The notes: generated from the letters alone by a model not told the origin. A stretch of DNA of 64,000 nt from an uncultured Actinomycetes bacterium (GCA_963709345.1 CAVPVX010000007.1:512001-576000); one strand, 5' to 3'. Counted from the first letter of the stretch, positions 1 through 64,000 are shown. Translations and numbers: made by a program.

Positions 1-873
1 ACCTGGCTCATCATCAAGCGCGACCTTCGGCCGCTCGAGACCATGGCCGTGACCGCCGACGCCATCGCCGCCGGCGATCTGACGCGGCGCGTGCAGCCGG
101 CCGAGCCGCGCACGGAAGTAGGGCGTCTCGGCCTCAGCCTGAACACGATGCTAGCGCGCATCGAGGAGGCGTTCGCCGAACGCGCCGCCACCGAGGACAA
201 GCTGCGGCGCTTCCTCGCCGACGCGTCACACGAGCTGCGCACCCCGCTCACCAGCATCCGCGGGTACTCGGAGATGTTCGAGCGCGCCAAGGACGACCCC
301 GAGGATCTCGACCTCGCGATGCGCCGCATCGAGGAGGAGAGCAAACGCATGGGCCTCATGGTCGAGGAGCTCCTCGTGCTCGCGCGGCTCGGGGAGAGTC
401 GTGAGCCCGAGCGGGCGCCAGTGGACTTCGCGTGCGTCGTCAGCGACGCCGTGAGCGATGCGCGCGCCGCGTCGCCGCGGCGCGACATCGGGCTTGAGAC
501 CGTTGAGACGGCCGACGTGCTCGGCGACGACCACCAACTCCGCCAGGTCGCCGCCAACCTGCTGAGCAACGCCGTGCGCCACACACCCGAGGAGGCGGCG
601 ATCCGCGTGCGCCTGACGGCCGGCGACGGGCACGCTGCGCTCGCCGTCGCCGACGACGGCCCCGGCCTTGAGCCCGCCGTCGCCGCCAAGGTGTTCGAGC
701 CCTTCTTCCGCGCCGACGAATCGCGCGCCCGCGAGACCGGCGGCGCCGGCCTCGGTCTCGCCATCGTCGCCGCCATCGTCGAGGCGCACGGCGGCGCCGT
801 CCGGCTCGACACGTCACCCGGCGCCGGCGCGACGTTCACGGTCACGCTGCCGCTGCTGAGCGACCAGGCCTGA
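1..873 (+). CDS. Sensor histidine kinase (HAMP-HisKA-HATPase), 5'-partial
   Basis: Frame is open from base 1. H-box ADASHELRTPLTSIRG, N-box NLLSNAVRHT, G-boxes DDGPG and GGAGLGLAIV. Confidence 0.93.
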   Translation, partial: TWLIIKRDLRPLETMAVTADAIAAGDLTRRVQPAEPRTEVGRLGLSLNTMLARIEEAFAERAATEDKLRRFLADASHELRTPLTSIRGYSEMFERAKDDPEDLDLAMRRIEEESKRMGLMVEELLVLARLGESREPERAPVDFACVVSDAVSDARAASPRRDIGLETVETADVLGDDHQLRQVAANLLSNAVRHTPEEAAIRVRLTAGDGHAALAVADDGPGLEPAVAAKVFEPFFRADESRARETGGAGLGLAIVAAIVEAHGGAVRLDTSPGAGATFTVTLPLLSDQA

Positions 874-880
874 GCGCCGC

Positions 881-2359
881 TCAGCCGACGAACGCGAAAC
901 CCCTGTCTCCGAAGAGACTGACGCAGGCCGCGGACGCGTCCGCGTCGTACCGAGTGTCGGCTCCGCCCTCGATCTCGGTGACGGCCTCTTCCAGCGGCAG
1001 AGCGGGCCGGTAGGGCCTGTGGGAGAGCATCGCCTCGCACACGTCGGCGACGGCCAGCACCCGCGCCTCCGGCAGGATCTCCTCGCCGCCCAGACCGGCC
1101 GGGTATCCCGAGCCGTCCAGGCGCTCGTGATGCTGCCGAATCGTCTCCGCGATCACACCTTGGAAGATGTCGGCGACGGTGTCGGCGCTTGCGGTCGCGT
1201 GCTGGCGAACGAGCAGCATCTCGGTGTCGGTGAGCCGGCCGGGCCGGCTGAGGATCTCGGCCGGCACGACGATCTTGCCGATGTCGTGCAGCAGCGCGGC
1301 GGTGCGCAGCGACTCGACCCGCTCCTTCGGCCAGTCGAGCTCGACGGAGATCGCGCAGGCCAGCTCCGCGACCCGGCGCTGGTGACCGGCGGTATACGGG
1401 TCGCGCAACTCAGTGGTGGCTGCGAGGGCGGCGATCGCCGCATCCAGGGTTCGCTGCAGCTGCGCGGCGCTCGCGGCGAGATCCTCCTCGGCCCGGCGGA
1501 TCGCGGTCACATCGAGTTTGACGCCGACGATGCCGATCGGCTTGCCGTCGATGTCCGAGAAGACGGCCTTGTGCGTCACCACCGATCGCACTCGCTGGTC
1601 GGGGCCGGGCACCTCCATCTCGCTCTGGAGCGGCGTGTCCGGGTGCGCCAGTAGCGCACGGTCCGAGGCTTCGAAGCGCGTGGCCAATTCGGCTGGATAG
1701 ACATCGATGGCGCTCTTCCCGACGACCTCGTCCCGGGGATGGCCCACGAACCTCGCGAAGGCCTCGTTGCAGCCCACGTACCGCAGAGCCGCATCCTTGT
1801 AGAACACCGGTGCCGGGATCGACTCGAGAAGCTCTCCGAGGAAGTGTGCGTGCTCGGCGTGGTCGCGGCTCAGCCGATCGAGGTCAAGCATCTTGTCTTC
1901 CAGCTTGCGGACGAGGGCGTCGCTGTACATCCGGTAGAACTCCGTCTCTTCTTCCGGAGGAGCCGGTGGCGCCGACGAATGGTCGCCGGGCCCCTCGCTA
2001 AGCACTTCGCTCACGACGGCGTGGAACTCCTCGCTCTCGACGGGCTTGACGATGAAGCGCGCCGCACCCATCTGCAGCGCCAGGGCCTCGTCGCGCGCAT
2101 CCGTGTAGGTGGCCGTGTAGAACACGAAGGGGACGTCGCGCAGTCGTTCGTCGCGCTTGCACTCGCGGCACAGGGCGTAGCCGTCCATCTGAGGCATGAG
2201 GATGTCGGAGATGATCAAGTCGGGGCGCGTGCGGCGTGCCAGCGCCAGCGCTTCGGCGCCGTTGGCGGCCTCGAGCACCTCAGCACCGATCGCGGTCAGC
2301 ATGGCGCGGAGCAGATAGAGATTCTCCTCGTGATCATCGACGATGAGGATCTTGCTCAT
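881..2359 (-). CDS. Response regulator REC-PAS-HD-GYP (cyclic di-nucleotide phosphodiesterase)
   Basis: Start taken at MSKILIVDD (ATG 2359). REC with SDILMP, a PAS domain, then RDPYTAGHQRRV, LLHDIGK, HHERLDGSGYP, HRPYR. Confidence 0.92.
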   Translation of the reverse strand: MSKILIVDDHEENLYLLRAMLTAIGAEVLEAANGAEALALARRTRPDLIISDILMPQMDGYALCRECKRDERLRDVPFVFYTATYTDARDEALALQMGAARFIVKPVESEEFHAVVSEVLSEGPGDHSSAPPAPPEEETEFYRMYSDALVRKLEDKMLDLDRLSRDHAEHAHFLGELLESIPAPVFYKDAALRYVGCNEAFARFVGHPRDEVVGKSAIDVYPAELATRFEASDRALLAHPDTPLQSEMEVPGPDQRVRSVVTHKAVFSDIDGKPIGIVGVKLDVTAIRRAEEDLAASAAQLQRTLDAAIAALAATTELRDPYTAGHQRRVAELACAISVELDWPKERVESLRTAALLHDIGKIVVPAEILSRPGRLTDTEMLLVRQHATASADTVADIFQGVIAETIRQHHERLDGSGYPAGLGGEEILPEARVLAVADVCEAMLSHRPYRPALPLEEAVTEIEGGADTRYDADASAACVSLFGDRGFAFVG

Positions 2360-2366
2360 ACGCGGG

Positions 2367-2759
2367 TCACTTCTCGCCCGGCGCGGCCGGCGGATCGTCG
2401 GGCAGGAAGGACGATACTTCGGCGAGGAAGGTTTCGGGATTGATCGGCTTCTCCATGTAGCCGTTGCACCCGGCTGAGAGGATCCGCTCGCGGTCGCCGG
2501 CCATGGCGTATGAGGTGACAGCGACGATGGGCGTGCCTGCGAGTGCGGGATTGCGCCGCAGTTCGTCGGCGACCGCGTAGCCATCCATGACCGGCAGTTG
2601 GATATCCAGCAGGATCAATGCCGGCCGCAGGTCCTCGGCCAGGCGGATGCCCTGCGCACCATCGAGCGCCGCCGTCACCACATGGCCGCCCTTCTCCAGG
2701 ATGAACGCTTCCAGGTAGAGGTTCTGCTCGTTGTCTTCAATGATCAGGATGTCCGCCAC
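2367..2759 (-). CDS. Single-domain response regulator (CheY/DivK-like)
   Basis: GTG start, VADILIIEDN...LLDIQLPVMDG...VAVTSYAM...YMEKP. Overlaps the upstream kinase stop. Confidence 0.9.
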   Translation of the reverse strand: MADILIIEDNEQNLYLEAFILEKGGHVVTAALDGAQGIRLAEDLRPALILLDIQLPVMDGYAVADELRRNPALAGTPIVAVTSYAMAGDRERILSAGCNGYMEKPINPETFLAEVSSFLPDDPPAAPGEK

Positions 2760-4308
2760 CGGGCCCTCCTTGTATCGACAGGGGCAAGGTGAAGGTGAAG
2801 GTGCTCCCCGCACCCCATTCGCTCTCGACACGGATTTCCCCCCCAAGCAGGCCTATGAGGTTCTTGCAGATGGCCAGGCCCAGCCCGGTGCCCTCGTGGC
2901 TCCGGTTCAGCCCGGTCTCCAGTTGCTGAAAGGGTTCGAAGAGTCGCCGGAGATCATCCGAGCGGATGCCGATGCCGGTGTCGTGCACGCCGGTCTCGAG
3001 CCACCCGTCCTGAGTCCAGCACGCCAGCCGGATCTCGCCCCGCTCGGTGAACTTGATGGCGTTGCTCAAGAGGTTGAGCAGGACTTGCTCCACCCGTCGC
3101 CGGTCGCCGGTGACGACTCCGACGTTTGGAGCGATGGCAGCGCTGAGCGTCAGGCCCTTCTTCTGCGCCTGCGGCGAGACCGCGCCCAGCGTGTCTTCAA
3201 TGGCGGCGCGCATCTCGAAGGGCTCGTGCGCCACCTCCAGCTCCCCCGCCTCGATCCTGGAGATGTCGAGCACGTCTGTGATCAGCGCAAGCAGGTGCCG
3301 GGCGCTGTCGCGCGCCATGGCCAGCTGCTTCGTCTGCTCGTCGTTGAGCGGGCCTGCCAGTCCTTGGAGCAGCACGCCGGTGAAGCCGATGATTGAGTTG
3401 AGCGGGGTCCGCAGCTCATGGGACATGGTCGCGAGAAACACCGACTTGAGGCGATCGGACTCCAGCGCCCGCAACATGGCTGCGTTCAACTCCTCCGTGC
3501 GCTGCGCCACGCGCGCCTCGAGATCGGTGTTCAGGCGACGAAGCTCCGCGTCCGTCTCGACGCGCTCCGTGATGTCGTGCACGGTGCCGATGAGATGGCG
3601 GCAGACGCCGTCCGCGTCGAGCACCGGCGTGACGGCGACCTCGCCGTACTTCTTGCCGGCCGGATACGGTGTGACTTCCTCCCAGCCGACGGTCATTCCC
3701 GTACGGATCGCTTCACGGTAGCGCCCAAGGACCAGGGCGCATGCCGGCTCCGGGATGACATCCTGGACCAGGCTGCCGACGACCTGACCCTCCGCGAGGC
3801 CGGTCGCCGTGAGAAACGCCGGGTTGACCGAGACGAAGCGAAACCGGCCGCCCGGTTCGACCGCCAGGTAGAAGACGCCATCGGAGATGTTGGCGTAGAT
3901 CAGAGAGCGCTGGCGCTCGCTCGCCTGGAGCGCTGCCTCCAGTCGCTTGCGCCCCGTGATGTCGGTGATCGTGCCCACGTAGCCGACGACCCGACGCTCG
4001 TGATCCAGCTCCGGAACCACCTGCCCCATTACCCACACAACCGTTCCGTCCGGGTGTACGAAGCGATAGTCCGCAACTGAAGCCTGTCGCAGCCGGGCGG
4101 CCTCCAGCCAGGCCTCGCGCAAGGCATCCCTGTCGTCAGGATGCACCGCGTCAAGCCATGCATCACTCCAGGCCTCGCTGGCACGAAGCCCCGAGATCTC
4201 GCACCATTTCGGGTTGACGTAATCGATGGCGCCGTCGGCGTCCGTGTGGAAGATCCCGACCGGCGTGATCCTTGTGAGGGTCTGGAGCGCTGCCTTCGTG
4301 AGAGCCAT
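2737..4308 (-). CDS. Cytoplasmic PAS-PAS histidine kinase
   Basis: Two PAS domains (VHPDD, DITGRK/DITER), MSHELRTPLNSIIGF, NLLSNAIKFT, GTGLGLAI. Start at 4308 or 4344. Confidence 0.92.
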   Translation of the reverse strand: MALTKAALQTLTRITPVGIFHTDADGAIDYVNPKWCEISGLRASEAWSDAWLDAVHPDDRDALREAWLEAARLRQASVADYRFVHPDGTVVWVMGQVVPELDHERRVVGYVGTITDITGRKRLEAALQASERQRSLIYANISDGVFYLAVEPGGRFRFVSVNPAFLTATGLAEGQVVGSLVQDVIPEPACALVLGRYREAIRTGMTVGWEEVTPYPAGKKYGEVAVTPVLDADGVCRHLIGTVHDITERVETDAELRRLNTDLEARVAQRTEELNAAMLRALESDRLKSVFLATMSHELRTPLNSIIGFTGVLLQGLAGPLNDEQTKQLAMARDSARHLLALITDVLDISRIEAGELEVAHEPFEMRAAIEDTLGAVSPQAQKKGLTLSAAIAPNVGVVTGDRRRVEQVLLNLLSNAIKFTERGEIRLACWTQDGWLETGVHDTGIGIRSDDLRRLFEPFQQLETGLNRSHEGTGLGLAICKNLIGLLGGEIRVESEWGAGSTFTFTLPLSIQGGPGGGHPDH

Positions 4309-4367
4309 CGGGAGTCCCCCTTTCGGTTGAGGCGTCGGCTGCATCTGGGCGCGCCCCGGACGCTCCC

Positions 4368-5681
4368 CTACGCGAGAGTGAAGAAGAAGGTTGCGCCCTC
4401 TTCGGGCCTGCCTTCTGCCCAGATGCGTCCGCCGTGCTTCTCGATGATCCGCTTCACCGTTGCGAGCCCGATGCCGGTTCCCGCGAATTCCTCGTCGGAG
4501 TGGAGGCGCTGGAACGCGCGGAACATGTGCGACGCAAACTGCATGTCGAAACCTGCTCCATCATCACGGACGAAGATCGCCCGTTCGCCCTCGACGGCGA
4601 CCGTCCCGACCTCAATCGTCGCGCGGGGGTGCTTCGAGGTGAACTTCCAGGCGTTCCCAAGCAGATTCGCGAGCACGCTTTGCAGCAAGACGACATCGGC
4701 TGAGACGATGATGTCGGGTTCGATCCGCCACTCGGCCTCCCGCTCGGGCGCACCCGCGCTCAGGCCCCCGGCGACGCGCCTCGCCACCTCGGATAGGTCG
4801 ACATCCGTTTGCCGCACCTCCGCCTGCGCAACGCGTGACAACGCAAGCAGAGCATCGATCAGGCCGGCCATCATCTGGCTCGCCCTGCGGATGCGGACCA
4901 AGTGTCCCTTGCACGTCTCGTCGAGCGCGTCCCCGCAGTCCTCGAGGAGTGCGGCCGAGAAGCCGTCCAGTGCGCGCAGCGGAGCGCGCAAATCGTGGCT
5001 GACGGAGTAGGAGAAGGCTGTCAGATCCTGGTTCGCCGCCTCGAGCTGGGCCGTGCGCTCGGCGACGCGCCTCTCCAGCGTCTCGTTCAAACGGCACACC
5101 TCGGCCTCCGCCTGCTCGCGCGCGGCGATGTCCAGCTCGAGATCGCGGTTGAGGCGCTCCAGTTGCTCCATCTTGGACTCAAGCTTGCGGATGAGTGTCT
5201 CACTGTACTGCTTCAGATAGGCGTGCTCCCCTTCACCGCCTGGCTCTGCCGTGAGCGGCTCCGGCTCGCCGACCCCTGTCGCGGCCGGCACGACGAGGGG
5301 CTTCCCGACCTCCTGGATGGTCTCCCGGACGATCGCCATGAAGTCATCCGGCTCCTGCGGCTTGACAATGAAGCGCTGGGCGCCGAGGCTGAGGGCGAAC
5401 TCCCGGTCCCGCTCGTCGGTGTACGTCGCAGTGTAGAAGACGAGCGGTATCGATCCCAGGTGCGCGTCCCGCTTCCACTCGCGGCATAGGGCGAACCCGT
5501 CCATGACCGGCATGAGGATGTCGGTGATGATCATGTCCGGAGGCCGCTGCCGCGCGGCTTTGAGCGCCTCGACGCCATTGGCGGCTTCGACCACCTCGTA
5601 GCCGCTGGCCTCCAACAGGACACGCAGGAGATAGAGATTCTCCTCCCTGTCGTCCACGATCAGGATGCATTGTGCCGTCAT
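4368..5681 (-). CDS. REC-HisKA-HATPase hybrid kinase
   Basis: MTAQCILIVDD REC domain, FSYSVSHDLRAPLR, NLLGNAWKFT, GTGIGLA. ATGA overlap with the upstream gene. Confidence 0.92.
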   Translation of the reverse strand: MTAQCILIVDDREENLYLLRVLLEASGYEVVEAANGVEALKAARQRPPDMIITDILMPVMDGFALCREWKRDAHLGSIPLVFYTATYTDERDREFALSLGAQRFIVKPQEPDDFMAIVRETIQEVGKPLVVPAATGVGEPEPLTAEPGGEGEHAYLKQYSETLIRKLESKMEQLERLNRDLELDIAAREQAEAEVCRLNETLERRVAERTAQLEAANQDLTAFSYSVSHDLRAPLRALDGFSAALLEDCGDALDETCKGHLVRIRRASQMMAGLIDALLALSRVAQAEVRQTDVDLSEVARRVAGGLSAGAPEREAEWRIEPDIIVSADVVLLQSVLANLLGNAWKFTSKHPRATIEVGTVAVEGERAIFVRDDGAGFDMQFASHMFRAFQRLHSDEEFAGTGIGLATVKRIIEKHGGRIWAEGRPEEGATFFFTLA

Positions 5682-8299
5682 GGAAGATTCACCTCTGGCG
5701 CGTCGTTCGTATCCATGGGAAGCGTCAGCGTGAACACGCTGCCCCTGCCCCATTCACTTTCCGCGGTCACCGCTCCGCCGAGCAGCTCGGCCAGGCGGCG
5801 ACAGATCGCCAGGCCGAGTCCAGTCCCTTCGTGCTGCCGCGCGAGCCCCGTGTCGACCTGCCGGAAGGGCTGGAACAGCTCGGCCAAGTCCTCCGGCCTG
5901 ATACCGATGCCGGTGTCGGTGACGGAGATACGGATCGTCGCGTGTGGGGCGTCCATTCCAGGCGGCGTGATCTCCGCCCCGACCGTGACCGCGCCTTCGT
6001 CCGTGAACTTGATCGCGTTGTTGAGGAGATTGATCAGCACCTGCTCGACGCGTCGCGGGTCACTGACCAGCGTGCCGATCCCCGAAGCGAGCATCGTGCC
6101 CAGCACGAGTTGCTTCTTCTCGGCCAACGGCCGCACGAGGCCGACGGCGTTCTCGATCGAGACTCTCAGATCGAACGGCTCGCTGCCGACGGTCATCTGC
6201 CCGGCCTCGATCTTGGAGATGTCGAGCACATCGTTGATCAGCGCCAGGAGGTGCCGCGAGCTGTCGCGGACCATCTCGAGCTGCTTGCGCTGCTCCGCGC
6301 CCAACGGACCGGCCATCTCCTGGAGCAGGATGCCGGTGAAGCCGATGATCGAGTTGAGGGGCGTGCGCAGTTCGTGCGACATGGTAGCCAGGAAGGCGGA
6401 CTTCAGGCGGTCGGCCGCCTCCGCCCGGTCTCTGGCCACCGCCAGCTCGGCGGTCCGCAGAGCGACGCGCCGCTCAAGCGTCGTGTTGAGCTCCCGGATC
6501 TCCTTCTCCGCCTGCTTGAGCCTCGTGATGTCCGTGCCGACGCTCAGGATCTCGGCCACCTCGCCCTCCGCGTCAAGCACGGTCTTGTTGGTCCACGCGA
6601 TCCAGACTCGCTCCCCGCTGCGGAGCATGTTCTCGTTCACGCTCTGTTCGAAGGCGACAGGGTCGGCCAAGATCCTCTCCATAAGGTCACCAAGGTCACG
6701 TCCGTAGGTGTCACTCATGGGGACGATGGTACCCATGACCGGACGGCCCTCGATCTCTTCTGCGCCGTAGCCGAAGAACCGCTGTCCGAACTCGTTGAGG
6801 AAGGTGATCCGCCCGTCGCGCGTCCAGCGCAGGATGATGCTGTTGGCGTGTTCCACGAGCTCGCGGTACTTCCGCTCGTTGTCGAACAACGCCATCTCGA
6901 CGCGCCGTTGCTCGGTCACATCGCGCAGGACCTCGATGGCGCCGGAACGCCGCCCGTCCCCGTCGAAGAGCGGCGCCGCTGCACACCAGAGACGAGCGCC
7001 CTCGCCACCCCGCAGCTCAGGATTCCAGGCCTCGCCAGTGATGGTGTCCCCAGCCCGCTCGACATGGTCGTACCCGGCGCCCAGCTCCGCCGCCGGCGCG
7101 TCCAACAGGTCGATGAGGACAGGCCGCCGCTCACCGTAGAACGGCACGGCATACGCGAAGTCGTCGCGGCCCATGACGGCATCCTTCTTCACGCCGGTCA
7201 TCGTCTCGCAGGCCCGGTTCCACGCCACGACCCGTTTGGCCTCGTCAATGACGATGGTGGCATCCGGCAGGAACTCGATGATGTTCTCGAGCTGCTGATG
7301 CGCGACGCTCAGAGCCTCATTGGCCTCGGTGAGATGCCTCGTCTGGGCCTTCACCTGCCGGCGCGAGAGCACGACCCCAACGGTCGTGGCAAAGAGGAGC
7401 ACGGCGATGATGCCCAGCGTCCAGGTCAGCCACCGCGACACACGATATTCCGTGGACGTCGTGCTCGGCTGTTCGAGCCAGCGCGTCAGCGCCGCGTAGT
7501 ACGGCGAATCGGGCTGGTCCTTCCATGCCCGCAGGTGACGGTCGATGGCCGTGAGGAGATCCTCATGCTGGCCCTTGCCCGTGGCGAAGTAGAGGCTGGT
7601 GAGATTGAAGACGACATCGGACCTCGTCAGCCCATAGCTCCGGTAGAAGTGATCGCCGAAGAACCGGTTGGCGATGGCCGCGTCCACGGAGCCGTCGCGC
7701 GTCATCTCGAAGGCGCGCTGGTACGACTCCACAGGGACGAGCGTGACTCGGATGCCCAGGCCGCTGACGATCTGCGCGAACTCTTCCTGCTGCACGGACC
7801 CGTCGAGCACCGCCACGCGCTTGCCGTGCAGCGACTGGAATCCGCCCAAGGGAAGGTCGCGATCGACGTAGAGCTGCGACCAGCTCTCGATCACCGGCGT
7901 CTTGTTGAAGTCGAGGACGGCGGTGCGCTCCTCCGTGATGGCGACGTCCGGCATGAGGTCGAGTCGCCCGTTCTCGAGCGCCTCGAGGCCAGCCTCCCAC
8001 TCGGCCGGCACCCAGACGACCCGCCAGCCCTCCGCCCGGCCGATCGCGTCGAACAGGTCGACAAAGAAGCCGGCGGGCCGGCCGGCGGCATCGGTGAACA
8101 CCTTCGGTTCGTTCTGATACAGGCCGATGCGGACCGTTCGCGAGGGCGCGGCCGGTGACGACGCAGCTGGTGTGCTCGACGACGAACTCGCCGCGGATGC
8201 TACCGCGGGCGCACTCTCCCCGGCGTCGGCGCGCTGACCCGCAACGCCGAGCGTCGCGCAGCCCAAGGCGAGCAGCGCGACGAGGATCAGCGAACGCAT
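5678..8299 (-). CDS. Membrane sensor kinase: family-3 solute-binding domain, TM, PAS-PAS, HisKA-HATPase
   Basis: Signal peptide MRSLILVALLALG. SBP_bac_3-like motifs (GFFVDLFDAIG, LHGKRVAV), one TM helix, two PAS domains, MSHELRTPLNSIIGF. Confidence 0.9.
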   Translation of the reverse strand: MRSLILVALLALGCATLGVAGQRADAGESAPAVASAASSSSSTPAASSPAAPSRTVRIGLYQNEPKVFTDAAGRPAGFFVDLFDAIGRAEGWRVVWVPAEWEAGLEALENGRLDLMPDVAITEERTAVLDFNKTPVIESWSQLYVDRDLPLGGFQSLHGKRVAVLDGSVQQEEFAQIVSGLGIRVTLVPVESYQRAFEMTRDGSVDAAIANRFFGDHFYRSYGLTRSDVVFNLTSLYFATGKGQHEDLLTAIDRHLRAWKDQPDSPYYAALTRWLEQPSTTSTEYRVSRWLTWTLGIIAVLLFATTVGVVLSRRQVKAQTRHLTEANEALSVAHQQLENIIEFLPDATIVIDEAKRVVAWNRACETMTGVKKDAVMGRDDFAYAVPFYGERRPVLIDLLDAPAAELGAGYDHVERAGDTITGEAWNPELRGGEGARLWCAAAPLFDGDGRRSGAIEVLRDVTEQRRVEMALFDNERKYRELVEHANSIILRWTRDGRITFLNEFGQRFFGYGAEEIEGRPVMGTIVPMSDTYGRDLGDLMERILADPVAFEQSVNENMLRSGERVWIAWTNKTVLDAEGEVAEILSVGTDITRLKQAEKEIRELNTTLERRVALRTAELAVARDRAEAADRLKSAFLATMSHELRTPLNSIIGFTGILLQEMAGPLGAEQRKQLEMVRDSSRHLLALINDVLDISKIEAGQMTVGSEPFDLRVSIENAVGLVRPLAEKKQLVLGTMLASGIGTLVSDPRRVEQVLINLLNNAIKFTDEGAVTVGAEITPPGMDAPHATIRISVTDTGIGIRPEDLAELFQPFRQVDTGLARQHEGTGLGLAICRRLAELLGGAVTAESEWGRGSVFTLTLPMDTNDAPEVNLP

Positions 8300-8616
8300 G
8301 ATGCGCCGGGTTGCCGCAGGGGACCGTGGAACCGTTGGACGGGCATCCGTCCGCGCCCCCTTCCAAGGCGGAACGATTGGCCTGCGCAAACCGCGCACTT
8401 CCTGCTCAGGCGACCACACCCTCAGACCATTGCTCTACAGCATCTACCCCCGAGAGCGCCGAGACAACGTTGGACCTTAGATCGCCAGGGAGGCGACACG
8501 CCGTGCCCAGGCGACGAACGGCCGCCGCCAGTGTCGCCATGTAGCACAAGGCGTACCTTGATGCTCATGCCGTGACGGCCGCGCGTCTCGCCCGGCCGCG
8601 GGTGCCGAAGGGGGGC

Positions 8617-10218
8617 ATGATGAAGCGCCGCGGTTTGACCGTCCTGTACATGCTGACCGCCCTCGCCCTGTGGACGACGGCCTTCGCCGTCGAGGCGCAC
8701 GCCGCGACCGGCTCCATCTCCGGGACGGTGACCGACGCCGTGACTCATGCGGGAGTAGCGGACATCCAGATGTACGCGTCTCTCGTGGACCAAGACGGTC
8801 AGCCCACGGGCGACGCCGTCACTGCGGCAGACGGCGCCTACGTCATGAGTGGGCTGGCGCCGGGAGACTACATCGACTGGTTCAACGACCAGGACGGCGA
8901 CACGAACGGCGCCTACGCCGACGAGTAGTACGACGACAACGCATCGCAGGACTTCAGCGACCCAATCGTCGTTGACGACGGCGCATCGGTGACCGGCATC
9001 GACGCCGCCCTCTCGGGCTGCGGCACGATCTACGGCTGGGTCGAGGGCGACGGCTCACACCGCCTGAACGCCTGGGCGCAGGCATACTGCTGGACCCCGG
9101 CCAAGCAGGCGTGGGAGCAGTATCCGCTCGAGTTCCAGGACGTCGACCCAGTCGGCGGCGAGTACGTGCTCGAGCGCGTGCGTGCTGGCCAGTGGGCCCT
9201 CCGCTTCAGTGACCACGGTGACGACGCTGGGACGTACGCGGTCGAATACCACCCGGACGCCCATTTCGTCTGGGACGCACAGACGGTGCTCGTCACGCCG
9301 GGCTCATCAGTCTTCGTGAAGGGAGACCTCGATCTTGGCGCCGCGATCAGCGGTCACGTCTACGATAGCGCCGGGGGCCCGCTCGAGGGAGGAATGGTCG
9401 TCTGGTATGACTGGGACCCGGACGCGCAGGAGTGGATCCGGGGCGGAGAGACGCCCGTCTTCGAGGAAGGCCGCTGGGGCATGGACGGCTTCGACACGTG
9501 GACCTACCGCTTCCAGTTCTACCCGCCGGAAGGGCCGCTGCTGGCCGACGAGTACTGGGACAACTCGGCCGGGCTCGCCGGAGGCAGCAGCATCACGTTC
9601 GGCGTCGGCCAGATCCTAGAGGGCTACGACGCGTGGCTGGGCACAGACGAGTCCGTAGCGCCGGTCACGAGCCTCGTCGGCTTGCCGGCGTCGGGCTGGT
9701 CGCGACTCCCGCTCACCCTCACCTTGACGGCGAGCGACGCCGACTCGGGAGTCGAGGTCACCCGGTACCGTCTCGACGGCGGTTCCTGGATGGAGGGCAC
9801 GTCGATCGACGTGCCGGCGCCGTCAACGCACGCGAGCGACGGCCTGCACACGATCGACTATCGTTCCGCCGACCACCGGGGCAACTGGGAGCAGTCACGC
9901 ACGAGCGAGGTGCAGATCGACACGCTGGGGCCCACGACCAGCGCGCTCGGCGGCGTCAGCGTCAGGAAGGGCGCACGGGAGAGCTTCCGGTACAAGGTGA
10001 GCGACCGCTCACCCTCCGCCACCCTCGCCATCGCGATCTACCGTGGCGCCAAGCCGGTGAAGACACTCAGGCTCGGCGCCAAGGCGACCGGGCGCGCCCT
10101 GACCCACCGCTGGCGGTGTACGCTCGCGCGGGGTCGGCACACGTGGAAGTTCCAAGCCACGGACAAGGCCGTCAACCCGCAATCCAAGATGGGCTCCCGA
10201 GCGCTGGTCGTGAACTGA
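8617..10218 (+). pseudogene. Secreted carboxypeptidase-regulatory-like/Ig-fold repeat protein, interrupted by an in-frame TAG at 8926-8928
   Basis: Signal peptide, GSISGTVTD-type repeats, APVT-type Ig module and a basic C-terminal domain. ORFs 8572-8928 and 8989-10218 share a frame: YADE*YDD, with a parallel repeat LADEYWD later. Confidence 0.75.
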
Positions 10219-10420
10219 CGGTGCTCGGCGCCGTCGCCCTCCGTCACGGTGCCGCGGCTCGGCGCGCAGGTACAGCATCGCCGGCGCCAGAAGCCTTGCT
10301 TCTCCAGCGGGAAGCAGCGGCATCCGCGCCGTAACCCACGGGCAAGACATCCGCGAGGGATGCCGCGCGACTGCATCTGGGTCCGCGGGGGCAGGCGAGC
10401 GAACTCCGAGGAGGCGCGTG

Positions 10421-10678
10421 ATGACACAGGTCTCAGGATCACAGCAGTCGAGCGGCGGCAACGGCTTTCTGATCGGCGGTGGCATCCTGCTTGTGCTTCT
10501 GCTGGTCTTCATCTTCCAGAACACGGCGGACACCACGTTCAAGTACCTGTTCTGGGAGTTCACGCTGCCGCTCTGGCTCGGATTGCTGATCACCGCCGTC
10601 GTGGCGTTCGTGGTCGGGCAGTTCGCGCTGATGTGGCGGCGCCACAAGCGTCGCCAGGCGCGGCGCGCCTCGAGGTAG
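10421..10678 (+). CDS. LapA/DUF1049-family small membrane protein
   Basis: Two TM helices, IFQNT motif, FWEFTLPLW, basic tail. SD GAGGAGG. Confidence 0.8.
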   Translation: MTQVSGSQQSSGGNGFLIGGGILLVLLLVFIFQNTADTTFKYLFWEFTLPLWLGLLITAVVAFVVGQFALMWRRHKRRQARRASR

Positions 10679-10782
10679 TCCGGCGGCAGGCGCCCCGCCT
10701 GCAGACAGCGGACGGCGCGGAGCGCCGGCGTTTGCCGGTGGTGCCATCCGCTCAGAGATAATCCCAACCTTTGGAGTCGGGT

Positions 10783-12312
10783 ATGACCACAGCGCCGCTC
10801 ACCCTCACCCCCAAGACCACGGTCCACACTCTGCTCAAGGAGTACCCGTTCCTGCTGGACTTCCTGGCGGAGTACCACCCGGAGTTCAAGAAGCTGACCA
10901 ACCCGGTACTGCGCCGAACCGTGGGCCGCATGGCGCCGCTGGACACGGTGGCGGAGCAGGGCAACGTACCCCTCAACCGGCTCACCGACGACATCGCGAC
11001 GGAGATCGAGAAGCAGACCGGCACGCGGCCGCCGATCGCCGACGTCGCCGACGCGAAGACCATCGACCCCGCCCGCCTCCAGGCGCTGCACGACATCGTC
11101 AAGGACCTGCACGCCGGCAAGACGGTCGAGGAGGTCAAGCCGGCCGTCGAGGAACTCATCGCCGACGTCGAGGCCACCGAGATCGCCGCCATGGAGCAGA
11201 AGCTCATCGAGGGCGGCGTGCCCGACAGCAAGGTCAAGCGCCTCTGCGACGTGCACGTGCAGGTGTTCGCCGACGCACTGGAGGGCCACGAGGCGGTCAC
11301 CGCGCCGGCCGGTCACCCGCTGGACACCTTTCAGCGCGAGAACCAGGCGCTGCTGCAGGTCACGGCGTCACTGCGCAAGGTCGCCGAGGCGATCGGCTAG
11401 CCGCCGGACGGCGCCACTTGGGCGCGCCTCAAGAGCGCGCTGGGCGACACCGTGGAGCGGCTCTCCAACGTCGACAAGCACTACCTGCGCAAGGAGAACC
11501 AGCTCTTCCCCTTCCTCGAGGACCATGGGGTGGAGGGCCCCAGCAGCGTGATGTGGGCGATCCACGACGACATTCGCGCGCTCGTCAAGCAGGCGCGGCA
11601 GACGATCGCCGACGACGACGCCGGACTCGCCGTGAGCACCTGCCTCGCACTCGCCAAGATGGCCGACGACATGGTGACCAAAGAGGAGCAGGTCCTGCAC
11701 CCGATGGCGATCGGCACGCTGGCCGACGCGGAGTGGGCGCAGATCCGCGCCGGCGAAGGCGACATCGGCTACGCCTTCATCGACGGCGTGCCCGAGTGGC
11801 ACGGCCGCGGCGGGCGCGGCCGCGGCGGGCGGCGCGGCCGCGGCGAGTCTGCCGGGCGCGGGAGAGGCCGCCGAAGCGGTGGCGGGCCAGGCCGGGGCGG
11901 CTGCGCCCGGCGGCCTTCCCGCCCTCAGCACCGGCAGCCTCAGCCTGGAGGAGCTCAACCTCGTGCTCGGCGTCCTCCCCATCGACTTCCAGTACGTCGA
12001 CGAGCACGACCGCGTGCGCTTCTACAGCGAGGGCCACCGGATCTTCCCGCGCAGCCCCGGGGTGATCGGCCGCAAGGTGCAGAACTGCCACCCGCCGCGA
12101 GCGTGCACAAGGTGCAGCAGCTCATCGACGCCTTCCTCGCCGGTGAGCAGAGCACCGCCGAGTTCTGGATCGAGGTCGGCGGTACGTTCCTGCACATCCG
12201 CCACTTCGCCGTGCGCGACGACGCCGGCGCCTACCGGGGCGTCGTCGAGACGGTGCAAGACGTCACGGCCATCCGTGCGCTCGAGGGCCAGCGCCGGCTG
12301 CTCGACTGGTAG
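10783..12312 (+). pseudogene. DUF438 protein (DUF1858-like N-terminus, hemerythrin, PAS_10), disrupted by TAG at 11398-11400 and two compensating frameshifts (~11800-11880 and ~12097)
   Basis: LCDVHVQVF, GHPLDTFQRENQ, HYLRKENQLFPFLE, VMWAIHDDIR. The PAS_10 segment (FPRSPGVIGRKVQNCHPP) lies in another frame, and the C-terminus (EGQRRLLDW) returns to the first frame. Confidence 0.85.
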
Positions 12313-12351
12313 CCGCCGCGGCGTCCGGCGCCGCAGCCCGAGCCGGCCGCC

Positions 12352-14040
<1,689 letters not shown>

Positions 14041-14226
14041 GTCGCTGTTCAGAGTCCCCCGCCTTCTCGCAGATGCGCCTCGTCAAAGACCATTCCCCTT
14101 GCGTTCGCGCCGAAGCCGTTGAGACCTGCGAACCGCCCGCCGGCGCCCCGCCCGAGTCGCCGCCGAAGTCGCCCGATGCGATACGATGGAGACCGGCAGG
14201 CAGCTACAACGAGAGGCGGTTCGCCC

Positions 14227-14621
14227 ATGTTCTGGCAACGCGGCAGTCTCACCCCCGAGCTGGCGGACCTGGTGTTTCGCTTCCTCCCCGTCGACGTCAG
14301 CGTCGCCGACGAACACGACGTGCTGGTGTACTGGAAGGGCGACACCTACCAGGACCTGCGACGCGCGCTACATCGGCCGCGACGTGCGCGACTGCCACCC
14401 CGAGCACACGCTCGAGTGCCTGGAGGAGATCCTGCGCGCCTTCAAGATCCGGAGCCAAGGACGTAGCGGAGGGCTGGGAGCAGCAGGGTGAGCGCATGAA
14501 GCGCACGCGGTACATCGCCCTGCGCGACGACTCCGGCGCCTACAAGGGCATCCTCGAAGTCAACGAAGACGTGACCGGCGCACGCGCCCTGCAGGGCCGC
14601 CAGAGCCTGCCCGGCTGGTGA
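14227..14621 (+). pseudogene. Stand-alone PAS_10 (DUF438 C-terminal-like) protein with two frameshifts (~14353, ~14448)
   Basis: Read across three frames: LPVDVSVADEHD.. / IGRDVRDCHPEH.. / ..YIALRDDSGAYKGILEVNEDVT..QSLPGW. Clearly homologous to the C-terminus of 10783-12312. Confidence 0.8.
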
Positions 14622-14654
14622 CGCGGCGGTCGCCGCAAAGGAGATGACGACACG

Positions 14655-14777
14655 ATGACCACAATGGTCGCGGTGAGCGGCATCAGCGCCTGGGTCCTGC
14701 TGATCGGCGCCGCCATCGGCGGTCTCGCGTTCGGCATGTGGCTGAACGCGAGGTTCGCGGGGCGCCGCCGAAAGTAG
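14655..14777 (+). CDS. 40-aa single-TM small protein (not in the ORF track)
   Basis: SD AAAGGAG. MTTMVAVSGISAWVLLIGAAIGGLAFGMWLNARFAGRRRK*, with high GC3 and a positive-inside tail. Confidence 0.65.
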   Translation: MTTMVAVSGISAWVLLIGAAIGGLAFGMWLNARFAGRRRK

Positions 14778-14823
14778 CCCGCCGGCGCGGCCGGACGGCG
14801 GCGCCCGGCGCCCGACCCTCGCC

Positions 14824-16563
14824 TCAGCGGCGCCGCACGAACGTGCCGTCGCGCCCGTCGAAGGTCAGCAGCGCCAGCCGCAGCCTCGTCGCCCGTCCGT
14901 CGCGCACCGTGAACACCGCCGTCGTACTCGATCCCACCTCTCGCCAGGTGTCCCCGTCCCACGGCACGTAGCGCAACGTCAGGCCACGCCCAAGGCGCAC
15001 GCGCAGTCCATCGCCCAGCCCCTTGCCGACGGTCACGTCCCCATAGTACCGGTCGCGATACACGCCCTCGTACGCGGACCGCTGCCGCGGGGCTGCGGCG
15101 CCGGCCCGAGGCTGCGGCGCCGGCCCGCACGGGCCGGACCCGCGCGGGTCCGCCAGGGCCTGCGCTTCGGCTTCGGCTTCCGTGAGCTCCCTCTCCCGGA
15201 CCAGCCAGTCGTCCCGCGGCGCCCCGGGCCCGTACAGGTCGAGCAGCGTGCGGCTGAGCGCCCGCGCGAGCATGCCTCCCTCGGGCGCCGAGTTGGCGAG
15301 AACGATGATCGCGACGCCGTCCGCCGGCACCAGGCCGAGAAGCGCCGCCGAGCCGCGCTCGAGGTCGCCCTCCGCCTGGGCAACGAGGCGATCGGCGGCG
15401 GCGAACGTCCGCCAGCCCAGCGCGAACGTCTCCGGCCCTGCGTCGCCCGCGGAGACGACCGTGGTCGGAGCGAGCGTCTCTGCCAGAGCGGCGGCGGGCG
15501 CGACGCGCACGCCGCCGAGAGCGCCCCCGTTCAGCAGCATGCGCACGTAGGGCACGAGTTCGGCGACGCTGGCGCCGACGCCGCGGGCCGGCGCGAAGAC
15601 CGCGCCTTCCGCCGGCCGCTGCGGCTGCAGAGACCCGTTCAGGATCCGGTGCGGCGTCGCCCGGTTCGTCGCCGTCATGAACTCCCGGTAGGTGAGCGCC
15701 GTCGCCGTGGCGCCGAGCGGCTCCAGCACCCGCGTGCGCACCAGACGCACCCACGGAAGCCCAGTCGCCTTCTCCGCAGCGACCGCGGCTGCGGTGACGG
15801 CCGTGTCCTGGGGCGTGTGCACGGTGCGGAACCCGGCGGCCGGAGGCAGATACCTCAGCCGGCGCAGGACCTCGGCGCGGCCGTAGCCGAAGTCGAGAAG
15901 CTCGTTGCCGGCGCCCGCCGGCAGCCCGGTGCGCTGGGCCATGAGGTCGCGGAAGGTCGCCTCGCGGCTCGCCCAGGGATCCTGGAGCCGGAACCCCGGC
16001 CAGACGCGCCGCACCGGCTCGTCCCAGCCCACCTCACCCTCACCTGCCAGCGCCGCCAGCATGGTCGCCGTGTACGTCTGTGAGACCGATCCGAGCGGGA
16101 ACAGCGTGTCCTTGTCGACGACCTCGGGTCGGCCTATGGCGCGCAGGCCGAAGCAGCGCACGTACACCGCCCTGTCGCCCGCCACGACGGCGATGACTGC
16201 TCCCGGTACGCCGCTGCGCGCGACCATACCGGTCGCAAGCTGGTCGAACTGCGGGAGCATGAGCCTCACCCGTGCCGCCGCCTCGACGCGGCGGATCGCC
16301 GCCGCCAGAGCCTCCGGATCCCGCGCACCCGTCGGCTGCGGGACCGGCGTCCCATCCGGGGATGGGGAAAGTGACGGGGCGGGGCTCGCCGGTGGAGCAG
16401 AGCTCTTCGCCGGCTCCGGCGAGACGGCGGTGGGCGACGCCGTGGACGCGGCCGAAGGCCGCGCGGACGGCGTCGCCTCCGGGCTCACGCTCACGCCACA
16501 GCCGCCGAGCACGGCCGCGGCAAGAGCCACCACCGACATGACCACCGTCCATCTGTGCGTCAC
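14824..16563 (-). CDS. Serine hydrolase (class C beta-lactamase-like) lipoprotein with DUF3471-like C-terminus; catalytic motifs degenerate
   Basis: Lipobox LGGC, Pro/Ser linker, VPGAVIAVV, DTLFPLGSVSQ, TFRDLMAQRTGLP, AYEGVYRDRYYG. SD AAGGAGG before GTG. Confidence 0.85.
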   Translation of the reverse strand: MTHRWTVVMSVVALAAAVLGGCGVSVSPEATPSARPSAASTASPTAVSPEPAKSSAPPASPAPSLSPSPDGTPVPQPTGARDPEALAAAIRRVEAAARVRLMLPQFDQLATGMVARSGVPGAVIAVVAGDRAVYVRCFGLRAIGRPEVVDKDTLFPLGSVSQTYTATMLAALAGEGEVGWDEPVRRVWPGFRLQDPWASREATFRDLMAQRTGLPAGAGNELLDFGYGRAEVLRRLRYLPPAAGFRTVHTPQDTAVTAAAVAAEKATGLPWVRLVRTRVLEPLGATATALTYREFMTATNRATPHRILNGSLQPQRPAEGAVFAPARGVGASVAELVPYVRMLLNGGALGGVRVAPAAALAETLAPTTVVSAGDAGPETFALGWRTFAAADRLVAQAEGDLERGSAALLGLVPADGVAIIVLANSAPEGGMLARALSRTLLDLYGPGAPRDDWLVRERELTEAEAEAQALADPRGSGPCGPAPQPRAGAAAPRQRSAYEGVYRDRYYGDVTVGKGLGDGLRVRLGRGLTLRYVPWDGDTWREVGSSTTAVFTVRDGRATRLRLALLTFDGRDGTFVRRR

Positions 16564-16698
16564 GCCCGCCTCCTTGTGGCCGCGGCCGGATGCGGCCACC
16601 GGCCTCCCGGACTACTTCGCCGCCACGAACAGCATACCCTCGCCCGCCTCCACGCTGGTATACACTGCCCTGCACGGAGTCCGGGAGACGGAGATCGG

Positions 16699-18090
16699 AT
16701 GCACCACGGCACAGTCCGACAGGGGGCCGACGGCGCCGCGCGCGCCGACCTCAGCGCATGCCTCGCCGCGATCCGGGAGGCGCTCACCGACCTGCTCGAG
16801 GCTCAAGGCGTCCACAGCGTGCCCGAAGCCTCCTGCCCGCCGGAGGCGCAGCCGCTGGTACGCACCGTCAACCGGATGATGCGCCAGATCAAGGAGGTCG
16901 CGGCCTTCGTGAAGCCGCTCGCCGCCGGAGATCTGACGGCGCCGCGGCCTTCCCCGGACAATCTCATGGCGGCTCCGCTCGTCGAGATGCACGAGCGCCT
17001 CAGCCGCCTCACCAGGCAGACGCAGGCGATCGCCCACGGTGACTACAGCCAGCGCATCGACTTCATGGGCGAGTTCTCCGCGGCGTTCAATTCCATGGTC
17101 GCGCTGCTGGAAGGACGCGAGCAGAGCCTCAAGGAGGAGATTGCGCGGCGGCGAGAAGCCGAGGCCGACCTGGAGCGCGAGCGCGACCTCCTGGTGTCCG
17201 GTCCGGTGGTCACGTTTCGCTGGGGCATCGACGACGACGGCGCCGTCGAGTACGTGTCGCCGAACATATCCGAGTACGGCTTCAGCGCGGAGGAGTTCAC
17301 AAGTGGCCGTCGCACGTATTCGAGCCTCATCGACCCCGACGACTACGACTGGGTGGTGGAGGACGGCAACGACAAGTCGCGCACGGGGCTGGACGGCTGG
17401 ACGCAGGAGTACCGGCTGAGGGACGCGGCCGGCGTCACGCGCTGGATCCGTGACTTCACCCACGCGGTGCGAGGGCCCGACGGCGAAGTGACCGCCTACG
17501 AGGGCTACATCATCGACATCACCGCGCAGAAGGAGACGGAGCGAGCTCTGCGCCAGCGCGAGGAGCAGCTGCGCATGCTCTCGCTGACCGACGACCTCAC
17601 CGGCCTGTACAACCGTCGCGGGCTCTACGCCATCGGAGAGTACGTCATGCGCGCCGCGCGCCGTAGCGGCACGGGTCTCGGGGTGATCTACGTCGACGTC
17701 GCCGGCCTCAAGGACATCAATGACCGCTTCGGTCACAGCGAGGGCGACAAGACCCTGTGCTCCCTGGCCGGCATCATCCGCGGCACGGTCCGCGAGTCGG
17801 ACGTGGCCGGCCGCGTCGGCGGTGACGAGTTCGTCATCCTCGCCGCCGACGGCCCGGCGATCATCGGCGACCTCGTGCGGCGCCTTGAGCGGCGGGTGGC
17901 GGCGCACAACAAGACGAGCGCACGCTCGTTCCGCCTCGCCGTCGGCAGCGGCGCCGCCGCATGGTACGGCGACGAACAGGTGACGCTGCAGCAACTCATC
18001 GAGCGCGCCGACACAGACCGGCACGACACCGGGCGCGCGACAGAGGACCCGGCCACCGACCTGAGCGTCCGAACGAGGGGGAGACGATGA
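16699..18090 (+). CDS. Diguanylate cyclase (HAMP-like, PAS, GGDEF)
   Basis: DDLTGLYNRRG, INDRFGHSEGD, I-site RESD, VGGDEF. Confidence 0.9.
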   Translation: MHHGTVRQGADGAARADLSACLAAIREALTDLLEAQGVHSVPEASCPPEAQPLVRTVNRMMRQIKEVAAFVKPLAAGDLTAPRPSPDNLMAAPLVEMHERLSRLTRQTQAIAHGDYSQRIDFMGEFSAAFNSMVALLEGREQSLKEEIARRREAEADLERERDLLVSGPVVTFRWGIDDDGAVEYVSPNISEYGFSAEEFTSGRRTYSSLIDPDDYDWVVEDGNDKSRTGLDGWTQEYRLRDAAGVTRWIRDFTHAVRGPDGEVTAYEGYIIDITAQKETERALRQREEQLRMLSLTDDLTGLYNRRGLYAIGEYVMRAARRSGTGLGVIYVDVAGLKDINDRFGHSEGDKTLCSLAGIIRGTVRESDVAGRVGGDEFVILAADGPAIIGDLVRRLERRVAAHNKTSARSFRLAVGSGAAAWYGDEQVTLQQLIERADTDRHDTGRATEDPATDLSVRTRGRR

Positions 18091-19712
18091 CCAACGCGAT
18101 GCCGGCGCCCGAGGCGGCGGCTGCGAGCGTCGGGGTGAGGCCGCGCAACGCCGAACGACAGTGGTCGCCACGGGTGAGTGCGGCGATGCTCGCTCGCCTG
18201 GCGGCGCGGGCGGCCGTCCCCGGAGGTGGATCCCGCACGACGATCGAGGCGCCGTTCACCGGCGAGACGCTCGGCGAAGTGCCGCAAGGCGCGCCGGCCG
18301 ATGTCGCCGCCGCCTGCGCGGCTGCGCGTGAGGCGCAGACGGCGTGGGCGCGGCGACCGATCGCCGAGCGCGCCGCCGTACTCCTGCGCTACCACGATCT
18401 CGTGATCGCCAACGCGCAGGAGATCCTCGACCTGATCCAGGTCGAGAGCGGCAAGGCGCGGATCCACGCCTTCGAGGAGGTCCTCGACGTCGCCATCCAG
18501 GCGCGCTACTACGCGCACGCCGGGCCGGGCTTCCTCCGCGAGCAGCGCCGGCAGGGCGCGCTGCCCGTGCTCACGCAGACACGCGTCCACCACCGGCCGC
18601 GCGGGGTCATCGGCATCATCGCCCCCTGGAACTACCCGTTCACCCTGGCCATCGGCGACGCCCTCCCGGCGCTGCTCGCCGGCAACGGGGTCGTCCTCAA
18701 GCCGGACGCGCAGACGCCGTTCACGGCGCTCTGGGCGGCCGGGCTACTCGAAGAGGCGGGGCTGCCCGCCGGCCTCCTCCAGGTGGTCACCGGACGCGGC
18801 GCCGAGCTCGGCGAGCCGCTCATCGACGGCGCCGACTACCTCATGTTCACCGGCTCGACCGCCACCGGCCGCACGGTCGCGGCGCAGTGCGGCGAGCGTC
18901 TGAAGAGCTGCGCCATGGAGCTCGGCGGCAAGAACGCGCTGCTCGTGCTGCCCGACGCCCCACTGTCGCGCGCCGTACCCGGCGCGGTCCAGGGGATCAC
19001 CTCCAACAGCGGCCAGCTCTGCATCAGCATCGAGCGCGTCTACGTCCACGACGCGGTGTACGACACCTTCGTGCCGCGCCTCACCGAGGCCTTGAAGGCC
19101 GTGCGGGTCGGCGCGAGCCTGACCTTCGCCGACGACATGGGCTCACTGGTGAGCGCCGGCCAGTTCGCGAAGGTCACGGGGCACGTCGACGACGCCGTCG
19201 CCGCCGGAGCCGAGGTGCTCGCCGGCGGCAGAGCTCGCACCGACCTCGGCCCCTACTTCTACGAGCCGACGCTGCTCGGCGGCGTCACCGACGAGATGGA
19301 ACTCTGCCGTACCGAGACCTTCGGCCCCGTGGCCGCCGTCTACCGCTGCGCCTCCGTCGACGAGATGGTCGAGCGCGCGAACGACAGCGACTACGGGCTC
19401 AACGCGAGCGTCTGGACGCGCGACGCGACGGCCGGCCGCAGGGTCGCGACCCGTATCGAGACCGGCACCGTCAACGTGAACGAAGCCTACGCCGCGACCT
19501 GGGCGTCGGCCGCCCCGATGGGCGGCTGGAAGCAGTCCGGGCTGGGGCGCCGGCACGGGCGCCACGGCATGGTGAAATACACGCAGACGCAGACCGTGTC
19601 GGTGCAGCGGGTGCTGAGTATCGGCACGCCGCCGTTCCTGGACCACGGCCGGTATGCGGCGGTCATGACCGCCGCCGTCCGGCTGCTCAAGCACGTGCCC
19701 GGCATCAAGTGA
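18087..19712 (+). CDS. Aldehyde dehydrogenase (succinate-semialdehyde dehydrogenase-like)
   Basis: IAPWNYP, FTGSTATG, MELGGKN, GQLC, ETFGP, PMGGWKQSG. ATGA overlap with the upstream gene. Confidence 0.92.
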   Translation: MTNAMPAPEAAAASVGVRPRNAERQWSPRVSAAMLARLAARAAVPGGGSRTTIEAPFTGETLGEVPQGAPADVAAACAAAREAQTAWARRPIAERAAVLLRYHDLVIANAQEILDLIQVESGKARIHAFEEVLDVAIQARYYAHAGPGFLREQRRQGALPVLTQTRVHHRPRGVIGIIAPWNYPFTLAIGDALPALLAGNGVVLKPDAQTPFTALWAAGLLEEAGLPAGLLQVVTGRGAELGEPLIDGADYLMFTGSTATGRTVAAQCGERLKSCAMELGGKNALLVLPDAPLSRAVPGAVQGITSNSGQLCISIERVYVHDAVYDTFVPRLTEALKAVRVGASLTFADDMGSLVSAGQFAKVTGHVDDAVAAGAEVLAGGRARTDLGPYFYEPTLLGGVTDEMELCRTETFGPVAAVYRCASVDEMVERANDSDYGLNASVWTRDATAGRRVATRIETGTVNVNEAYAATWASAAPMGGWKQSGLGRRHGRHGMVKYTQTQTVSVQRVLSIGTPPFLDHGRYAAVMTAAVRLLKHVPGIK

Positions 19713-19731
19713 GCGCGCAAGGAGACGACCA

Positions 19732-20583
19732 GTGACCGCGATCCACAACAAGCACGTGCTCGTCACCGGCGGCGCGTCCGGCATCGGGCGGCTGCTCGCG
19801 CTGCGCTGCGCCGAGCTGGGAGCCACAGTCACGATCTGGGACCTGGACGCCGCCGGCGCCGAAGCGGCGGCCGCCGAGGCGGCCGCCCGGGGCGCCGCCG
19901 GCGCACACGCCTTCGCCTGCGACGTGAGCGACCGCGAGCGGGTCTACGCGCGCGCCGCGGAGGTGCGGGCGGCGGCGGGCGACGTCGACGTGCTCGTGAA
20001 CAACGCCGGCATCGTCAGCGGGCAGCCGCTGCTCGAGCTGCCCGACGAGAAGATCGAGCGCACCTTCGCCGTCAACACACTGGCCCTCTACTGGACGACC
20101 AAGGCGTTCCTGCCGGCGATGATGCAACGCGGCAGCGGCCACCTCGTGACCGTGGCCTCGGCCGCAGGCCTCATCGGCTCGCCGCGAGAGACCGACTACG
20201 CGGCCAGCAAGTTCGCCGCCGTGGGCTTCAATGAGGCGCTACGGCAGGAACTGCGACGCAGCGCCCCCGGCGTGCGCACGACGGTCGTCTGCCCCTTCTA
20301 CGTCGACACCGGCATGTTCGCCGGCGTCAAGACGCGCTTTCCGCTGTTGCTGCCGATCCTCAAGGAGGACGCCGTGGCCGGGGCCATCCTGGGCGCCATC
20401 CAGCGCGACCGCCCGGTGCTGGAGATGCCGTTCATGGTCCGCACCCTGCCGGCCATGCGCCTGCTGCCGGTGTGGGCCTTCGACAGGCTCGCCGACTTCT
20501 TCGGCGTGAGCGGGGCGATGGACGGGTTCACGGGGCGCGCCCCCAAGGGCGCGGACGAACGGGAGGCTCCGCCTACAGCCTGA
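19732..20583 (+). CDS. Short-chain dehydrogenase/reductase (retinol dehydrogenase/17-beta-HSD XI-like)
   Basis: TGGASGIG, NNAGI, YAASK, VCPFYVDTGMF. Confidence 0.92.
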   Translation: MTAIHNKHVLVTGGASGIGRLLALRCAELGATVTIWDLDAAGAEAAAAEAAARGAAGAHAFACDVSDRERVYARAAEVRAAAGDVDVLVNNAGIVSGQPLLELPDEKIERTFAVNTLALYWTTKAFLPAMMQRGSGHLVTVASAAGLIGSPRETDYAASKFAAVGFNEALRQELRRSAPGVRTTVVCPFYVDTGMFAGVKTRFPLLLPILKEDAVAGAILGAIQRDRPVLEMPFMVRTLPAMRLLPVWAFDRLADFFGVSGAMDGFTGRAPKGADEREAPPTA

Positions 20584-21277
20584 ACTCGTGCCGGCAGAAG
20601 TCGTCGCCCTCGATGAGGGTGTGCGTCTGCCGGTGCGCGGAAGGATCGACGCCGAGCAGGCCGCAGAACACACCCTTGTCGAAGCCGCAGACGATGCCGG
20701 GATACTCGTGCGCGAGTTCCCGGTACACGCAGTTGTGGACCTCGAACACGGTCGCGTCGCCGGAGTCGGCGTCCAGCTTCGCGCCGTAGCCGGCCGCATC
20801 CATCCAATCCAGGACGGCGGGCGGGGACAGCCTGACCGGCGACTGCACGCCGTCGTCGGCGATCCCGGCTGCGGTCTCCTCGCCATAGGCGAGACCGAAG
20901 GCCAGCGCCGCGGCGGCCGCGGCTTCGGCGTCGAGTGATGAGTCGAGAACGCGCAGGAGCAGGCGCGCGAGTCGCTCGTAGCGGCGCGGAGGCAGCATGA
21001 CCTCCAGCCGCGCCTCAGTCAGAGCGTACGTCTTGGCCGGGCGCCCGCCTCCGGCGCGCCGACGCAAGGCCGTCTCGACGAGACCCATCTCCGTGAGCTT
21101 CTCGAGGTGCGCGCGGGCGACCGTGCGGTGCAGCCCGAAGACGCCCGCGACCTCGCTCGCGGACTGCGGATCGTCACACTCTCGAAGGTGCCGGTGGATG
21201 CCGCGGCGGGTGGGGTCGCCGAAGACGTCGGCAAGACGGCCGAGGTAGACGCCGTCCTTGTCGTACGAAGTCTCCAT
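20573..21277 (-). CDS. ArsR/SufR-like HTH regulator with a Cys-containing C-terminal domain
   Basis: FGDPTRRGI, LHRTVARAHLEKL, GGRP, HNCVYREL...VCGFD...GDDFC. Confidence 0.8.
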   Translation of the reverse strand: METSYDKDGVYLGRLADVFGDPTRRGIHRHLRECDDPQSASEVAGVFGLHRTVARAHLEKLTEMGLVETALRRRAGGGRPAKTYALTEARLEVMLPPRRYERLARLLLRVLDSSLDAEAAAAAALAFGLAYGEETAAGIADDGVQSPVRLSPPAVLDWMDAAGYGAKLDADSGDATVFEVHNCVYRELAHEYPGIVCGFDKGVFCGLLGVDPSAHRQTHTLIEGDDFCRHEFRL

Positions 21278-21472
21278 CTCACGGACTCTATCGCAGGACG
21301 GGTTGTCCACCAAGGCTTGTGATGCTCAGTAAGCACAAATCGCTCCGCCGCGCGGAGCCATCGGATCCAATCGCCTCCCCGGCCCACTCCACCGGCGCGG
21401 GCTTCGCGGTCGGCCGCGCGGGGGAAGGTGACTGTGACCGGCCGTCACCAGGCCGCCGGAGAAGGGAGTGTC

Positions 21473-21676
21473 ATGATCAAGGTCAAGACCTTTGCGACGC
21501 CGATCAAGATCTTCGCGACCATCAGAGAGCTTCAGGATCTCGACACGCAGCTCACCGCGTTCCTGAGCGAGGAGGGCGCGACGGAGGTGTTCTCCATCAG
21601 CGACTCGACGACCGCCGGCGAGAACGGCGAGACGATCGGCCTCGTCCGCGCCGTCGCCTACCGGACGCCGGACTGA
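21473..21676 (+). CDS. Small hypothetical protein (67 aa, MIKVKTFATPIKIF...)
   Basis: SD AAGGGAG, high GC3, divergent from the HTH regulator. Confidence 0.75.
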   Translation: MIKVKTFATPIKIFATIRELQDLDTQLTAFLSEEGATEVFSISDSTTAGENGETIGLVRAVAYRTPD

Positions 21677-21860
21677 AGGGGAGCCCGCGGCGGCGGCGCA
21701 TCCTGGCAGCGCCGCCGCCCGTCCCTGCGGCGCCGCCGTTGAGGGCCCGCCCTGAGGCGTGGTACTCTCCTGCCGCCCGTCGCTTGCGGCGGTCACTTGT
21801 GTGCCGAGTGGCTCCCGCGGCGGCGCCCTGTCCACCATCCGGAGAGGCCGGCGCATCGAC

Positions 21861-22755
21861 ATGGACAACGAGACGACCCACCGCGAGCGAGCCGAGAGAG
21901 GCCCGCTCCCCGCCGAGGCGCGCGCCGCCAACCTTCAGCTCTGGAACCACTGGACGAACGTCCATGCGCGGAGCGCGTACTACGACGTCGACGGGTTCAA
22001 GGCCGGCAAGACCTCGCTGTGGCCGCTGGAGCTCGCAGAGCTCGGCCCGCTGATCCGGGAAGGCACGACGCTCCTGCACCTGCAGTGCCACTTCGGCCTC
22101 GACACACTCAGCTGGGCGCGGATGGGCGCCGAGGTCGTCGGGCTCGACCTCAGCGACGAGGCGATCGAGTTGGCGCGGCGCCTGGCCGCCGACACCGGGC
22201 TCTCCGGCCGCGCCGATTTCGTCTGCTCCGACGTATACGATGCCGGCGCCCACCTCGGCGAGCGCCTCTTCGATATCGTCTTCGTCAGCTGGGGGGCGCT
22301 CGAGTGGCTCCCCGACCTCGAGCGCTGGGCCGCCGTCGTCGCCCGCCACCTCCGCCCCGGCGGCGTCTTCTACCTGGCCGAGATCCACCCGTTCGCCTAC
22401 GGCCTCGAAGAAGTCGCCGGCGAGCACGACGTCCGCGTCGCCTACCCGCTTCTGCCGGCGCCCGAGCGCCCTGCCGTCGAGCCCGTCGAGGGCAGCTACG
22501 CCGACCCCGATGCCGACACGACCGGCCTCGTCTCGTACGGCTGGGCACACAGCTTCGCCGAGATCATCGCGGCCCTCACCGGCGCCGGTCTCCGGCTCGA
22601 CCACCTGCATGAGTTCCCCTGCTCCCCTGCTCCCATTCTGGGACTGGATGGTCCAGGATGACGACCGCTGGTGGTGGCTCCCGGACGGCGACGGCGGCCA
22701 CCGCCGCGACCTGCCCTTCAGCTACTCGCTGCGCGCCACGCGCCAGGCGACCTGA
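21861..22755 (+). CDS. Class I SAM-dependent methyltransferase, frameshifted near 22636
   Basis: LLHLQCHFGLDTLSWAR, WLPDLERWA, LRPGG, EIHP. The C-terminus (WDWMVQ...LPFSYSLRA) is in the +1 frame. Confidence 0.85.
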
Positions 22756-22767
22756 CGAGGGGCGGCC

Positions 22768-23601
22768 ATGCTCGACAACTACCTCAAAGCCAATCTCGCC
22801 AGCTGGGATGAGGCCGTAGCCCTGCACGTCGGCTCGGAGCTTTACGACGTGGCCGGGTTCAAGGCGGGCGCCACGTCGCTCGGCCCCATCGAACTCGAAG
22901 AGCTCGGGCCGCTGGTCGGCGAGGGCACCACGCTGCTGCACCTGCAGTGCCACTTCGGGCTCGATACGCTGAGCTGGGCGCGGCAGGGCGCCGATGTGAC
23001 CGGCGTCGACTTCTCCGGCGAAGGCATCGCGACGGCGCGCTCCCTGGCCGACGAAGTCGGCCTCTCCCAGCGCGCGACCTTCATCCAGAGCGACGTCGAA
23101 GGGCTGCCGGACAGGCTGTCCGGCGAGTTCGACGTCGTGTTCAGCTCCTGGGGAGCCCTCATCTGGCTGGGCGACCTGGAGCGCTGGGCGCAGGTGGTCG
23201 CCCGCTTCCTCAAGCCGGGCGGGACCTTCTATATCGCCGAGTTCCACCCCTATGCGTTCCTCATCGCCGACGACGCCACGCCGGAGGCCATGCGCGTGGG
23301 CTATCCCTACTTCCAGCACGGGACCCCCCAGCGCTTCGACGAGCCCGGCGACTACGCCGACCCCGATGCCTCGCAGCGCAACACCGTGACGTTCGAGTGG
23401 AATCACGGCTTCGGCGAGATCATCGACTCACTGCTGCAAAGCGGCCTGAGCCTGGACTTCCTGCACGAGTTCCCGTACACGGTCCCCGGCCTGCCCTTCG
23501 ACTTCCTCGAGATCTGCGAGGACGGGCTGCAGCGCGTCAAGGGGCGCCACGACGACTTCCCGCTCACCTTCTCGCTGAGGATGACGAAGAGCGCACGCTG
23601 A
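22768..23601 (+). CDS. Class I SAM-dependent methyltransferase (tandem paralog)
   Basis: LLHLQCHFGLDTLSWAR, WLGDLERWA, LKPGG, EFHP, FPLTFSL. Confidence 0.9.
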   Translation: MLDNYLKANLASWDEAVALHVGSELYDVAGFKAGATSLGPIELEELGPLVGEGTTLLHLQCHFGLDTLSWARQGADVTGVDFSGEGIATARSLADEVGLSQRATFIQSDVEGLPDRLSGEFDVVFSSWGALIWLGDLERWAQVVARFLKPGGTFYIAEFHPYAFLIADDATPEAMRVGYPYFQHGTPQRFDEPGDYADPDASQRNTVTFEWNHGFGEIIDSLLQSGLSLDFLHEFPYTVPGLPFDFLEICEDGLQRVKGRHDDFPLTFSLRMTKSAR

Positions 23602-23686
23602 GCGGCTTTGGACCGGCGCCTGAGGACCGCCACTGTGGAGCCGCGGCGCCGCAACATTTCTTCACACGCGGACGATCCGGTGAGCC

Positions 23687-23715
23687 TTGACCAGAATCCT
23701 GGTCGAGCGTATTCT
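23687..23715 (+). promoter_or_regulatory. Sigma-A-type promoter TTGACC-N17-TATTCT with an overlapping inverted repeat TTGACCAG-AATC-CTGGTCGA
   Basis: Near-consensus -35/-10 with a 17-bp spacer in an AT-richer intergenic gap. Confidence 0.7.
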
Positions 23716-23720
23716 TTTGG

Positions 23721-23842
23721 TGCGCCTTCACAATCAAAACCTGAGAAGGCGCGTCCCGTCAGGGGGACAAGACCGGTGCTGGCCCACCCGCACCGAAGCC
23801 CCTCGAAGGCGGCGCCTCCCCTCCAGGCGCCGCCTTCATTTT
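23721..23842 (+). ncRNA. Candidate ~120-nt sRNA with four stem-loops and C-rich loops
   Basis: Lies between a promoter and a terminator with no plausible CDS. Stems: GCGCCTTC/GAAGGCGC, GTCCC/GGGAC, CGGTGC/GCACCG, and a 13-bp terminal stem. Confidence 0.55.
23805..23842 (+). terminator. Intrinsic terminator
   Basis: GAAGGCGGCGCCT-CCCCTCC-AGGCGCCGCCTTC followed by ATTTT. Confidence 0.75.
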
Positions 23843-23911
23843 GGGGGACCGTCCACACCTCGCGCCGCACCGCCCCGAGGGCGAGCGGCAGGCGGACGAC
23901 CGCACGCCGCT

Positions 23912-24751
23912 TCAGGCACCGGCGTGCGCCTGCGCGGCGAGCGCCTCGAGAAACGCCGGGAGGCCGGCGCGCGGCACCACGAGATCGGCGGCTGCGCGTA
24001 CCGGCGCGGCGGCCTCGGCCACCGCCACGCCCAGCCCGGCCCAGCGGAGCATCTCGACGTCGTTCATACCGTCGCCCAGTGCGACGACCCGCTCGCGGCG
24101 CAGACCGAGACGGCCGCGGACCCACTCGAGGGCGACGCTCTTGCGCACCGACGCGTCGGCGAACTCGATGTACTCCGCCTGCGAACGGGTCACATACATG
24201 CGGTCGTCCCAGCACGCGTGCAGCTCCGGCGCCAGGCGCTCGACATCGTCGGCGGCGGCGACGAGGACGAGCTTCGTCGGCGGCCTGGCCGCGACCTCCG
24301 CCGCGAGGTCGGGGACCCTGTGGATGCTCACCTCGACGTGCTCGGCGTACCGGCGCGCCCACTCGTTCACCCGCTCGACGTACAGGCGATCGTCGATGTA
24401 GGCGTTGAGGTGCCGGCCGAGACCGGCCACGTGGCGCACCACCTCCGCGGCGAGCTCGCCGTCCATACGCACGTGACGCAGTTCCTCGCCCGAGGCGAGA
24501 TCCGCCACCACGGCCCCCTGATAGCACACGATGAGTCCCTCGTCGACGCCCAGCCGCGCCGCGACCAGCCGCGCGCTGCGGAACATGCGGCCGGTGCAGA
24601 TGACGGTCGGCACCCCGGCCGCGCGAAGCCGCGCCAGCGCCTCGGGGATCCCCGGCGTTATGCGGTGCCCGAAGTCGAGGAGTGTGCCGTCGAGGTCGGC
24701 GGCAACGAGATCGGCGCGAAACCCCGCGGGCGGAAACGGCTCAGCGGTCAA
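23912..24751 (-). CDS. Cof-type HAD-IIB hydrolase
   Basis: DLDGTLL, CTGR, CYQGA, K, ALGDGMNDVEML. Start uncertain (TTG 24751 or ATG 24796). Confidence 0.9.
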   Translation of the reverse strand: MTAEPFPPAGFRADLVAADLDGTLLDFGHRITPGIPEALARLRAAGVPTVICTGRMFRSARLVAARLGVDEGLIVCYQGAVVADLASGEELRHVRMDGELAAEVVRHVAGLGRHLNAYIDDRLYVERVNEWARRYAEHVEVSIHRVPDLAAEVAARPPTKLVLVAAADDVERLAPELHACWDDRMYVTRSQAEYIEFADASVRKSVALEWVRGRLGLRRERVVALGDGMNDVEMLRWAGLGVAVAEAAAPVRAAADLVVPRAGLPAFLEALAAQAHAGA

Positions 24752-24880
24752 CGATTGCCGACCGCCGCGTTCTGGGTACAGTGAAGGTGTATCCATCGAT
24801 ACGAGGAGAAGCACAGACCCCGGCGCCCACGGGGCGGCTTCTCATGAAGGCCTGGCGATTCCCAGGCCTTCCTTCTGCCC

Positions 24881-25444
24881 TCACGAGCGCTTGCCGGTGG
24901 CGCGGCGCAGCGACGTGACGACGAGATCGAGACGGGCGAGGTCAACCCCGCCGAGACGGCGCAGGTCGTCGCGCAGCGTCGCGAACGCGCGCTCGCGAGC
25001 TCCGGCGACGTCGTCCGGCGGCACAGCGGCCTCGAAGCGCGCCCGCCACCCCGCCGGCTCGTGGCGCAGCGACACGCTGCTGACCCGTGAGCCGGGCACC
25101 ACACTCTGAAAGCGGCTCGCCATCCCTCGCTCGAGGCCCGCCACGCTGACCCGCGCCTGGGTATCGCCGTCGGAGAACGAGATCGTCTCGGATCCTTGCC
25201 GGCCGTCGCCGAGCTGGCGTACCGCCAGCACGATGAGGAAGACGGTGGCGGCGGCGAAGACGGCCGCCGCCACTCCGGTGGTGGCCCACGACGGGTCGTC
25301 GGTGAGCGCGGTCCACCAGCTTGACTCCGGCCACCGCAGTGTCCCGTCGGCAGCGAGCGACGCCTGGCGTACCAGCGCGGCGCCGGCCAGCACCAGACAG
25401 GCGATGCCGGCGATGACGGCCGCGACCCGGGCGAGCGCCGTCAC
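24881..25444 (-). CDS. AmaP-like membrane anchor protein (asp23 operon)
   Basis: Two N-terminal TM helices, then an Asp23-like alpha/beta domain. GTGA overlap, downstream of asp23. Confidence 0.65.
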   Translation of the reverse strand: MTALARVAAVIAGIACLVLAGAALVRQASLAADGTLRWPESSWWTALTDDPSWATTGVAAAVFAAATVFLIVLAVRQLGDGRQGSETISFSDGDTQARVSVAGLERGMASRFQSVVPGSRVSSVSLRHEPAGWRARFEAAVPPDDVAGARERAFATLRDDLRRLGGVDLARLDLVVTSLRRATGKRS

Positions 25445-26022
25445 GGCAGGTACCTCCCCAGCTGTGACACCGTGAGCACGCGCACGCGTACGTCGACCCG
25501 GTCGATATCGCGTCCGGCGAGGCGCGCGAACCTCGCGCGCACGGCCGGCTCGACCGCCTCCTTGACGGTCGCGGCATCCGCGAGCGGTCGCGCCAGTACG
25601 TGGGCGCGGGCCCGCAGGGCCCCGCCGCGCCCGGTCAGCGAGACCTCGGCACGGACGACGTCGGGGTGGGAGGCGGTCGCGGCCGCGGCCGCCGGCTGCT
25701 CCAGGGCGGCGGCCGGGACGAGCGCCCCGCCGGTGGCGGAGGCCAGCCACAGCGTCTCCTCCCCGTGACGGAGCACGAGCCAGATCAGGACGGCGAGGAT
25801 CACCAGCGCCGCACCGAGGAGCCACGCCAGCACGACCGCGTCGTCCGAGAGGGACAGGTAGGCGAACGGCGAGAAGCCGCAGCCGAACGCCGCAGCCGTG
25901 AGGCGCGTGGCGAAGAGCATCGCCACGAGACCGCCGGCGAGGAGCAGGCAGAAGGCGGCGAGCCGGGTGGTGGCGCCCGCCGAGAGGCCGGCGGGCCGCC
26001 GCGCGTCAGTCGGCGGAGTCAG
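25441..26022 (-). CDS. AmaP-like membrane protein (asp23 operon); start uncertain (CTG 26022 or GTG 25926)
   Basis: Two TM helices plus a C-terminal IDRVDVRV domain. The frame is open back to a CTG just after GGAGGAG. Confidence 0.65.
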   Translation of the reverse strand: MTPPTDARRPAGLSAGATTRLAAFCLLLAGGLVAMLFATRLTAAAFGCGFSPFAYLSLSDDAVVLAWLLGAALVILAVLIWLVLRHGEETLWLASATGGALVPAAALEQPAAAAATASHPDVVRAEVSLTGRGGALRARAHVLARPLADAATVKEAVEPAVRARFARLAGRDIDRVDVRVRVLTVSQLGRYLP

Positions 26023-26386
26023 TCTGCTCCTCCGGGAAGACGACGTCGGTGACGAGGACGTTGACGGCCCGCACCGGCAGGCCGGTGGTCGCCTCGATCT
26101 GCTCCGTGACGGCCTTGCGGCACTGCTCGGCGACGGCCGGGACGCTGGTGCCGAACGTGATGCTCATCGTGATGTCGATGTCGACGCTGCCCTCGTGCAG
26201 GTCGACGGAGATGCCGGGCGTGCCCTTGTCGCCGCGCAGCCCGGCCAGGGCGCGAGAGCTGGTGCCGCCGAGCGCGTTGATGCCGTCGATGCCGCTGATG
26301 GCCTTGAAGGCGATCTTGGCCACGACGCTGTCGGAGATGGTGACGCCGCCGGTACCGGCGGCCTCAGGCTTGGGGGCTTCACTCAT
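26006..26386 (-). CDS. Asp23/Gls24 family envelope-stress protein
   Basis: GGVTISDSVVAKIA, IEATTGLPVRAVNVLVTDV. Confidence 0.9.
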   Translation of the reverse strand: MSEAPKPEAAGTGGVTISDSVVAKIAFKAISGIDGINALGGTSSRALAGLRGDKGTPGISVDLHEGSVDIDITMSITFGTSVPAVAEQCRKAVTEQIEATTGLPVRAVNVLVTDVVFPEEQTDSAD

Positions 26387-26539
26387 GGCTTTCCTCCCGT
26401 CGTCGGTCGTCTGCGCTCCCCGTGCGTGACTGCCGGGGTCTGCTCTGCCTACTGTACCCGATGAGGGCGCGACTGCTTCAGCCGCAGCCGGTGTCGCGGC
26501 GCAGACGCCGCCCGGCGTCGGTCACGGGTACCGCCATTA

Positions 26540-28789
26540 CTACCCGCACTTCGAGTAGCCGCACGTGCGACACACGACGCAGCCGCCCTCGTGCTCGATG
26601 GCGCCGCCGCAGTCCGGGCAGGCGCCCTGAGCGACCTCGACCAGCGAGAGCTGGGGCTCCGGCGCGGAGCCGGCCTTGGCCGCCGCGCCGGTGACATACC
26701 GGCGCTCGAGCGCCTTGCCGATGGCGTCGGCGCAGCTGAGCGTCGCGTTGGGGCCGATGCCGTAGGGCACGTGACAGCGGATGCCCTTGAGCTGCTCGAC
26801 GATCTCCGCGGCCGAGGCGCCCTTCTTGAGCGCCAGCGAGATCAGCCGGCCCAGCGCCTCGGTGTTGCTCGAGGCGCAGCCGCCGGCCTTGCCCATGTTG
26901 GCGAAGACCTCGCGTGGGCCGTGCTCGTCGTCGTTCATGATCACGAACAGCTTGCCGCAGCCCGTGTCCATGCGCTGCGTCTCGCCGGTGAGCAGCTGCG
27001 GCCGCGAGGGACGCGTGGTGGCGATGCCGCCGGTGGCCGCGTCGCGGTCGCGCGTCTTCTTGCTCTGGCCGACGTTGAGCACCTGCTCCTCACGGCTGCC
27101 GTCGCGGTAGGTCGTGACGCCCTTGCAGCCGCTGCGGAACGCCGCGAGGTAGACGCCTTCGACGTCGTCGGCGGTCGCGTCGTTCGAGAAGTTGACCGTC
27201 TTGGAGACGGCGTTGTCGGTGCTCTTCTGGAACGCCGCCTGCAGCTTGATGTGCCACTCGGGCGTGATGTCGTGCGCCGTCGCGAAGACCTCCTGCACGT
27301 CCGGCGGCACGCCGTCGAGGTGACGCACGGACCCGACCTCGGCGAGACGCTTCATGAAGTCGTCGCTGAAGAAGCCGCGGTCGCGGGCCACCTGCTCGAA
27401 GTAGGGGTGGCCCTCGACCATACGGTCGTCGTCGAGGACGTTGGCGCGCACGTAGCTGAGCGCGAACACCGGCTCGATGCCGCTCGAGCAGCCGGCGATG
27501 ATGCTGATGGTGCCGGTGGGTGCGATGGTCGTCACCGTCGCGTTGCGCACGCGAGCGCCGCCCGCCGTGTCGAAGATCGAGCCCTCGAAGTTCGGGAAGA
27601 CGCCGCGCTCACGGGCCAGGTCTTCGCTGGCGGCGCGCCCCTCGTCGTGGACGAAGCTCATGATCTCGCCGGCGATGCGGCAGGCCTCGTCCGAGTCGTA
27701 GGGCACCTGCAGGCGCAGAAGCATGTCGGCGAAGCCCATGACGCCGAGGCCGATCTTGCGGTTGCCCTTGGTCATCTGCTCGATCTCGGGCAGCGGGTAG
27801 CGGTTGACGTCGATGACGTCGTCGAGAAAGCGCACGGCGGTGCGCACGATGCGCCCCAGAGCGCCGTAGTCGACGTGACCGTCCGGCACCACCTTCGAGA
27901 GGTTGATCGAGCCCAGATTACAAGATTCGTACGGCAATAAGGGTTGCTCACCGCATGGATTTGTGCTCTCGATCTCACCGAGCTGCGGCGTGGGATTGTC
28001 CTCGTTGATGCGGTCGATGAAGACGATGCCGGGGTCGCCGTTCTTCCAGGCGAGGGTGACCATGCTCTTGAACACCTTGCGCGCGTTCAGCGTGCGCACG
28101 GTGTCGCCGGAGCGCGGATTGACGAGCGGGTACTCCTCGTCGGCCTCGACGGCGCGCATGAAGGAGTCGGTGACCGCCACCGAGATGTTGAAGTTGTTCA
28201 GGCGGTCGTCGTCCTGTTTCGCCATGATGAAGTCGAGGATGTCCGGGTGATCGACGCGCATGATGCCCATGTTGGCGCCGCGTCGCGTGCCGCCCTGCTT
28301 GATCGTCTCGGTGGCCGCGTCGAACACGCTCATGAATGAGAGCGGGCCGCTCGAGACTCCCTTGGTGCTGAGCACGACGTCGTTGTGCGGGCGCACGCGC
28401 GAGAAGGAGAAACCGGTGCCGCCACCGCTCTTGTGGATGAGCGCAGTGTTCTTGATCGCCTCGAAGATGGACTCCATGGAGTCGCCGACGGGGAGCACGA
28501 AGCAGGCGGAGAGCTGGCCGAGCTCACGGCCGGCATTCATGAGCGTGGGGCTGTTGGGGAGGAACTCGAGGCTCGTCATGAGCTCGTAGAACGTCGTCTC
28601 CCACTCCTCGACGGGGGCGGCGGGGTTGTAGAGCCGCTCGGCCTGGGCGATGGCGCTCGCGACGCGCCGGAACATCTCCTCCGGGGTCTCCAACACCTCG
28701 CCGTCGTCGCCCTTCTTGAGATACCGGCGCTGCAGCACCTTGAGTGCGTTGGCCGAAAGCTCGATCACTGCCTTCCCCGTGTCAGTCAT
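26540..28789 (-). CDS. nrdJ: Class II (adenosylcobalamin-dependent) ribonucleotide reductase
   Basis: [56 protein letters not shown]-like domain and a C-terminal Zn ribbon ([13 protein letters not shown]). Confidence 0.95.
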
Positions 28790-29357
28790 GCCCCGTGCTC
28801 CCCTGTGTGACCACCGCGCGCGGCGGTGTGATCAAGACGCTCTCCCGGTAGACGCGCTCGGTGTCGATGCCCGGCAACGGCTCCTCGCCGGGCAGCGGAT
28901 CGGCGCCGGCGACCTCGAGCCGCGCCAGCTCCTGCTCGAACTCCTCGATGTCGTCGAACTGCCTGTAGACGGAGGCGAACCGGATGTACGCCACCTTGTC
29001 GATGTCGCGCAGCTGCCGCAGGGCGCGCTCGCCCACCATCTGCGTGGTGACCGGCGGCGCCGGCGCGCGACGCAGGTCGTTCTCGATGTCGTCGACGGCC
29101 CGCTCCAGGCGCTCGAGCGGGATGTCGCGCTTCTCGCAGGCGCGCAGCAAGCCGTTGAGCACCTTGTGACGTGTGAACAGTTCGTCTCTGCCGTCGCTCT
29201 TGAGCACCACCAGCGGCACCTCTTCAATGCGTTCGTAGGTCGTGTACCGGCGCTCGCAGACCAGGCACTCACGCCGGCGCCGGATAGCGTCGCCGGCCTC
29301 GGAATCGCGAGAATCGACGACTTTGCTCTCATCGCTTGTACAGAACGGACAGCGCAA
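28782..29357 (-). CDS. nrdR: Transcriptional repressor NrdR
   Basis: TTG start, (M)RCPFC...VVDSR...[19 protein letters not shown] cone, [12 protein letters not shown]. Confidence 0.95.
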
Positions 29358-29370
29358 GGAATCCCACCTC

Positions 29371-29435
29371 ACCACAAGATGTAGTGCCCCCGGTCAGCGA
29401 GAACACCACTATAGTGTATTCCCTCAGGGTGGCAA
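29371..29435 (-). promoter_or_regulatory. Tandem NrdR boxes (29371-29386, 29401-29416) overlapping the nrdR-nrdJ promoter (TTGCCA-N16-TATAGT)
   Basis: ACCACAAGATGTAGTG and the more degenerate GAACACCACTATAGTG, 30 bp apart, match the acaCwAtATaTwGtg consensus. Confidence 0.75.
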
Positions 29436-29627
29436 GCTTTCCTGCCCCGGACTTCGTGCCCAGATCTGACAGCGATGTCTAAGGCTCTACTCAAGGGTAA
29501 GACTATCGCGAGCGGCGTCCCTTCGCCGCGCCGGCCGGAACGCTACCAGAACCACCGGACGGCAGGCCGCGCCCACGGCAGCGTCGCGCCGACGCGGGCG
29601 GCCCCGCGGCGGTATACTTGGTGGGCC

Positions 29628-30359
29628 GTGAACGTCATCGTCCTCCCCACCTACAACGAACGCGAGAACCTGCGCCACGCCGTGGCGCGCATCCGCGAGG
29701 TCGCGGACGGGCACGACGTGCGGCTGCACACGCTCGTCGTGGACGACGACTCGCCCGACGGCACCGGCGACCTCGCCGACGAACTGGCGCACGAGGTGCC
29801 AGACGTCTCGGTGCTGCACCGCGCCGCCAAGGAGGGTCTGGGCAGAGCGTACATCGCCGGATTCCGCGAGGCCCTCGCCATGGGCGCCGAGCGCATCTTC
29901 GAGATGGACGCCGACCTCAGCCACGACGCGACCTACCTCCCCCACTTCCTGCGGCTCATCGACCAGGGCGCCGACCTCGTGCTCGGCTCGCGCTACGTCA
30001 AGGGCGGCGGAGTCGAGAACTGGGGCCTCTCGCGCAAGATCATCAGCCGCGGCGGCTGCCTCTACGCGCAGACCATCCTCGGACTGCCCTTTCGCGACCT
30101 TACCGGCGGGTACAAGTGCTTCCGCAGGAGCGTCCTCGAGGCGATCGACCTCGACGCGATCGACACCGCCGGCTACGGCTTCCAGATCGAGATGACCTAC
30201 CGCGCCTACAAGATGGGCTTCGAGGTCGTGGAACTGCCGATCATCTTCGTCGATCGCAAGGTCGGCGAGAGCAAGATGTGCAACGACATCGTCGTCGAGG
30301 CGATGAAGAACGTCTGGAAGCTCCGCTTCAGCGGCGTTCCGGCGCGCCGGCCCGGCTGA
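29628..30359 (+). CDS. Polyprenol monophosphomannose synthase (GT2, DPM1-like)
   Basis: VLPTYNEREN, VDDDSPDGT, GLGRAYIAGF, MDADLSH, DLTGGYKCF. -10 TATACT lies just upstream. Confidence 0.92.
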   Translation: MNVIVLPTYNERENLRHAVARIREVADGHDVRLHTLVVDDDSPDGTGDLADELAHEVPDVSVLHRAAKEGLGRAYIAGFREALAMGAERIFEMDADLSHDATYLPHFLRLIDQGADLVLGSRYVKGGGVENWGLSRKIISRGGCLYAQTILGLPFRDLTGGYKCFRRSVLEAIDLDAIDTAGYGFQIEMTYRAYKMGFEVVELPIIFVDRKVGESKMCNDIVVEAMKNVWKLRFSGVPARRPG

Positions 30360-30371
30360 GCCCGCGGCGGC

Positions 30372-31490
30372 ATGCAGCACGACGACCAGTCCTTCAGGAT
30401 CCTCGCCGTCGATGTAGGCGCCGGGACCAGCGACATCCTGCTCACGCGCCCGGGCGAGCCGCTCGAGAACGCCGTGAAGCTCGTCGTGCCCTCGCCGACG
30501 CGGGTCGCCGGCGCGCGCATCGCGGCGGCCACGGCCCGCGGTCAGACGGTGGTCTTCCGCGGGCCGGTGATGGGCGGCGGCGCGGTCGGGGCGGCGATGA
30601 AGGCGCATCTCGCCGCCGGCTTCTCGTTCGTCGCCACCGAGACGGCGGCCTCCACGTTCGCCGACGACCTGGATGAGGTGCGCGCCATGGGCGCGCGTGT
30701 CGTGGGCGAGGGCGCCGCCGCCGAAGTGCTGCGGCGCCTCCCCCCGGACGCGGCCGCGGACGTGCGCAGCGGCGACGTCGACGCGGCCGCGCTCCGCGAG
30801 GCCCTGGCGCTCCTGGGGGCGGACCCGGCGTTCGACGCCGTCGCCGTCGCCGTCCAGGATCACGGCTTCTGCCCGGGCGGCTCCAACCGCGTCTTCCGCT
30901 TCGCCCTCTGGGAGCGCGCCGTCACCGAGCGGCAGCCCATCGGCGACCTCTTCTACGACGTCCCGGCGATACCCCCCGCGCTCACGCGCCTGTCCGCGGC
31001 AGCCGAGGCCGCGGCGAGCCTCGCCGGCGACGGGCCGGCGCTCGTCGCCGACACCGGCCCGGCGGCGCTCTACGGCGCGCTGCCGGAGGGCGCCGGCGAC
31101 GCCGTGCTCGTGAACGTCGGCAACGGCCACACCGTCTGCCTGCTCGCCTTCGACGGACGCGTGGCCGGCGTCTTCGAACACCACACGCGCTGCCTGGACG
31201 GCCCCGGGCTCGAAGACCGGCTCCGGCGCTGGCTGGCCGGCGACCTGGACGGTGACGAGGTGCGCGCCGATCACGGCCACGGGGCCGTGCTCGCCGCCGG
31301 CGCGGCGAAGTGCGACCCGCTGAGCCTGCCGATGTACGTGACCGGGCCGCGCCGTGAGCTGCTCGCCGACAGCGGGCTGCCGCTCGAGTTCCCGGCGCCG
31401 CACGGCGATATGATGCTCACCGGCTGCTTCGGCCTGCTGCGCGCCCTGCGCGAGCACGGTGCGGCGCCGCACGCGGAGACCGCCACGTGA
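30372..31490 (+). CDS. DUF1786 family (ASKHA-fold) protein
   Basis: ILAVDVGAGTSD, AVQDHG, NVGNGHT, GVFEHHT, PHGDMMLTGCFGL. Confidence 0.8.
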   Translation: MQHDDQSFRILAVDVGAGTSDILLTRPGEPLENAVKLVVPSPTRVAGARIAAATARGQTVVFRGPVMGGGAVGAAMKAHLAAGFSFVATETAASTFADDLDEVRAMGARVVGEGAAAEVLRRLPPDAAADVRSGDVDAAALREALALLGADPAFDAVAVAVQDHGFCPGGSNRVFRFALWERAVTERQPIGDLFYDVPAIPPALTRLSAAAEAAASLAGDGPALVADTGPAALYGALPEGAGDAVLVNVGNGHTVCLLAFDGRVAGVFEHHTRCLDGPGLEDRLRRWLAGDLDGDEVRADHGHGAVLAAGAAKCDPLSLPMYVTGPRRELLADSGLPLEFPAPHGDMMLTGCFGLLRALREHGAAPHAETAT

Positions 31491-31521
31491 GCGCCGGCAA
31501 CACACCTCCCGGTGCCGACGC

Positions 31522-32064
31522 GTGACCCGCCATCGCTCGACCGGCCTCATCGTCCCCGTCGAGACGGCGCGACCGCTCACGAACGCCTGGGCCGCCCTGG
31601 CGCCGCTCGCGAACCGCGCCCTTCCGCCGCACGTCACGGCGCTCTGGCCGTTCCTGCCCGCCGAAGCGCTCGACGGCGACGTCGAGCGGGAACTCGAGGC
31701 GCTCGTCGCCGGCGCCGCTGCCTTCGACTTCACACTGGCGCGGCTCTCCGAGTTCTCCGACGTCGTGTTTCTCTCGCCCGAGCCGGCCGAGCCCTTCGCC
31801 GCGCTCACCCGCCTGCTCTGGCGACGCTGGCCGGAGTGCCCCCCGTTCGGCGGCGCCTACCCCGAGATCGTCCCCCACCTGACGGTGGCGCTCGACCCGG
31901 ACCCGGCGACGCGCCAGGCGATCGCGCGCGCGCTGGCCGGCCGCCTCCCCGTGGCGACCAGGGCGGAGAGCGTCCTCCTCATCGAGGAGGGCGAAGACGG
32001 CACGCTGAGGGAACGGCGGCGCTTCGCCCTGGGCGACGCGCCCGGGAGACGCCCCGGCCGCTGA
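31522..32064 (+). CDS. 2H phosphoesterase (2'-5' RNA ligase family)
   Basis: Two HxT motifs: PHVTALWPF and PHLTVA. Confidence 0.85.
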   Translation: MTRHRSTGLIVPVETARPLTNAWAALAPLANRALPPHVTALWPFLPAEALDGDVERELEALVAGAAAFDFTLARLSEFSDVVFLSPEPAEPFAALTRLLWRRWPECPPFGGAYPEIVPHLTVALDPDPATRQAIARALAGRLPVATRAESVLLIEEGEDGTLRERRRFALGDAPGRRPGR

Positions 32065-32122
32065 CACGGTCCCGGTTCGACGAGGCCGCGGCAAGGCGCG
32101 GGCGCCCCGCGAGAGCGCCGGC

Positions 32123-33112
32123 TCAGCCGGCCTCGCCGGCGACGGGCACATCGCGGGCCGCCGGCAGCCCGGCCAGCCCCGTCGCCGCGCGCACCGCGCG
32201 CACCACCGCCCGCGCCAGTACGGTCGCCGCCGCCGACCCGACCGCGCTCACGTCCGCCGTCACGCCGGCCGCACCCGTCGCCAGCGCGAAGACGGTGTCA
32301 CCGTCCAGCATCGTGTGCACGGGGTCGATGGCGCGGGCAAGGCCGTCGTGGGCCATCTGCGCCACCTTCGCGGCCTCCGGTTTGGAGAGCAGCGCGTCGG
32401 TGGCGACCACCGCGAGCGTGGTGTTCGCGCCGATCCCGACCCCGGGTGGGTGCTCGCGAAGCCACTCGGCGGTACGCGCGAAGCCGCCGCCGGGCAGCCG
32501 CGGCCCGGCGAGGACGGCGCCGCTCGCCGGGTCGACGACGTCGCCGGCGGCGTTGACGGCGACCAGCGCGCCGACGGTGACGCCGCCGGCAAGGGCAAGG
32601 CTCGCGGACCCGAGCCCGGACTTGGTGGCGCGCTCGAGGCCCAGCAGCTTGCCGACGGTCGCGCCCGTGCCGGCACCGACGGAGCCTTGAGGGACGGCCG
32701 CCGCGGAGGCGGCCTCGCAGGCCGCCGCGCCGGCGGCCGCGTCCGGGCGCACGTCGGTACGGCCCACCGGCAGATCGAAGAGGACGGCGGCGCAGACGAG
32801 CGGCACCCGCACCGGGCCGACCTCGACACCGCGACCCTTCTCCTCGAGCCAGCGCATGACGCCTGAGGCGGCGTCGAGCCCGAAGGCGCTGCCGCCGGCG
32901 ATCACGACGGCGTGGATGCGCTGGACCGCGTTCACCGGGTCGAGCAGGTCGGTCTCCCGGGTGCCCGGCGCCGAGCCGCGCACGTCGACACCGGCCACCG
33001 CGCCCTCGGCGCCGCAGAGCACCACGGTGCACCCCGTGGCCGCCTCGCCGTCGGTCCAGTGGCCGACGGCGAGGCCGCCGACGTCGGTCAGCGTCCCGTT
33101 CATCGCCGGCAT
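32123..33112 (-). CDS. P1/S58 family peptidase (DmpA-like)
   Basis: LTDVGGLAVGH, TGCTV, APGTRETDLL, GGSAFGL, GAGTGA, NTT, HTMLDGD. Confidence 0.92.
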   Translation of the reverse strand: MPAMNGTLTDVGGLAVGHWTDGEAATGCTVVLCGAEGAVAGVDVRGSAPGTRETDLLDPVNAVQRIHAVVIAGGSAFGLDAASGVMRWLEEKGRGVEVGPVRVPLVCAAVLFDLPVGRTDVRPDAAAGAAACEAASAAAVPQGSVGAGTGATVGKLLGLERATKSGLGSASLALAGGVTVGALVAVNAAGDVVDPASGAVLAGPRLPGGGFARTAEWLREHPPGVGIGANTTLAVVATDALLSKPEAAKVAQMAHDGLARAIDPVHTMLDGDTVFALATGAAGVTADVSAVGSAAATVLARAVVRAVRAATGLAGLPAARDVPVAGEAG

Positions 33113-33200
33113 TGCGTCTTCACCCGATCCCTCCTCCGCTCACGAGCCGCGCCGACTGCAGGTGCGGTCCCCACCAGTCTTGACTATACTGCAGCGATTC

Positions 33201-34442
33201 ATGGAGGACACGACCAGGATCCTGCTCGAGATCTTTCTGGCCTTCGCCGGGGCGCGGCTGCTGGGGAGGCTCCTCGTGGCCGTACGGCAGCCGGCCGTCA
33301 TCGGCGAACTGCTCGCCGGCGCCATCCTCGGCCCCGCCCTGCTCAACCTCGTGCACCACACCGAGTTCCTCGAGGCTCTCGGAGAGCTGGGCGTGATGCT
33401 CCTGCTCTTCACCGCCGGCCTCGACACGCACCTCGGCGAGCTGGCCCGAGCCAGAAAGACGGCGGCCAAGGTGGCTGTCCTGGGTGCGGTGCTGCCCTTC
33501 GCCGGAGGCCTCGCAGGAGGGCTCGCTTTCCACTACGCGACCGGCGAGAGCCTGTTCGTGGCGACGGCGCTCATGGCGACGTCCGTCGGCATCACCGTGC
33601 GCGTCCTGCGCGACCTGGGCTTCCACCGGCGGCGTTCGGTGACCATCGTCCTCGGGGCGGCCGTCCTGGACGACGTGCTCGGCCTTCTCGTGCTCGGGCT
33701 CGTCACCGCGATCGCCCTCGGCAAGGCGAACACACTCGAGCTTGCGCTGCTCGCCGTCGAGGCGGTGATCTTCGTCGTCGGCTTCGGGATCGCCGGACCG
33801 TGGATCATCGCCCGGTTCGGCGAGCGGCTCGCGCGGCTCTCCCCCAACGCCATCTTCGAGGTCGGCATCATCCTGATGCTCGCGCTCTCGCTGCTCGCCA
33901 ACTACATCGGCCTCGCGGCGATCATCGGAGCATTCCTCGCCGGTCTCGCCATCGCGGAGCTCAAGCAGCACACCCAGGTCGAGGAGAAGTTCACACCGCT
34001 GGCCTGGTTCTTCGTCCCCTTCTTCTTCGTGCTCATGGGCACGTACATCGATCTCACCTCGTTCATCAAGCCGTCCGTCGTGCTGGCGATCGTCGTGTTC
34101 ACGGCGATCGCGGTCGTCACGAAGTACCTGGGCGCCATCTGGGGCGCCCGGAGCGAAGGACGTCGCATCGCCCGCGAGGTCGGCGTGGGTATGGTGCCGC
34201 GAGGGGAGGTCGGCATCGTCGTCGCCGGCATCGCCTTGGCCGCCGGCGCGGTGAGCGAGGATGTGTACGCCGCCGTCCTCGGCATGGTGCTGGCGACGAC
34301 CATCGTCAGTCCCTACCTGATCAAGGCGGTGTTCACCGGCGGGCGATCAGCGACCCCCAAGGCAGACGCGCTGCTCGAGCCGCACTCCCCTGCGCCCGAG
34401 ACGACGGCCGAGACGGCGCAGCCACCGGCCGACGACGACTGA
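33201..34442 (+). CDS. Cation:proton antiporter (CPA2)
   Basis: QPAVIGELLAG, ATSVGIT, AAVLDDVLG, GMVPRGEV, about 12 TM helices. Confidence 0.9.
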   Translation: MEDTTRILLEIFLAFAGARLLGRLLVAVRQPAVIGELLAGAILGPALLNLVHHTEFLEALGELGVMLLLFTAGLDTHLGELARARKTAAKVAVLGAVLPFAGGLAGGLAFHYATGESLFVATALMATSVGITVRVLRDLGFHRRRSVTIVLGAAVLDDVLGLLVLGLVTAIALGKANTLELALLAVEAVIFVVGFGIAGPWIIARFGERLARLSPNAIFEVGIILMLALSLLANYIGLAAIIGAFLAGLAIAELKQHTQVEEKFTPLAWFFVPFFFVLMGTYIDLTSFIKPSVVLAIVVFTAIAVVTKYLGAIWGARSEGRRIAREVGVGMVPRGEVGIVVAGIALAAGAVSEDVYAAVLGMVLATTIVSPYLIKAVFTGGRSATPKADALLEPHSPAPETTAETAQPPADDD

Positions 34443-34510
34443 CGCGGAAGTGGCCCGGAGGGGTCTCGCCGGCGGGGAGACGGCCCGGCCTCCGGAACGT
34501 GGCGGCCGGC

Positions 34511-35851
34511 TCAGATGAAGAAGACCAGCGTCACCAGCACGAACACCGGCAGGAGCACGACCACCGAGTACCCCATGTAGGCGAAGAAGTGCGGCATCTT
34601 GACGCCGTGGTGCTCCGCGATCGACCTCACCATGAAGTTGGGTGCGTTGCCGATGTACGAGAGCGCGCCCATCATCACCGCACCGCAGGAGACGGCGGCG
34701 AGAAAGGCTGCGGGGCTCCAGCCCGCCGCGCCGTCCACAGACGAGCTCATGAGCCCGGCGAACTCGGGCAGACCGAGGAAACCCTGCGCCGCGGAGCCCA
34801 TGGTCAGGTACGAGGGCGCGTTATCCAGGAAGGCCGACAAGCCTCCGGTCGCCCAGAAGAACTGCCACGGCGCGCTGAGTCCGAGCTCGGACCCCCGGGC
34901 GCGCAGGATCTCGAGGACAGGGAGCATGGAGGCGAAGATCCCGGCGAAAAGGATCGCCACCTCAAGGATCGGCTTCCACGCGAACTCGTTGCGACGGCGA
35001 GCCTCGCGTGGGCCGAAACGCAGCGACACGACGGCGAGCGCCACGAGCAGCAGATCGCGCAAGAAGGGTACGTGCACCGCCTCGCCGAGATGAGCCAGCT
35101 GCGGCGAGAGGGCGACGCACGCGACGACGCCGCCGAGCAGCAGCAGGTTGACCTTGCCGATGATCCGCAGCGGGACGTAGTCGAGCGCGTCTTCCAGCAA
35201 GGCGGTGGGCGGCTCACGGCGGTAGTGATAGCGGTCGACCGCGTAGAAGATGCCGAGCACGAGCGCGTTGACGAGCAGCCACTGCGGCAACAGCCGGAAC
35301 GTCCACGTGAAGCTGATGCCGTTCAGGAAGCCGAGGAACAGCGGCGGGTCCCCGAGGGGCGTCAGCAGACCGCCGAGGTTACAGACGATGAAGATCAGGA
35401 AGACGACGACGTGAGCGCGCCGCGTGCGCTCCGAGTTCGCTCGCAACACCGGGCGCACGAGGATCATGGCGGCCCCCGTCGTGCCGATGAAATTGGCGAG
35501 CACCGCGCCGACAACCAGAAAGGTGGCATTGGATCGCGGCGTCCCCAGCAGGTTCCCGGTGAGGTAGATGCCGCCGGCGATCGTGAAGAGGGATCCGAGG
35601 AGGATGATGAACGAGACGTAGTCCTCGGCGGTCGTCAGCACGCTCTCCAGCCCGGCCTCGCCCCACACCGCAAGGAGGTAGACGACGACGGGTGCGCCGA
35701 AGATGGCCGCGACGATGGCCTGGCTGCGGTGGCGCGAGAACCACTCGTCGGCGACGAGCGGCAGGATGGCGACGCTGAGCAGCATCCCGGCGAACGGGAG
35801 GGCCAGCCAGAGACCCAGGTGATGGCCGAGATCCCCCTCAGCCACGATCAA
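34511..35851 (-). CDS. Ion-transporter-superfamily sodium:proton antiporter
   Basis: IGTTGAAM, LTPLGDPPLFLGFL, FLDNAPSYL, YIGNAPNFMV. Confidence 0.85.
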   Translation of the reverse strand: MIVAEGDLGHHLGLWLALPFAGMLLSVAILPLVADEWFSRHRSQAIVAAIFGAPVVVYLLAVWGEAGLESVLTTAEDYVSFIILLGSLFTIAGGIYLTGNLLGTPRSNATFLVVGAVLANFIGTTGAAMILVRPVLRANSERTRRAHVVVFLIFIVCNLGGLLTPLGDPPLFLGFLNGISFTWTFRLLPQWLLVNALVLGIFYAVDRYHYRREPPTALLEDALDYVPLRIIGKVNLLLLGGVVACVALSPQLAHLGEAVHVPFLRDLLLVALAVVSLRFGPREARRRNEFAWKPILEVAILFAGIFASMLPVLEILRARGSELGLSAPWQFFWATGGLSAFLDNAPSYLTMGSAAQGFLGLPEFAGLMSSSVDGAAGWSPAAFLAAVSCGAVMMGALSYIGNAPNFMVRSIAEHHGVKMPHFFAYMGYSVVVLLPVFVLVTLVFFI

Positions 35852-35863
35852 GCCCCCGGCGCA

Positions 35864-36400
35864 TTAGAAGCGGCCTACGCCGGCCAGGGCGTTCTTGAAG
35901 GCCGCCCGGCCGGCATCGTCGTACGCCGAGAACATCACGTGCCGCAAGGGCGTACGCGGGTGCTCCTTGAGGTAGGCCACGGTCTCGGTGACCATGATGC
36001 TGGCGCACTGGTAGAGCGGCACGCCGGCGGCGCCGGTGCCGTATGCGGGCATGGCGATCGATCGGGTGCTGCAGCGCACCGCGCAGTCGAGCGTAGCTCG
36101 TGTAGCCCCGGCGATCGCGTTGGCGCTGGTCGTCATCTCCGGACCCATGACCGCCGCGTGGATGACCCACCGTGCCTTGAGGTCGTGGCCGGTGGTGGCG
36201 ATGGCCTCCCCGACCTCGATCGGCCCTTGCAGCATGGCCTCCTGCTCGACGGCCTCGCCGCCCACGCGCTTGATGGCGCCGGCGACGCCGGCGCCCATCC
36301 ATAGTTCGGTGTTGCCTGCGGTCGCGACGGCATCCACCTCGAGGGCTGTGATGTCGCCGGAGGCGAGCTCAAGCTTGGTCTTGCCTACCGAGGTCTTCGT
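35864..36400 (-). CDS. Macro-domain (ADP-ribose-binding) protein; apparent ACG start
   Basis: GDIT, MGAGVAGAI, WVIHAAVM, SIAMPAYGTG. SD GGAGG precedes ACG-AAG-ACC at 36400. Confidence 0.88.
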   Translation of the reverse strand, partial: TKTSVGKTKLELASGDITALEVDAVATAGNTELWMGAGVAGAIKRVGGEAVEQEAMLQGPIEVGEAIATTGHDLKARWVIHAAVMGPEMTTSANAIAGATRATLDCAVRCSTRSIAMPAYGTGAAGVPLYQCASIMVTETVAYLKEHPRTPLRHVMFSAYDDAGRAAFKNALAGVGRF

Positions 36401-36454
36401 GGATCCTCCATTCAGCGCCGTGCGCGAGGTCCCGCAGGGTTCGCGATTCCCGGC

Positions 36455-36464
36455 ATTATACACA
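36455..36464 (-). promoter_or_regulatory. Extended -10 (TGTGTATAAT) for the macro/antiporter operon
   Basis: Perfect TATAAT with upstream TG dinucleotides, about 55 nt upstream of the proposed start. Confidence 0.6.
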
Positions 36465-36516
36465 CGGGAGCAGCAGATGAAAGCGGCGGCCAACGGCAAC
36501 CGTGCGATAGACTCCC

Positions 36517-37551
36517 TTGGGGTCTCTGGGGGTCATCACGAGCACGTACACGATCTGGATCGCCGCCGCGTTCGGCATGACCGCGCTCTGGGCGCTGGTC
36601 GTGATCGTCAACAAGCGCGTCCTCGCGTACGTGGACCCCACCGCGGTCAACTTCTTCGTGCGTATCGTCGCCGTCGCGGGACTGCTCCTGATCACCGTGC
36701 CTCTCACCGTCCTGCGACTCTGGGACAACGGGTTCGGCATCAACGCCGCAGCGGCTGGCTGGATGTCGCTTGCGGCGATCGCGACCTGGCTGATCGCCTT
36801 CACCGCCTACTACTATGCCCTGCGCGGCGGACGGGTGGCGGTGGTGATGCCGATCTGCGGCACCGACCCGCTGTGGACGGCGCTCTTCGCCTGGCTGATG
36901 CTGGGAGCGGCGTTCGGCGGGCTCACGCTCGCCGGGATGGCCGTCGCCATGTCGGGCGTCGTGCTCATCACACGCTGGATGAAGGGCGGCGAGGAGCCGG
37001 CCGAACGGCTGGCGGAAGCCGGAACGCTCGCCGGCGCCACACACGGCGACGTGCTGCCGGGCCCGGCGGGTTCGCCGGGCGCCGGGGCCACGCAGCCCGG
37101 GCGCCTCCGCCTCGTCACGCTCGCCGTCGTCGCCGCCGCCGGCTGGGGCATCGGCCCCGTGTTCATCGACCTCGCCTCGACATCCTACGGCAAGCCGACG
37201 GCGTCGATGATGCTACTCAGCCAGCTGCTCGGCATGCTCATGCTCGGCGCCGTGCTCCTGGTACGCCGGCGGCCGCTCACGACGCGCCGCCTGACGGCGC
37301 CGGAGCGGCGGTGCGCCGTCCGGCTCCTCGTGGCCGCCGGCCTGCTCGAGGCGATGGTCACGGTGCTCTTCTTCCTCTCGATCGCCGAGATCGGGCCGGT
37401 GCTCACGATGCTGATCATGGCGACGACGCCGATCTTCACGATCGTCTTCGGCGTCGCCCTCCTGCGCGAGCGCGTCGCGCCGCGGCTCGTGCTCGCCGCT
37501 GTGGTCACCGTCTGCGGCGTGATGCTGGCGGCGCTGGACGGGCTGAGCTGA
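36517..37551 (+). CDS. DMT/EamA family transporter
   Basis: Two 5-TM repeats (VVMPICGTDPLW, MATTPIFT..LLRERV). Start uncertain. Confidence 0.85.
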   Translation: MGSLGVITSTYTIWIAAAFGMTALWALVVIVNKRVLAYVDPTAVNFFVRIVAVAGLLLITVPLTVLRLWDNGFGINAAAAGWMSLAAIATWLIAFTAYYYALRGGRVAVVMPICGTDPLWTALFAWLMLGAAFGGLTLAGMAVAMSGVVLITRWMKGGEEPAERLAEAGTLAGATHGDVLPGPAGSPGAGATQPGRLRLVTLAVVAAAGWGIGPVFIDLASTSYGKPTASMMLLSQLLGMLMLGAVLLVRRRPLTTRRLTAPERRCAVRLLVAAGLLEAMVTVLFFLSIAEIGPVLTMLIMATTPIFTIVFGVALLRERVAPRLVLAAVVTVCGVMLAALDGLS

Positions 37552-37571
37552 AGCGGCCGACCGGCCGGCGG

Positions 37572-38297
37572 CTACTTGCCGCGACCGAACAGCCTCCGCC
37601 GCACGGCCGCCATCTTGAGCCACTGGATGCCCTCGGTGGGATTGAGCTCCTTGGGGCACGCCTCCACGCAGTTGGTGACCGTGTGGCAGCGATACGCGCC
37701 GCGCTCGTTGTCCCAGCGGGGCATGCGCTCCTTGCGAGCTTCGTCACGTGAGTCGACCTCGAAGCGGTACGCCTTGAGCAGCGCCGCCGGGCCGAGGTAG
37801 TTCTTCTCAGTCCACACCGACGGGCAGCTGCTGTAGCAGGCTCCGCACAGGATGCAGTCGATGGGCATGTCGAGCTTCCTGCGCTCCTCCGGCGACTGTG
37901 GGAGCTCCTTCTCCGGCGTCTTCGAATTGCGCATCAGCCACGGCTGCACGTACTCGTACTTGGCAAAGAAGTCGTCCATGTCGCAGACCAGATCCTTGAC
38001 CAGCGGCAGGTGAGGCATCGGCTCGACCGTGACCTCGTCGGTGTGCAGGTGCAGCACGTTGGTCTGGCAGGCGAGCCGGTAGCGGCCGTTGATGTACATC
38101 GCGCACGAGCCGCAGATGGAGGCGCGGCAGCAGTAGCGGAAGGCGAGCGAGCCGTCGAGGCTCTCCTGGATGTGGAAGAGACCATCGAGCACGGTGAGGC
38201 TGGTCTCGTAGCGGACGACGAAGTCGTCGTAGCGCGAGACCCCCTTGTCGTCGCGGGCGGGGTCGTACCGCTTGATGTGAAAGGTGATGGAAGGCAT
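37572..38297 (-). CDS. sdhB: Succinate dehydrogenase/fumarate reductase iron-sulfur subunit
   Basis: CRASICGSC..LAC, CILCGACYSSCP, CHTVTNCVEACP. Confidence 0.95.
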   Translation of the reverse strand: MPSITFHIKRYDPARDDKGVSRYDDFVVRYETSLTVLDGLFHIQESLDGSLAFRYCCRASICGSCAMYINGRYRLACQTNVLHLHTDEVTVEPMPHLPLVKDLVCDMDDFFAKYEYVQPWLMRNSKTPEKELPQSPEERRKLDMPIDCILCGACYSSCPSVWTEKNYLGPAALLKAYRFEVDSRDEARKERMPRWDNERGAYRCHTVTNCVEACPKELNPTEGIQWLKMAAVRRRLFGRGK

Positions 38298-40006
38298 CAG
38301 TACTTCCGCTCCTGTGGCTCGAAAGCGCCGAGGCTGACCGGCTCGTACTCAAGGCGGGGCCCCTCGGGCGTGCAGTACGCCATCGTGTGCTTGAGCCAGC
38401 GCTCGTCGTCGCGCTCAGGGTGGTCGATGCGAGAGTGGGAGCCGCGCGATTCGGTGCGCGCGACGGCGCCGGCCGCGACCGTCAGGGCCAGGTCGACCAT
38501 GCCCTCGAGCTCTACGGTCCGCATCATGTCGAGATTGAAGACCCCGCCGGAGTCGCGCAACCCGATGTGGGCGCAGCGCTCCTTGAGATGCGCGAGCTTC
38601 TCGAGGCCCTCGCGCATGACGGACTCCTCGCGGAAGACGCCGAAGTGGTCGCGCGTGGTCGCGATCATCTCGGCGCGGATGGCGTAGGGATCGGCGCCGT
38701 CGGCGCCGCGCGCCACGAGGTCGGCCACGCGGCGCTCCATGTCGGCGACCGCCTTGAGGCCGGCGGCGGAGGCGTCGCCCCCGCCGGCCCCGCCCCCCGC
38801 AAAGTCGGCGACCGCGGCCGCACCCGAGCGACGGCCGAAGACGATCGTCTCGAGCAGCGAGTTGCCGCCCAGCCGGTTGGCGCCGTGCACGCTGACGCAG
38901 GCACACTCGCCGGCGGCGTAGAAGCCGGGCAGCCGGGTGCGCCCATCGACATCGGTGTCGATGCCGCCCATGGTGTAGTGCTGGCAGGGCTTGATCGGGA
39001 TGGGCGCCTCGATGGGGTCGACGCCCTCGAAGTGGATGGCGAGGTCGCGGATGCCCGGCAGCTTCTCGAGGATCTTCTCGGCGCCCAGGTGACGCAGGTC
39101 GAGGTACACGTAGTCCTTGCCTCCGATGCCCCTGCCCTCGAGGATCTCCGTGGTGATCGAGCGCGAGGTGATGTCGCGCGGCGCGAGCTCCATCGCCTTG
39201 GGAGCGTAGCGGGCCATGAAGCGCTCGCCCTCGTCGTTGATGAGGTAGCCGCCTTCGCCGCGGGCGCCCTCGGTCATGAGGATGTTGGTGGTGCGCAGGC
39301 CCGTCGGGTGGAACTGGATGAACTCCATGTCCTCGACCGCGACGCCGGCGTGGTAGGCGATTGCCGCCCCACCGCCGGTGCTGATGATGGCGTTGGTGGT
39401 ATTGCCGTAGATGCGGCCGGCGCCGCCGGTGGCCATGATCACGGCGTCGGCGGTGAAGGCCTCGAAGCCGCCGCGGATCATGTCGTAGGCGACGACGCCG
39501 CGGCAGCGCCCGTCGTCGACGATCAGCTCGGTGACGAACACCTCGATGTACATCTTGACCTGCCGCTCGTAGGCACGCTCGACGAGCGTGTGCAGCAGGT
39601 AGTGGCCGGTCTTGTCGGCGCCGTAGCAGGTGCGCGGGTAGCCGGCGCCGCCGAACGGCCGCTGCGCGATGCGCCCGTCGTCGTAGCGGCTGAAGGGGCA
39701 GCCCCAGTGCTCCATCTCGAAGATCACGCCGGGGGCGTCCTTGGTCATCTGGATGGCGGCGTCCTGGTCGGCGAGATAGTCCGAGCCTTTGACGGTGTCG
39801 AAGGCGTGCTTCTGGGGGGAGTCGTCGTGACCCTCGGGGTGGTTGGCGAGCGCCGCGTTGATGCCGCCCTGCGCGGCGCCCGAGTGGCTGCGGCCGGGGT
39901 GGACCTGGCTGAGGATCGCCACGTCGACGCCGGCCGCTTTGGCCTCCACGGCGGCGCGGAGCCCCGCGAGCCCGCCGCCGACGACGATCAGCTGATGGTG
40001 AGGCAT
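38297..40006 (-). CDS. sdhA: Succinate dehydrogenase/fumarate reductase flavoprotein
   Basis: [47 protein letters not shown]. Confidence 0.95.
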
Positions 40007-40017
40007 GCCGCGCCCCC

Positions 40018-40380
40018 TCAGCTCACCCAGACCCAGAGGGCCCAGATGCCGTAGATGACCGCGACGACGCCGACTACCCAGAGGAAGGCGTCGAACCCGC
40101 GGCGGACGCCCTGCCCGGAGAGCCCCCAGTCGAGCACGACCATGCGGACTCCATTGAGGGCGTGGAAGACGACGGCGAGCAGGAGCAGGACGTCGTTGAC
40201 GAGCACCGCGCCTCCGGCGAGCCGCTCGCCGATGTTGTCGAAGCTGAGCTGGCCGATCGAGATGTAGTGCGTCAGCACCAGGTGGACCATGATGGTGACG
40301 AGGACGATGACCGCGGTGACGCGCTGGCCCAGCCAAGGCCACATCCCGCCGCGGCTGTGATCGAGTGTCTCGGTTCTCAC
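40018..40380 (-). CDS. sdhD: Succinate dehydrogenase hydrophobic anchor
   Basis: [15 protein letters not shown], three TM helices, operon position. Confidence 0.85.
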
Positions 40381-40396
40381 AGGGACGCCTCCGCGC

Positions 40397-40792
40397 CTAG
40401 AGGATGAGTGGGATGGCCTTGTAGGCGAACGCCCACAGGATCCCGGCCGCCACGACCATGCAGGCCCAGAAGACGGCCTTGTGCCGACGGATGCCGACGC
40501 CGAGATCCATGAGGATGATGCGTACCCCGTTCAGGGCGTGATACAGCACCGCCGCCACGAGCATGAAGTCAAGGAAGACGAGGATGGGATGGTCGAACAG
40601 CTCGAACAGCTTGTCGAGCGATTCGGCGCCGCCGGTGCGACCTTGGGAGATCACCCAGATGTGAGCGAACAGGTAGGCGACCAGGATCAGCCCGCTGATG
40701 CGGAAGAGGATCCAGGCCCACATGCCGATACCCTTCCACAGACCAGCGCCGACGTTGGCCGTCTCGCGCTCCTTCGCGCTCACGTTGCGCAC
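40397..40792 (-). CDS. sdhC: Succinate dehydrogenase cytochrome b556 subunit
   Basis: RISG..HI, YHALNGVRIILMD, three TM helices. Confidence 0.88.
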   Translation of the reverse strand: MRNVSAKERETANVGAGLWKGIGMWAWILFRISGLILVAYLFAHIWVISQGRTGGAESLDKLFELFDHPILVFLDFMLVAAVLYHALNGVRIILMDLGVGIRRHKAVFWACMVVAAGILWAFAYKAIPLIL

Positions 40793-40960
40793 CCCCCTTG
40801 GCGATAGCAGACTCCGCCCCCCCCGAGAGGACGGGCCCCCACTGGGCGTTCATCGTAGAACGTACGCGAGAAGCGAGGCAACAGGGCGGCCCTGCCCCGG
40901 TGGCAGAAGGGCCCGCTCCGGGCGCGCCGCCGCGGCAGGTCCGGCCGGGCGTCGCTCAAC

Positions 40961-41046
40961 GCTGATGCCGGCCGCCACGGCCGCTTCGAGCGTGGTCACG
41001 TCACCGGAGGCGAGCGCGATTCCAGTCTCCCGATAGACGCCTTCAT
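40961..41046 (-). pseudogene. Degenerate 5' fragment of a macro-domain gene paralog
   Basis: MKASIG/xTGIALASGDVTTLE-AVAAGI aligns to (M)KTSVGKTKLELASGDITALE...GVAGAI of 35864-36400, with a 1-nt deletion and an internal deletion. Confidence 0.6.
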
Positions 41047-41165
41047 GTGGCCGCCACTCTACGGGCTGCGCGGGGATCCGCGTTGGCGGCACGACACCGT
41101 GCGCCGCTCGCGCCCATCCGGTCCTCTTGTGCCCGCCACGCTTCTGCATAGACAATACCCAGATC

Positions 41166-42494
41166 ATGAATCGGAACCACAGCAGCGTCATCGATGCCCT
41201 GATGATCGCCATCGTCGTACTGCTCGGCATCATGGTCTTCTCGTCGCTCGTCCTGCCGGGTCTGCCCCGATGGGGGCTCTACCTCTCTCTGGGGGGGCTG
41301 GCCGGCGTCGCCATGGCACTCGCCCTGGCGCGCTGGATCACCCGCCCCGACCAGCTGCGTGCCCAGCAGAGCCACGGCATACTCGAGATCGCCGACGAGA
41401 GCCTCGCACATCTTCGCCGCGGCCTCGGAGAGGAGACGGCACAGGCGGTCTGCCACATCGTCCTCGAGCGAACGGACGCGGCGGCAGTCGCCATCACGGA
41501 CACGACACGGATCCTCGGATTCTCGGGAGTCGGCGAAGGCCACCACCTCGTGGGCAGCCGCATCCTGACCGAGGCGACTCGCGCGGCGGTCGACTGCGAC
41601 GAGATGCGCGTGCTGCGCACGCGTGACGAGATCAACTGCTCGCACGACAAGTGTCTGCTTCGAGCCGGGATCGTGGTCCCGCTGCACGTACGCAAGCGAC
41701 CGGTGGGAAGCCTCAAGTTCTACTACACGACGCCGCGCCTGCTGAACGAGACACAGCTTGCCATGGCCGAAGGCCTCGCCCACCTGCTCTCCACCCAACT
41801 CGAGCTCTCCGAGCTCGACCACCAGACGGCCCTTGCCTGCCGCATGGAGCTCAAGGCGCTTCAGGCTCAGATCAATCCGCACTTCCTCTTCAATACGATC
41901 AACACGATCGCCAGCCTCATTCGCACTGACCCCCCGCATGCGCGCGAGCTGCTGCGTGAGTTCGCGGCCTTCTACCGGAGCTCACTTGAGATGAGCGAAG
42001 ATCTGATAACGCTCGAGCAGGAGATCGGCTACGTGCGCGCCTACTTCCTCTTCGAGGAGGCGCGCTTCGGCGACCGTGTGGACCTCTCTGTCGATGTCCA
42101 CCCGGCGCACCTCGATCTTCTCCTGCCCGCCTTCGCCCTGCAGCCGCTCGTCGAGAACTCGATCCAGCACGGCATGCGCGCGGACGCCGCGTTGCACATC
42201 GCGGTGACCTCCGGTTTCGACGGTGATCTCGCGACACTGAGCGTCACCGATGACGGCGTGGGCATGGGAGCTGAGGACCTGGAGCGCATCCTCGAACCGG
42301 GGTTCGGCAAGGGCAGCGGCATCGCCCTCAAGAACGTGCACGAGCGTCTCCGTGGCCACTTCGGGCCGGGCTCCGGAGTCTCCGCGACCAGCAGCGCCGG
42401 CTCCGGGACCCGCATCACCCTCGTGATCGTCGGCCCGTCCATGGCCGAGACGCGATCTCGCGTCGATCTGGCCGCTCACGGAACCGTACGCTGA
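41166..42494 (+). CDS. LytS/YehU-type sensor histidine kinase (2 TM, GAF-like, His_kinase)
   Basis: ELKALQAQINPHFLFNTIN, EEARFGDR, LQPLVENSIQHG, GIALKNVHERL. Confidence 0.92.
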   Translation: MNRNHSSVIDALMIAIVVLLGIMVFSSLVLPGLPRWGLYLSLGGLAGVAMALALARWITRPDQLRAQQSHGILEIADESLAHLRRGLGEETAQAVCHIVLERTDAAAVAITDTTRILGFSGVGEGHHLVGSRILTEATRAAVDCDEMRVLRTRDEINCSHDKCLLRAGIVVPLHVRKRPVGSLKFYYTTPRLLNETQLAMAEGLAHLLSTQLELSELDHQTALACRMELKALQAQINPHFLFNTINTIASLIRTDPPHARELLREFAAFYRSSLEMSEDLITLEQEIGYVRAYFLFEEARFGDRVDLSVDVHPAHLDLLLPAFALQPLVENSIQHGMRADAALHIAVTSGFDGDLATLSVTDDGVGMGAEDLERILEPGFGKGSGIALKNVHERLRGHFGPGSGVSATSSAGSGTRITLVIVGPSMAETRSRVDLAAHGTVR

Positions 42495-42507
42495 GGAGGA
42501 CCACGGC

Positions 42508-43336
42508 ATGGCATCGGTCTCCTCTGCTGAAGGCGCTGATCGTCGACGACGAAGCCCCCGCACGCTCCGAACTCCGCTTCCTTCTTGCGGAGGCGGGCGG
42601 CGTCGAGGTCGTCGGCGAGGCCGGCAGCGCGTCCGAAGCACTGCAACTGATCGCCGCCATCGAGTACGACGTCATCTTCCTCGACATCGAGATGCCCGGC
42701 CTCAGCGGATTGGATCTCGCCAAGACGCTACCCACCACCAAGCCATCGCCGGCCGTCATCTTCGTGACCGCCTACAGCGAACATGCGCTCGAGGCGTTCG
42801 AGGTGGCGGCCACCGACTACATCGTCAAGCCGGTGAGCCTTGCCCGCCTGCGTCTTGCGCTCGCCCGGATCGCCGCGGCCTGCAGCGGCGTCGAGGCGAT
42901 CGCGCCTGCCGGGGCGCCCGATGCCGCTCTGGGCGATCCCCGCCGTGCGGAGCCCGAGCCGAGCGGACCGGAAGCGCGGACGGCCACGGAGGGCGCCGTC
43001 CGCATCGAGCGCGTCGCCGTGGGGAAAGGCAGCCGCACCCTGCTCATCGCCGCCGAGGACATCCTCTACGTAGAAGCGGAGGACGACTACTCGCGCGTCT
43101 ACACCACCGATGGCCGCTACCTCTCGGGCGTGCCGCTGACCATACTCGAGACACGCCTTGAGCCCCTCGGCTTCTTCCGCGTGCATCGCAGCTACCTTGT
43201 CGACCTCGCGCGCGTGCGCGAGGTCCTGCCGATGTACGGCGGAACGCTGACGCTTCTGCTGAGTGACGACGCGGGAACCCAGATACCCGTATCGCGTCGT
43301 CGCGCGGCGGCCGTCAAGCTCGCCCTCGGAATCTGA
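42508..43336 (+). CDS. LytTR-family response regulator (1-nt frameshift just after the start)
   Basis: ATG after GAGGAGG is out of frame with LKALIVDDE..IFLDIEMP..FVTAY..KP and FFRVHRSYLV..IPVSRR. Confidence 0.88.
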
Positions 43337-43345
43337 GTTCCACGG

Positions 43346-43409
43346 GCTGCGGCGAGCGGCCGACGGCCGCTCCGCTGCGGCAAGCGGCTGGCGCACGCCG
43401 GTAAGTGGC
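43346..43409 (+). promoter_or_regulatory. Direct repeats, candidate LytTR binding sites
   Basis: GCTGCGGCGAGCGGC (43346) and GCTGCGGCAAGCGGC (43374). GGCAAGCGGC (43379) and GGTAAGTGGC (43400) are 21 bp apart. Confidence 0.45.
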
Positions 43410-43590
43410 GGGTGCGGCGCGCGGGCCACGATCCCGCCGTCCGCCTTGTGTGGATCGCCGCCCACCAGCCGCCACTCCCCACTGGCCGAGTCGACCTCGC
43501 CCCCCCTCCCCGCCTTGGCTATGGTCCAGTGCACTCGTGATCTGGTCCAGCGACCGACTGAACCGCAGTCGGAGGAGAGGGGTGACAGGC

Positions 43591-44088
43591 ATGGTCAAGC
43601 TCGTTGTCACAGGCGCCGCGGAGGATGTGAACCTGGCCGATCTCGGAGAGATCCAGCACTCCGTACAGCGCATCCTGCTGGCGACGGACGGTTCCGAGCC
43701 GGCCGTGCGCGCCACGCAGTACGCAGTCATGCTCGCCAAGCTGTTCAGCGCGGGCATTACGGCGATCTACGTCGACACCGGCACGGAAGACATAGAGCTG
43801 CCCACCGAGACCATGGCGGACGACGTCTTCGAGGGCGTGCATCCCTCGGCAAAGGGGCTCGTCATCGCGCACATGCTCGCCCGGGCCAACGACGTGGACT
43901 GCACCGTCGAGATCGTGCGCGGCGGCATCGCGAAGCGCATCGTGCACACGGCCGAGGATCTCGGCGTCGGCCTCATCGTTCTCGGCGACACCGGCCGCAC
44001 CGGCCTCCGGCGTATCGCTCTGGGGTCGGTCGCGGAGGCCGTCGTCAAGGGGTCGTCGATCCCCGTACTTGTCGTCAAGGGCGAATGA
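43591..44088 (+). CDS. Universal stress protein
   Basis: ILLATDGS, LIVLGDTGRTGL..LGSVAEAVV..PVLVVK. Confidence 0.92.
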   Translation: MVKLVVTGAAEDVNLADLGEIQHSVQRILLATDGSEPAVRATQYAVMLAKLFSAGITAIYVDTGTEDIELPTETMADDVFEGVHPSAKGLVIAHMLARANDVDCTVEIVRGGIAKRIVHTAEDLGVGLIVLGDTGRTGLRRIALGSVAEAVVKGSSIPVLVVKGE

Positions 44089-44102
44089 GGGAGGAGGCGA
44101 GA

Positions 44103-44528
44103 ATGGAACCCAAAGTGGAAAGCCAAGGGGCAGTCATGGCGGGAGATGCTCCCAGCGATCCGTCACAGCACACCAGACACGGCGACCACGTCGACACGGT
44201 CGAGAGTGTCGACCGGGTCTTCCTGCGGCAGCGTCGCCTGAGCTTCTCATTCGGCGCGGTGTTCTTCGCAGTCACACTGCTGATCCCCGCGTTCACCGTC
44301 TGGTGGCCGTGGTGGTGGTCAGTCAAGATCTGGGGCGGATTCACAGCGAACTACCTCTTCGTGTCCCTCCTCTACTTCGTCTTCCTCTGGGTGATGGCGT
44401 GGACCTACGCAGCACGTGCGGACAAGCTCGACAGCGAACTCGGCTGGATGAACGCGGAAGAGATGCAGGAGCTCGAGATCGAGCAAATCAGGGCGACTGC
44501 TGCGGAGCTTGAAGGGGAGACCACATGA
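44103..44528 (+). CDS. DUF485 two-TM protein (ActP partner)
   Basis: Two TM helices and WTYAARADKLD. ATGA overlap with the symporter. Confidence 0.8.
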   Translation: MEPKVESQGAVMAGDAPSDPSQHTRHGDHVDTVESVDRVFLRQRRLSFSFGAVFFAVTLLIPAFTVWWPWWWSVKIWGGFTANYLFVSLLYFVFLWVMAWTYAARADKLDSELGWMNAEEMQELEIEQIRATAAELEGETT

Positions 44529-46393
44529 ACACCACTGCAATCGTCCTGGTCGCCGCCCTGGTGATCGTCACCATCAGCTTGTCGATCTTCTCGCAGCGGT
44601 TCACCCGCACGACCAGCGATTTCTATCTTGCCGGCCGCAAGGTGGGGTCGTTCACCAACGCGTCGGCCATCTCGGGCGACTATCTGTCGGCCGCCTCGTT
44701 CCTGGGAGTGGCCGCCGCAGTCTATGCGTCCGGTCTCGACGGCGTGTGGTACGCGGCCGGCTTCGCCGGCGGCTTCATGGTCGTCGTCCTGTTCATCGCG
44801 AGCGCCTTGCGGCGTTTCGGCGAATACACCGTGGCGGACTTCTCCTTTGGCCGCTTCAGGTCCAACCGCATCAGGCTGATCACGGTACTGGCCGTCCTCA
44901 TGGTGTCGCTCTTCTACATGGCGCCACAGATGTACGGCGCCGGCGCGACCTGGAAGATCCTCGTCGGCAAGGGTTTCTTCCCCGCCAACGAAGCCGGGCT
45001 CTTCCTCGGCGTCGACCCCGCCTACCTCTCAGGCGTCACGGTCGTCGCCGTGATCATGATGTTCTACGTGGCCGTGGGTGGCATGAAGGGCACTACGCTG
45101 AACCAGGTGATCCAGTTCTGGTGGCTGTGGCTCGCCATGTTCATTCTCGTCGCCTTCGCCGTCGGCGGTGGGTTCAACTACGCGTCCAACCTGCGCACGG
45201 CCAGCGACGGTCGACTCGTCGAGGTCAAGACGCTGACGATCGAGCAGGCGACGACACCGAACCCGGCGACGGGGAAGACGCCGCTCGAGATGGCCGAGTC
45301 ATCCATGAAGCCGGAGTCGTTTGCGGCCGTCCAGGCGACCATCGATTCCGGAGACACCGCGGCCACGGTCAGCCTCCTCATCCCGGCCGCCAACAAGCTG
45401 CACGAGACGAAGCAGGTGTTCAATCAGCCCGGTCACCGCTACAACGCCTTCGACCAGTTCTCCATGGTGCTGGCGCTGGTGCTCGGGACCGCCGGTCTGC
45501 CGCACATCCTCAATCGCTACTACACCAACCCGTCGGGTAGGGCAGCGCGCCGCTCGACGTTCTGGGTGCTCATCCTCATCGGCACCTTCTACATCATGGC
45601 ACCGATCATCGGTCTCTTCGGTCGCCTCGAGATCTTCACGAGGTACTTCGAGGGCACCGCGCCGACGAACGCCGCATATGTGGACGGCTACCTGGCCAAG
45701 TCAGATGCCCTGATGCCGACGCTGGCGCAGATCCTCGGCGGCCAAGGACTGCTCGGCATCGTGGCTGCAGGCGCCTTCGCCGCGATGTTCTCCACCATCG
45801 GCGGTCTGCTCATCGCTTCCGCTTCGGCCGTCGGCCACGATGTGTACGAGAAATACATCAACCCCAATGCATCACAGCGACGCCGTGTGTGGGTCGGTAA
45901 GATCTCGGTCATCTGCTTCTCGCTTCTGGCGTGGTTCCTGGGCTGGTGGATCGCCTACGCCGGCCTTGCGAACGTGTACCCGGCTCTCATCGCCATGATG
46001 GTCACGTGGGCCTTCGCCATCGGCGCGTCGACCTTCGTCCCCATGCTGCTCACGGGCATCTGGTGGAAGGGCACGACCGAGCGCGGCGCCCTCACGGGCA
46101 TGATCATAGGCCTTCTCGGCTCGGTCGGGATCATCGTCCTCAACGTCTTGCAGCAGACTGAAGTGATCGGGAAGACAGGCGTGGTGGGGTTCTTCGGCGC
46201 TCTCACCTTCCCGGTGCTGGTCACGTTCCCGTTGGCGCTCATCGCCACCATCGTCGTGAGCAAGATCGACGGGAAGGTGCCGGACAACATCGACTCGATC
46301 TGGATGCGCATCCACGGCACGGCATCCGAACGCCATGAGAAGCAGCTCGGCCTCGACAAGGTCGGCAGCCTGTTGGGCACGAAGAAGTCGTGA
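44525..46393 (+). CDS. actP: Cation/acetate (monocarboxylate) symporter, SSS family
   Basis: DFYLAGR, NASAISGDYLSAASFLG, GGMKGTT, GTAGLPHIL, AFAAMFST. Confidence 0.88.
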   Translation: MNTTAIVLVAALVIVTISLSIFSQRFTRTTSDFYLAGRKVGSFTNASAISGDYLSAASFLGVAAAVYASGLDGVWYAAGFAGGFMVVVLFIASALRRFGEYTVADFSFGRFRSNRIRLITVLAVLMVSLFYMAPQMYGAGATWKILVGKGFFPANEAGLFLGVDPAYLSGVTVVAVIMMFYVAVGGMKGTTLNQVIQFWWLWLAMFILVAFAVGGGFNYASNLRTASDGRLVEVKTLTIEQATTPNPATGKTPLEMAESSMKPESFAAVQATIDSGDTAATVSLLIPAANKLHETKQVFNQPGHRYNAFDQFSMVLALVLGTAGLPHILNRYYTNPSGRAARRSTFWVLILIGTFYIMAPIIGLFGRLEIFTRYFEGTAPTNAAYVDGYLAKSDALMPTLAQILGGQGLLGIVAAGAFAAMFSTIGGLLIASASAVGHDVYEKYINPNASQRRRVWVGKISVICFSLLAWFLGWWIAYAGLANVYPALIAMMVTWAFAIGASTFVPMLLTGIWWKGTTERGALTGMIIGLLGSVGIIVLNVLQQTEVIGKTGVVGFFGALTFPVLVTFPLALIATIVVSKIDGKVPDNIDSIWMRIHGTASERHEKQLGLDKVGSLLGTKKS

Positions 46394-46396
46394 CTA

Positions 46397-46823
46397 CTGA
46401 CATGTAGAGTCGTCTGTCAAGTGCCCCAAGACCACGAGCCCCTGCCAAGGGGCTCGTGGTCTTTCCTCGGCCGAAGCTCGGGTGAGCGCGCACGACCTGT
46501 GGCGACGTGCGGTCAACGCTGATACGTGCGTGTTCGGGTATTCGCATGACCGTGTGCGTCGGGAGCCGGCCGCTGGTCTGAGATCGGGCGTCGCCCACCG
46601 GGGCGGCCCAAAGCGCAGTCGCGGATGCTCCGCGCGCCGAGCGTGCGCGCTCGCTCGAGTGCGCCGGGTCTGTCGTGCCAGGCTTTCCGACCTCCATGAC
46701 GGCCGGGCTCCAGCACCAGCCGGCGAGCTCGCAGGCCACGGCCACGGCGCTCACCGTGGGACGCTTGCCGCGGCCATCGAGCGCCGCCCAGGGACGGTGC
46801 AGGTGCCGGCTCGCCCGTGGCAC
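46397..46823 (-). mobile_element. IS110-family (IS1111-type) remnant: transposase C-terminal fragment plus ~290-nt right non-coding end
   Basis: RHLHRPWAALDGRGKRPTVSAVAVACELAGWCWS resembles the IS110 C-terminus (GK...VAVARELAGWCW). The structured downstream region ends CACTTGACA-N-CATGTCAG. Confidence 0.7.
46428..46466. terminator. Strong hairpin (bidirectional terminator) after actP, inside the IS end
   Basis: AAGACCACGAGCCCC-TGCCAA-GGGGCTCGTGGTCTT, a 15-bp perfect stem. Confidence 0.75.
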
Positions 46824-46887
46824 AGGACGGATGCAGGTGCGCCATCCCGGCGGGGCGGGGGCGCCGGGCGCGGCCTTGCCGCGACGG

Positions 46888-47697
46888 TCAGCGCTTGCGG
46901 CGTTTGCGCCCGCCGCGCGGTGCGGAGGCGCGCTTCTCGGCCGGCCGGGGCTCCACGGTGATGCCGACCGCGACCGCCGCCTTGATGCGCGCCACGCGGA
47001 GCCGCTCGAGCACGGCGAGGGCGAGGTCGATCGCCGTCTTGGCGACGAGGATCACAGCGAGCCCGGCGACCGCCGAGCCGAAGAACCAGTAGACGAGGAG
47101 ACCGCCGACGAGCACGCCGAACTGCAGGACGAAGAGCCGGCGCAACGGCTCGGACACGGTGGCCGCCGGCGGCACCACGGCCGCCTCGCGGCCGCGCACG
47201 AAGTCGAGGTAGTAGACGGCGGCGCGCGCCAGGATGAGGCCGGCGGCGACCGCCCAGAATTGCCAGGTCGCGAAGGGGCCGCCGGGGTCGGCCGGCGCCT
47301 CGCCCCCCGGCTTGAGCAGGCGGCCGCTGAAGACCATGTACGCGATGAGGACCATCGCCGCCATCACGACGAGGTAGGTGCGCAGGAACTCGCGCACGAG
47401 CACCTGGTCGCGCTGGTCGGCGGCCGCCCCGGCAGCCCATGAGGCTCGTGCCCGCAGCCAGGCGAAGACACCGTCGGCGAGCCCGTCGATGACGCAGATG
47501 ACGACGACGGCCAGGACCGTCCAGGCACCGGTGACCGCGGCCCACACCGCGGCGACATCGGCCGCGACGATGAGCGCGAAGCCGGGCAGCGCCCGGGCGA
47601 GCGTCGAGGCGCTGCGCACCGGCGCCTCCGGCGCAGCGCCGTCCGCGCTCGCCGGGAGCCCGGATGCCGCTTCGTTCCCGGTCGAGCGATCGGTCAT
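46888..47697 (-). CDS. DUF6498-like integral membrane protein
   Basis: About six TM helices, EPLRRLFVLQFGVLVGG, ILVAKTAIDL. Confidence 0.6.
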   Translation of the reverse strand: MTDRSTGNEAASGLPASADGAAPEAPVRSASTLARALPGFALIVAADVAAVWAAVTGAWTVLAVVVICVIDGLADGVFAWLRARASWAAGAAADQRDQVLVREFLRTYLVVMAAMVLIAYMVFSGRLLKPGGEAPADPGGPFATWQFWAVAAGLILARAAVYYLDFVRGREAAVVPPAATVSEPLRRLFVLQFGVLVGGLLVYWFFGSAVAGLAVILVAKTAIDLALAVLERLRVARIKAAVAVGITVEPRPAEKRASAPRGGRKRRKR

Positions 47698-47919
47698 GCG
47701 TCTCCCCTGCAAAGACCGCGCCGGAGAAACCGGCGCGGGCTGCGCTCAGGGTATGCGGGCGCGGCGCGAAAGGCAACGCGGGCTCCCGCCCGTCCGTCCC
47801 CGCGCCCACCGGGACAACCGTCCTCGGACCGCCGCTCCAGCACGACGACTCCGCGACCGATACTATCTCCGCGTAGGCCGACGCGCAGAGGCGTGGCCGC
47901 AGGCGAGAGCGGAGGGCAG

Positions 47920-49428
47920 ATGGCGCAGTCCGAGAGCGGGCCCGACCCGAGACGGTGCACGCTCAGCGTGCCCAACGACCTCGCGTTCATCCCCATGGTC
48001 CAGGGATTCGTGAGCGCGTACGCGGCGGGGGCGGGCTTCGGCGCCGCCGACCGGGCACGCCTCGACCTCCTCATGGAAGAGGCGGCGACGAACGTCATCC
48101 AGGGGGCCTTCGCCGCCGACGAACGCGCCGGCTTCGACATCACCTGCGAGCGCGTGCCCGCCGGGATGCAGATCACCGTGCACGACGAGGGCATGCCGTA
48201 CGACCCGTCGCTGACGCCCGAGTACGACCCCGGCGCCGACCTCCACAGCCAGACCGGCGCCGGCCTGGGCAGCTTCCTGATGAAGCAGATCGCCGACACC
48301 GTCGCGTTCCACAACCTCGGCAGCCGCGGCAAGGAGACGGTGTTCATCAAGTACCTGGACAGCGAAGCGGTCACCGGCGCCCCGCCCGCGGAAGAGGCGC
48401 CGGTGGAGCCACCGGAGCCGGTGCCGGCGACCGAGCGCGCGCAGTTCGAGCTCGGCCCGCTGCGTCCCGAGCAGGCGATCGAAGTGTGCCGCTGCATCTA
48501 CGACGCCTACCGGTACACCTACGTGAACGAGCACCTCTACTACCCCGACCGCGTCGTCGCGCTCAACGAGAGCGGCGACATGGTCTCCGCGGTCGCCAGC
48601 ACCGGCGAGGGTGAGGTCGCGGGGCACGCCGCCCTCGTCTTCCCCGCGGACACCCACGAGGTCGCCGATCTCGCGGTCGTGGCCACCAAGGCGAAGTTCC
48701 GCGGCCAGTCCATCGCACGGCGTCTCGGCGAGTACCTCGACCAGGAGGCTCTCACGCGGGGGCTCCACGGCCTCTTCATAGAGGAAGTCACGGTGCACAC
48801 CTACACGCAGAAGTTCTGCCATCACCTGGGGTTCGCCGACTGCGGCTTCCTGCTCGCCTACTCCCCGGCGACGATGGCGTTCACGGGCATCGCCGCGGAA
48901 GCGGCCGCGCGCCGCTCCGTGATCCTGGGGTTCAAGTATCTCGACGCGCCGCCGGGCGGGACGGTGTACGCTCCGCAGCGCCACCGAGACATGATCGCCG
49001 GCATCTACGCGCGGCTCGGCGCGCCGGTGACCCTGGCCGGCGACACCGGCGCCGACCCCGACGGCCTCCCCATCCTGCACGTCAACGTGAACCCGAAGCG
49101 CTCGGTCGCGACCATCCGCATCCCCACGTACGGGCGCCACCTGAGGCAGCGCATCCGCGCCGAGCTGCTGCGGCTGCTGCGCGAGAACGTGAGCGTCGTC
49201 AACGTGTTCCTCGACCTAAGCACGGCCGGCACGGAGAAGGTGGCCGCCGATCTCGAGGACGCCGGCTTCATCTTCACCGGCGTCCTCCCCGGTGGCCGCT
49301 CCGGCGACTGGCTGATCATGCAGTACTTCAACGGGGTCGTCGTAGACTACGACGCGATCCAGGTCGAGGATGCCTTCACCCGCGACCTGCTCGGCTACAT
49401 CCGCGGCAACGACCCGCGCGAGGGGTGA
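47920..49428 (+). CDS. RsbW-like ATP-binding (HATPase_c_2) domain fused to GNAT acetyltransferase domain(s)
   Basis: EEAATNVI, DEGMPYDP, GAGLGSFLMKQIAD, then GNAT motif A VVATKAKFRGQSIA and a further C-terminal alpha/beta domain. Confidence 0.82.
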   Translation: MAQSESGPDPRRCTLSVPNDLAFIPMVQGFVSAYAAGAGFGAADRARLDLLMEEAATNVIQGAFAADERAGFDITCERVPAGMQITVHDEGMPYDPSLTPEYDPGADLHSQTGAGLGSFLMKQIADTVAFHNLGSRGKETVFIKYLDSEAVTGAPPAEEAPVEPPEPVPATERAQFELGPLRPEQAIEVCRCIYDAYRYTYVNEHLYYPDRVVALNESGDMVSAVASTGEGEVAGHAALVFPADTHEVADLAVVATKAKFRGQSIARRLGEYLDQEALTRGLHGLFIEEVTVHTYTQKFCHHLGFADCGFLLAYSPATMAFTGIAAEAAARRSVILGFKYLDAPPGGTVYAPQRHRDMIAGIYARLGAPVTLAGDTGADPDGLPILHVNVNPKRSVATIRIPTYGRHLRQRIRAELLRLLRENVSVVNVFLDLSTAGTEKVAADLEDAGFIFTGVLPGGRSGDWLIMQYFNGVVVDYDAIQVEDAFTRDLLGYIRGNDPREG

Positions 49429-49521
49429 GGCGGGCGAGGCCGGCCTGGCGCGGGCGGCAGGAAGGCGGAGGCCCGCGCCCCGCGCGCGCAGCCGCACACC
49501 CACGCCACACGGCCACGCGAG

Positions 49522-49851
49522 CTACGCGAGAAGCGCCAGCGCCTCCACGCGCCCGGGCGCGATCGCGAACAACTCCGAGAACCCCGAGATCGTGAAGACG
49601 TCTTCGACGAAGGGCTGCATGGCGCAGAGCACGATACGCCCTTCGTTCTTCTCGAGGAACTTGAGCACGGTCAGAAAGACACGCAGACCGGCGCTCGACA
49701 CATACTCGGTGCCGCCGAAGTCGGCTGCGATCCGGCGCGCGCCGGCGTCGAGCAACTCCTTGAACCCGGCCTCGATGTCGCTGGCGCTGGTAGTGTCGAT
49801 CCTCGCGGGGAGCGTCACCACCGTGACGTTCTCGACGACCTCTACGTCCAT
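49522..49851 (-). CDS. STAS anti-sigma-factor antagonist
   Basis: RIDT, EYVSSAGLR (phospho-Ser), VFTISGF. Confidence 0.92.
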   Translation of the reverse strand: MDVEVVENVTVVTLPARIDTTSASDIEAGFKELLDAGARRIAADFGGTEYVSSAGLRVFLTVLKFLEKNEGRIVLCAMQPFVEDVFTISGFSELFAIAPGRVEALALLA

Positions 49852-49965
49852 TCGTCCTCCCATCGCTGCGTGCCCGCCTCCACCGTCTCGGCAGCGGCGC
49901 CCACTCGGTCGTCTATCTTCCCTGAGGGCTGCGAGGGCGGCAAGCGTGTCGCATCCGCGCCCCCA

Positions 49966-51948
49966 TCAATCCGTGCCGCCATCCCCGACCGGCGGCCGCG
50001 TCTTGCCCTCGCCCCGACCCGCTCGTGGGCCCAGGTACCGGAACGCGACCATGGTGATGTCGTCGGACTGCTCGACGCCCTCCGCGTAGCGGGTGAGATC
50101 CGCGAGGAGCCCCGTCAGCATGTCGCCACAGGAGCGGTCGCGCAGCCGGCCCAGCGTCTCGCCGAGACGGTCTTCGCCGTAGACCTGATCGACGGCGTCC
50201 ATGGCCTCGCTGACCCCGTCGGTGTAGAGGAACAGCGTGTCGCCCGGCACCATGTCGAGCGTTCCCTCAGCGTAGACGAGATCCGCCTTCGCGCCAAGGG
50301 CGACGCCCCTCACGCGAGGCAGCTGACAGGCCGCACCGCCGCCCGCGGCCACAACGAACGGGCGGTTGTGCCCGGCGCTGGCGTAGGTCATCGCGCCGAT
50401 CCGCAGATCGACCACTGCGAGGAACATGGTGACGAACATGCACTCGTCGTTGTCGGCCGCAAGCTCGTCGTTCACCTTCGCGAGCGTCTCCCCGGGCCCG
50501 TCGCCCTCTCGCGCGAGCGAACGCAGGAACGAGCGCGTGACCGCCATGAGCAGCGCCGCCGGCACGCCCTTGCCGGAGACGTCGGCGATCGCCAGACAGA
50601 GGTGGTCGTCGTCGAGCAGGAAGAAGTCGTAGAAGTCGCCGCCGACTTCGCGCGCCGGGTCGAGCAGCGCGTACAGCTCCAGGTCGTCGCGCTCCGGATA
50701 CGGCGGGAACGTCCGTGGCACGAGGCTCGTCTGGATGGACGCGGCGATGCGCAGCTCGCTCTCGATGCGTTCGCGCGCCGCGGTCGTCAAGCGCAGCTGC
50801 TCGATGTGCGCCTGCAGGTCGTCGCGCATGTGCGCGAACGAGGCCGTGAGTTGGGCGACCTCGTTGCGCCCCTTCGCCTGCGGCAGGGGGGCGTCCAGGT
50901 CGCCCTGGGCGAGCGTGCGCGTCGCCGCATCCAGACTGTGCAGCGGCCGAGTGATCGACTTGGCGACGAGCAGGGCGATGATCAGCAGCGCCGCGATGCC
51001 GGTGAGCGAGATGCCCCACTGGATGCGGCTCAACGCGATCACGTCGCCCTCGATCTCACTGTCGGCGTAGACGATGCCCAGCGACCAGCCGGTCGAAGGG
51101 ATGGGCATGTAGGCCAGATACGATGGCTCCCCGGGCGTGATAGCTCCCAGCCCGGCGAAATCGGCGGAGCCGCTGCCGCCGTCCACCATCCGCCGACCGA
51201 TGCCCCGCAGCACCGGGTCGTCCCGCTCCTCGGCGACGCTGAAGACCGACTCGTTCATGATGAACTCGCGGCGTGGATGGGCGATGAAGGTGCCGTTCCT
51301 GCTGACGAGGAAGGCGTAGCCGGTCTCGCCGAGGTCGAGACCCTCCAGCAACGCCGTGAGCCACGTCAGCGAGACGTCGCCGGTGACCACCGCCGAGACG
51401 GGCTCCGGATCGCCCTCCAGGCGTACCGGGATCGCGTACGTCGCCATCACCATGTCGGCGCCGCCCTCGTCGTAGTACGGCTCCGTCCAAACGGCCTCGT
51501 CCATCTGGTACGGCAACTGGAACCAGTCGCCGGCTTCGAAAGCGCGGCCGCCGGCGGCCAGGTCCTTCACGACCACGCTGCCGTCGCGCTTGAAGGCGTA
51601 GGGCGCGAACCGCGCCGAAGCGGTCGGCCGGTACCCGATCGCCGAGCCGGTCAGCTCGTCGTTCCCGGCCACGGCGCGACGCAGCAGCGCCTCGGCGCGC
51701 CCGGCTCCGGGGTCGAGATCGTCGACCGACAGGGCGAGGCCCTGGATGATCTTCTCGACGTTGCTCTCGACCGTCTCGATACGGTTGGCGGTGGCCTTGA
51801 GCGTCTGCCGGATCTCGGCCTGCTGGCGCTTCTCCAGGAGGTCGCGCGCCGACAGGTACGTGTACAGGCTGACCGCGGCGAGTACGAGTCCGGCGCCGAG
51901 CACCACGAGCACCGTGATGCGCCAGGCGATGCTCAGATCACGGAGCAC
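49966..51948 (-). CDS. dCache-HAMP-SpoIIE (RsbU-like PP2C) membrane phosphatase
   Basis: TM, Cache (WTEPYYD), TM, HAMP, EVGGDFYD, IADVSGKG, SAGH, YTDGVSE, DDITM. GTG 51948 follows GGAGG. Confidence 0.92.
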   Translation of the reverse strand: MLRDLSIAWRITVLVVLGAGLVLAAVSLYTYLSARDLLEKRQQAEIRQTLKATANRIETVESNVEKIIQGLALSVDDLDPGAGRAEALLRRAVAGNDELTGSAIGYRPTASARFAPYAFKRDGSVVVKDLAAGGRAFEAGDWFQLPYQMDEAVWTEPYYDEGGADMVMATYAIPVRLEGDPEPVSAVVTGDVSLTWLTALLEGLDLGETGYAFLVSRNGTFIAHPRREFIMNESVFSVAEERDDPVLRGIGRRMVDGGSGSADFAGLGAITPGEPSYLAYMPIPSTGWSLGIVYADSEIEGDVIALSRIQWGISLTGIAALLIIALLVAKSITRPLHSLDAATRTLAQGDLDAPLPQAKGRNEVAQLTASFAHMRDDLQAHIEQLRLTTAARERIESELRIAASIQTSLVPRTFPPYPERDDLELYALLDPAREVGGDFYDFFLLDDDHLCLAIADVSGKGVPAALLMAVTRSFLRSLAREGDGPGETLAKVNDELAADNDECMFVTMFLAVVDLRIGAMTYASAGHNRPFVVAAGGGAACQLPRVRGVALGAKADLVYAEGTLDMVPGDTLFLYTDGVSEAMDAVDQVYGEDRLGETLGRLRDRSCGDMLTGLLADLTRYAEGVEQSDDITMVAFRYLGPRAGRGEGKTRPPVGDGGTD

Positions 51949-52948
51949 CGCGAGCCTCCGGCGCAACGAAGCGCTCATAGGACGGCGCGTCGGCTATCTG
52001 CCCCTCGCCGATCATGATCGCCCGGGTGCGCTCGTAATCGACACGCGAGAGCACGCCCGGCTGCCAGGAGTCGTTCTCGCCGGGGTAGACGGCCCTGAGC
52101 ACATGCTCGAGCATCCAGCTCTGGTGTGCACGGTTGGTGGGCACGTGCTCCGCCTGCGCCCGGCGCATGACCATCGTCACGGCCTTCTCGGGGTGGTCCC
52201 GGCAGTACCGCCAGCCCTCGAGCGTCGCCGCGGCGAACTCGCGGCACAGGCCGGGACTCCGCCGCTGCGTCGACGCCAGCGCGTACACGCCGTCCTCGGG
52301 GAAGTCGAAGCCGGCCTCGCGCAGGCTGAATGCCGTGAGCTCGTCGGGGTCGACCCCGGCCTGCAGGATGGTGTGGTACTCGTTGTACTCCATCGCCGCG
52401 CACGCCGTGACTCCTCCGCGCAGGAACAGGTTCACGGTGTAGTACTGCGGCACGAGTTCGGGCTCGACGTCCGCCGTGCTGAAGTAGCCGAGGTAGGCGG
52501 CCTGGAAGCTCGTTCCCCAGAGGCTGACCCGCTCGCCGTCAAGCGCCTCGCGGCCCGCCACCGCTCCACGCCGGGCCACCAGCAGGAGGTTCGAGCGGTT
52601 CACGATCTGGCTCACGCACACCAGCGGCTCACCCTCCTCCGCTGCCGCCATGGCGCCGCTGAGGAATGATGTCGCGAACTCAGCGCGGCCGCTCCTGAGC
52701 TCGGCGATCGGGTCGATGCCGGGGCCGCCGGAAAGGATCTCGACGTCGAGCCCGTGGTCGCGATAGAAGCCCTGCTCCGCGGCGGCGTAGTAGCCCGCGA
52801 ACTGGGTTTGGGGCTCCCACTGCAGGACGAGCCGGACCTGCTCGGGGCGAGACGCGCCCTCGGCCGGCCCACCGCGCGTCCCCGCGGCGACGAGAGCGGC
52901 GCCGCAAAGGCAGAGCGCCGCGACGGCGGCGAGGATCCGGCGGATCAT
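51938..52948 (-). CDS. NMT1/THI5-like substrate-binding protein
   Basis: Signal peptide, LQWEPQTQFAGYYAAAEQGFY..GLDVEILSGGP, ATLEGWRY. Confidence 0.88.
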   Translation of the reverse strand: MIRRILAAVAALCLCGAALVAAGTRGGPAEGASRPEQVRLVLQWEPQTQFAGYYAAAEQGFYRDHGLDVEILSGGPGIDPIAELRSGRAEFATSFLSGAMAAAEEGEPLVCVSQIVNRSNLLLVARRGAVAGREALDGERVSLWGTSFQAAYLGYFSTADVEPELVPQYYTVNLFLRGGVTACAAMEYNEYHTILQAGVDPDELTAFSLREAGFDFPEDGVYALASTQRRSPGLCREFAAATLEGWRYCRDHPEKAVTMVMRRAQAEHVPTNRAHQSWMLEHVLRAVYPGENDSWQPGVLSRVDYERTRAIMIGEGQIADAPSYERFVAPEARGAP

Positions 52949-53382
52949 GTCCGTCTGATGACGAGCCGGAGCACGTTGCGCGAGCCGTCACGCACATAGG
53001 CGACTTCGTCCATCACGCGACGCACCAGGAAGATCCCAAGTCCGCCGACGGGGCGGTCCTCGACGCCGCCGAGCACGTCGGGCTCTTCGGCCTCGAGCGG
53101 GTCGAAGGGCACGCCCTCGTCGACCAGTTCGACGACGAAGCGCTCGTCCTCCGGCGCGACCCGGACCAGCAGTTCGCCTGGCGGCACCTCGTACGCGTAG
53201 AGGCAGATGTTGACGACGGCTTCTTCCACAGCCAGCTCGAGTTGCATCAGACGACGCGGGTGAAGGCCCCACACGGAGGCTTCACCGGCGATCAGCGCGA
53301 TGATGTCCGGGACGGCCTCGGTGCGCGCCGCGAACACCCTCTCCACTCCGGCCGGGCCCACGTCGCTCTCTCCGCCTGCCAC
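52945..53382 (-). CDS. RsbW-like serine kinase/anti-sigma ATP-binding protein
   Basis: ELAVEEAVVNI, DEGVPFDP, GGLGIFLVRRVMDEV, N.L. Confidence 0.9.
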   Translation of the reverse strand: MAGGESDVGPAGVERVFAARTEAVPDIIALIAGEASVWGLHPRRLMQLELAVEEAVVNICLYAYEVPPGELLVRVAPEDERFVVELVDEGVPFDPLEAEEPDVLGGVEDRPVGGLGIFLVRRVMDEVAYVRDGSRNVLRLVIRRT

Positions 53383-53467
53383 TCCCTCACCCCCTGGCTA
53401 CGAACCGGCCGACCGCGCATCTTGGCGGCCGGCCCGGGCACGCTCACTTCGTGCCGGACGGCGCCGG

Positions 53468-56070
<2,603 letters not shown>

Positions 56071-56074
<4 letters not shown>

Positions 56075-56505
56075 GCCTCGACCTCCCCGTTCTGGATGTC
56101 GATCTTGCGCGCGCCCGACTCGTGCGGCTTGAGGATGAGCCGCACCTCGAGCACGCCCGCCTCGTACGTCGCCGTCGTCACCTCCGGATCGACGTCGACC
56201 ATCAGGCGCACGCGGCGCTCGAAGGGGCCGTAGTCCATCTCCACCTGCTGATAGACCCTGCCTTCGCGGGTCGGGAACGAGCGTTCGCCGCGCACCACGA
56301 GCTCGCGCCGGTCGACCAGCAGTTCGATGTCTTCCATCGCCAGGCCGGCCAGCTCGAAGCGCACCACGATCTCCTGGGTGTCCTCCTCGAAGTAGGCGTC
56401 GGCCGCGGGGCGAAAGCCGCGCCCCCGGTACTGCTGTCTGGTCGCGACCACACACGAATCATTGAAGGCGCGCAGCACCTCGTTGTGCAGCTTCTCGACA
56501 TCCAC
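56071..56505 (-). CDS. Hsp20/alpha-crystallin family protein
   Basis: FRPAADAY, ELAG, VRGER, YGPFERRV, ATYEAGVL, RKIDI. Translationally coupled to lon. Confidence 0.9.
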
Positions 56506-56692
56506 GGGGTGACTCCTTGCGCCAGGCCCCGGCCGGACGGCGAAGCCGCGGGTCCGGGGCGCGTTGCGGGAACTCTGCGATGCTCCTACCCGCTCCGTGG
56601 GGGAGCGTAACGACGAGCGCGAACGGCACGCAAGCGGCGGGCGGTCTGCGCTGGCCCGTGCATCCGTCGCCCCGCGGGTTTACGATTGTCGC

Positions 56693-58606
56693 GTGCAACT
56701 GGCGTTCACCACCGTCGACGAATTCCACGGGCTGCTCGAGCAGGCCGGCGAAGCCGTCGACTACCGCGAGGTGTGGCCGCACCTCTTCCCGGTCGCCAAC
56801 TGCCCTCCCGAGCTCATGCACACGCTTGTCGACGACATCGTCAAGAGCGACGAGCGCTTCGCCTGGGAGAGCGACGTCCACGTCGGGCTCGCCGCCTGGA
56901 AGGCCCGGCGGCGCGACCTCGCCGACGTCGCCTTCACCGTCGTCGACCTCGAGACCACGGGCGCGACGCCGGGGTTCGCGAAGATCACCGAGATCGGCGC
57001 CGTGCGCGTCGAGGGCGGGCGCGAGGTCGACTCGTTCTCGACGCTCGTCGACCCCGGCATGCCCATCCCGGCGATGATCACCGGCATCACCGGCATCGAC
57101 GACGCGACGGTCGCCGGGGCGCCGCCGATCGAGGTCGCGCTACCGCGCTTCGTCGATTTCGCCGCGCACTCGGTGCTGGTCGCGCACAACGCACCGTTCG
57201 ACCTCGGCTTCCTCGACTACGAGCTCACGCGGCTCCGCCGCCAGACCTTCCCCCGGCCGGCGCTCGACACCCTGCGTCTGGCACGCAAGCTGTGCCCCCA
57301 GCAGCGCTGCTCGCTGAGCGCGCTGAGCTACCGCTTCGACACCCGGGTCAAGCCCGTGCACCGCGCCCTCCAGGACGCGCAGGCCACGGCTGAGCTGCTC
57401 CTGCTCTTTCTCTCCCGGCTGCAGGAGCAGGGCATGAACACGCTGGAGGAGGTGGCGCGCTTCTGCGAGCCGGGAGCGCGCCGCAACTACCACAAGATCG
57501 CGCTGACGGAGAACATCCCGACCACTCCGGGCGTCTACCTCATGCGCGACGAGAAGGGCGCCGCGCTGTACATCGGCAAGGCCGAGAACCTGCGGCGCCG
57601 GACGCGCGACCACTTCCTCCAGCGCCAGGCCTACCACGCGCGCCAGGCGCTGGAGCTCCTCGACCGCATCGACGTCGTCGAGACGGGGTCGGAGTTCGCC
57701 GCCCTGCTTCTCGAGGGGCGACTCATCGCGAAGCATCGGCCGCCCTGCAACTCACACGGCACCCGGGCGGGCAGCTACCACTACGTCAAGCTCAGCGCCG
57801 ACGAGTACCCGCGTCTGTACGCGACGCCCAATCTGCGCGAAGACGGCTCCTACTACGCCGGGCCGTTCCGCAAGGCGAGCCTGGCCCGGCGTTTCGTCGA
57901 GTGCGTCAACGGCGTGTACCCGCTGCGCACCTGCGCGCACCTGCCGGCGGCGAAGCGGCGCGGCGCGGCGCCGGACCACGCCTGCCCCCGCGCCGGCACC
58001 GGCGCCTGCCTGGCGCCGTGCACGCGACCGCTGAACGGCGAGTACGCGGCCGTGGTCACCGCCGTGCGCCGCGTCCTCGAAGGCGACGCCGGCGAGCTGG
58101 ACCACCGCCTCCAGGAGCGCCAGGCGACGCTGGTCAAGGCGCTGGCGTTCGAGCAGGCGGCGCGCCTGCAGAACCAACGTGAGGCGGTGGATCGGGCGCT
58201 GCGCAGCGTGCGCCGCCTGCGCGCCGCACGGCGGGACGACGTCGTCCTCGCCTACCCGGCGAAGCGCCGCGGCTGGCTCGCCCTCTGGGGAGTGCGCGGG
58301 GGGCGCATCGTCGTTGAGCACGAGGTGGGCCGCGGGGCGTTCGGCGAGGCGGCGGCGAGCAGCTTCCTCGCCGAGCTCGCCGCCGCCGACCCGCCGCGCC
58401 CGCCCCTGCCCGCCGCGGTCATCGACGAGATGCTGCTCGTACACTCCTGGGCCGCCGCCCACCGCGAGGCCGCGAACGTGCTGGACATGGGCGGCTTCGT
58501 CCGCGGCGAGGAGCCGCGCGCCGCCGCGGCGGCGCGCCTTCTCGAGCGCGTCCGCCTGTGCGCCGGCGCCGAGACCGCCGCAGCTGCCGGCACAAGCCGC
58601 CGCTAG
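56693..58606 (+). CDS. DEDD (DnaQ-like) exonuclease fused to a GIY-YIG/UvrC-like endonuclease
   Basis: VVDLETTG, VAHNAPFD, HRALQDA; PGVYLM..LYIGKAENLR, Cys cluster, FEQAARL. -10 TACGAT ends 6 nt before GTG, consistent with a leaderless transcript. Confidence 0.9.
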   Translation: MQLAFTTVDEFHGLLEQAGEAVDYREVWPHLFPVANCPPELMHTLVDDIVKSDERFAWESDVHVGLAAWKARRRDLADVAFTVVDLETTGATPGFAKITEIGAVRVEGGREVDSFSTLVDPGMPIPAMITGITGIDDATVAGAPPIEVALPRFVDFAAHSVLVAHNAPFDLGFLDYELTRLRRQTFPRPALDTLRLARKLCPQQRCSLSALSYRFDTRVKPVHRALQDAQATAELLLLFLSRLQEQGMNTLEEVARFCEPGARRNYHKIALTENIPTTPGVYLMRDEKGAALYIGKAENLRRRTRDHFLQRQAYHARQALELLDRIDVVETGSEFAALLLEGRLIAKHRPPCNSHGTRAGSYHYVKLSADEYPRLYATPNLREDGSYYAGPFRKASLARRFVECVNGVYPLRTCAHLPAAKRRGAAPDHACPRAGTGACLAPCTRPLNGEYAAVVTAVRRVLEGDAGELDHRLQERQATLVKALAFEQAARLQNQREAVDRALRSVRRLRAARRDDVVLAYPAKRRGWLALWGVRGGRIVVEHEVGRGAFGEAAASSFLAELAAADPPRPPLPAAVIDEMLLVHSWAAAHREAANVLDMGGFVRGEEPRAAAAARLLERVRLCAGAETAAAAGTSRR

Positions 58607-58669
58607 ACGCAGGCCCGCCGCCCGGCGCCTACCGTCCGGCCCGCCACTTGACCCGGGCCGAACACGCCC

Positions 58670-59590
58670 TCACTCGTCGGGCTCCCACACCGGCACGATG
58701 CGGAAGTGGAGGCCCGGCAACTCGTCGGCGAGAGCCTTCTCCATGTGACGGCTGAGCACGTGCACGTGCTCCACGCTCTTCTCCCCGTCGAAGCCCAGCT
58801 CGATCTCCACGAACCGCCGCTTGCCGCTGGAGCGTGTGTAAAGGGTGCCCACGAGGTCGTAGTCGGCGTAGTGCGCGGCGAGCACACGCGTGATCGTGAG
58901 CTGCTCCTCCTCGGCGAGCGGCAGGTCCATGAGGGCGCGGAAGTTGTGGCGCACCAGCGACACGCCCACCCACAGCATGTAGAGGGCGATCACGAGGGCC
59001 ACGGTGGGGTCGACACGGTCGCCGATGGCCGGCAGGCCGAGACCGATAAGCACCGTCGCCAGCACGAAGGCGATGATGACACCGCCGTCGGTGAGCATGC
59101 CGATGAGATAGTCGGCGCGGTACGAGACGAGCAGCGGCGAGGGATTCCGCGTGCCTCGCCTCAGGCGCGACGCGAAGACGAAGAGCACGGTGCCGGTCAG
59201 GCATGTGATCGACACGGGGATCAGGCCCAAGAGGTAGCCCACCTCGGGTGCGTGGATCAACCGCTCGACGGAGTCGAAGAGGACGTACGCACCGGACGGT
59301 ATGTAGAGCACACCGCAGAGAAAGGCGGAGAAGTTCTCGAGCTTGCCGGCGCCGTACGGGTGGGTATACGCGTTCTCGCGCAGCACCTGGCGCATGGCGT
59401 AGACGGCGAAGGCGTTGATGACCAGAGCGATCCCCGACTGGGCGGCCATGGCGATGAGCGCGGCGGAGCCGGTCAGCATGGCGCTGGTGACCATCATGAC
59501 CACGATCGGCACCTCGATGGCCAGCCCCCAGCGGAGCAGCTTGTAGAGGCTCACCGACTCCTGATCGACCAGCGCCTGCTCGTTCTTCAT
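58670..59590 (-). CDS. Cation diffusion facilitator (CDF) family transporter, atypical metal site
   Basis: HPYGAGKLE, VDP, LMD and a C-terminal dimerisation domain (TRSSGKRRFVE). Confidence 0.85.
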   Translation of the reverse strand: MKNEQALVDQESVSLYKLLRWGLAIEVPIVVMMVTSAMLTGSAALIAMAAQSGIALVINAFAVYAMRQVLRENAYTHPYGAGKLENFSAFLCGVLYIPSGAYVLFDSVERLIHAPEVGYLLGLIPVSITCLTGTVLFVFASRLRRGTRNPSPLLVSYRADYLIGMLTDGGVIIAFVLATVLIGLGLPAIGDRVDPTVALVIALYMLWVGVSLVRHNFRALMDLPLAEEEQLTITRVLAAHYADYDLVGTLYTRSSGKRRFVEIELGFDGEKSVEHVHVLSRHMEKALADELPGLHFRIVPVWEPDE

Positions 59591-59663
59591 TCTGCGGCTC
59601 CCAGGTCGCGGGTCGCGAGCCTGCGGGCGGGCGCTCCTGCGCCCTCCCGCCCTGCTCCCCGCC

Positions 59664-59744
59664 TCACTCCTCTGTCGCCCGTGTACGCCGGCCGCGCAGC
59701 AGCAACACGACCAGCGCCGGTCGGATGCGTCTCGAGTGAGCCAT
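59664..59744 (-). pseudogene. 26-aa mini-ORF, probable deletion relic of an SBP5-type gene
   Basis: MAHSRRIRPALVVLLLRGRRTRATEE* with SD GGGGAG. The tail resembles VVVLMRRGKGRAVEE* of 60733-62550. Confidence 0.45.
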
Positions 59745-59925
59745 GATCTCCCCCCGGCAGATGACGCGCGCACCGCTGCCGGTCCCCATGTCGTTGGATC
59801 GCAGCCGCGTTCCCGCACCATCGTCTCACGTGGAGCGCACCGGTCAAGGCAGCGGACCCGGCACGCGGCGGAGGGACTATCATGGGCCGCGGACCACCAC
59901 GCGCACGAAGGGAACCGGTACGCCC

Positions 59926-60699
59926 ATGCACGCCAGCATCTCGACCAGCCGCCACGACGCCGTCATCTTCGACCTCGACGGCGTCGTCACCCAGACGGCC
60001 GCCGTCCATGCGGCCGCCTGGAAGCAGCTCTTCGACACGTATCTCGCGGAGCGCGCCGCGCGGACGGGCGCCACCGGCGGCGAAGCGCCCGACCCGACGA
60101 TGCGGCCCTTCGACGCCGGGTCCGACTACGGCCTCTACGTCGACGGCAAGCCGCGCTACGACGGCGTGCGCGACTTCCTCGCCTCGCGGGGTATCGAGCT
60201 GCCGTGGGGCGACCCCGCCGACCCGCCGGAGCGCGAGACGGTGTGCGGGCTCGGCAACGGCAAGAACGCATTCTTCAACGCCGAGGTCGAGGAGCACGGC
60301 GTCAAGACCTTCCCTTCCACTGTGGAGCTAATCCACCACCTGCGCGACGCCGGCATCAAGGTCGGCCTCATGTCGTCGAGCAAGAACACCGCCATGGTGC
60401 TCGACGTGACCGGCACGACCGACCTCTTCGAGGTGCGCATCGACGGCGTCGTCGCGGCCGAGCTGGGCCTGCCCGGCAAGCCGGACCCGGCCATGTACCT
60501 CGAGACGGCGCGCCGGCTCGAGGTGGAGCCGGGGCGCGCCGTGGTCGTCGAGGACGCCCTCTCCGGCGTGGAGGCCGGACGTCGGGGCGGCTTCGCCCTC
60601 GTGATCGGCGTCGACCGGCTCGGCCAGGCGGCGGAGCTGGCCGCGCACGGCGCCGATGTCGTCGTCGACGATCTCGCCGAGGTGGGCGTCACCGCCTGA
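59926..60699 (+). CDS. Beta-phosphoglucomutase-family HAD hydrolase
   Basis: IFDLDGVVT, VDGKPRYDG, SSSKN, GKPDP, VEDALSGV. Confidence 0.9.
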   Translation: MHASISTSRHDAVIFDLDGVVTQTAAVHAAAWKQLFDTYLAERAARTGATGGEAPDPTMRPFDAGSDYGLYVDGKPRYDGVRDFLASRGIELPWGDPADPPERETVCGLGNGKNAFFNAEVEEHGVKTFPSTVELIHHLRDAGIKVGLMSSSKNTAMVLDVTGTTDLFEVRIDGVVAAELGLPGKPDPAMYLETARRLEVEPGRAVVVEDALSGVEAGRRGGFALVIGVDRLGQAAELAAHGADVVVDDLAEVGVTA

Positions 60700-60732
60700 G
60701 CGAGTGACGTCTTGAGCGCCGGTCGCTCGGAT

Positions 60733-62550
60733 CTACTCCTCGACGGCGCGGCCCTTGCCGCGACGCATGAGCACCACGACCAGCACGATCACGACCAGCA
60801 CGGCGACCACGCCGAGGATGATCCACGTGGTCGAGGACGATGCGCTGGTGCTCTCGGCGGCGACCTTCGGCTTGAGGTTCACGTAGGTGTCGATGTTGAA
60901 GGCGTTGAGGAACGAGAGGCCGCCCAGGAACGGCACCCAGCCGTCCCACCTGGCCGTGTTGGCTATCTCGAGGGTGTCGGGATACGTCATGGCGATCTGC
61001 GGGCTCTCGTCGTAGAAGATCTGCTGCAGACGGTGGATCGTGTCGAGGCGCGTCGCCTTGTCGATCTGGCTGAACTGCTCTTCGCACAGCCGGTCGTACT
61101 CGGCGTTCGACCAGCAGGGATCGTTCCACCACTCGATCTGGGCGGTGGTGAACGATGCCAGCGTGTCACCCGGGTCGGCGTAGCCGGCGTAGCTCCACAG
61201 ATAGACGTCGTAGTCGGGTGCGTAGGCGCCGGACTTGTCGTAGTTGTAGAGGGCGTCGGAGAGGGCACCGTCCTCCACCACGCTGTACTTGATGTCGAGA
61301 CCGCACTCCTTGAACCAGCCGGCGATCAGCTTGCCCTGTGACTGGCTCTCGGCCGACTGTGTGCGCGCCGCGAGACGCAGCCTGATGTTCTTGCCTTTGT
61401 ACTCGCGGATGCCGTCGCCGTCCGCGTCGACGTAGCCGGCGGCGTCGAGCAGCTGGTTGGCCTTGGCGATGTCGAAACCGTAGGCCTCCTCGGCCGTGGG
61501 CTCGTAGTGGGCGTCGAAGTCGTCCGGCCACTCGCCGGGCGGCATGATCGAGGTGGCCGGTCGCGCGTACCCGTTCCAGCCGATGGCGACGAGTCGCTCC
61601 TTGTCCACGGCCCAGTTGAGCGCTTGCCGGAACTTCACGTCCCTGAGGATAGGGTGGCCGAGGGAGCTGGGCTGGTCGTAGCAGTTGAAGCAGATGTAAT
61701 CCCACGTGTACAGGTTGCCCTTGAAGCCCTGGAAGCCCTCCAGGTTCGCGACCTGGTCGTACTGAGCCGGCGGGACGCCGTAGGCGGCGTCGATGGCGCC
61801 CATCTTGAGGTCCTGTGTCATCGTGTCGGCGTTCGTGTAGAACTCGAAGAGGATCTCGTCGACGGCCGGCGCAGCGCCCCAGTAGCTGGGATTCCTGGTC
61901 ATGCGGATGTAGCTGCCGCGCTTCCACTCGTCGATCACGAAGGGTCCCGAGCCGACGAACGGGTAGGTCACCTTCTCCTTCTCCGGCTTGGCGACCTTGG
62001 ACCAGATGTGCTCGGGGAAGCAGTAGATGTACAGCCTCTCCATGTTGGCCTTGGGCTTGCTGCACCTCACCTCGCAGGTGGTGTCGTCGATCGCCACGGC
62101 CTCTTCGATGAGCTTGGTGTACGAACTGTAGGCGGCAAGGTTGTTCTCGATGATGTAGTTGTAGCTGAAGGCCACGTCCCCGGCGGTCACGGGCTCGCCG
62201 TCGCTCCACACGGCCCCCTCGCGGATCTTGAACGTCCACGTCTTGCCGTCCGGCGAGACGCTCCAGCTCTCCGCGATACCCGGCACCGGGCTGCCGTCCT
62301 CGGCGCCGTACCCGATGACGAAGTCGTAGTTGAGGCACCACGTCTCGAAGCCGATGGTGCCGTAGCCGACGAACGGATTGAGGCTGTCGGGCTGCTCCAT
62401 CGTGCCGATCTTGAGAACGACCTTCTCGCTGCCGGACGCCGGCGAGGCGCTCTCGGCCGACGATGAAGCGCCGCCCCAGACGAGCCCTGCGGAGAGCAGG
62501 ACCGCCACCACCAGAACAATGGTCGTGAGCCCCTTGCGAGTACGCCTCAT
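60733..62550 (-). CDS. Family-5 (peptide/nickel) ABC substrate-binding protein with a C-terminal TM anchor
   Basis: PDSLNPF, IAESW..SPDGKTWTF..WSDGEPVTAGDV, VGSGPF, DADGDG, C-terminal TM plus basic tail. Confidence 0.92.
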   Translation of the reverse strand: MRRTRKGLTTIVLVVAVLLSAGLVWGGASSSAESASPASGSEKVVLKIGTMEQPDSLNPFVGYGTIGFETWCLNYDFVIGYGAEDGSPVPGIAESWSVSPDGKTWTFKIREGAVWSDGEPVTAGDVAFSYNYIIENNLAAYSSYTKLIEEAVAIDDTTCEVRCSKPKANMERLYIYCFPEHIWSKVAKPEKEKVTYPFVGSGPFVIDEWKRGSYIRMTRNPSYWGAAPAVDEILFEFYTNADTMTQDLKMGAIDAAYGVPPAQYDQVANLEGFQGFKGNLYTWDYICFNCYDQPSSLGHPILRDVKFRQALNWAVDKERLVAIGWNGYARPATSIMPPGEWPDDFDAHYEPTAEEAYGFDIAKANQLLDAAGYVDADGDGIREYKGKNIRLRLAARTQSAESQSQGKLIAGWFKECGLDIKYSVVEDGALSDALYNYDKSGAYAPDYDVYLWSYAGYADPGDTLASFTTAQIEWWNDPCWSNAEYDRLCEEQFSQIDKATRLDTIHRLQQIFYDESPQIAMTYPDTLEIANTARWDGWVPFLGGLSFLNAFNIDTYVNLKPKVAAESTSASSSTTWIILGVVAVLVVIVLVVVLMRRGKGRAVEE

Positions 62551-62793
62551 GGTGTCCCCCTTGGTTGCGCCCGACGGAGCCGAGCGAGCCTGGTTCCCCC
62601 GCGAGGTGCGAACCCATGTGCCTCCCCTCGCGCTCCCCAACCGTCTCTCAGTAGGTTACCGTCCGGGTCCGGTGCTGTCAGCAGGCGATACTTGGGCAAA
62701 CTTGGCCGCGAGCGTCTTGTGTGTGGTGCCCGGGCTCGCGTGGCTGAGACCAAGGCCGGCCACGGCGGCCGCGGCGCGTCTTTCCGTCCGACG

Positions 62794-62822
62794 TTTACAC
62801 GAACATATGTTCGTGTTACGCT
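62794..62822 (+). promoter_or_regulatory. LexA (SOS) box CGAAC-ATAT-GTTCG inside the promoter TTTACA-N17-TACGCT
   Basis: Perfect 20-bp palindrome ACACGAACATATGTTCGTGT (62797-62816) matching the Gram-positive SOS box, filling the -35/-10 spacer. Confidence 0.9.
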
Positions 62823-62866
62823 CACTACCCCCGCAGCATCGTCCACCCGCACGTCAGGAGCCCCAC

Positions 62867-63199
62867 ATGCCGAGCGGCGGAGCCACCTCCGACGACAGAC
62901 CCCGGCGCCCCACCGGCGCCGCCCGGGCCCGCGCCGGCCGCCCGGGTCCGGGCGGCGAGGCCGTACTCGTCGCCGTCACCTGGGACGAGCGGCAGCGGCG
63001 CCCGGTCGCCTTCGTCTGGCGCCGCCGCCGCTATCAGGTCGAACGCGTGCTCGAGACGTGGGTCCTCGAGACGGGCTGGTGGAAGGACGAGGGCCACGTC
63101 AGCCGCTCGTACTGGCGGGTGCGCGCCGGCGGCCGTGTCGTCGACCTGCGCTACGACCGCATCGGCAAGGCATGGGCGATCGAGAAGGTACTCAGTTGA
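62867..63199 (+). CDS. DUF6504-family protein
   Basis: PVAFVWRRRRYQV..VLETWVLETGWW..YWRVRA..DLRYD..W. SD AGGAG. Confidence 0.8.
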   Translation: MPSGGATSDDRPRRPTGAARARAGRPGPGGEAVLVAVTWDERQRRPVAFVWRRRRYQVERVLETWVLETGWWKDEGHVSRSYWRVRAGGRVVDLRYDRIGKAWAIEKVLS

Positions 63200-63230
63200 G
63201 CAGGCGCCGGCACGGCGGCGGGGGGCACGG

Positions 63231-64000
63231 GTGAGCTTCGTCCACCTGCACACGCACACGAACTTCTCGTTCGGCGATGGCGCCTGTCGCATCCCCGAGC
63301 TGGTCGCGCGAGCAGCCGAGTTGGGTATGCCGGCCCTGGCGGTCACCGACCACGAGGGGCTGTACGGCGCCGTGCGGTTCTACCAGGCGTGCAAGGCGGC
63401 CGGCATCAAGCCCATCGTCGGAGTCGAGCTCACGGTCGAGCCGGCGGTCGGCCCCGGCGGTCGGGTCTGGGAGCCGGGGGCGGACGCCCCGCCGCCCGCG
63501 TCGGCTCCGGCCGATCCGGCCGCAGCGGCCGCGCTCGGCGAGCCGCGGGCAGGCGAGACCGGCGCCGCGCAGGCGAGTGGCGCCGCAGCGGCCGCGCTCG
63601 CCCCGGACGGCCGCATCGCCCACCTCAAGGCGGCGGCCACGGTGCCGCCCTCGGCCGCCCGCGCCTCCGGCGCCGGCGGGCACCACCTGGTGCTCCTCGC
63701 CAGGGACTACGCCGGCTGGAGCAACCTCTGCCGCATCATCAGCGCCGCCCACCTCGAGCACCCGGGCGAGCCTCCGCTGGCCCGGCTCGCCACGCTCGCC
63801 GAGCACGCCGGCCACCTCGTCGCGCTCAGCGGCTGCCGCCGCAGCGAGGTCTGGTCGCGGCTGCTCGCCGGCGACAAGGCCGGCGCCCGCGCCGCGGCCG
63901 CCGTCTTCCACCGCATCTTCGGCCGCGAGTTCTTCATCGAGCTGCAGCACGAATTGCTGCCCGACTCCAACGTCTCGCTGCGCGCCCTGGACCTCCTCGC
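63231..64000 (+). CDS. dnaE2: DNA polymerase III alpha subunit, error-prone type, 3'-partial (PHP domain)
   Basis: FVHLHTHTNFSFGDG, ALAVTDH..LYGAVRF, PIVGVEL, HLVLLA..GWSNLCRIIS, LSGC. Under an SOS box; missing from the ORF track because it has no stop in the window. Confidence 0.85.
   Translation, partial: MSFVHLHTHTNFSFGDGACRIPELVARAAELGMPALAVTDHEGLYGAVRFYQACKAAGIKPIVGVELTVEPAVGPGGRVWEPGADAPPPASAPADPAAAAALGEPRAGETGAAQASGAAAAALAPDGRIAHLKAAATVPPSAARASGAGGHHLVLLARDYAGWSNLCRIISAAHLEHPGEPPLARLATLAEHAGHLVALSGCRRSEVWSRLLAGDKAGARAAAAVFHRIFGREFFIELQHELLPDSNVSLRALDLL

Follow-up and report, generated by a model that had tools for sequence, protein, structure and literature searches.

This locus from an uncultured actinobacterium is a real and widespread variant of partner switching that seems not to have been described before, although its mechanism can only be inferred from the sequences. 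Partner switches are the textbook regulators of sigma factors. Two widespread parts of this one do not follow that pattern: the pairing of a solute-binding protein with a dCache-PP2C phosphatase, and a GNAT module linked to an RsbW-like domain. We give about even chances to the reading that the locus is a partner switch which senses the outside through two proteins and which has an acetyltransferase arm in this lineage.

The window, the whole stretch of 64,000 nucleotides that we analysed, comes from a soil-type actinobacterium. The genes and domains concerned are as follows.

52945..53382, minus strand: RsbW1, a stand-alone serine kinase of the RsbW/SpoIIAB type, 145 residues (Pfam HATPase_c_2, 90 bits, profile positions 1-126 of 127)
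51938..52948, minus strand: NMT1/ThiY-type solute-binding protein, predicted extracytoplasmic, 336 residues, candidate co-sensor (Pfam NMT1, 106 bits)
49966..51978, minus strand: membrane phosphatase, TM1-dCache-TM2-HAMP-PP2C/SpoIIE, 670 residues (Pfam dCache_1 72 bits, HAMP 50 bits, SpoIIE 162 bits)
49522..49863, minus strand: single-domain STAS protein (RsbV/SpoIIAA type), 113 residues, or 109 from an ATG at 49851 (Pfam STAS, 62 bits)
47920..49428 (alternative start 47893), plus strand: RsbW-like/GNAT fusion, 502 residues, with an RsbW-like domain, a linker, a GNAT domain and a GNAT-like C-terminal domain (Pfam HATPase_c_2 56 bits and Acetyltransf_1 32 bits)
47953..48354, plus strand: RsbW-like domain of the fusion, residues 12-145 (structural match and conserved boxes)
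48448..48939, plus strand: canonical GNAT domain of the fusion, residues 177-340 (structural match and motif residues)
48958..49407, plus strand: C-terminal alpha/beta domain of the fusion, residues 347-496 (weakly GNAT-like)

The initial annotation had named these five genes with their domains, and Pfam finds them all. The operon of kinase, binding protein, phosphatase and STAS genes lies on the minus strand, which corrects the earlier description. The claimed overlaps are there, 4 nt between the kinase and binding-protein genes and 41 nt between the binding-protein and phosphatase genes, and a gap of about 103 nt separates the phosphatase gene from the STAS gene. The fusion gene does converge on the operon from the opposite strand, with 93 nt between its stop codon and that of the STAS gene. 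A scan of positions 46500-54000 found no promoter-like site and three terminator-like sites against 1.5 expected, none of them between the convergent genes. The Pfam scan of 43 further open reading frames bore out the statement that sigma factors, ABC permeases and ABC ATPases are all absent from the window.

To judge from its sequences, the core of the switch is complete, with the motifs of kinase, STAS protein and PP2C domain intact. RsbW1, aligned to Bacillus subtilis RsbW (6m36), retains the E..N pattern of the N-box together with the boxes DEG..FD and GGLG. The STAS protein, which may start at 49851, places YVSSAGL opposite the FMDSSGL of SpoIIAA (1th8_B), a stretch that contains the phosphorylated serine. 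In the phosphatase, Pfam assigns residues 50-302 to dCache_1, 337-390 to HAMP and 456-648 to SpoIIE (profile positions 1-191 of 192), and hydrophobic segments at about 14-44 and 318-346 lie either side of the dCache domain. Its translation contains GGDFYD, DVSGKG, TDG and DDIT, stretches that act as metal ligands in PP2C. The locus thus has three marks of the RsbU/V/W type of partner switch, namely a STAS protein with a serine motif, a boxed RsbW-type kinase and a PP2C/SpoIIE domain. A fourth, a co-encoded cognate sigma factor, is absent, and phosphorylation-dependent exchange of partners, a fifth, is predicted.

The initial annotation proposed that the binding protein is a subunit of the Cache sensor, and gene order strongly supports this. 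We collected 80 metagenome loci, picked solely by their likeness to the binding protein. In all 64 loci with at least 400 nt of downstream sequence a homologous dCache gene follows directly, and in 42 of the 44 with at least 2.3 kb downstream a PP2C domain comes next. The other two of the 44 encode a dCache-HAMP-adenylate/guanylate cyclase instead, so the sensor pair was retained while its output was exchanged. At least 554 relatives of the binding-protein/dCache-PP2C pair turned up in one metagenome scan. Across many lineages, then, the conserved gene order shows the binding protein and the dCache-HAMP receptor to be an obligate gene pair. The binding protein has a hydrophobic N-terminal segment (residues 1-26), and both it and the dCache domain are predicted to lie outside the cell. 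It belongs to the NMT1/THI5/ThiY family (106 bits to PF09084, cut-off 20.5). Its sequence relatives in the PDB include 4nmy (E 9e-12) and ThiY itself (3ix1), which it resembles only remotely (E 2e-7). A pyrimidine, a thiamine precursor or a sulfonate, as the initial annotation proposed, is a candidate ligand. No other NMT1 gene occurs in the genome, which is 98% complete. The pair has two features of a LuxPQ-like co-sensor: an extracytoplasmic binding protein with a receptor domain between two membrane segments, and a conserved pairing without a transporter. A third would be physical binding of the protein to the sensor domain.

The output is less clear. The claim that the system has no direct transcriptional output is conjectural: the genome has SigB/F-like sigma factors, one of which the stand-alone kinase could serve. 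There are 11 sigma-70-family matches, including SigB/F-like ones at C7:116078-117106 and C7:105756-106562. The SigB/F-like genes adjoin no RsbW gene, and the genome also has 12 STAS matches and several other RsbW-like genes. These findings favour a classical sigma switch, in which the operon would act only through RsbW1 on a SigB/F-like sigma factor encoded elsewhere and the fusion would belong to another circuit or use another STAS protein. We consider this rather unlikely. The classical operon orders, rsbV-rsbW-sigB and spoIIA, include the sigma gene, whereas tblastn with four of the genome's own sigma factors found no sigma gene in the 80 cassette loci. The same queries found one ECF sigma factor among 38 fusion loci.

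The other candidate output is the fusion. Its most likely start is the ATG at 47920, which we prefer because it is preceded by GGAGG and gives a protein of 502 residues, matching the closest homologues (86 clusters of homologues, the closest mostly about 500-506 residues). In an AF2 model of the whole protein (pLDDT 79, pTM 0.62) the linker is disordered, so the model gives no confident contact between the RsbW-like and GNAT domains. The RsbW-like domain matches SpoIIAB (1l0o, VIA-align Z 16.9), RsbW (6m36, 15.8) and UsfX (8ih8, 15.3), and contains an N-box (EEAATN), a DEGMPYD box and a GAGLG box. The initial annotation had left the number of GNAT domains open. One is canonical: model residues 174-347 match many GNATs at Z of about 14 (Foldseek E 3e-8), and the fold comes with an acetyl-CoA motif, which reads R-G-Q-S-I-A in the window, with S where the canonical motif has G. 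The C-terminal domain is just weakly like half a GNAT fold. Modelled alone (pLDDT 89.5), it best matches the N-terminal domains of NUDT7 and NUDT6 (Z 9.1 and 8.3) and then antizyme (7.8), and reaches only Z 6-7.7 over about 90 residues against many GNATs, a comparison that bears on whether the fusion is a tandem GNAT (type V, Eis-like), which has a second complete GNAT fold.

Conservation differs between the two halves of the fusion. Among 121 full-length representatives H293, Q297 and P209 occur in all 121 and Y207 in 120; R261 of the acetyl-CoA motif occurs in 114 (Q in the other seven) and G262 in 89. The kinase residues are often lost, with the N-box asparagine kept in 74 and the G2 glycines in 78-79. 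This pattern is compatible with a conserved enzyme whose docking domain has often lost catalysis. It also bears on the idea that the fusion is an input, its GNAT domain sensing acetyl-CoA or an acyl acceptor and tuning its own kinase, so that metabolic state would reach the STAS protein and the response would run through RsbW1. The intact kinase motifs of the window's fusion would suit this. So would a second phosphatase, 5TMR_LYT-SpoIIE, encoded right after the fusion in relatives, as if the two formed a kinase/phosphatase pair acting on STAS, and the acetyl-CoA hydrolase/transferase genes that flank fusions in L123 and L124. However, about 4 in 10 full-length representatives lack the N-box asparagine or the G2 glycines while the GNAT residues are invariant, so a kinase output cannot be what the family has in common. 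The same cassette also contains stand-alone modules that have no kinase domain. We regard the fusion as an improbable input.

The RsbW-like/GNAT fusions form, on comparative sequence evidence, a large family recurring beside STAS genes and this cassette, fused or split. Clustered at 50% identity, the GNAT module has 3326 representatives, and most of the best 150 carry an RsbW-like domain. A PAS protein with a GNAT module (P0064) was considered as a domain swap and left unused as evidence, because its junction cuts into the GNAT domain and the contig may be chimeric. Clustering of neighbouring open reading frames at 118 loci (L003-L120) found no further conserved partner; apart from the cassette there was only synteny within lineages (Lon, succinate dehydrogenase). 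AMP-binding enzymes upstream of the fusion in L037, like the acetyl-CoA hydrolase genes in L123 and L124, are weak contextual hints to the substrate of the GNAT.

The initial annotation proposed that the STAS protein acts on the fusion, and four independent lines of comparative evidence partly support such a link. Firstly, a STAS gene adjoins the fusion in 11 of the 14 Thermoleophilia-type loci that have context and in 10 of 23 loci outside that set, the latter from Planctomycetota, Bacteroidota, Lentisphaerota, Auribacterota and another actinobacterium. Secondly, there are split forms, with a stand-alone GNAT module of about 340 residues within the same cassette in L066, L076, L079 and L094, and a further, cut copy in L091. 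These suggest, by analogy, a free RsbW that holds a free GNAT module as an anti-sigma factor holds its sigma factor. Thirdly, a triple fusion (P0084) joins STAS, RsbW-like domain and GNAT module in one chain. Fourthly, among 151 genomes of the class the fusion occurs in seven, the binding protein in five and both in four. Three lineages have the full cassette next to the fusion, in L033 with everything on one strand.

The link does not hold throughout: STAS genes are missing near most fusions, and the module is missing from most cassettes. We took even samples of 401 Actinomycetota genomes and 401 genomes of the phylum of L034 and searched within 1.5 kb of each module. A STAS gene was found in one of 14 loci in the first sample, the window's own, and in four of 27 in the second, where one further locus had a PP2C gene. 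The module is present in only eight of the 80 cassette loci (four of the 28 of at least 8 kb), so in most cases the cassette must have another output. Both observations speak for the classical sigma switch. Against it, the module itself is rare (14 of 401 and 23 of 401 genomes), and its recurrent fused, split and triple-fused links to STAS and RsbW are hard to ascribe to chance. In the window the fusion gene is convergent and not co-transcribed with the operon, which we counted against the fusion as output. A tree of 42 STAS proteins, built to separate fusion-linked from RsbW-linked paralogues, left the window's clade largely without resolution (the 91/92 fork unstarred), and the window's protein cannot be assigned as fusion-linked; only a Bacteroidota fusion-adjacent clade was distinct.

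Homology makes the RsbW-like domain a STAS-binding module, and with the P0084 chain this could also point to acetylation feedback, in which the GNAT domain would modify the STAS protein, RsbW1 or the phosphatase and the RsbW-like domain would merely recruit the substrate. Many fusions have neither a STAS nor an RsbW gene nearby, and we think such feedback very improbable.

The picture we put forward is of a partner switch that reaches an acetyltransferase. The binding protein, ligand-loaded or ligand-free, would dock on the extracytoplasmic dCache domain, and the change would be relayed by HAMP to the PP2C domain, which would remove phosphate from the STAS protein. RsbW1, and probably also the kinase-competent domain of the fusion, would restore it. 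Unphosphorylated STAS would bind the RsbW-like domain of the fusion and alter the activity of the attached GNAT, making that domain the counterpart of the cAMP-binding or ACT domains of type III GNAT acetyltransferases. The acetyl acceptor might, at a guess, be a protein lysine, and RsbW1 could possibly hold a distal sigma factor in addition. We propose the full relay, from an extracellular metabolite and its binding protein on dCache-PP2C through STAS phosphorylation to a protein acetyltransferase controlled by an anti-sigma-like domain, tentatively, and put it somewhat below even chances.

The locus resembles the RsbU-RsbV-RsbW-SigB and SpoIIE-SpoIIAA-SpoIIAB-SigF systems of Bacillus in its three core parts, a PP2C phosphatase, a serine-motif STAS protein and a GHKL-type serine kinase, with folds and motifs that match solved structures of RsbW, SpoIIAB and SpoIIAA. 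Unlike them, it has no sigma gene, either in the window or in the 80 related cassettes. Its phosphatase is a membrane receptor with dCache-HAMP input and a binding protein of its own, and it has a second RsbW-like domain, fused to GNAT. Partner switches lacking a sigma factor are known (STAS-only SypA with SypE, HsbA, BtrV), and as in those, whatever reads the phosphorylation state of STAS would not be an anti-sigma/sigma pair. We know of no acetyltransferase among their outputs. Partner switches without sigma output are covered in a review (PMC8256260). In the library searched, no paper connects partner switching with RsbW and GNAT in the way proposed here, and none joins NMT1, SpoIIE and Cache.

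Chlamydia RsbU carries a periplasmic sensor domain, and to our knowledge neither it nor Mycobacterium tuberculosis Rv1364c has an NMT1 partner protein. Rv1364c is a single polypeptide with both RsbU and RsbW domains (PDB 3ke6, which the N-terminal domain of the fusion matches at Z 13.6). Unlike the window's system, neither has a GNAT domain. A preprint describes Chlamydia RsbU as a PP2C phosphatase of a partner switch (10.1101/2022.05.13.491914).

Among binding-protein-stimulated receptors, LuxP-LuxQ, HptA-HptS, NspS-MbaA and CBP-ChiS also have a binding-protein gene beside a dCache-type receptor and no transporter of their own (reviewed in PMC8050422). The receptor outputs named there are chemoreceptors, sensor kinases, GGDEF/EAL proteins and a Ser/Thr kinase, and in that text SpoIIE, PP2C and NMT1 each have no mention. 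The window's pair differs in that its output is a PP2C phosphatase (rarely, in relatives, a cyclase) and its binding protein belongs to the NMT1/ThiY family.

The type III GNAT protein acetyltransferases reviewed in PMC8556138 are cAMP-GNAT (MtPat, Rv0998), ACT-GNAT and the NADP-binding MxKat. Like them, the fusion has a regulatory domain N-terminal to GNAT, and their regulation is allosteric. They are defined by an N-terminal metabolite-binding domain (cAMP, ACT or NADP), whereas that of the fusion is RsbW-like, a kinase or docking domain expected to bind a phosphoprotein and not a metabolite. The fusion also has a further GNAT-like domain, and its protein substrate is only putative. By analogy it may work like a type III GNAT, yet it is not a member of the family as defined; anti-sigma, HATPase, RsbW and STAS have no mention in PMC8556138.

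Neither of the two unusual parts appears in the reviews consulted on binding-protein signalling (PMC8050422) and bacterial acetyltransferases (PMC8556138). Taken together, the locus points to a so far undescribed path by which an outside signal could lead to acetylation. If the relay is true, phosphatases would join the receptors that binding proteins can drive, as a new class of binding-protein-stimulated receptor whose output is a PP2C domain. The fusions would be regulated GNATs of a new class, with a partner switch as their gate; this class would comprise at least 1328 clusters (50% identity) from across the bacteria and a single copy from an archaeon. Such a relay would tie serine phosphorylation to acetylation in prokaryotes and would offer a way to test how acetyltransferases are controlled.

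The window (contig C7, 512001-576000; G+C about 70%) belongs to a 3.1 Mb genome that is 98% complete, and its genes have their nearest named relatives in Thermoleophilia (Actinomycetota) metagenome-assembled genomes. The initial annotation described five genes, a partner-switching operon and a convergent gene fusing an RsbW-like domain to a GNAT:

52945-53382, minus strand: RsbW-type kinase, RsbW1 (HATPase_c_2, 90 bits)
51938-52948, minus strand: NMT1-family binding protein (Pfam, 106 bits)
49966-51978, minus strand: dCache_1/HAMP/SpoIIE protein (Pfam)
49522-49863, minus strand: STAS protein (Pfam)
start at 47920, plus strand: the fusion, HATPase_c_2 at the N-terminus plus a GNAT domain

This description is borne out by the Pfam domains, by overlaps of 4 nt and 41 nt among the genes for RsbW1, the binding protein and the dCache phosphatase, and by the gap of 93 nt across which the plus-strand fusion gene converges on the STAS gene. 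ORF starts are predicted; that of the fusion was placed at 47920, giving 502 residues, because of the homologue lengths and a GGAGG motif. The claimed absence of a sigma factor and of an ABC permease or ATPase also held when 43 more ORFs of the window were scanned against Pfam; two-component genes were numerous.

Directly upstream of the operon is a Lon protease gene (53468-56455, minus strand), a position kept in Thermoleophilia relatives. Its product has a C-terminal Lys/Ala-rich tail with AAKKPAAKK repeats, in which residues 956-994 weakly match histone H1-like HC2 (E 0.008). At 41037-46390 (plus strand), just upstream of a DUF6498 gene, are genes for a LytS-like kinase (GAF and His_kinase), a LytTR regulator, a Usp protein and an SSF symporter. 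Two more binding-protein modules, with no transporter in the window, lie on the minus strand at 5681-8434 and 60736-62655: one joins an SBP_bac_3 domain to a PAS histidine kinase, the other is an SBP_bac_5 protein standing alone.

Aligned to B. subtilis RsbW, RsbW1 keeps the N-box, the DEG..FD box and the GGLG box. The YVSSAGL stretch of the STAS protein aligns with the serine motif of SpoIIAA, and the PP2C match of the phosphatase spans the whole Pfam profile. STAS would cycle between phosphorylated and dephosphorylated forms, driven by RsbW1 and probably also by the kinase-competent domain of the fusion itself. Hydrophobic segments flank the receptor's dCache domain and the N-terminus of the binding protein is hydrophobic, so both sensing parts are predicted to lie outside the cell. 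The binding protein would dock on the dCache domain, and HAMP would set PP2C activity.

Eight aligned orthologues of the binding protein served as the query for a scan of metagenome contigs, and the best 80 of at least 554 relatives were kept as cassette loci, picked by likeness to this protein alone (G+C 33-71%). Their gene order shows the binding protein to form an obligate gene pair with the dCache receptor: every locus with 400 nt or more of downstream sequence (64/64) has a homologue of the window's dCache domain as the next gene on that strand. Where the downstream sequence reached 2.3 kb or more, 42/44 loci went on to a PP2C domain. In the two exceptions, L058 (5839-8124) and L105 (1715-3871), the dCache-HAMP part was fused to an adenylate/guanylate cyclase, and the binding protein with dCache-HAMP thus behaves as a sensor unit with a swappable output domain. 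An RsbW gene was directly upstream of the binding-protein gene in 25/61 loci, and among the 28 loci of at least 8 kb STAS was present in 17 and RsbW in 16.

The binding protein is the sole NMT1-family gene in the window's genome, and its closest solved relatives, 4nmy (E 9e-12) and ThiY (E 2e-7), are remote. A 2021 review of binding-protein signalling stresses dCache-type domains and, in its available text, gives the receptors as chemoreceptors, kinases, GGDEF/EAL proteins and one Ser/Thr kinase, with no mention there of SpoIIE, PP2C or NMT1 (PMC8050422). The window's receptor differs from those in having a PP2C/SpoIIE output and an NMT1-family partner. Our literature search found no paper combining NMT1, SpoIIE and Cache.

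Modelled with AF2 (pLDDT 79, pTM 0.62), the fusion falls into four pieces:

residues 12-145: RsbW-like domain, Z 16.9 to SpoIIAB and 15.8 to RsbW
between the RsbW-like and GNAT domains: linker, disordered in the model
residues 177-340: GNAT domain, Z about 14
after the GNAT: alpha/beta domain at the C-terminus, folded alone, pLDDT 89.5

The C-terminal domain weakly resembles half a GNAT (Z 6-7.7), and its top matches are NUDT N-terminal domains (Z 8.3-9.1). Among 121 full-length representatives, the GNAT residues P209, H293 and Q297 are kept in 121 and Y207 in 120, while R261 is kept in 114 and is Q in the other seven. Of the kinase motifs, the N-box Asn survives in 74/121 and the G2 glycines in 78-79. 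Judged by conservation, the GNAT enzyme is the constrained end of the fusion, and the N-domain has often been turned into a putative non-catalytic docking domain. In the proposed mechanism dephosphorylated STAS would bind the RsbW-like domain and GNAT activity would change. That the fusion is an input to the switch and not its output we consider improbable, and we give very little weight to self-acetylation, with the GNAT acetylating the switch itself.

If the fusion is the output, its layout would be like that of type III GNATs, which place a regulatory domain before the enzyme. In those the controlling N-terminal domain binds cAMP or is an ACT or NADP domain, whereas here it is RsbW-like; RsbW, STAS and anti-sigma factors are not mentioned in the available text of the acetyltransferase review that describes them (PMC8556138).

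When genomes were scanned with a fusion alignment, 38 loci were recovered, 17 of Thermoleophilia type and the others from other lineages; the fusion is 88% identical to its counterpart in locus L003. Three Thermoleophilia-type loci were too short. In 11 of the 14 usable ones STAS lay within about 2 kb downstream of the fusion; it was not found there in L012 and L015. L040 carries a fusion remnant (4770-5275, residues 52-220) directly beside Lon and lacks the entire switch operon, which looks like a joint deletion. STAS also adjoins the fusion in 10 of the 23 other loci (L018, L019, L022, L023, L024, L026, L028, L032, L033 and L034), from Planctomycetota, Bacteroidota, Lentisphaerota, Auribacterota and another actinobacterium. 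In the archaeal locus L037 a PP2C-STAS-RsbW set is 6 kb from the fusion.

Fusion and operon also occur together elsewhere. The full cassette stands beside the fusion in three lineages; in L033 the order, all on one strand, is STAS, RsbW, binding protein, dCache-PP2C, fusion, fusion. The module, meaning the GNAT plus C-terminal part, was found by profile search in 8 of the 80 cassette loci, fused to an RsbW-like domain in L043, L045 and L046, stand-alone at about 340 residues without that domain in L066, L076, L079 and L094, and cut by the contig end in L091. L076 reads MFS, module, STAS, RsbW, binding protein, dCache-PP2C, with the module at 2359-3375 and RsbW at 3809-4228 as a naturally split pair, and the homologous protein P0084 joins STAS, RsbW-like domain and module in a single chain. 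Of 151 genomes of the class, seven have the fusion, five the binding protein and four both (the window's own, two more of its genus and one of another family), counts from related genomes that are not independent. Gene order and domain fusions show that the module associates recurrently with the switch, fused or split.

Other genes also neighbour the fusion. A 5TMR_LYT-SpoIIE membrane phosphatase gene follows it on the same strand in L005, L006, L013 and L029 (for example L006:9565-10926) and is absent from the window, in which fusion and STAS are just 93 nt apart. Downstream of the fusion in L018 (9512-14528) and L034 (9491-13629) are very large proteins that carry three ABC_sub_bind repeats, and proteins of 406-416 residues with an N-terminal STAS domain, possibly a second binding-protein-type input. 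In L025, L031 and L038 (about 7350-7870), low-G+C loci without nearby STAS, a SnoaL_3/DUF4440 protein is encoded directly upstream.

The claim that fusion and operon are coupled stands only in part: the pairing recurs in several lineages, but with the module in 8/80 cassettes and few fusions near STAS, the majority of cassettes have no module and the majority of fusions no STAS close by. Among 401 evenly sampled Actinomycetota genomes the module was rare (14 genomes, one locus each), with STAS within 1.5 kb in 1/14, the window's own. It was also rare in 401 genomes of L034's phylum (23 genomes, 27 loci, 26 of them fused), with STAS within 1.5 kb in 4/27 and a PP2C gene in one more. Several counts rest on tblastn and HMM scans of fetched loci. 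On these neighbourhoods, the coupling of module and switch is real but facultative.

Nine fused copies in one actinobacterial family have different surroundings: two lie by acetyl-CoA hydrolase/transferase genes (L123, L124) and one by an SSF symporter, a gene type also present near the window locus. In L037 (3911-7986), from the archaeon Methanosphaerula, the genes directly before the fusion encode an AMP-binding domain joined to a LuxC-type acyl-CoA reductase and a second AMP-binding enzyme; these AMP-binding enzymes are possible acetylation targets. Together with the hydrolase genes they are weak hints that the GNAT is tied to acyl-CoA metabolism.

The switch was also said to lack a sigma factor. 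This is true of the window and of the 80 cassette loci, where tblastn (four own sigma queries) found no sigma gene; the 38 fusion loci gave one, an ECF (very divergent sigmas could escape both searches). The genome as a whole, however, has 11 sigma-70-family matches, 12 STAS and 6 SpoIIE matches, and its SigB/F-like genes (among them C7:116078-117106 and C7:105756-106562) lie far from any RsbW gene, so RsbW1 could serve a distal sigma. A switch acting solely through a sigma factor is nevertheless unlikely given the loci searched. Two tandem RpoD-like sigma genes of 372 residues each lie side by side on contig C11 (73818-74933 and 74969-76084).

At 50% identity the module counts 3326 representatives with E at or below 1e-3, and 1328 when the limit is 1e-30. 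The 150 best are mostly of the fused form, some 500 residues long with the module starting near residue 170. Its clusters in the protein atlas are only unnamed or generic GNAT, and literature searches returned no report of an RsbW-GNAT fusion. Taken as a whole, a partner switch with binding-protein input and STAS-controlled GNAT output is in our judgement an even call. The locus varies three known kinds of system: partner switching, binding-protein-aided sensing and regulated GNATs.
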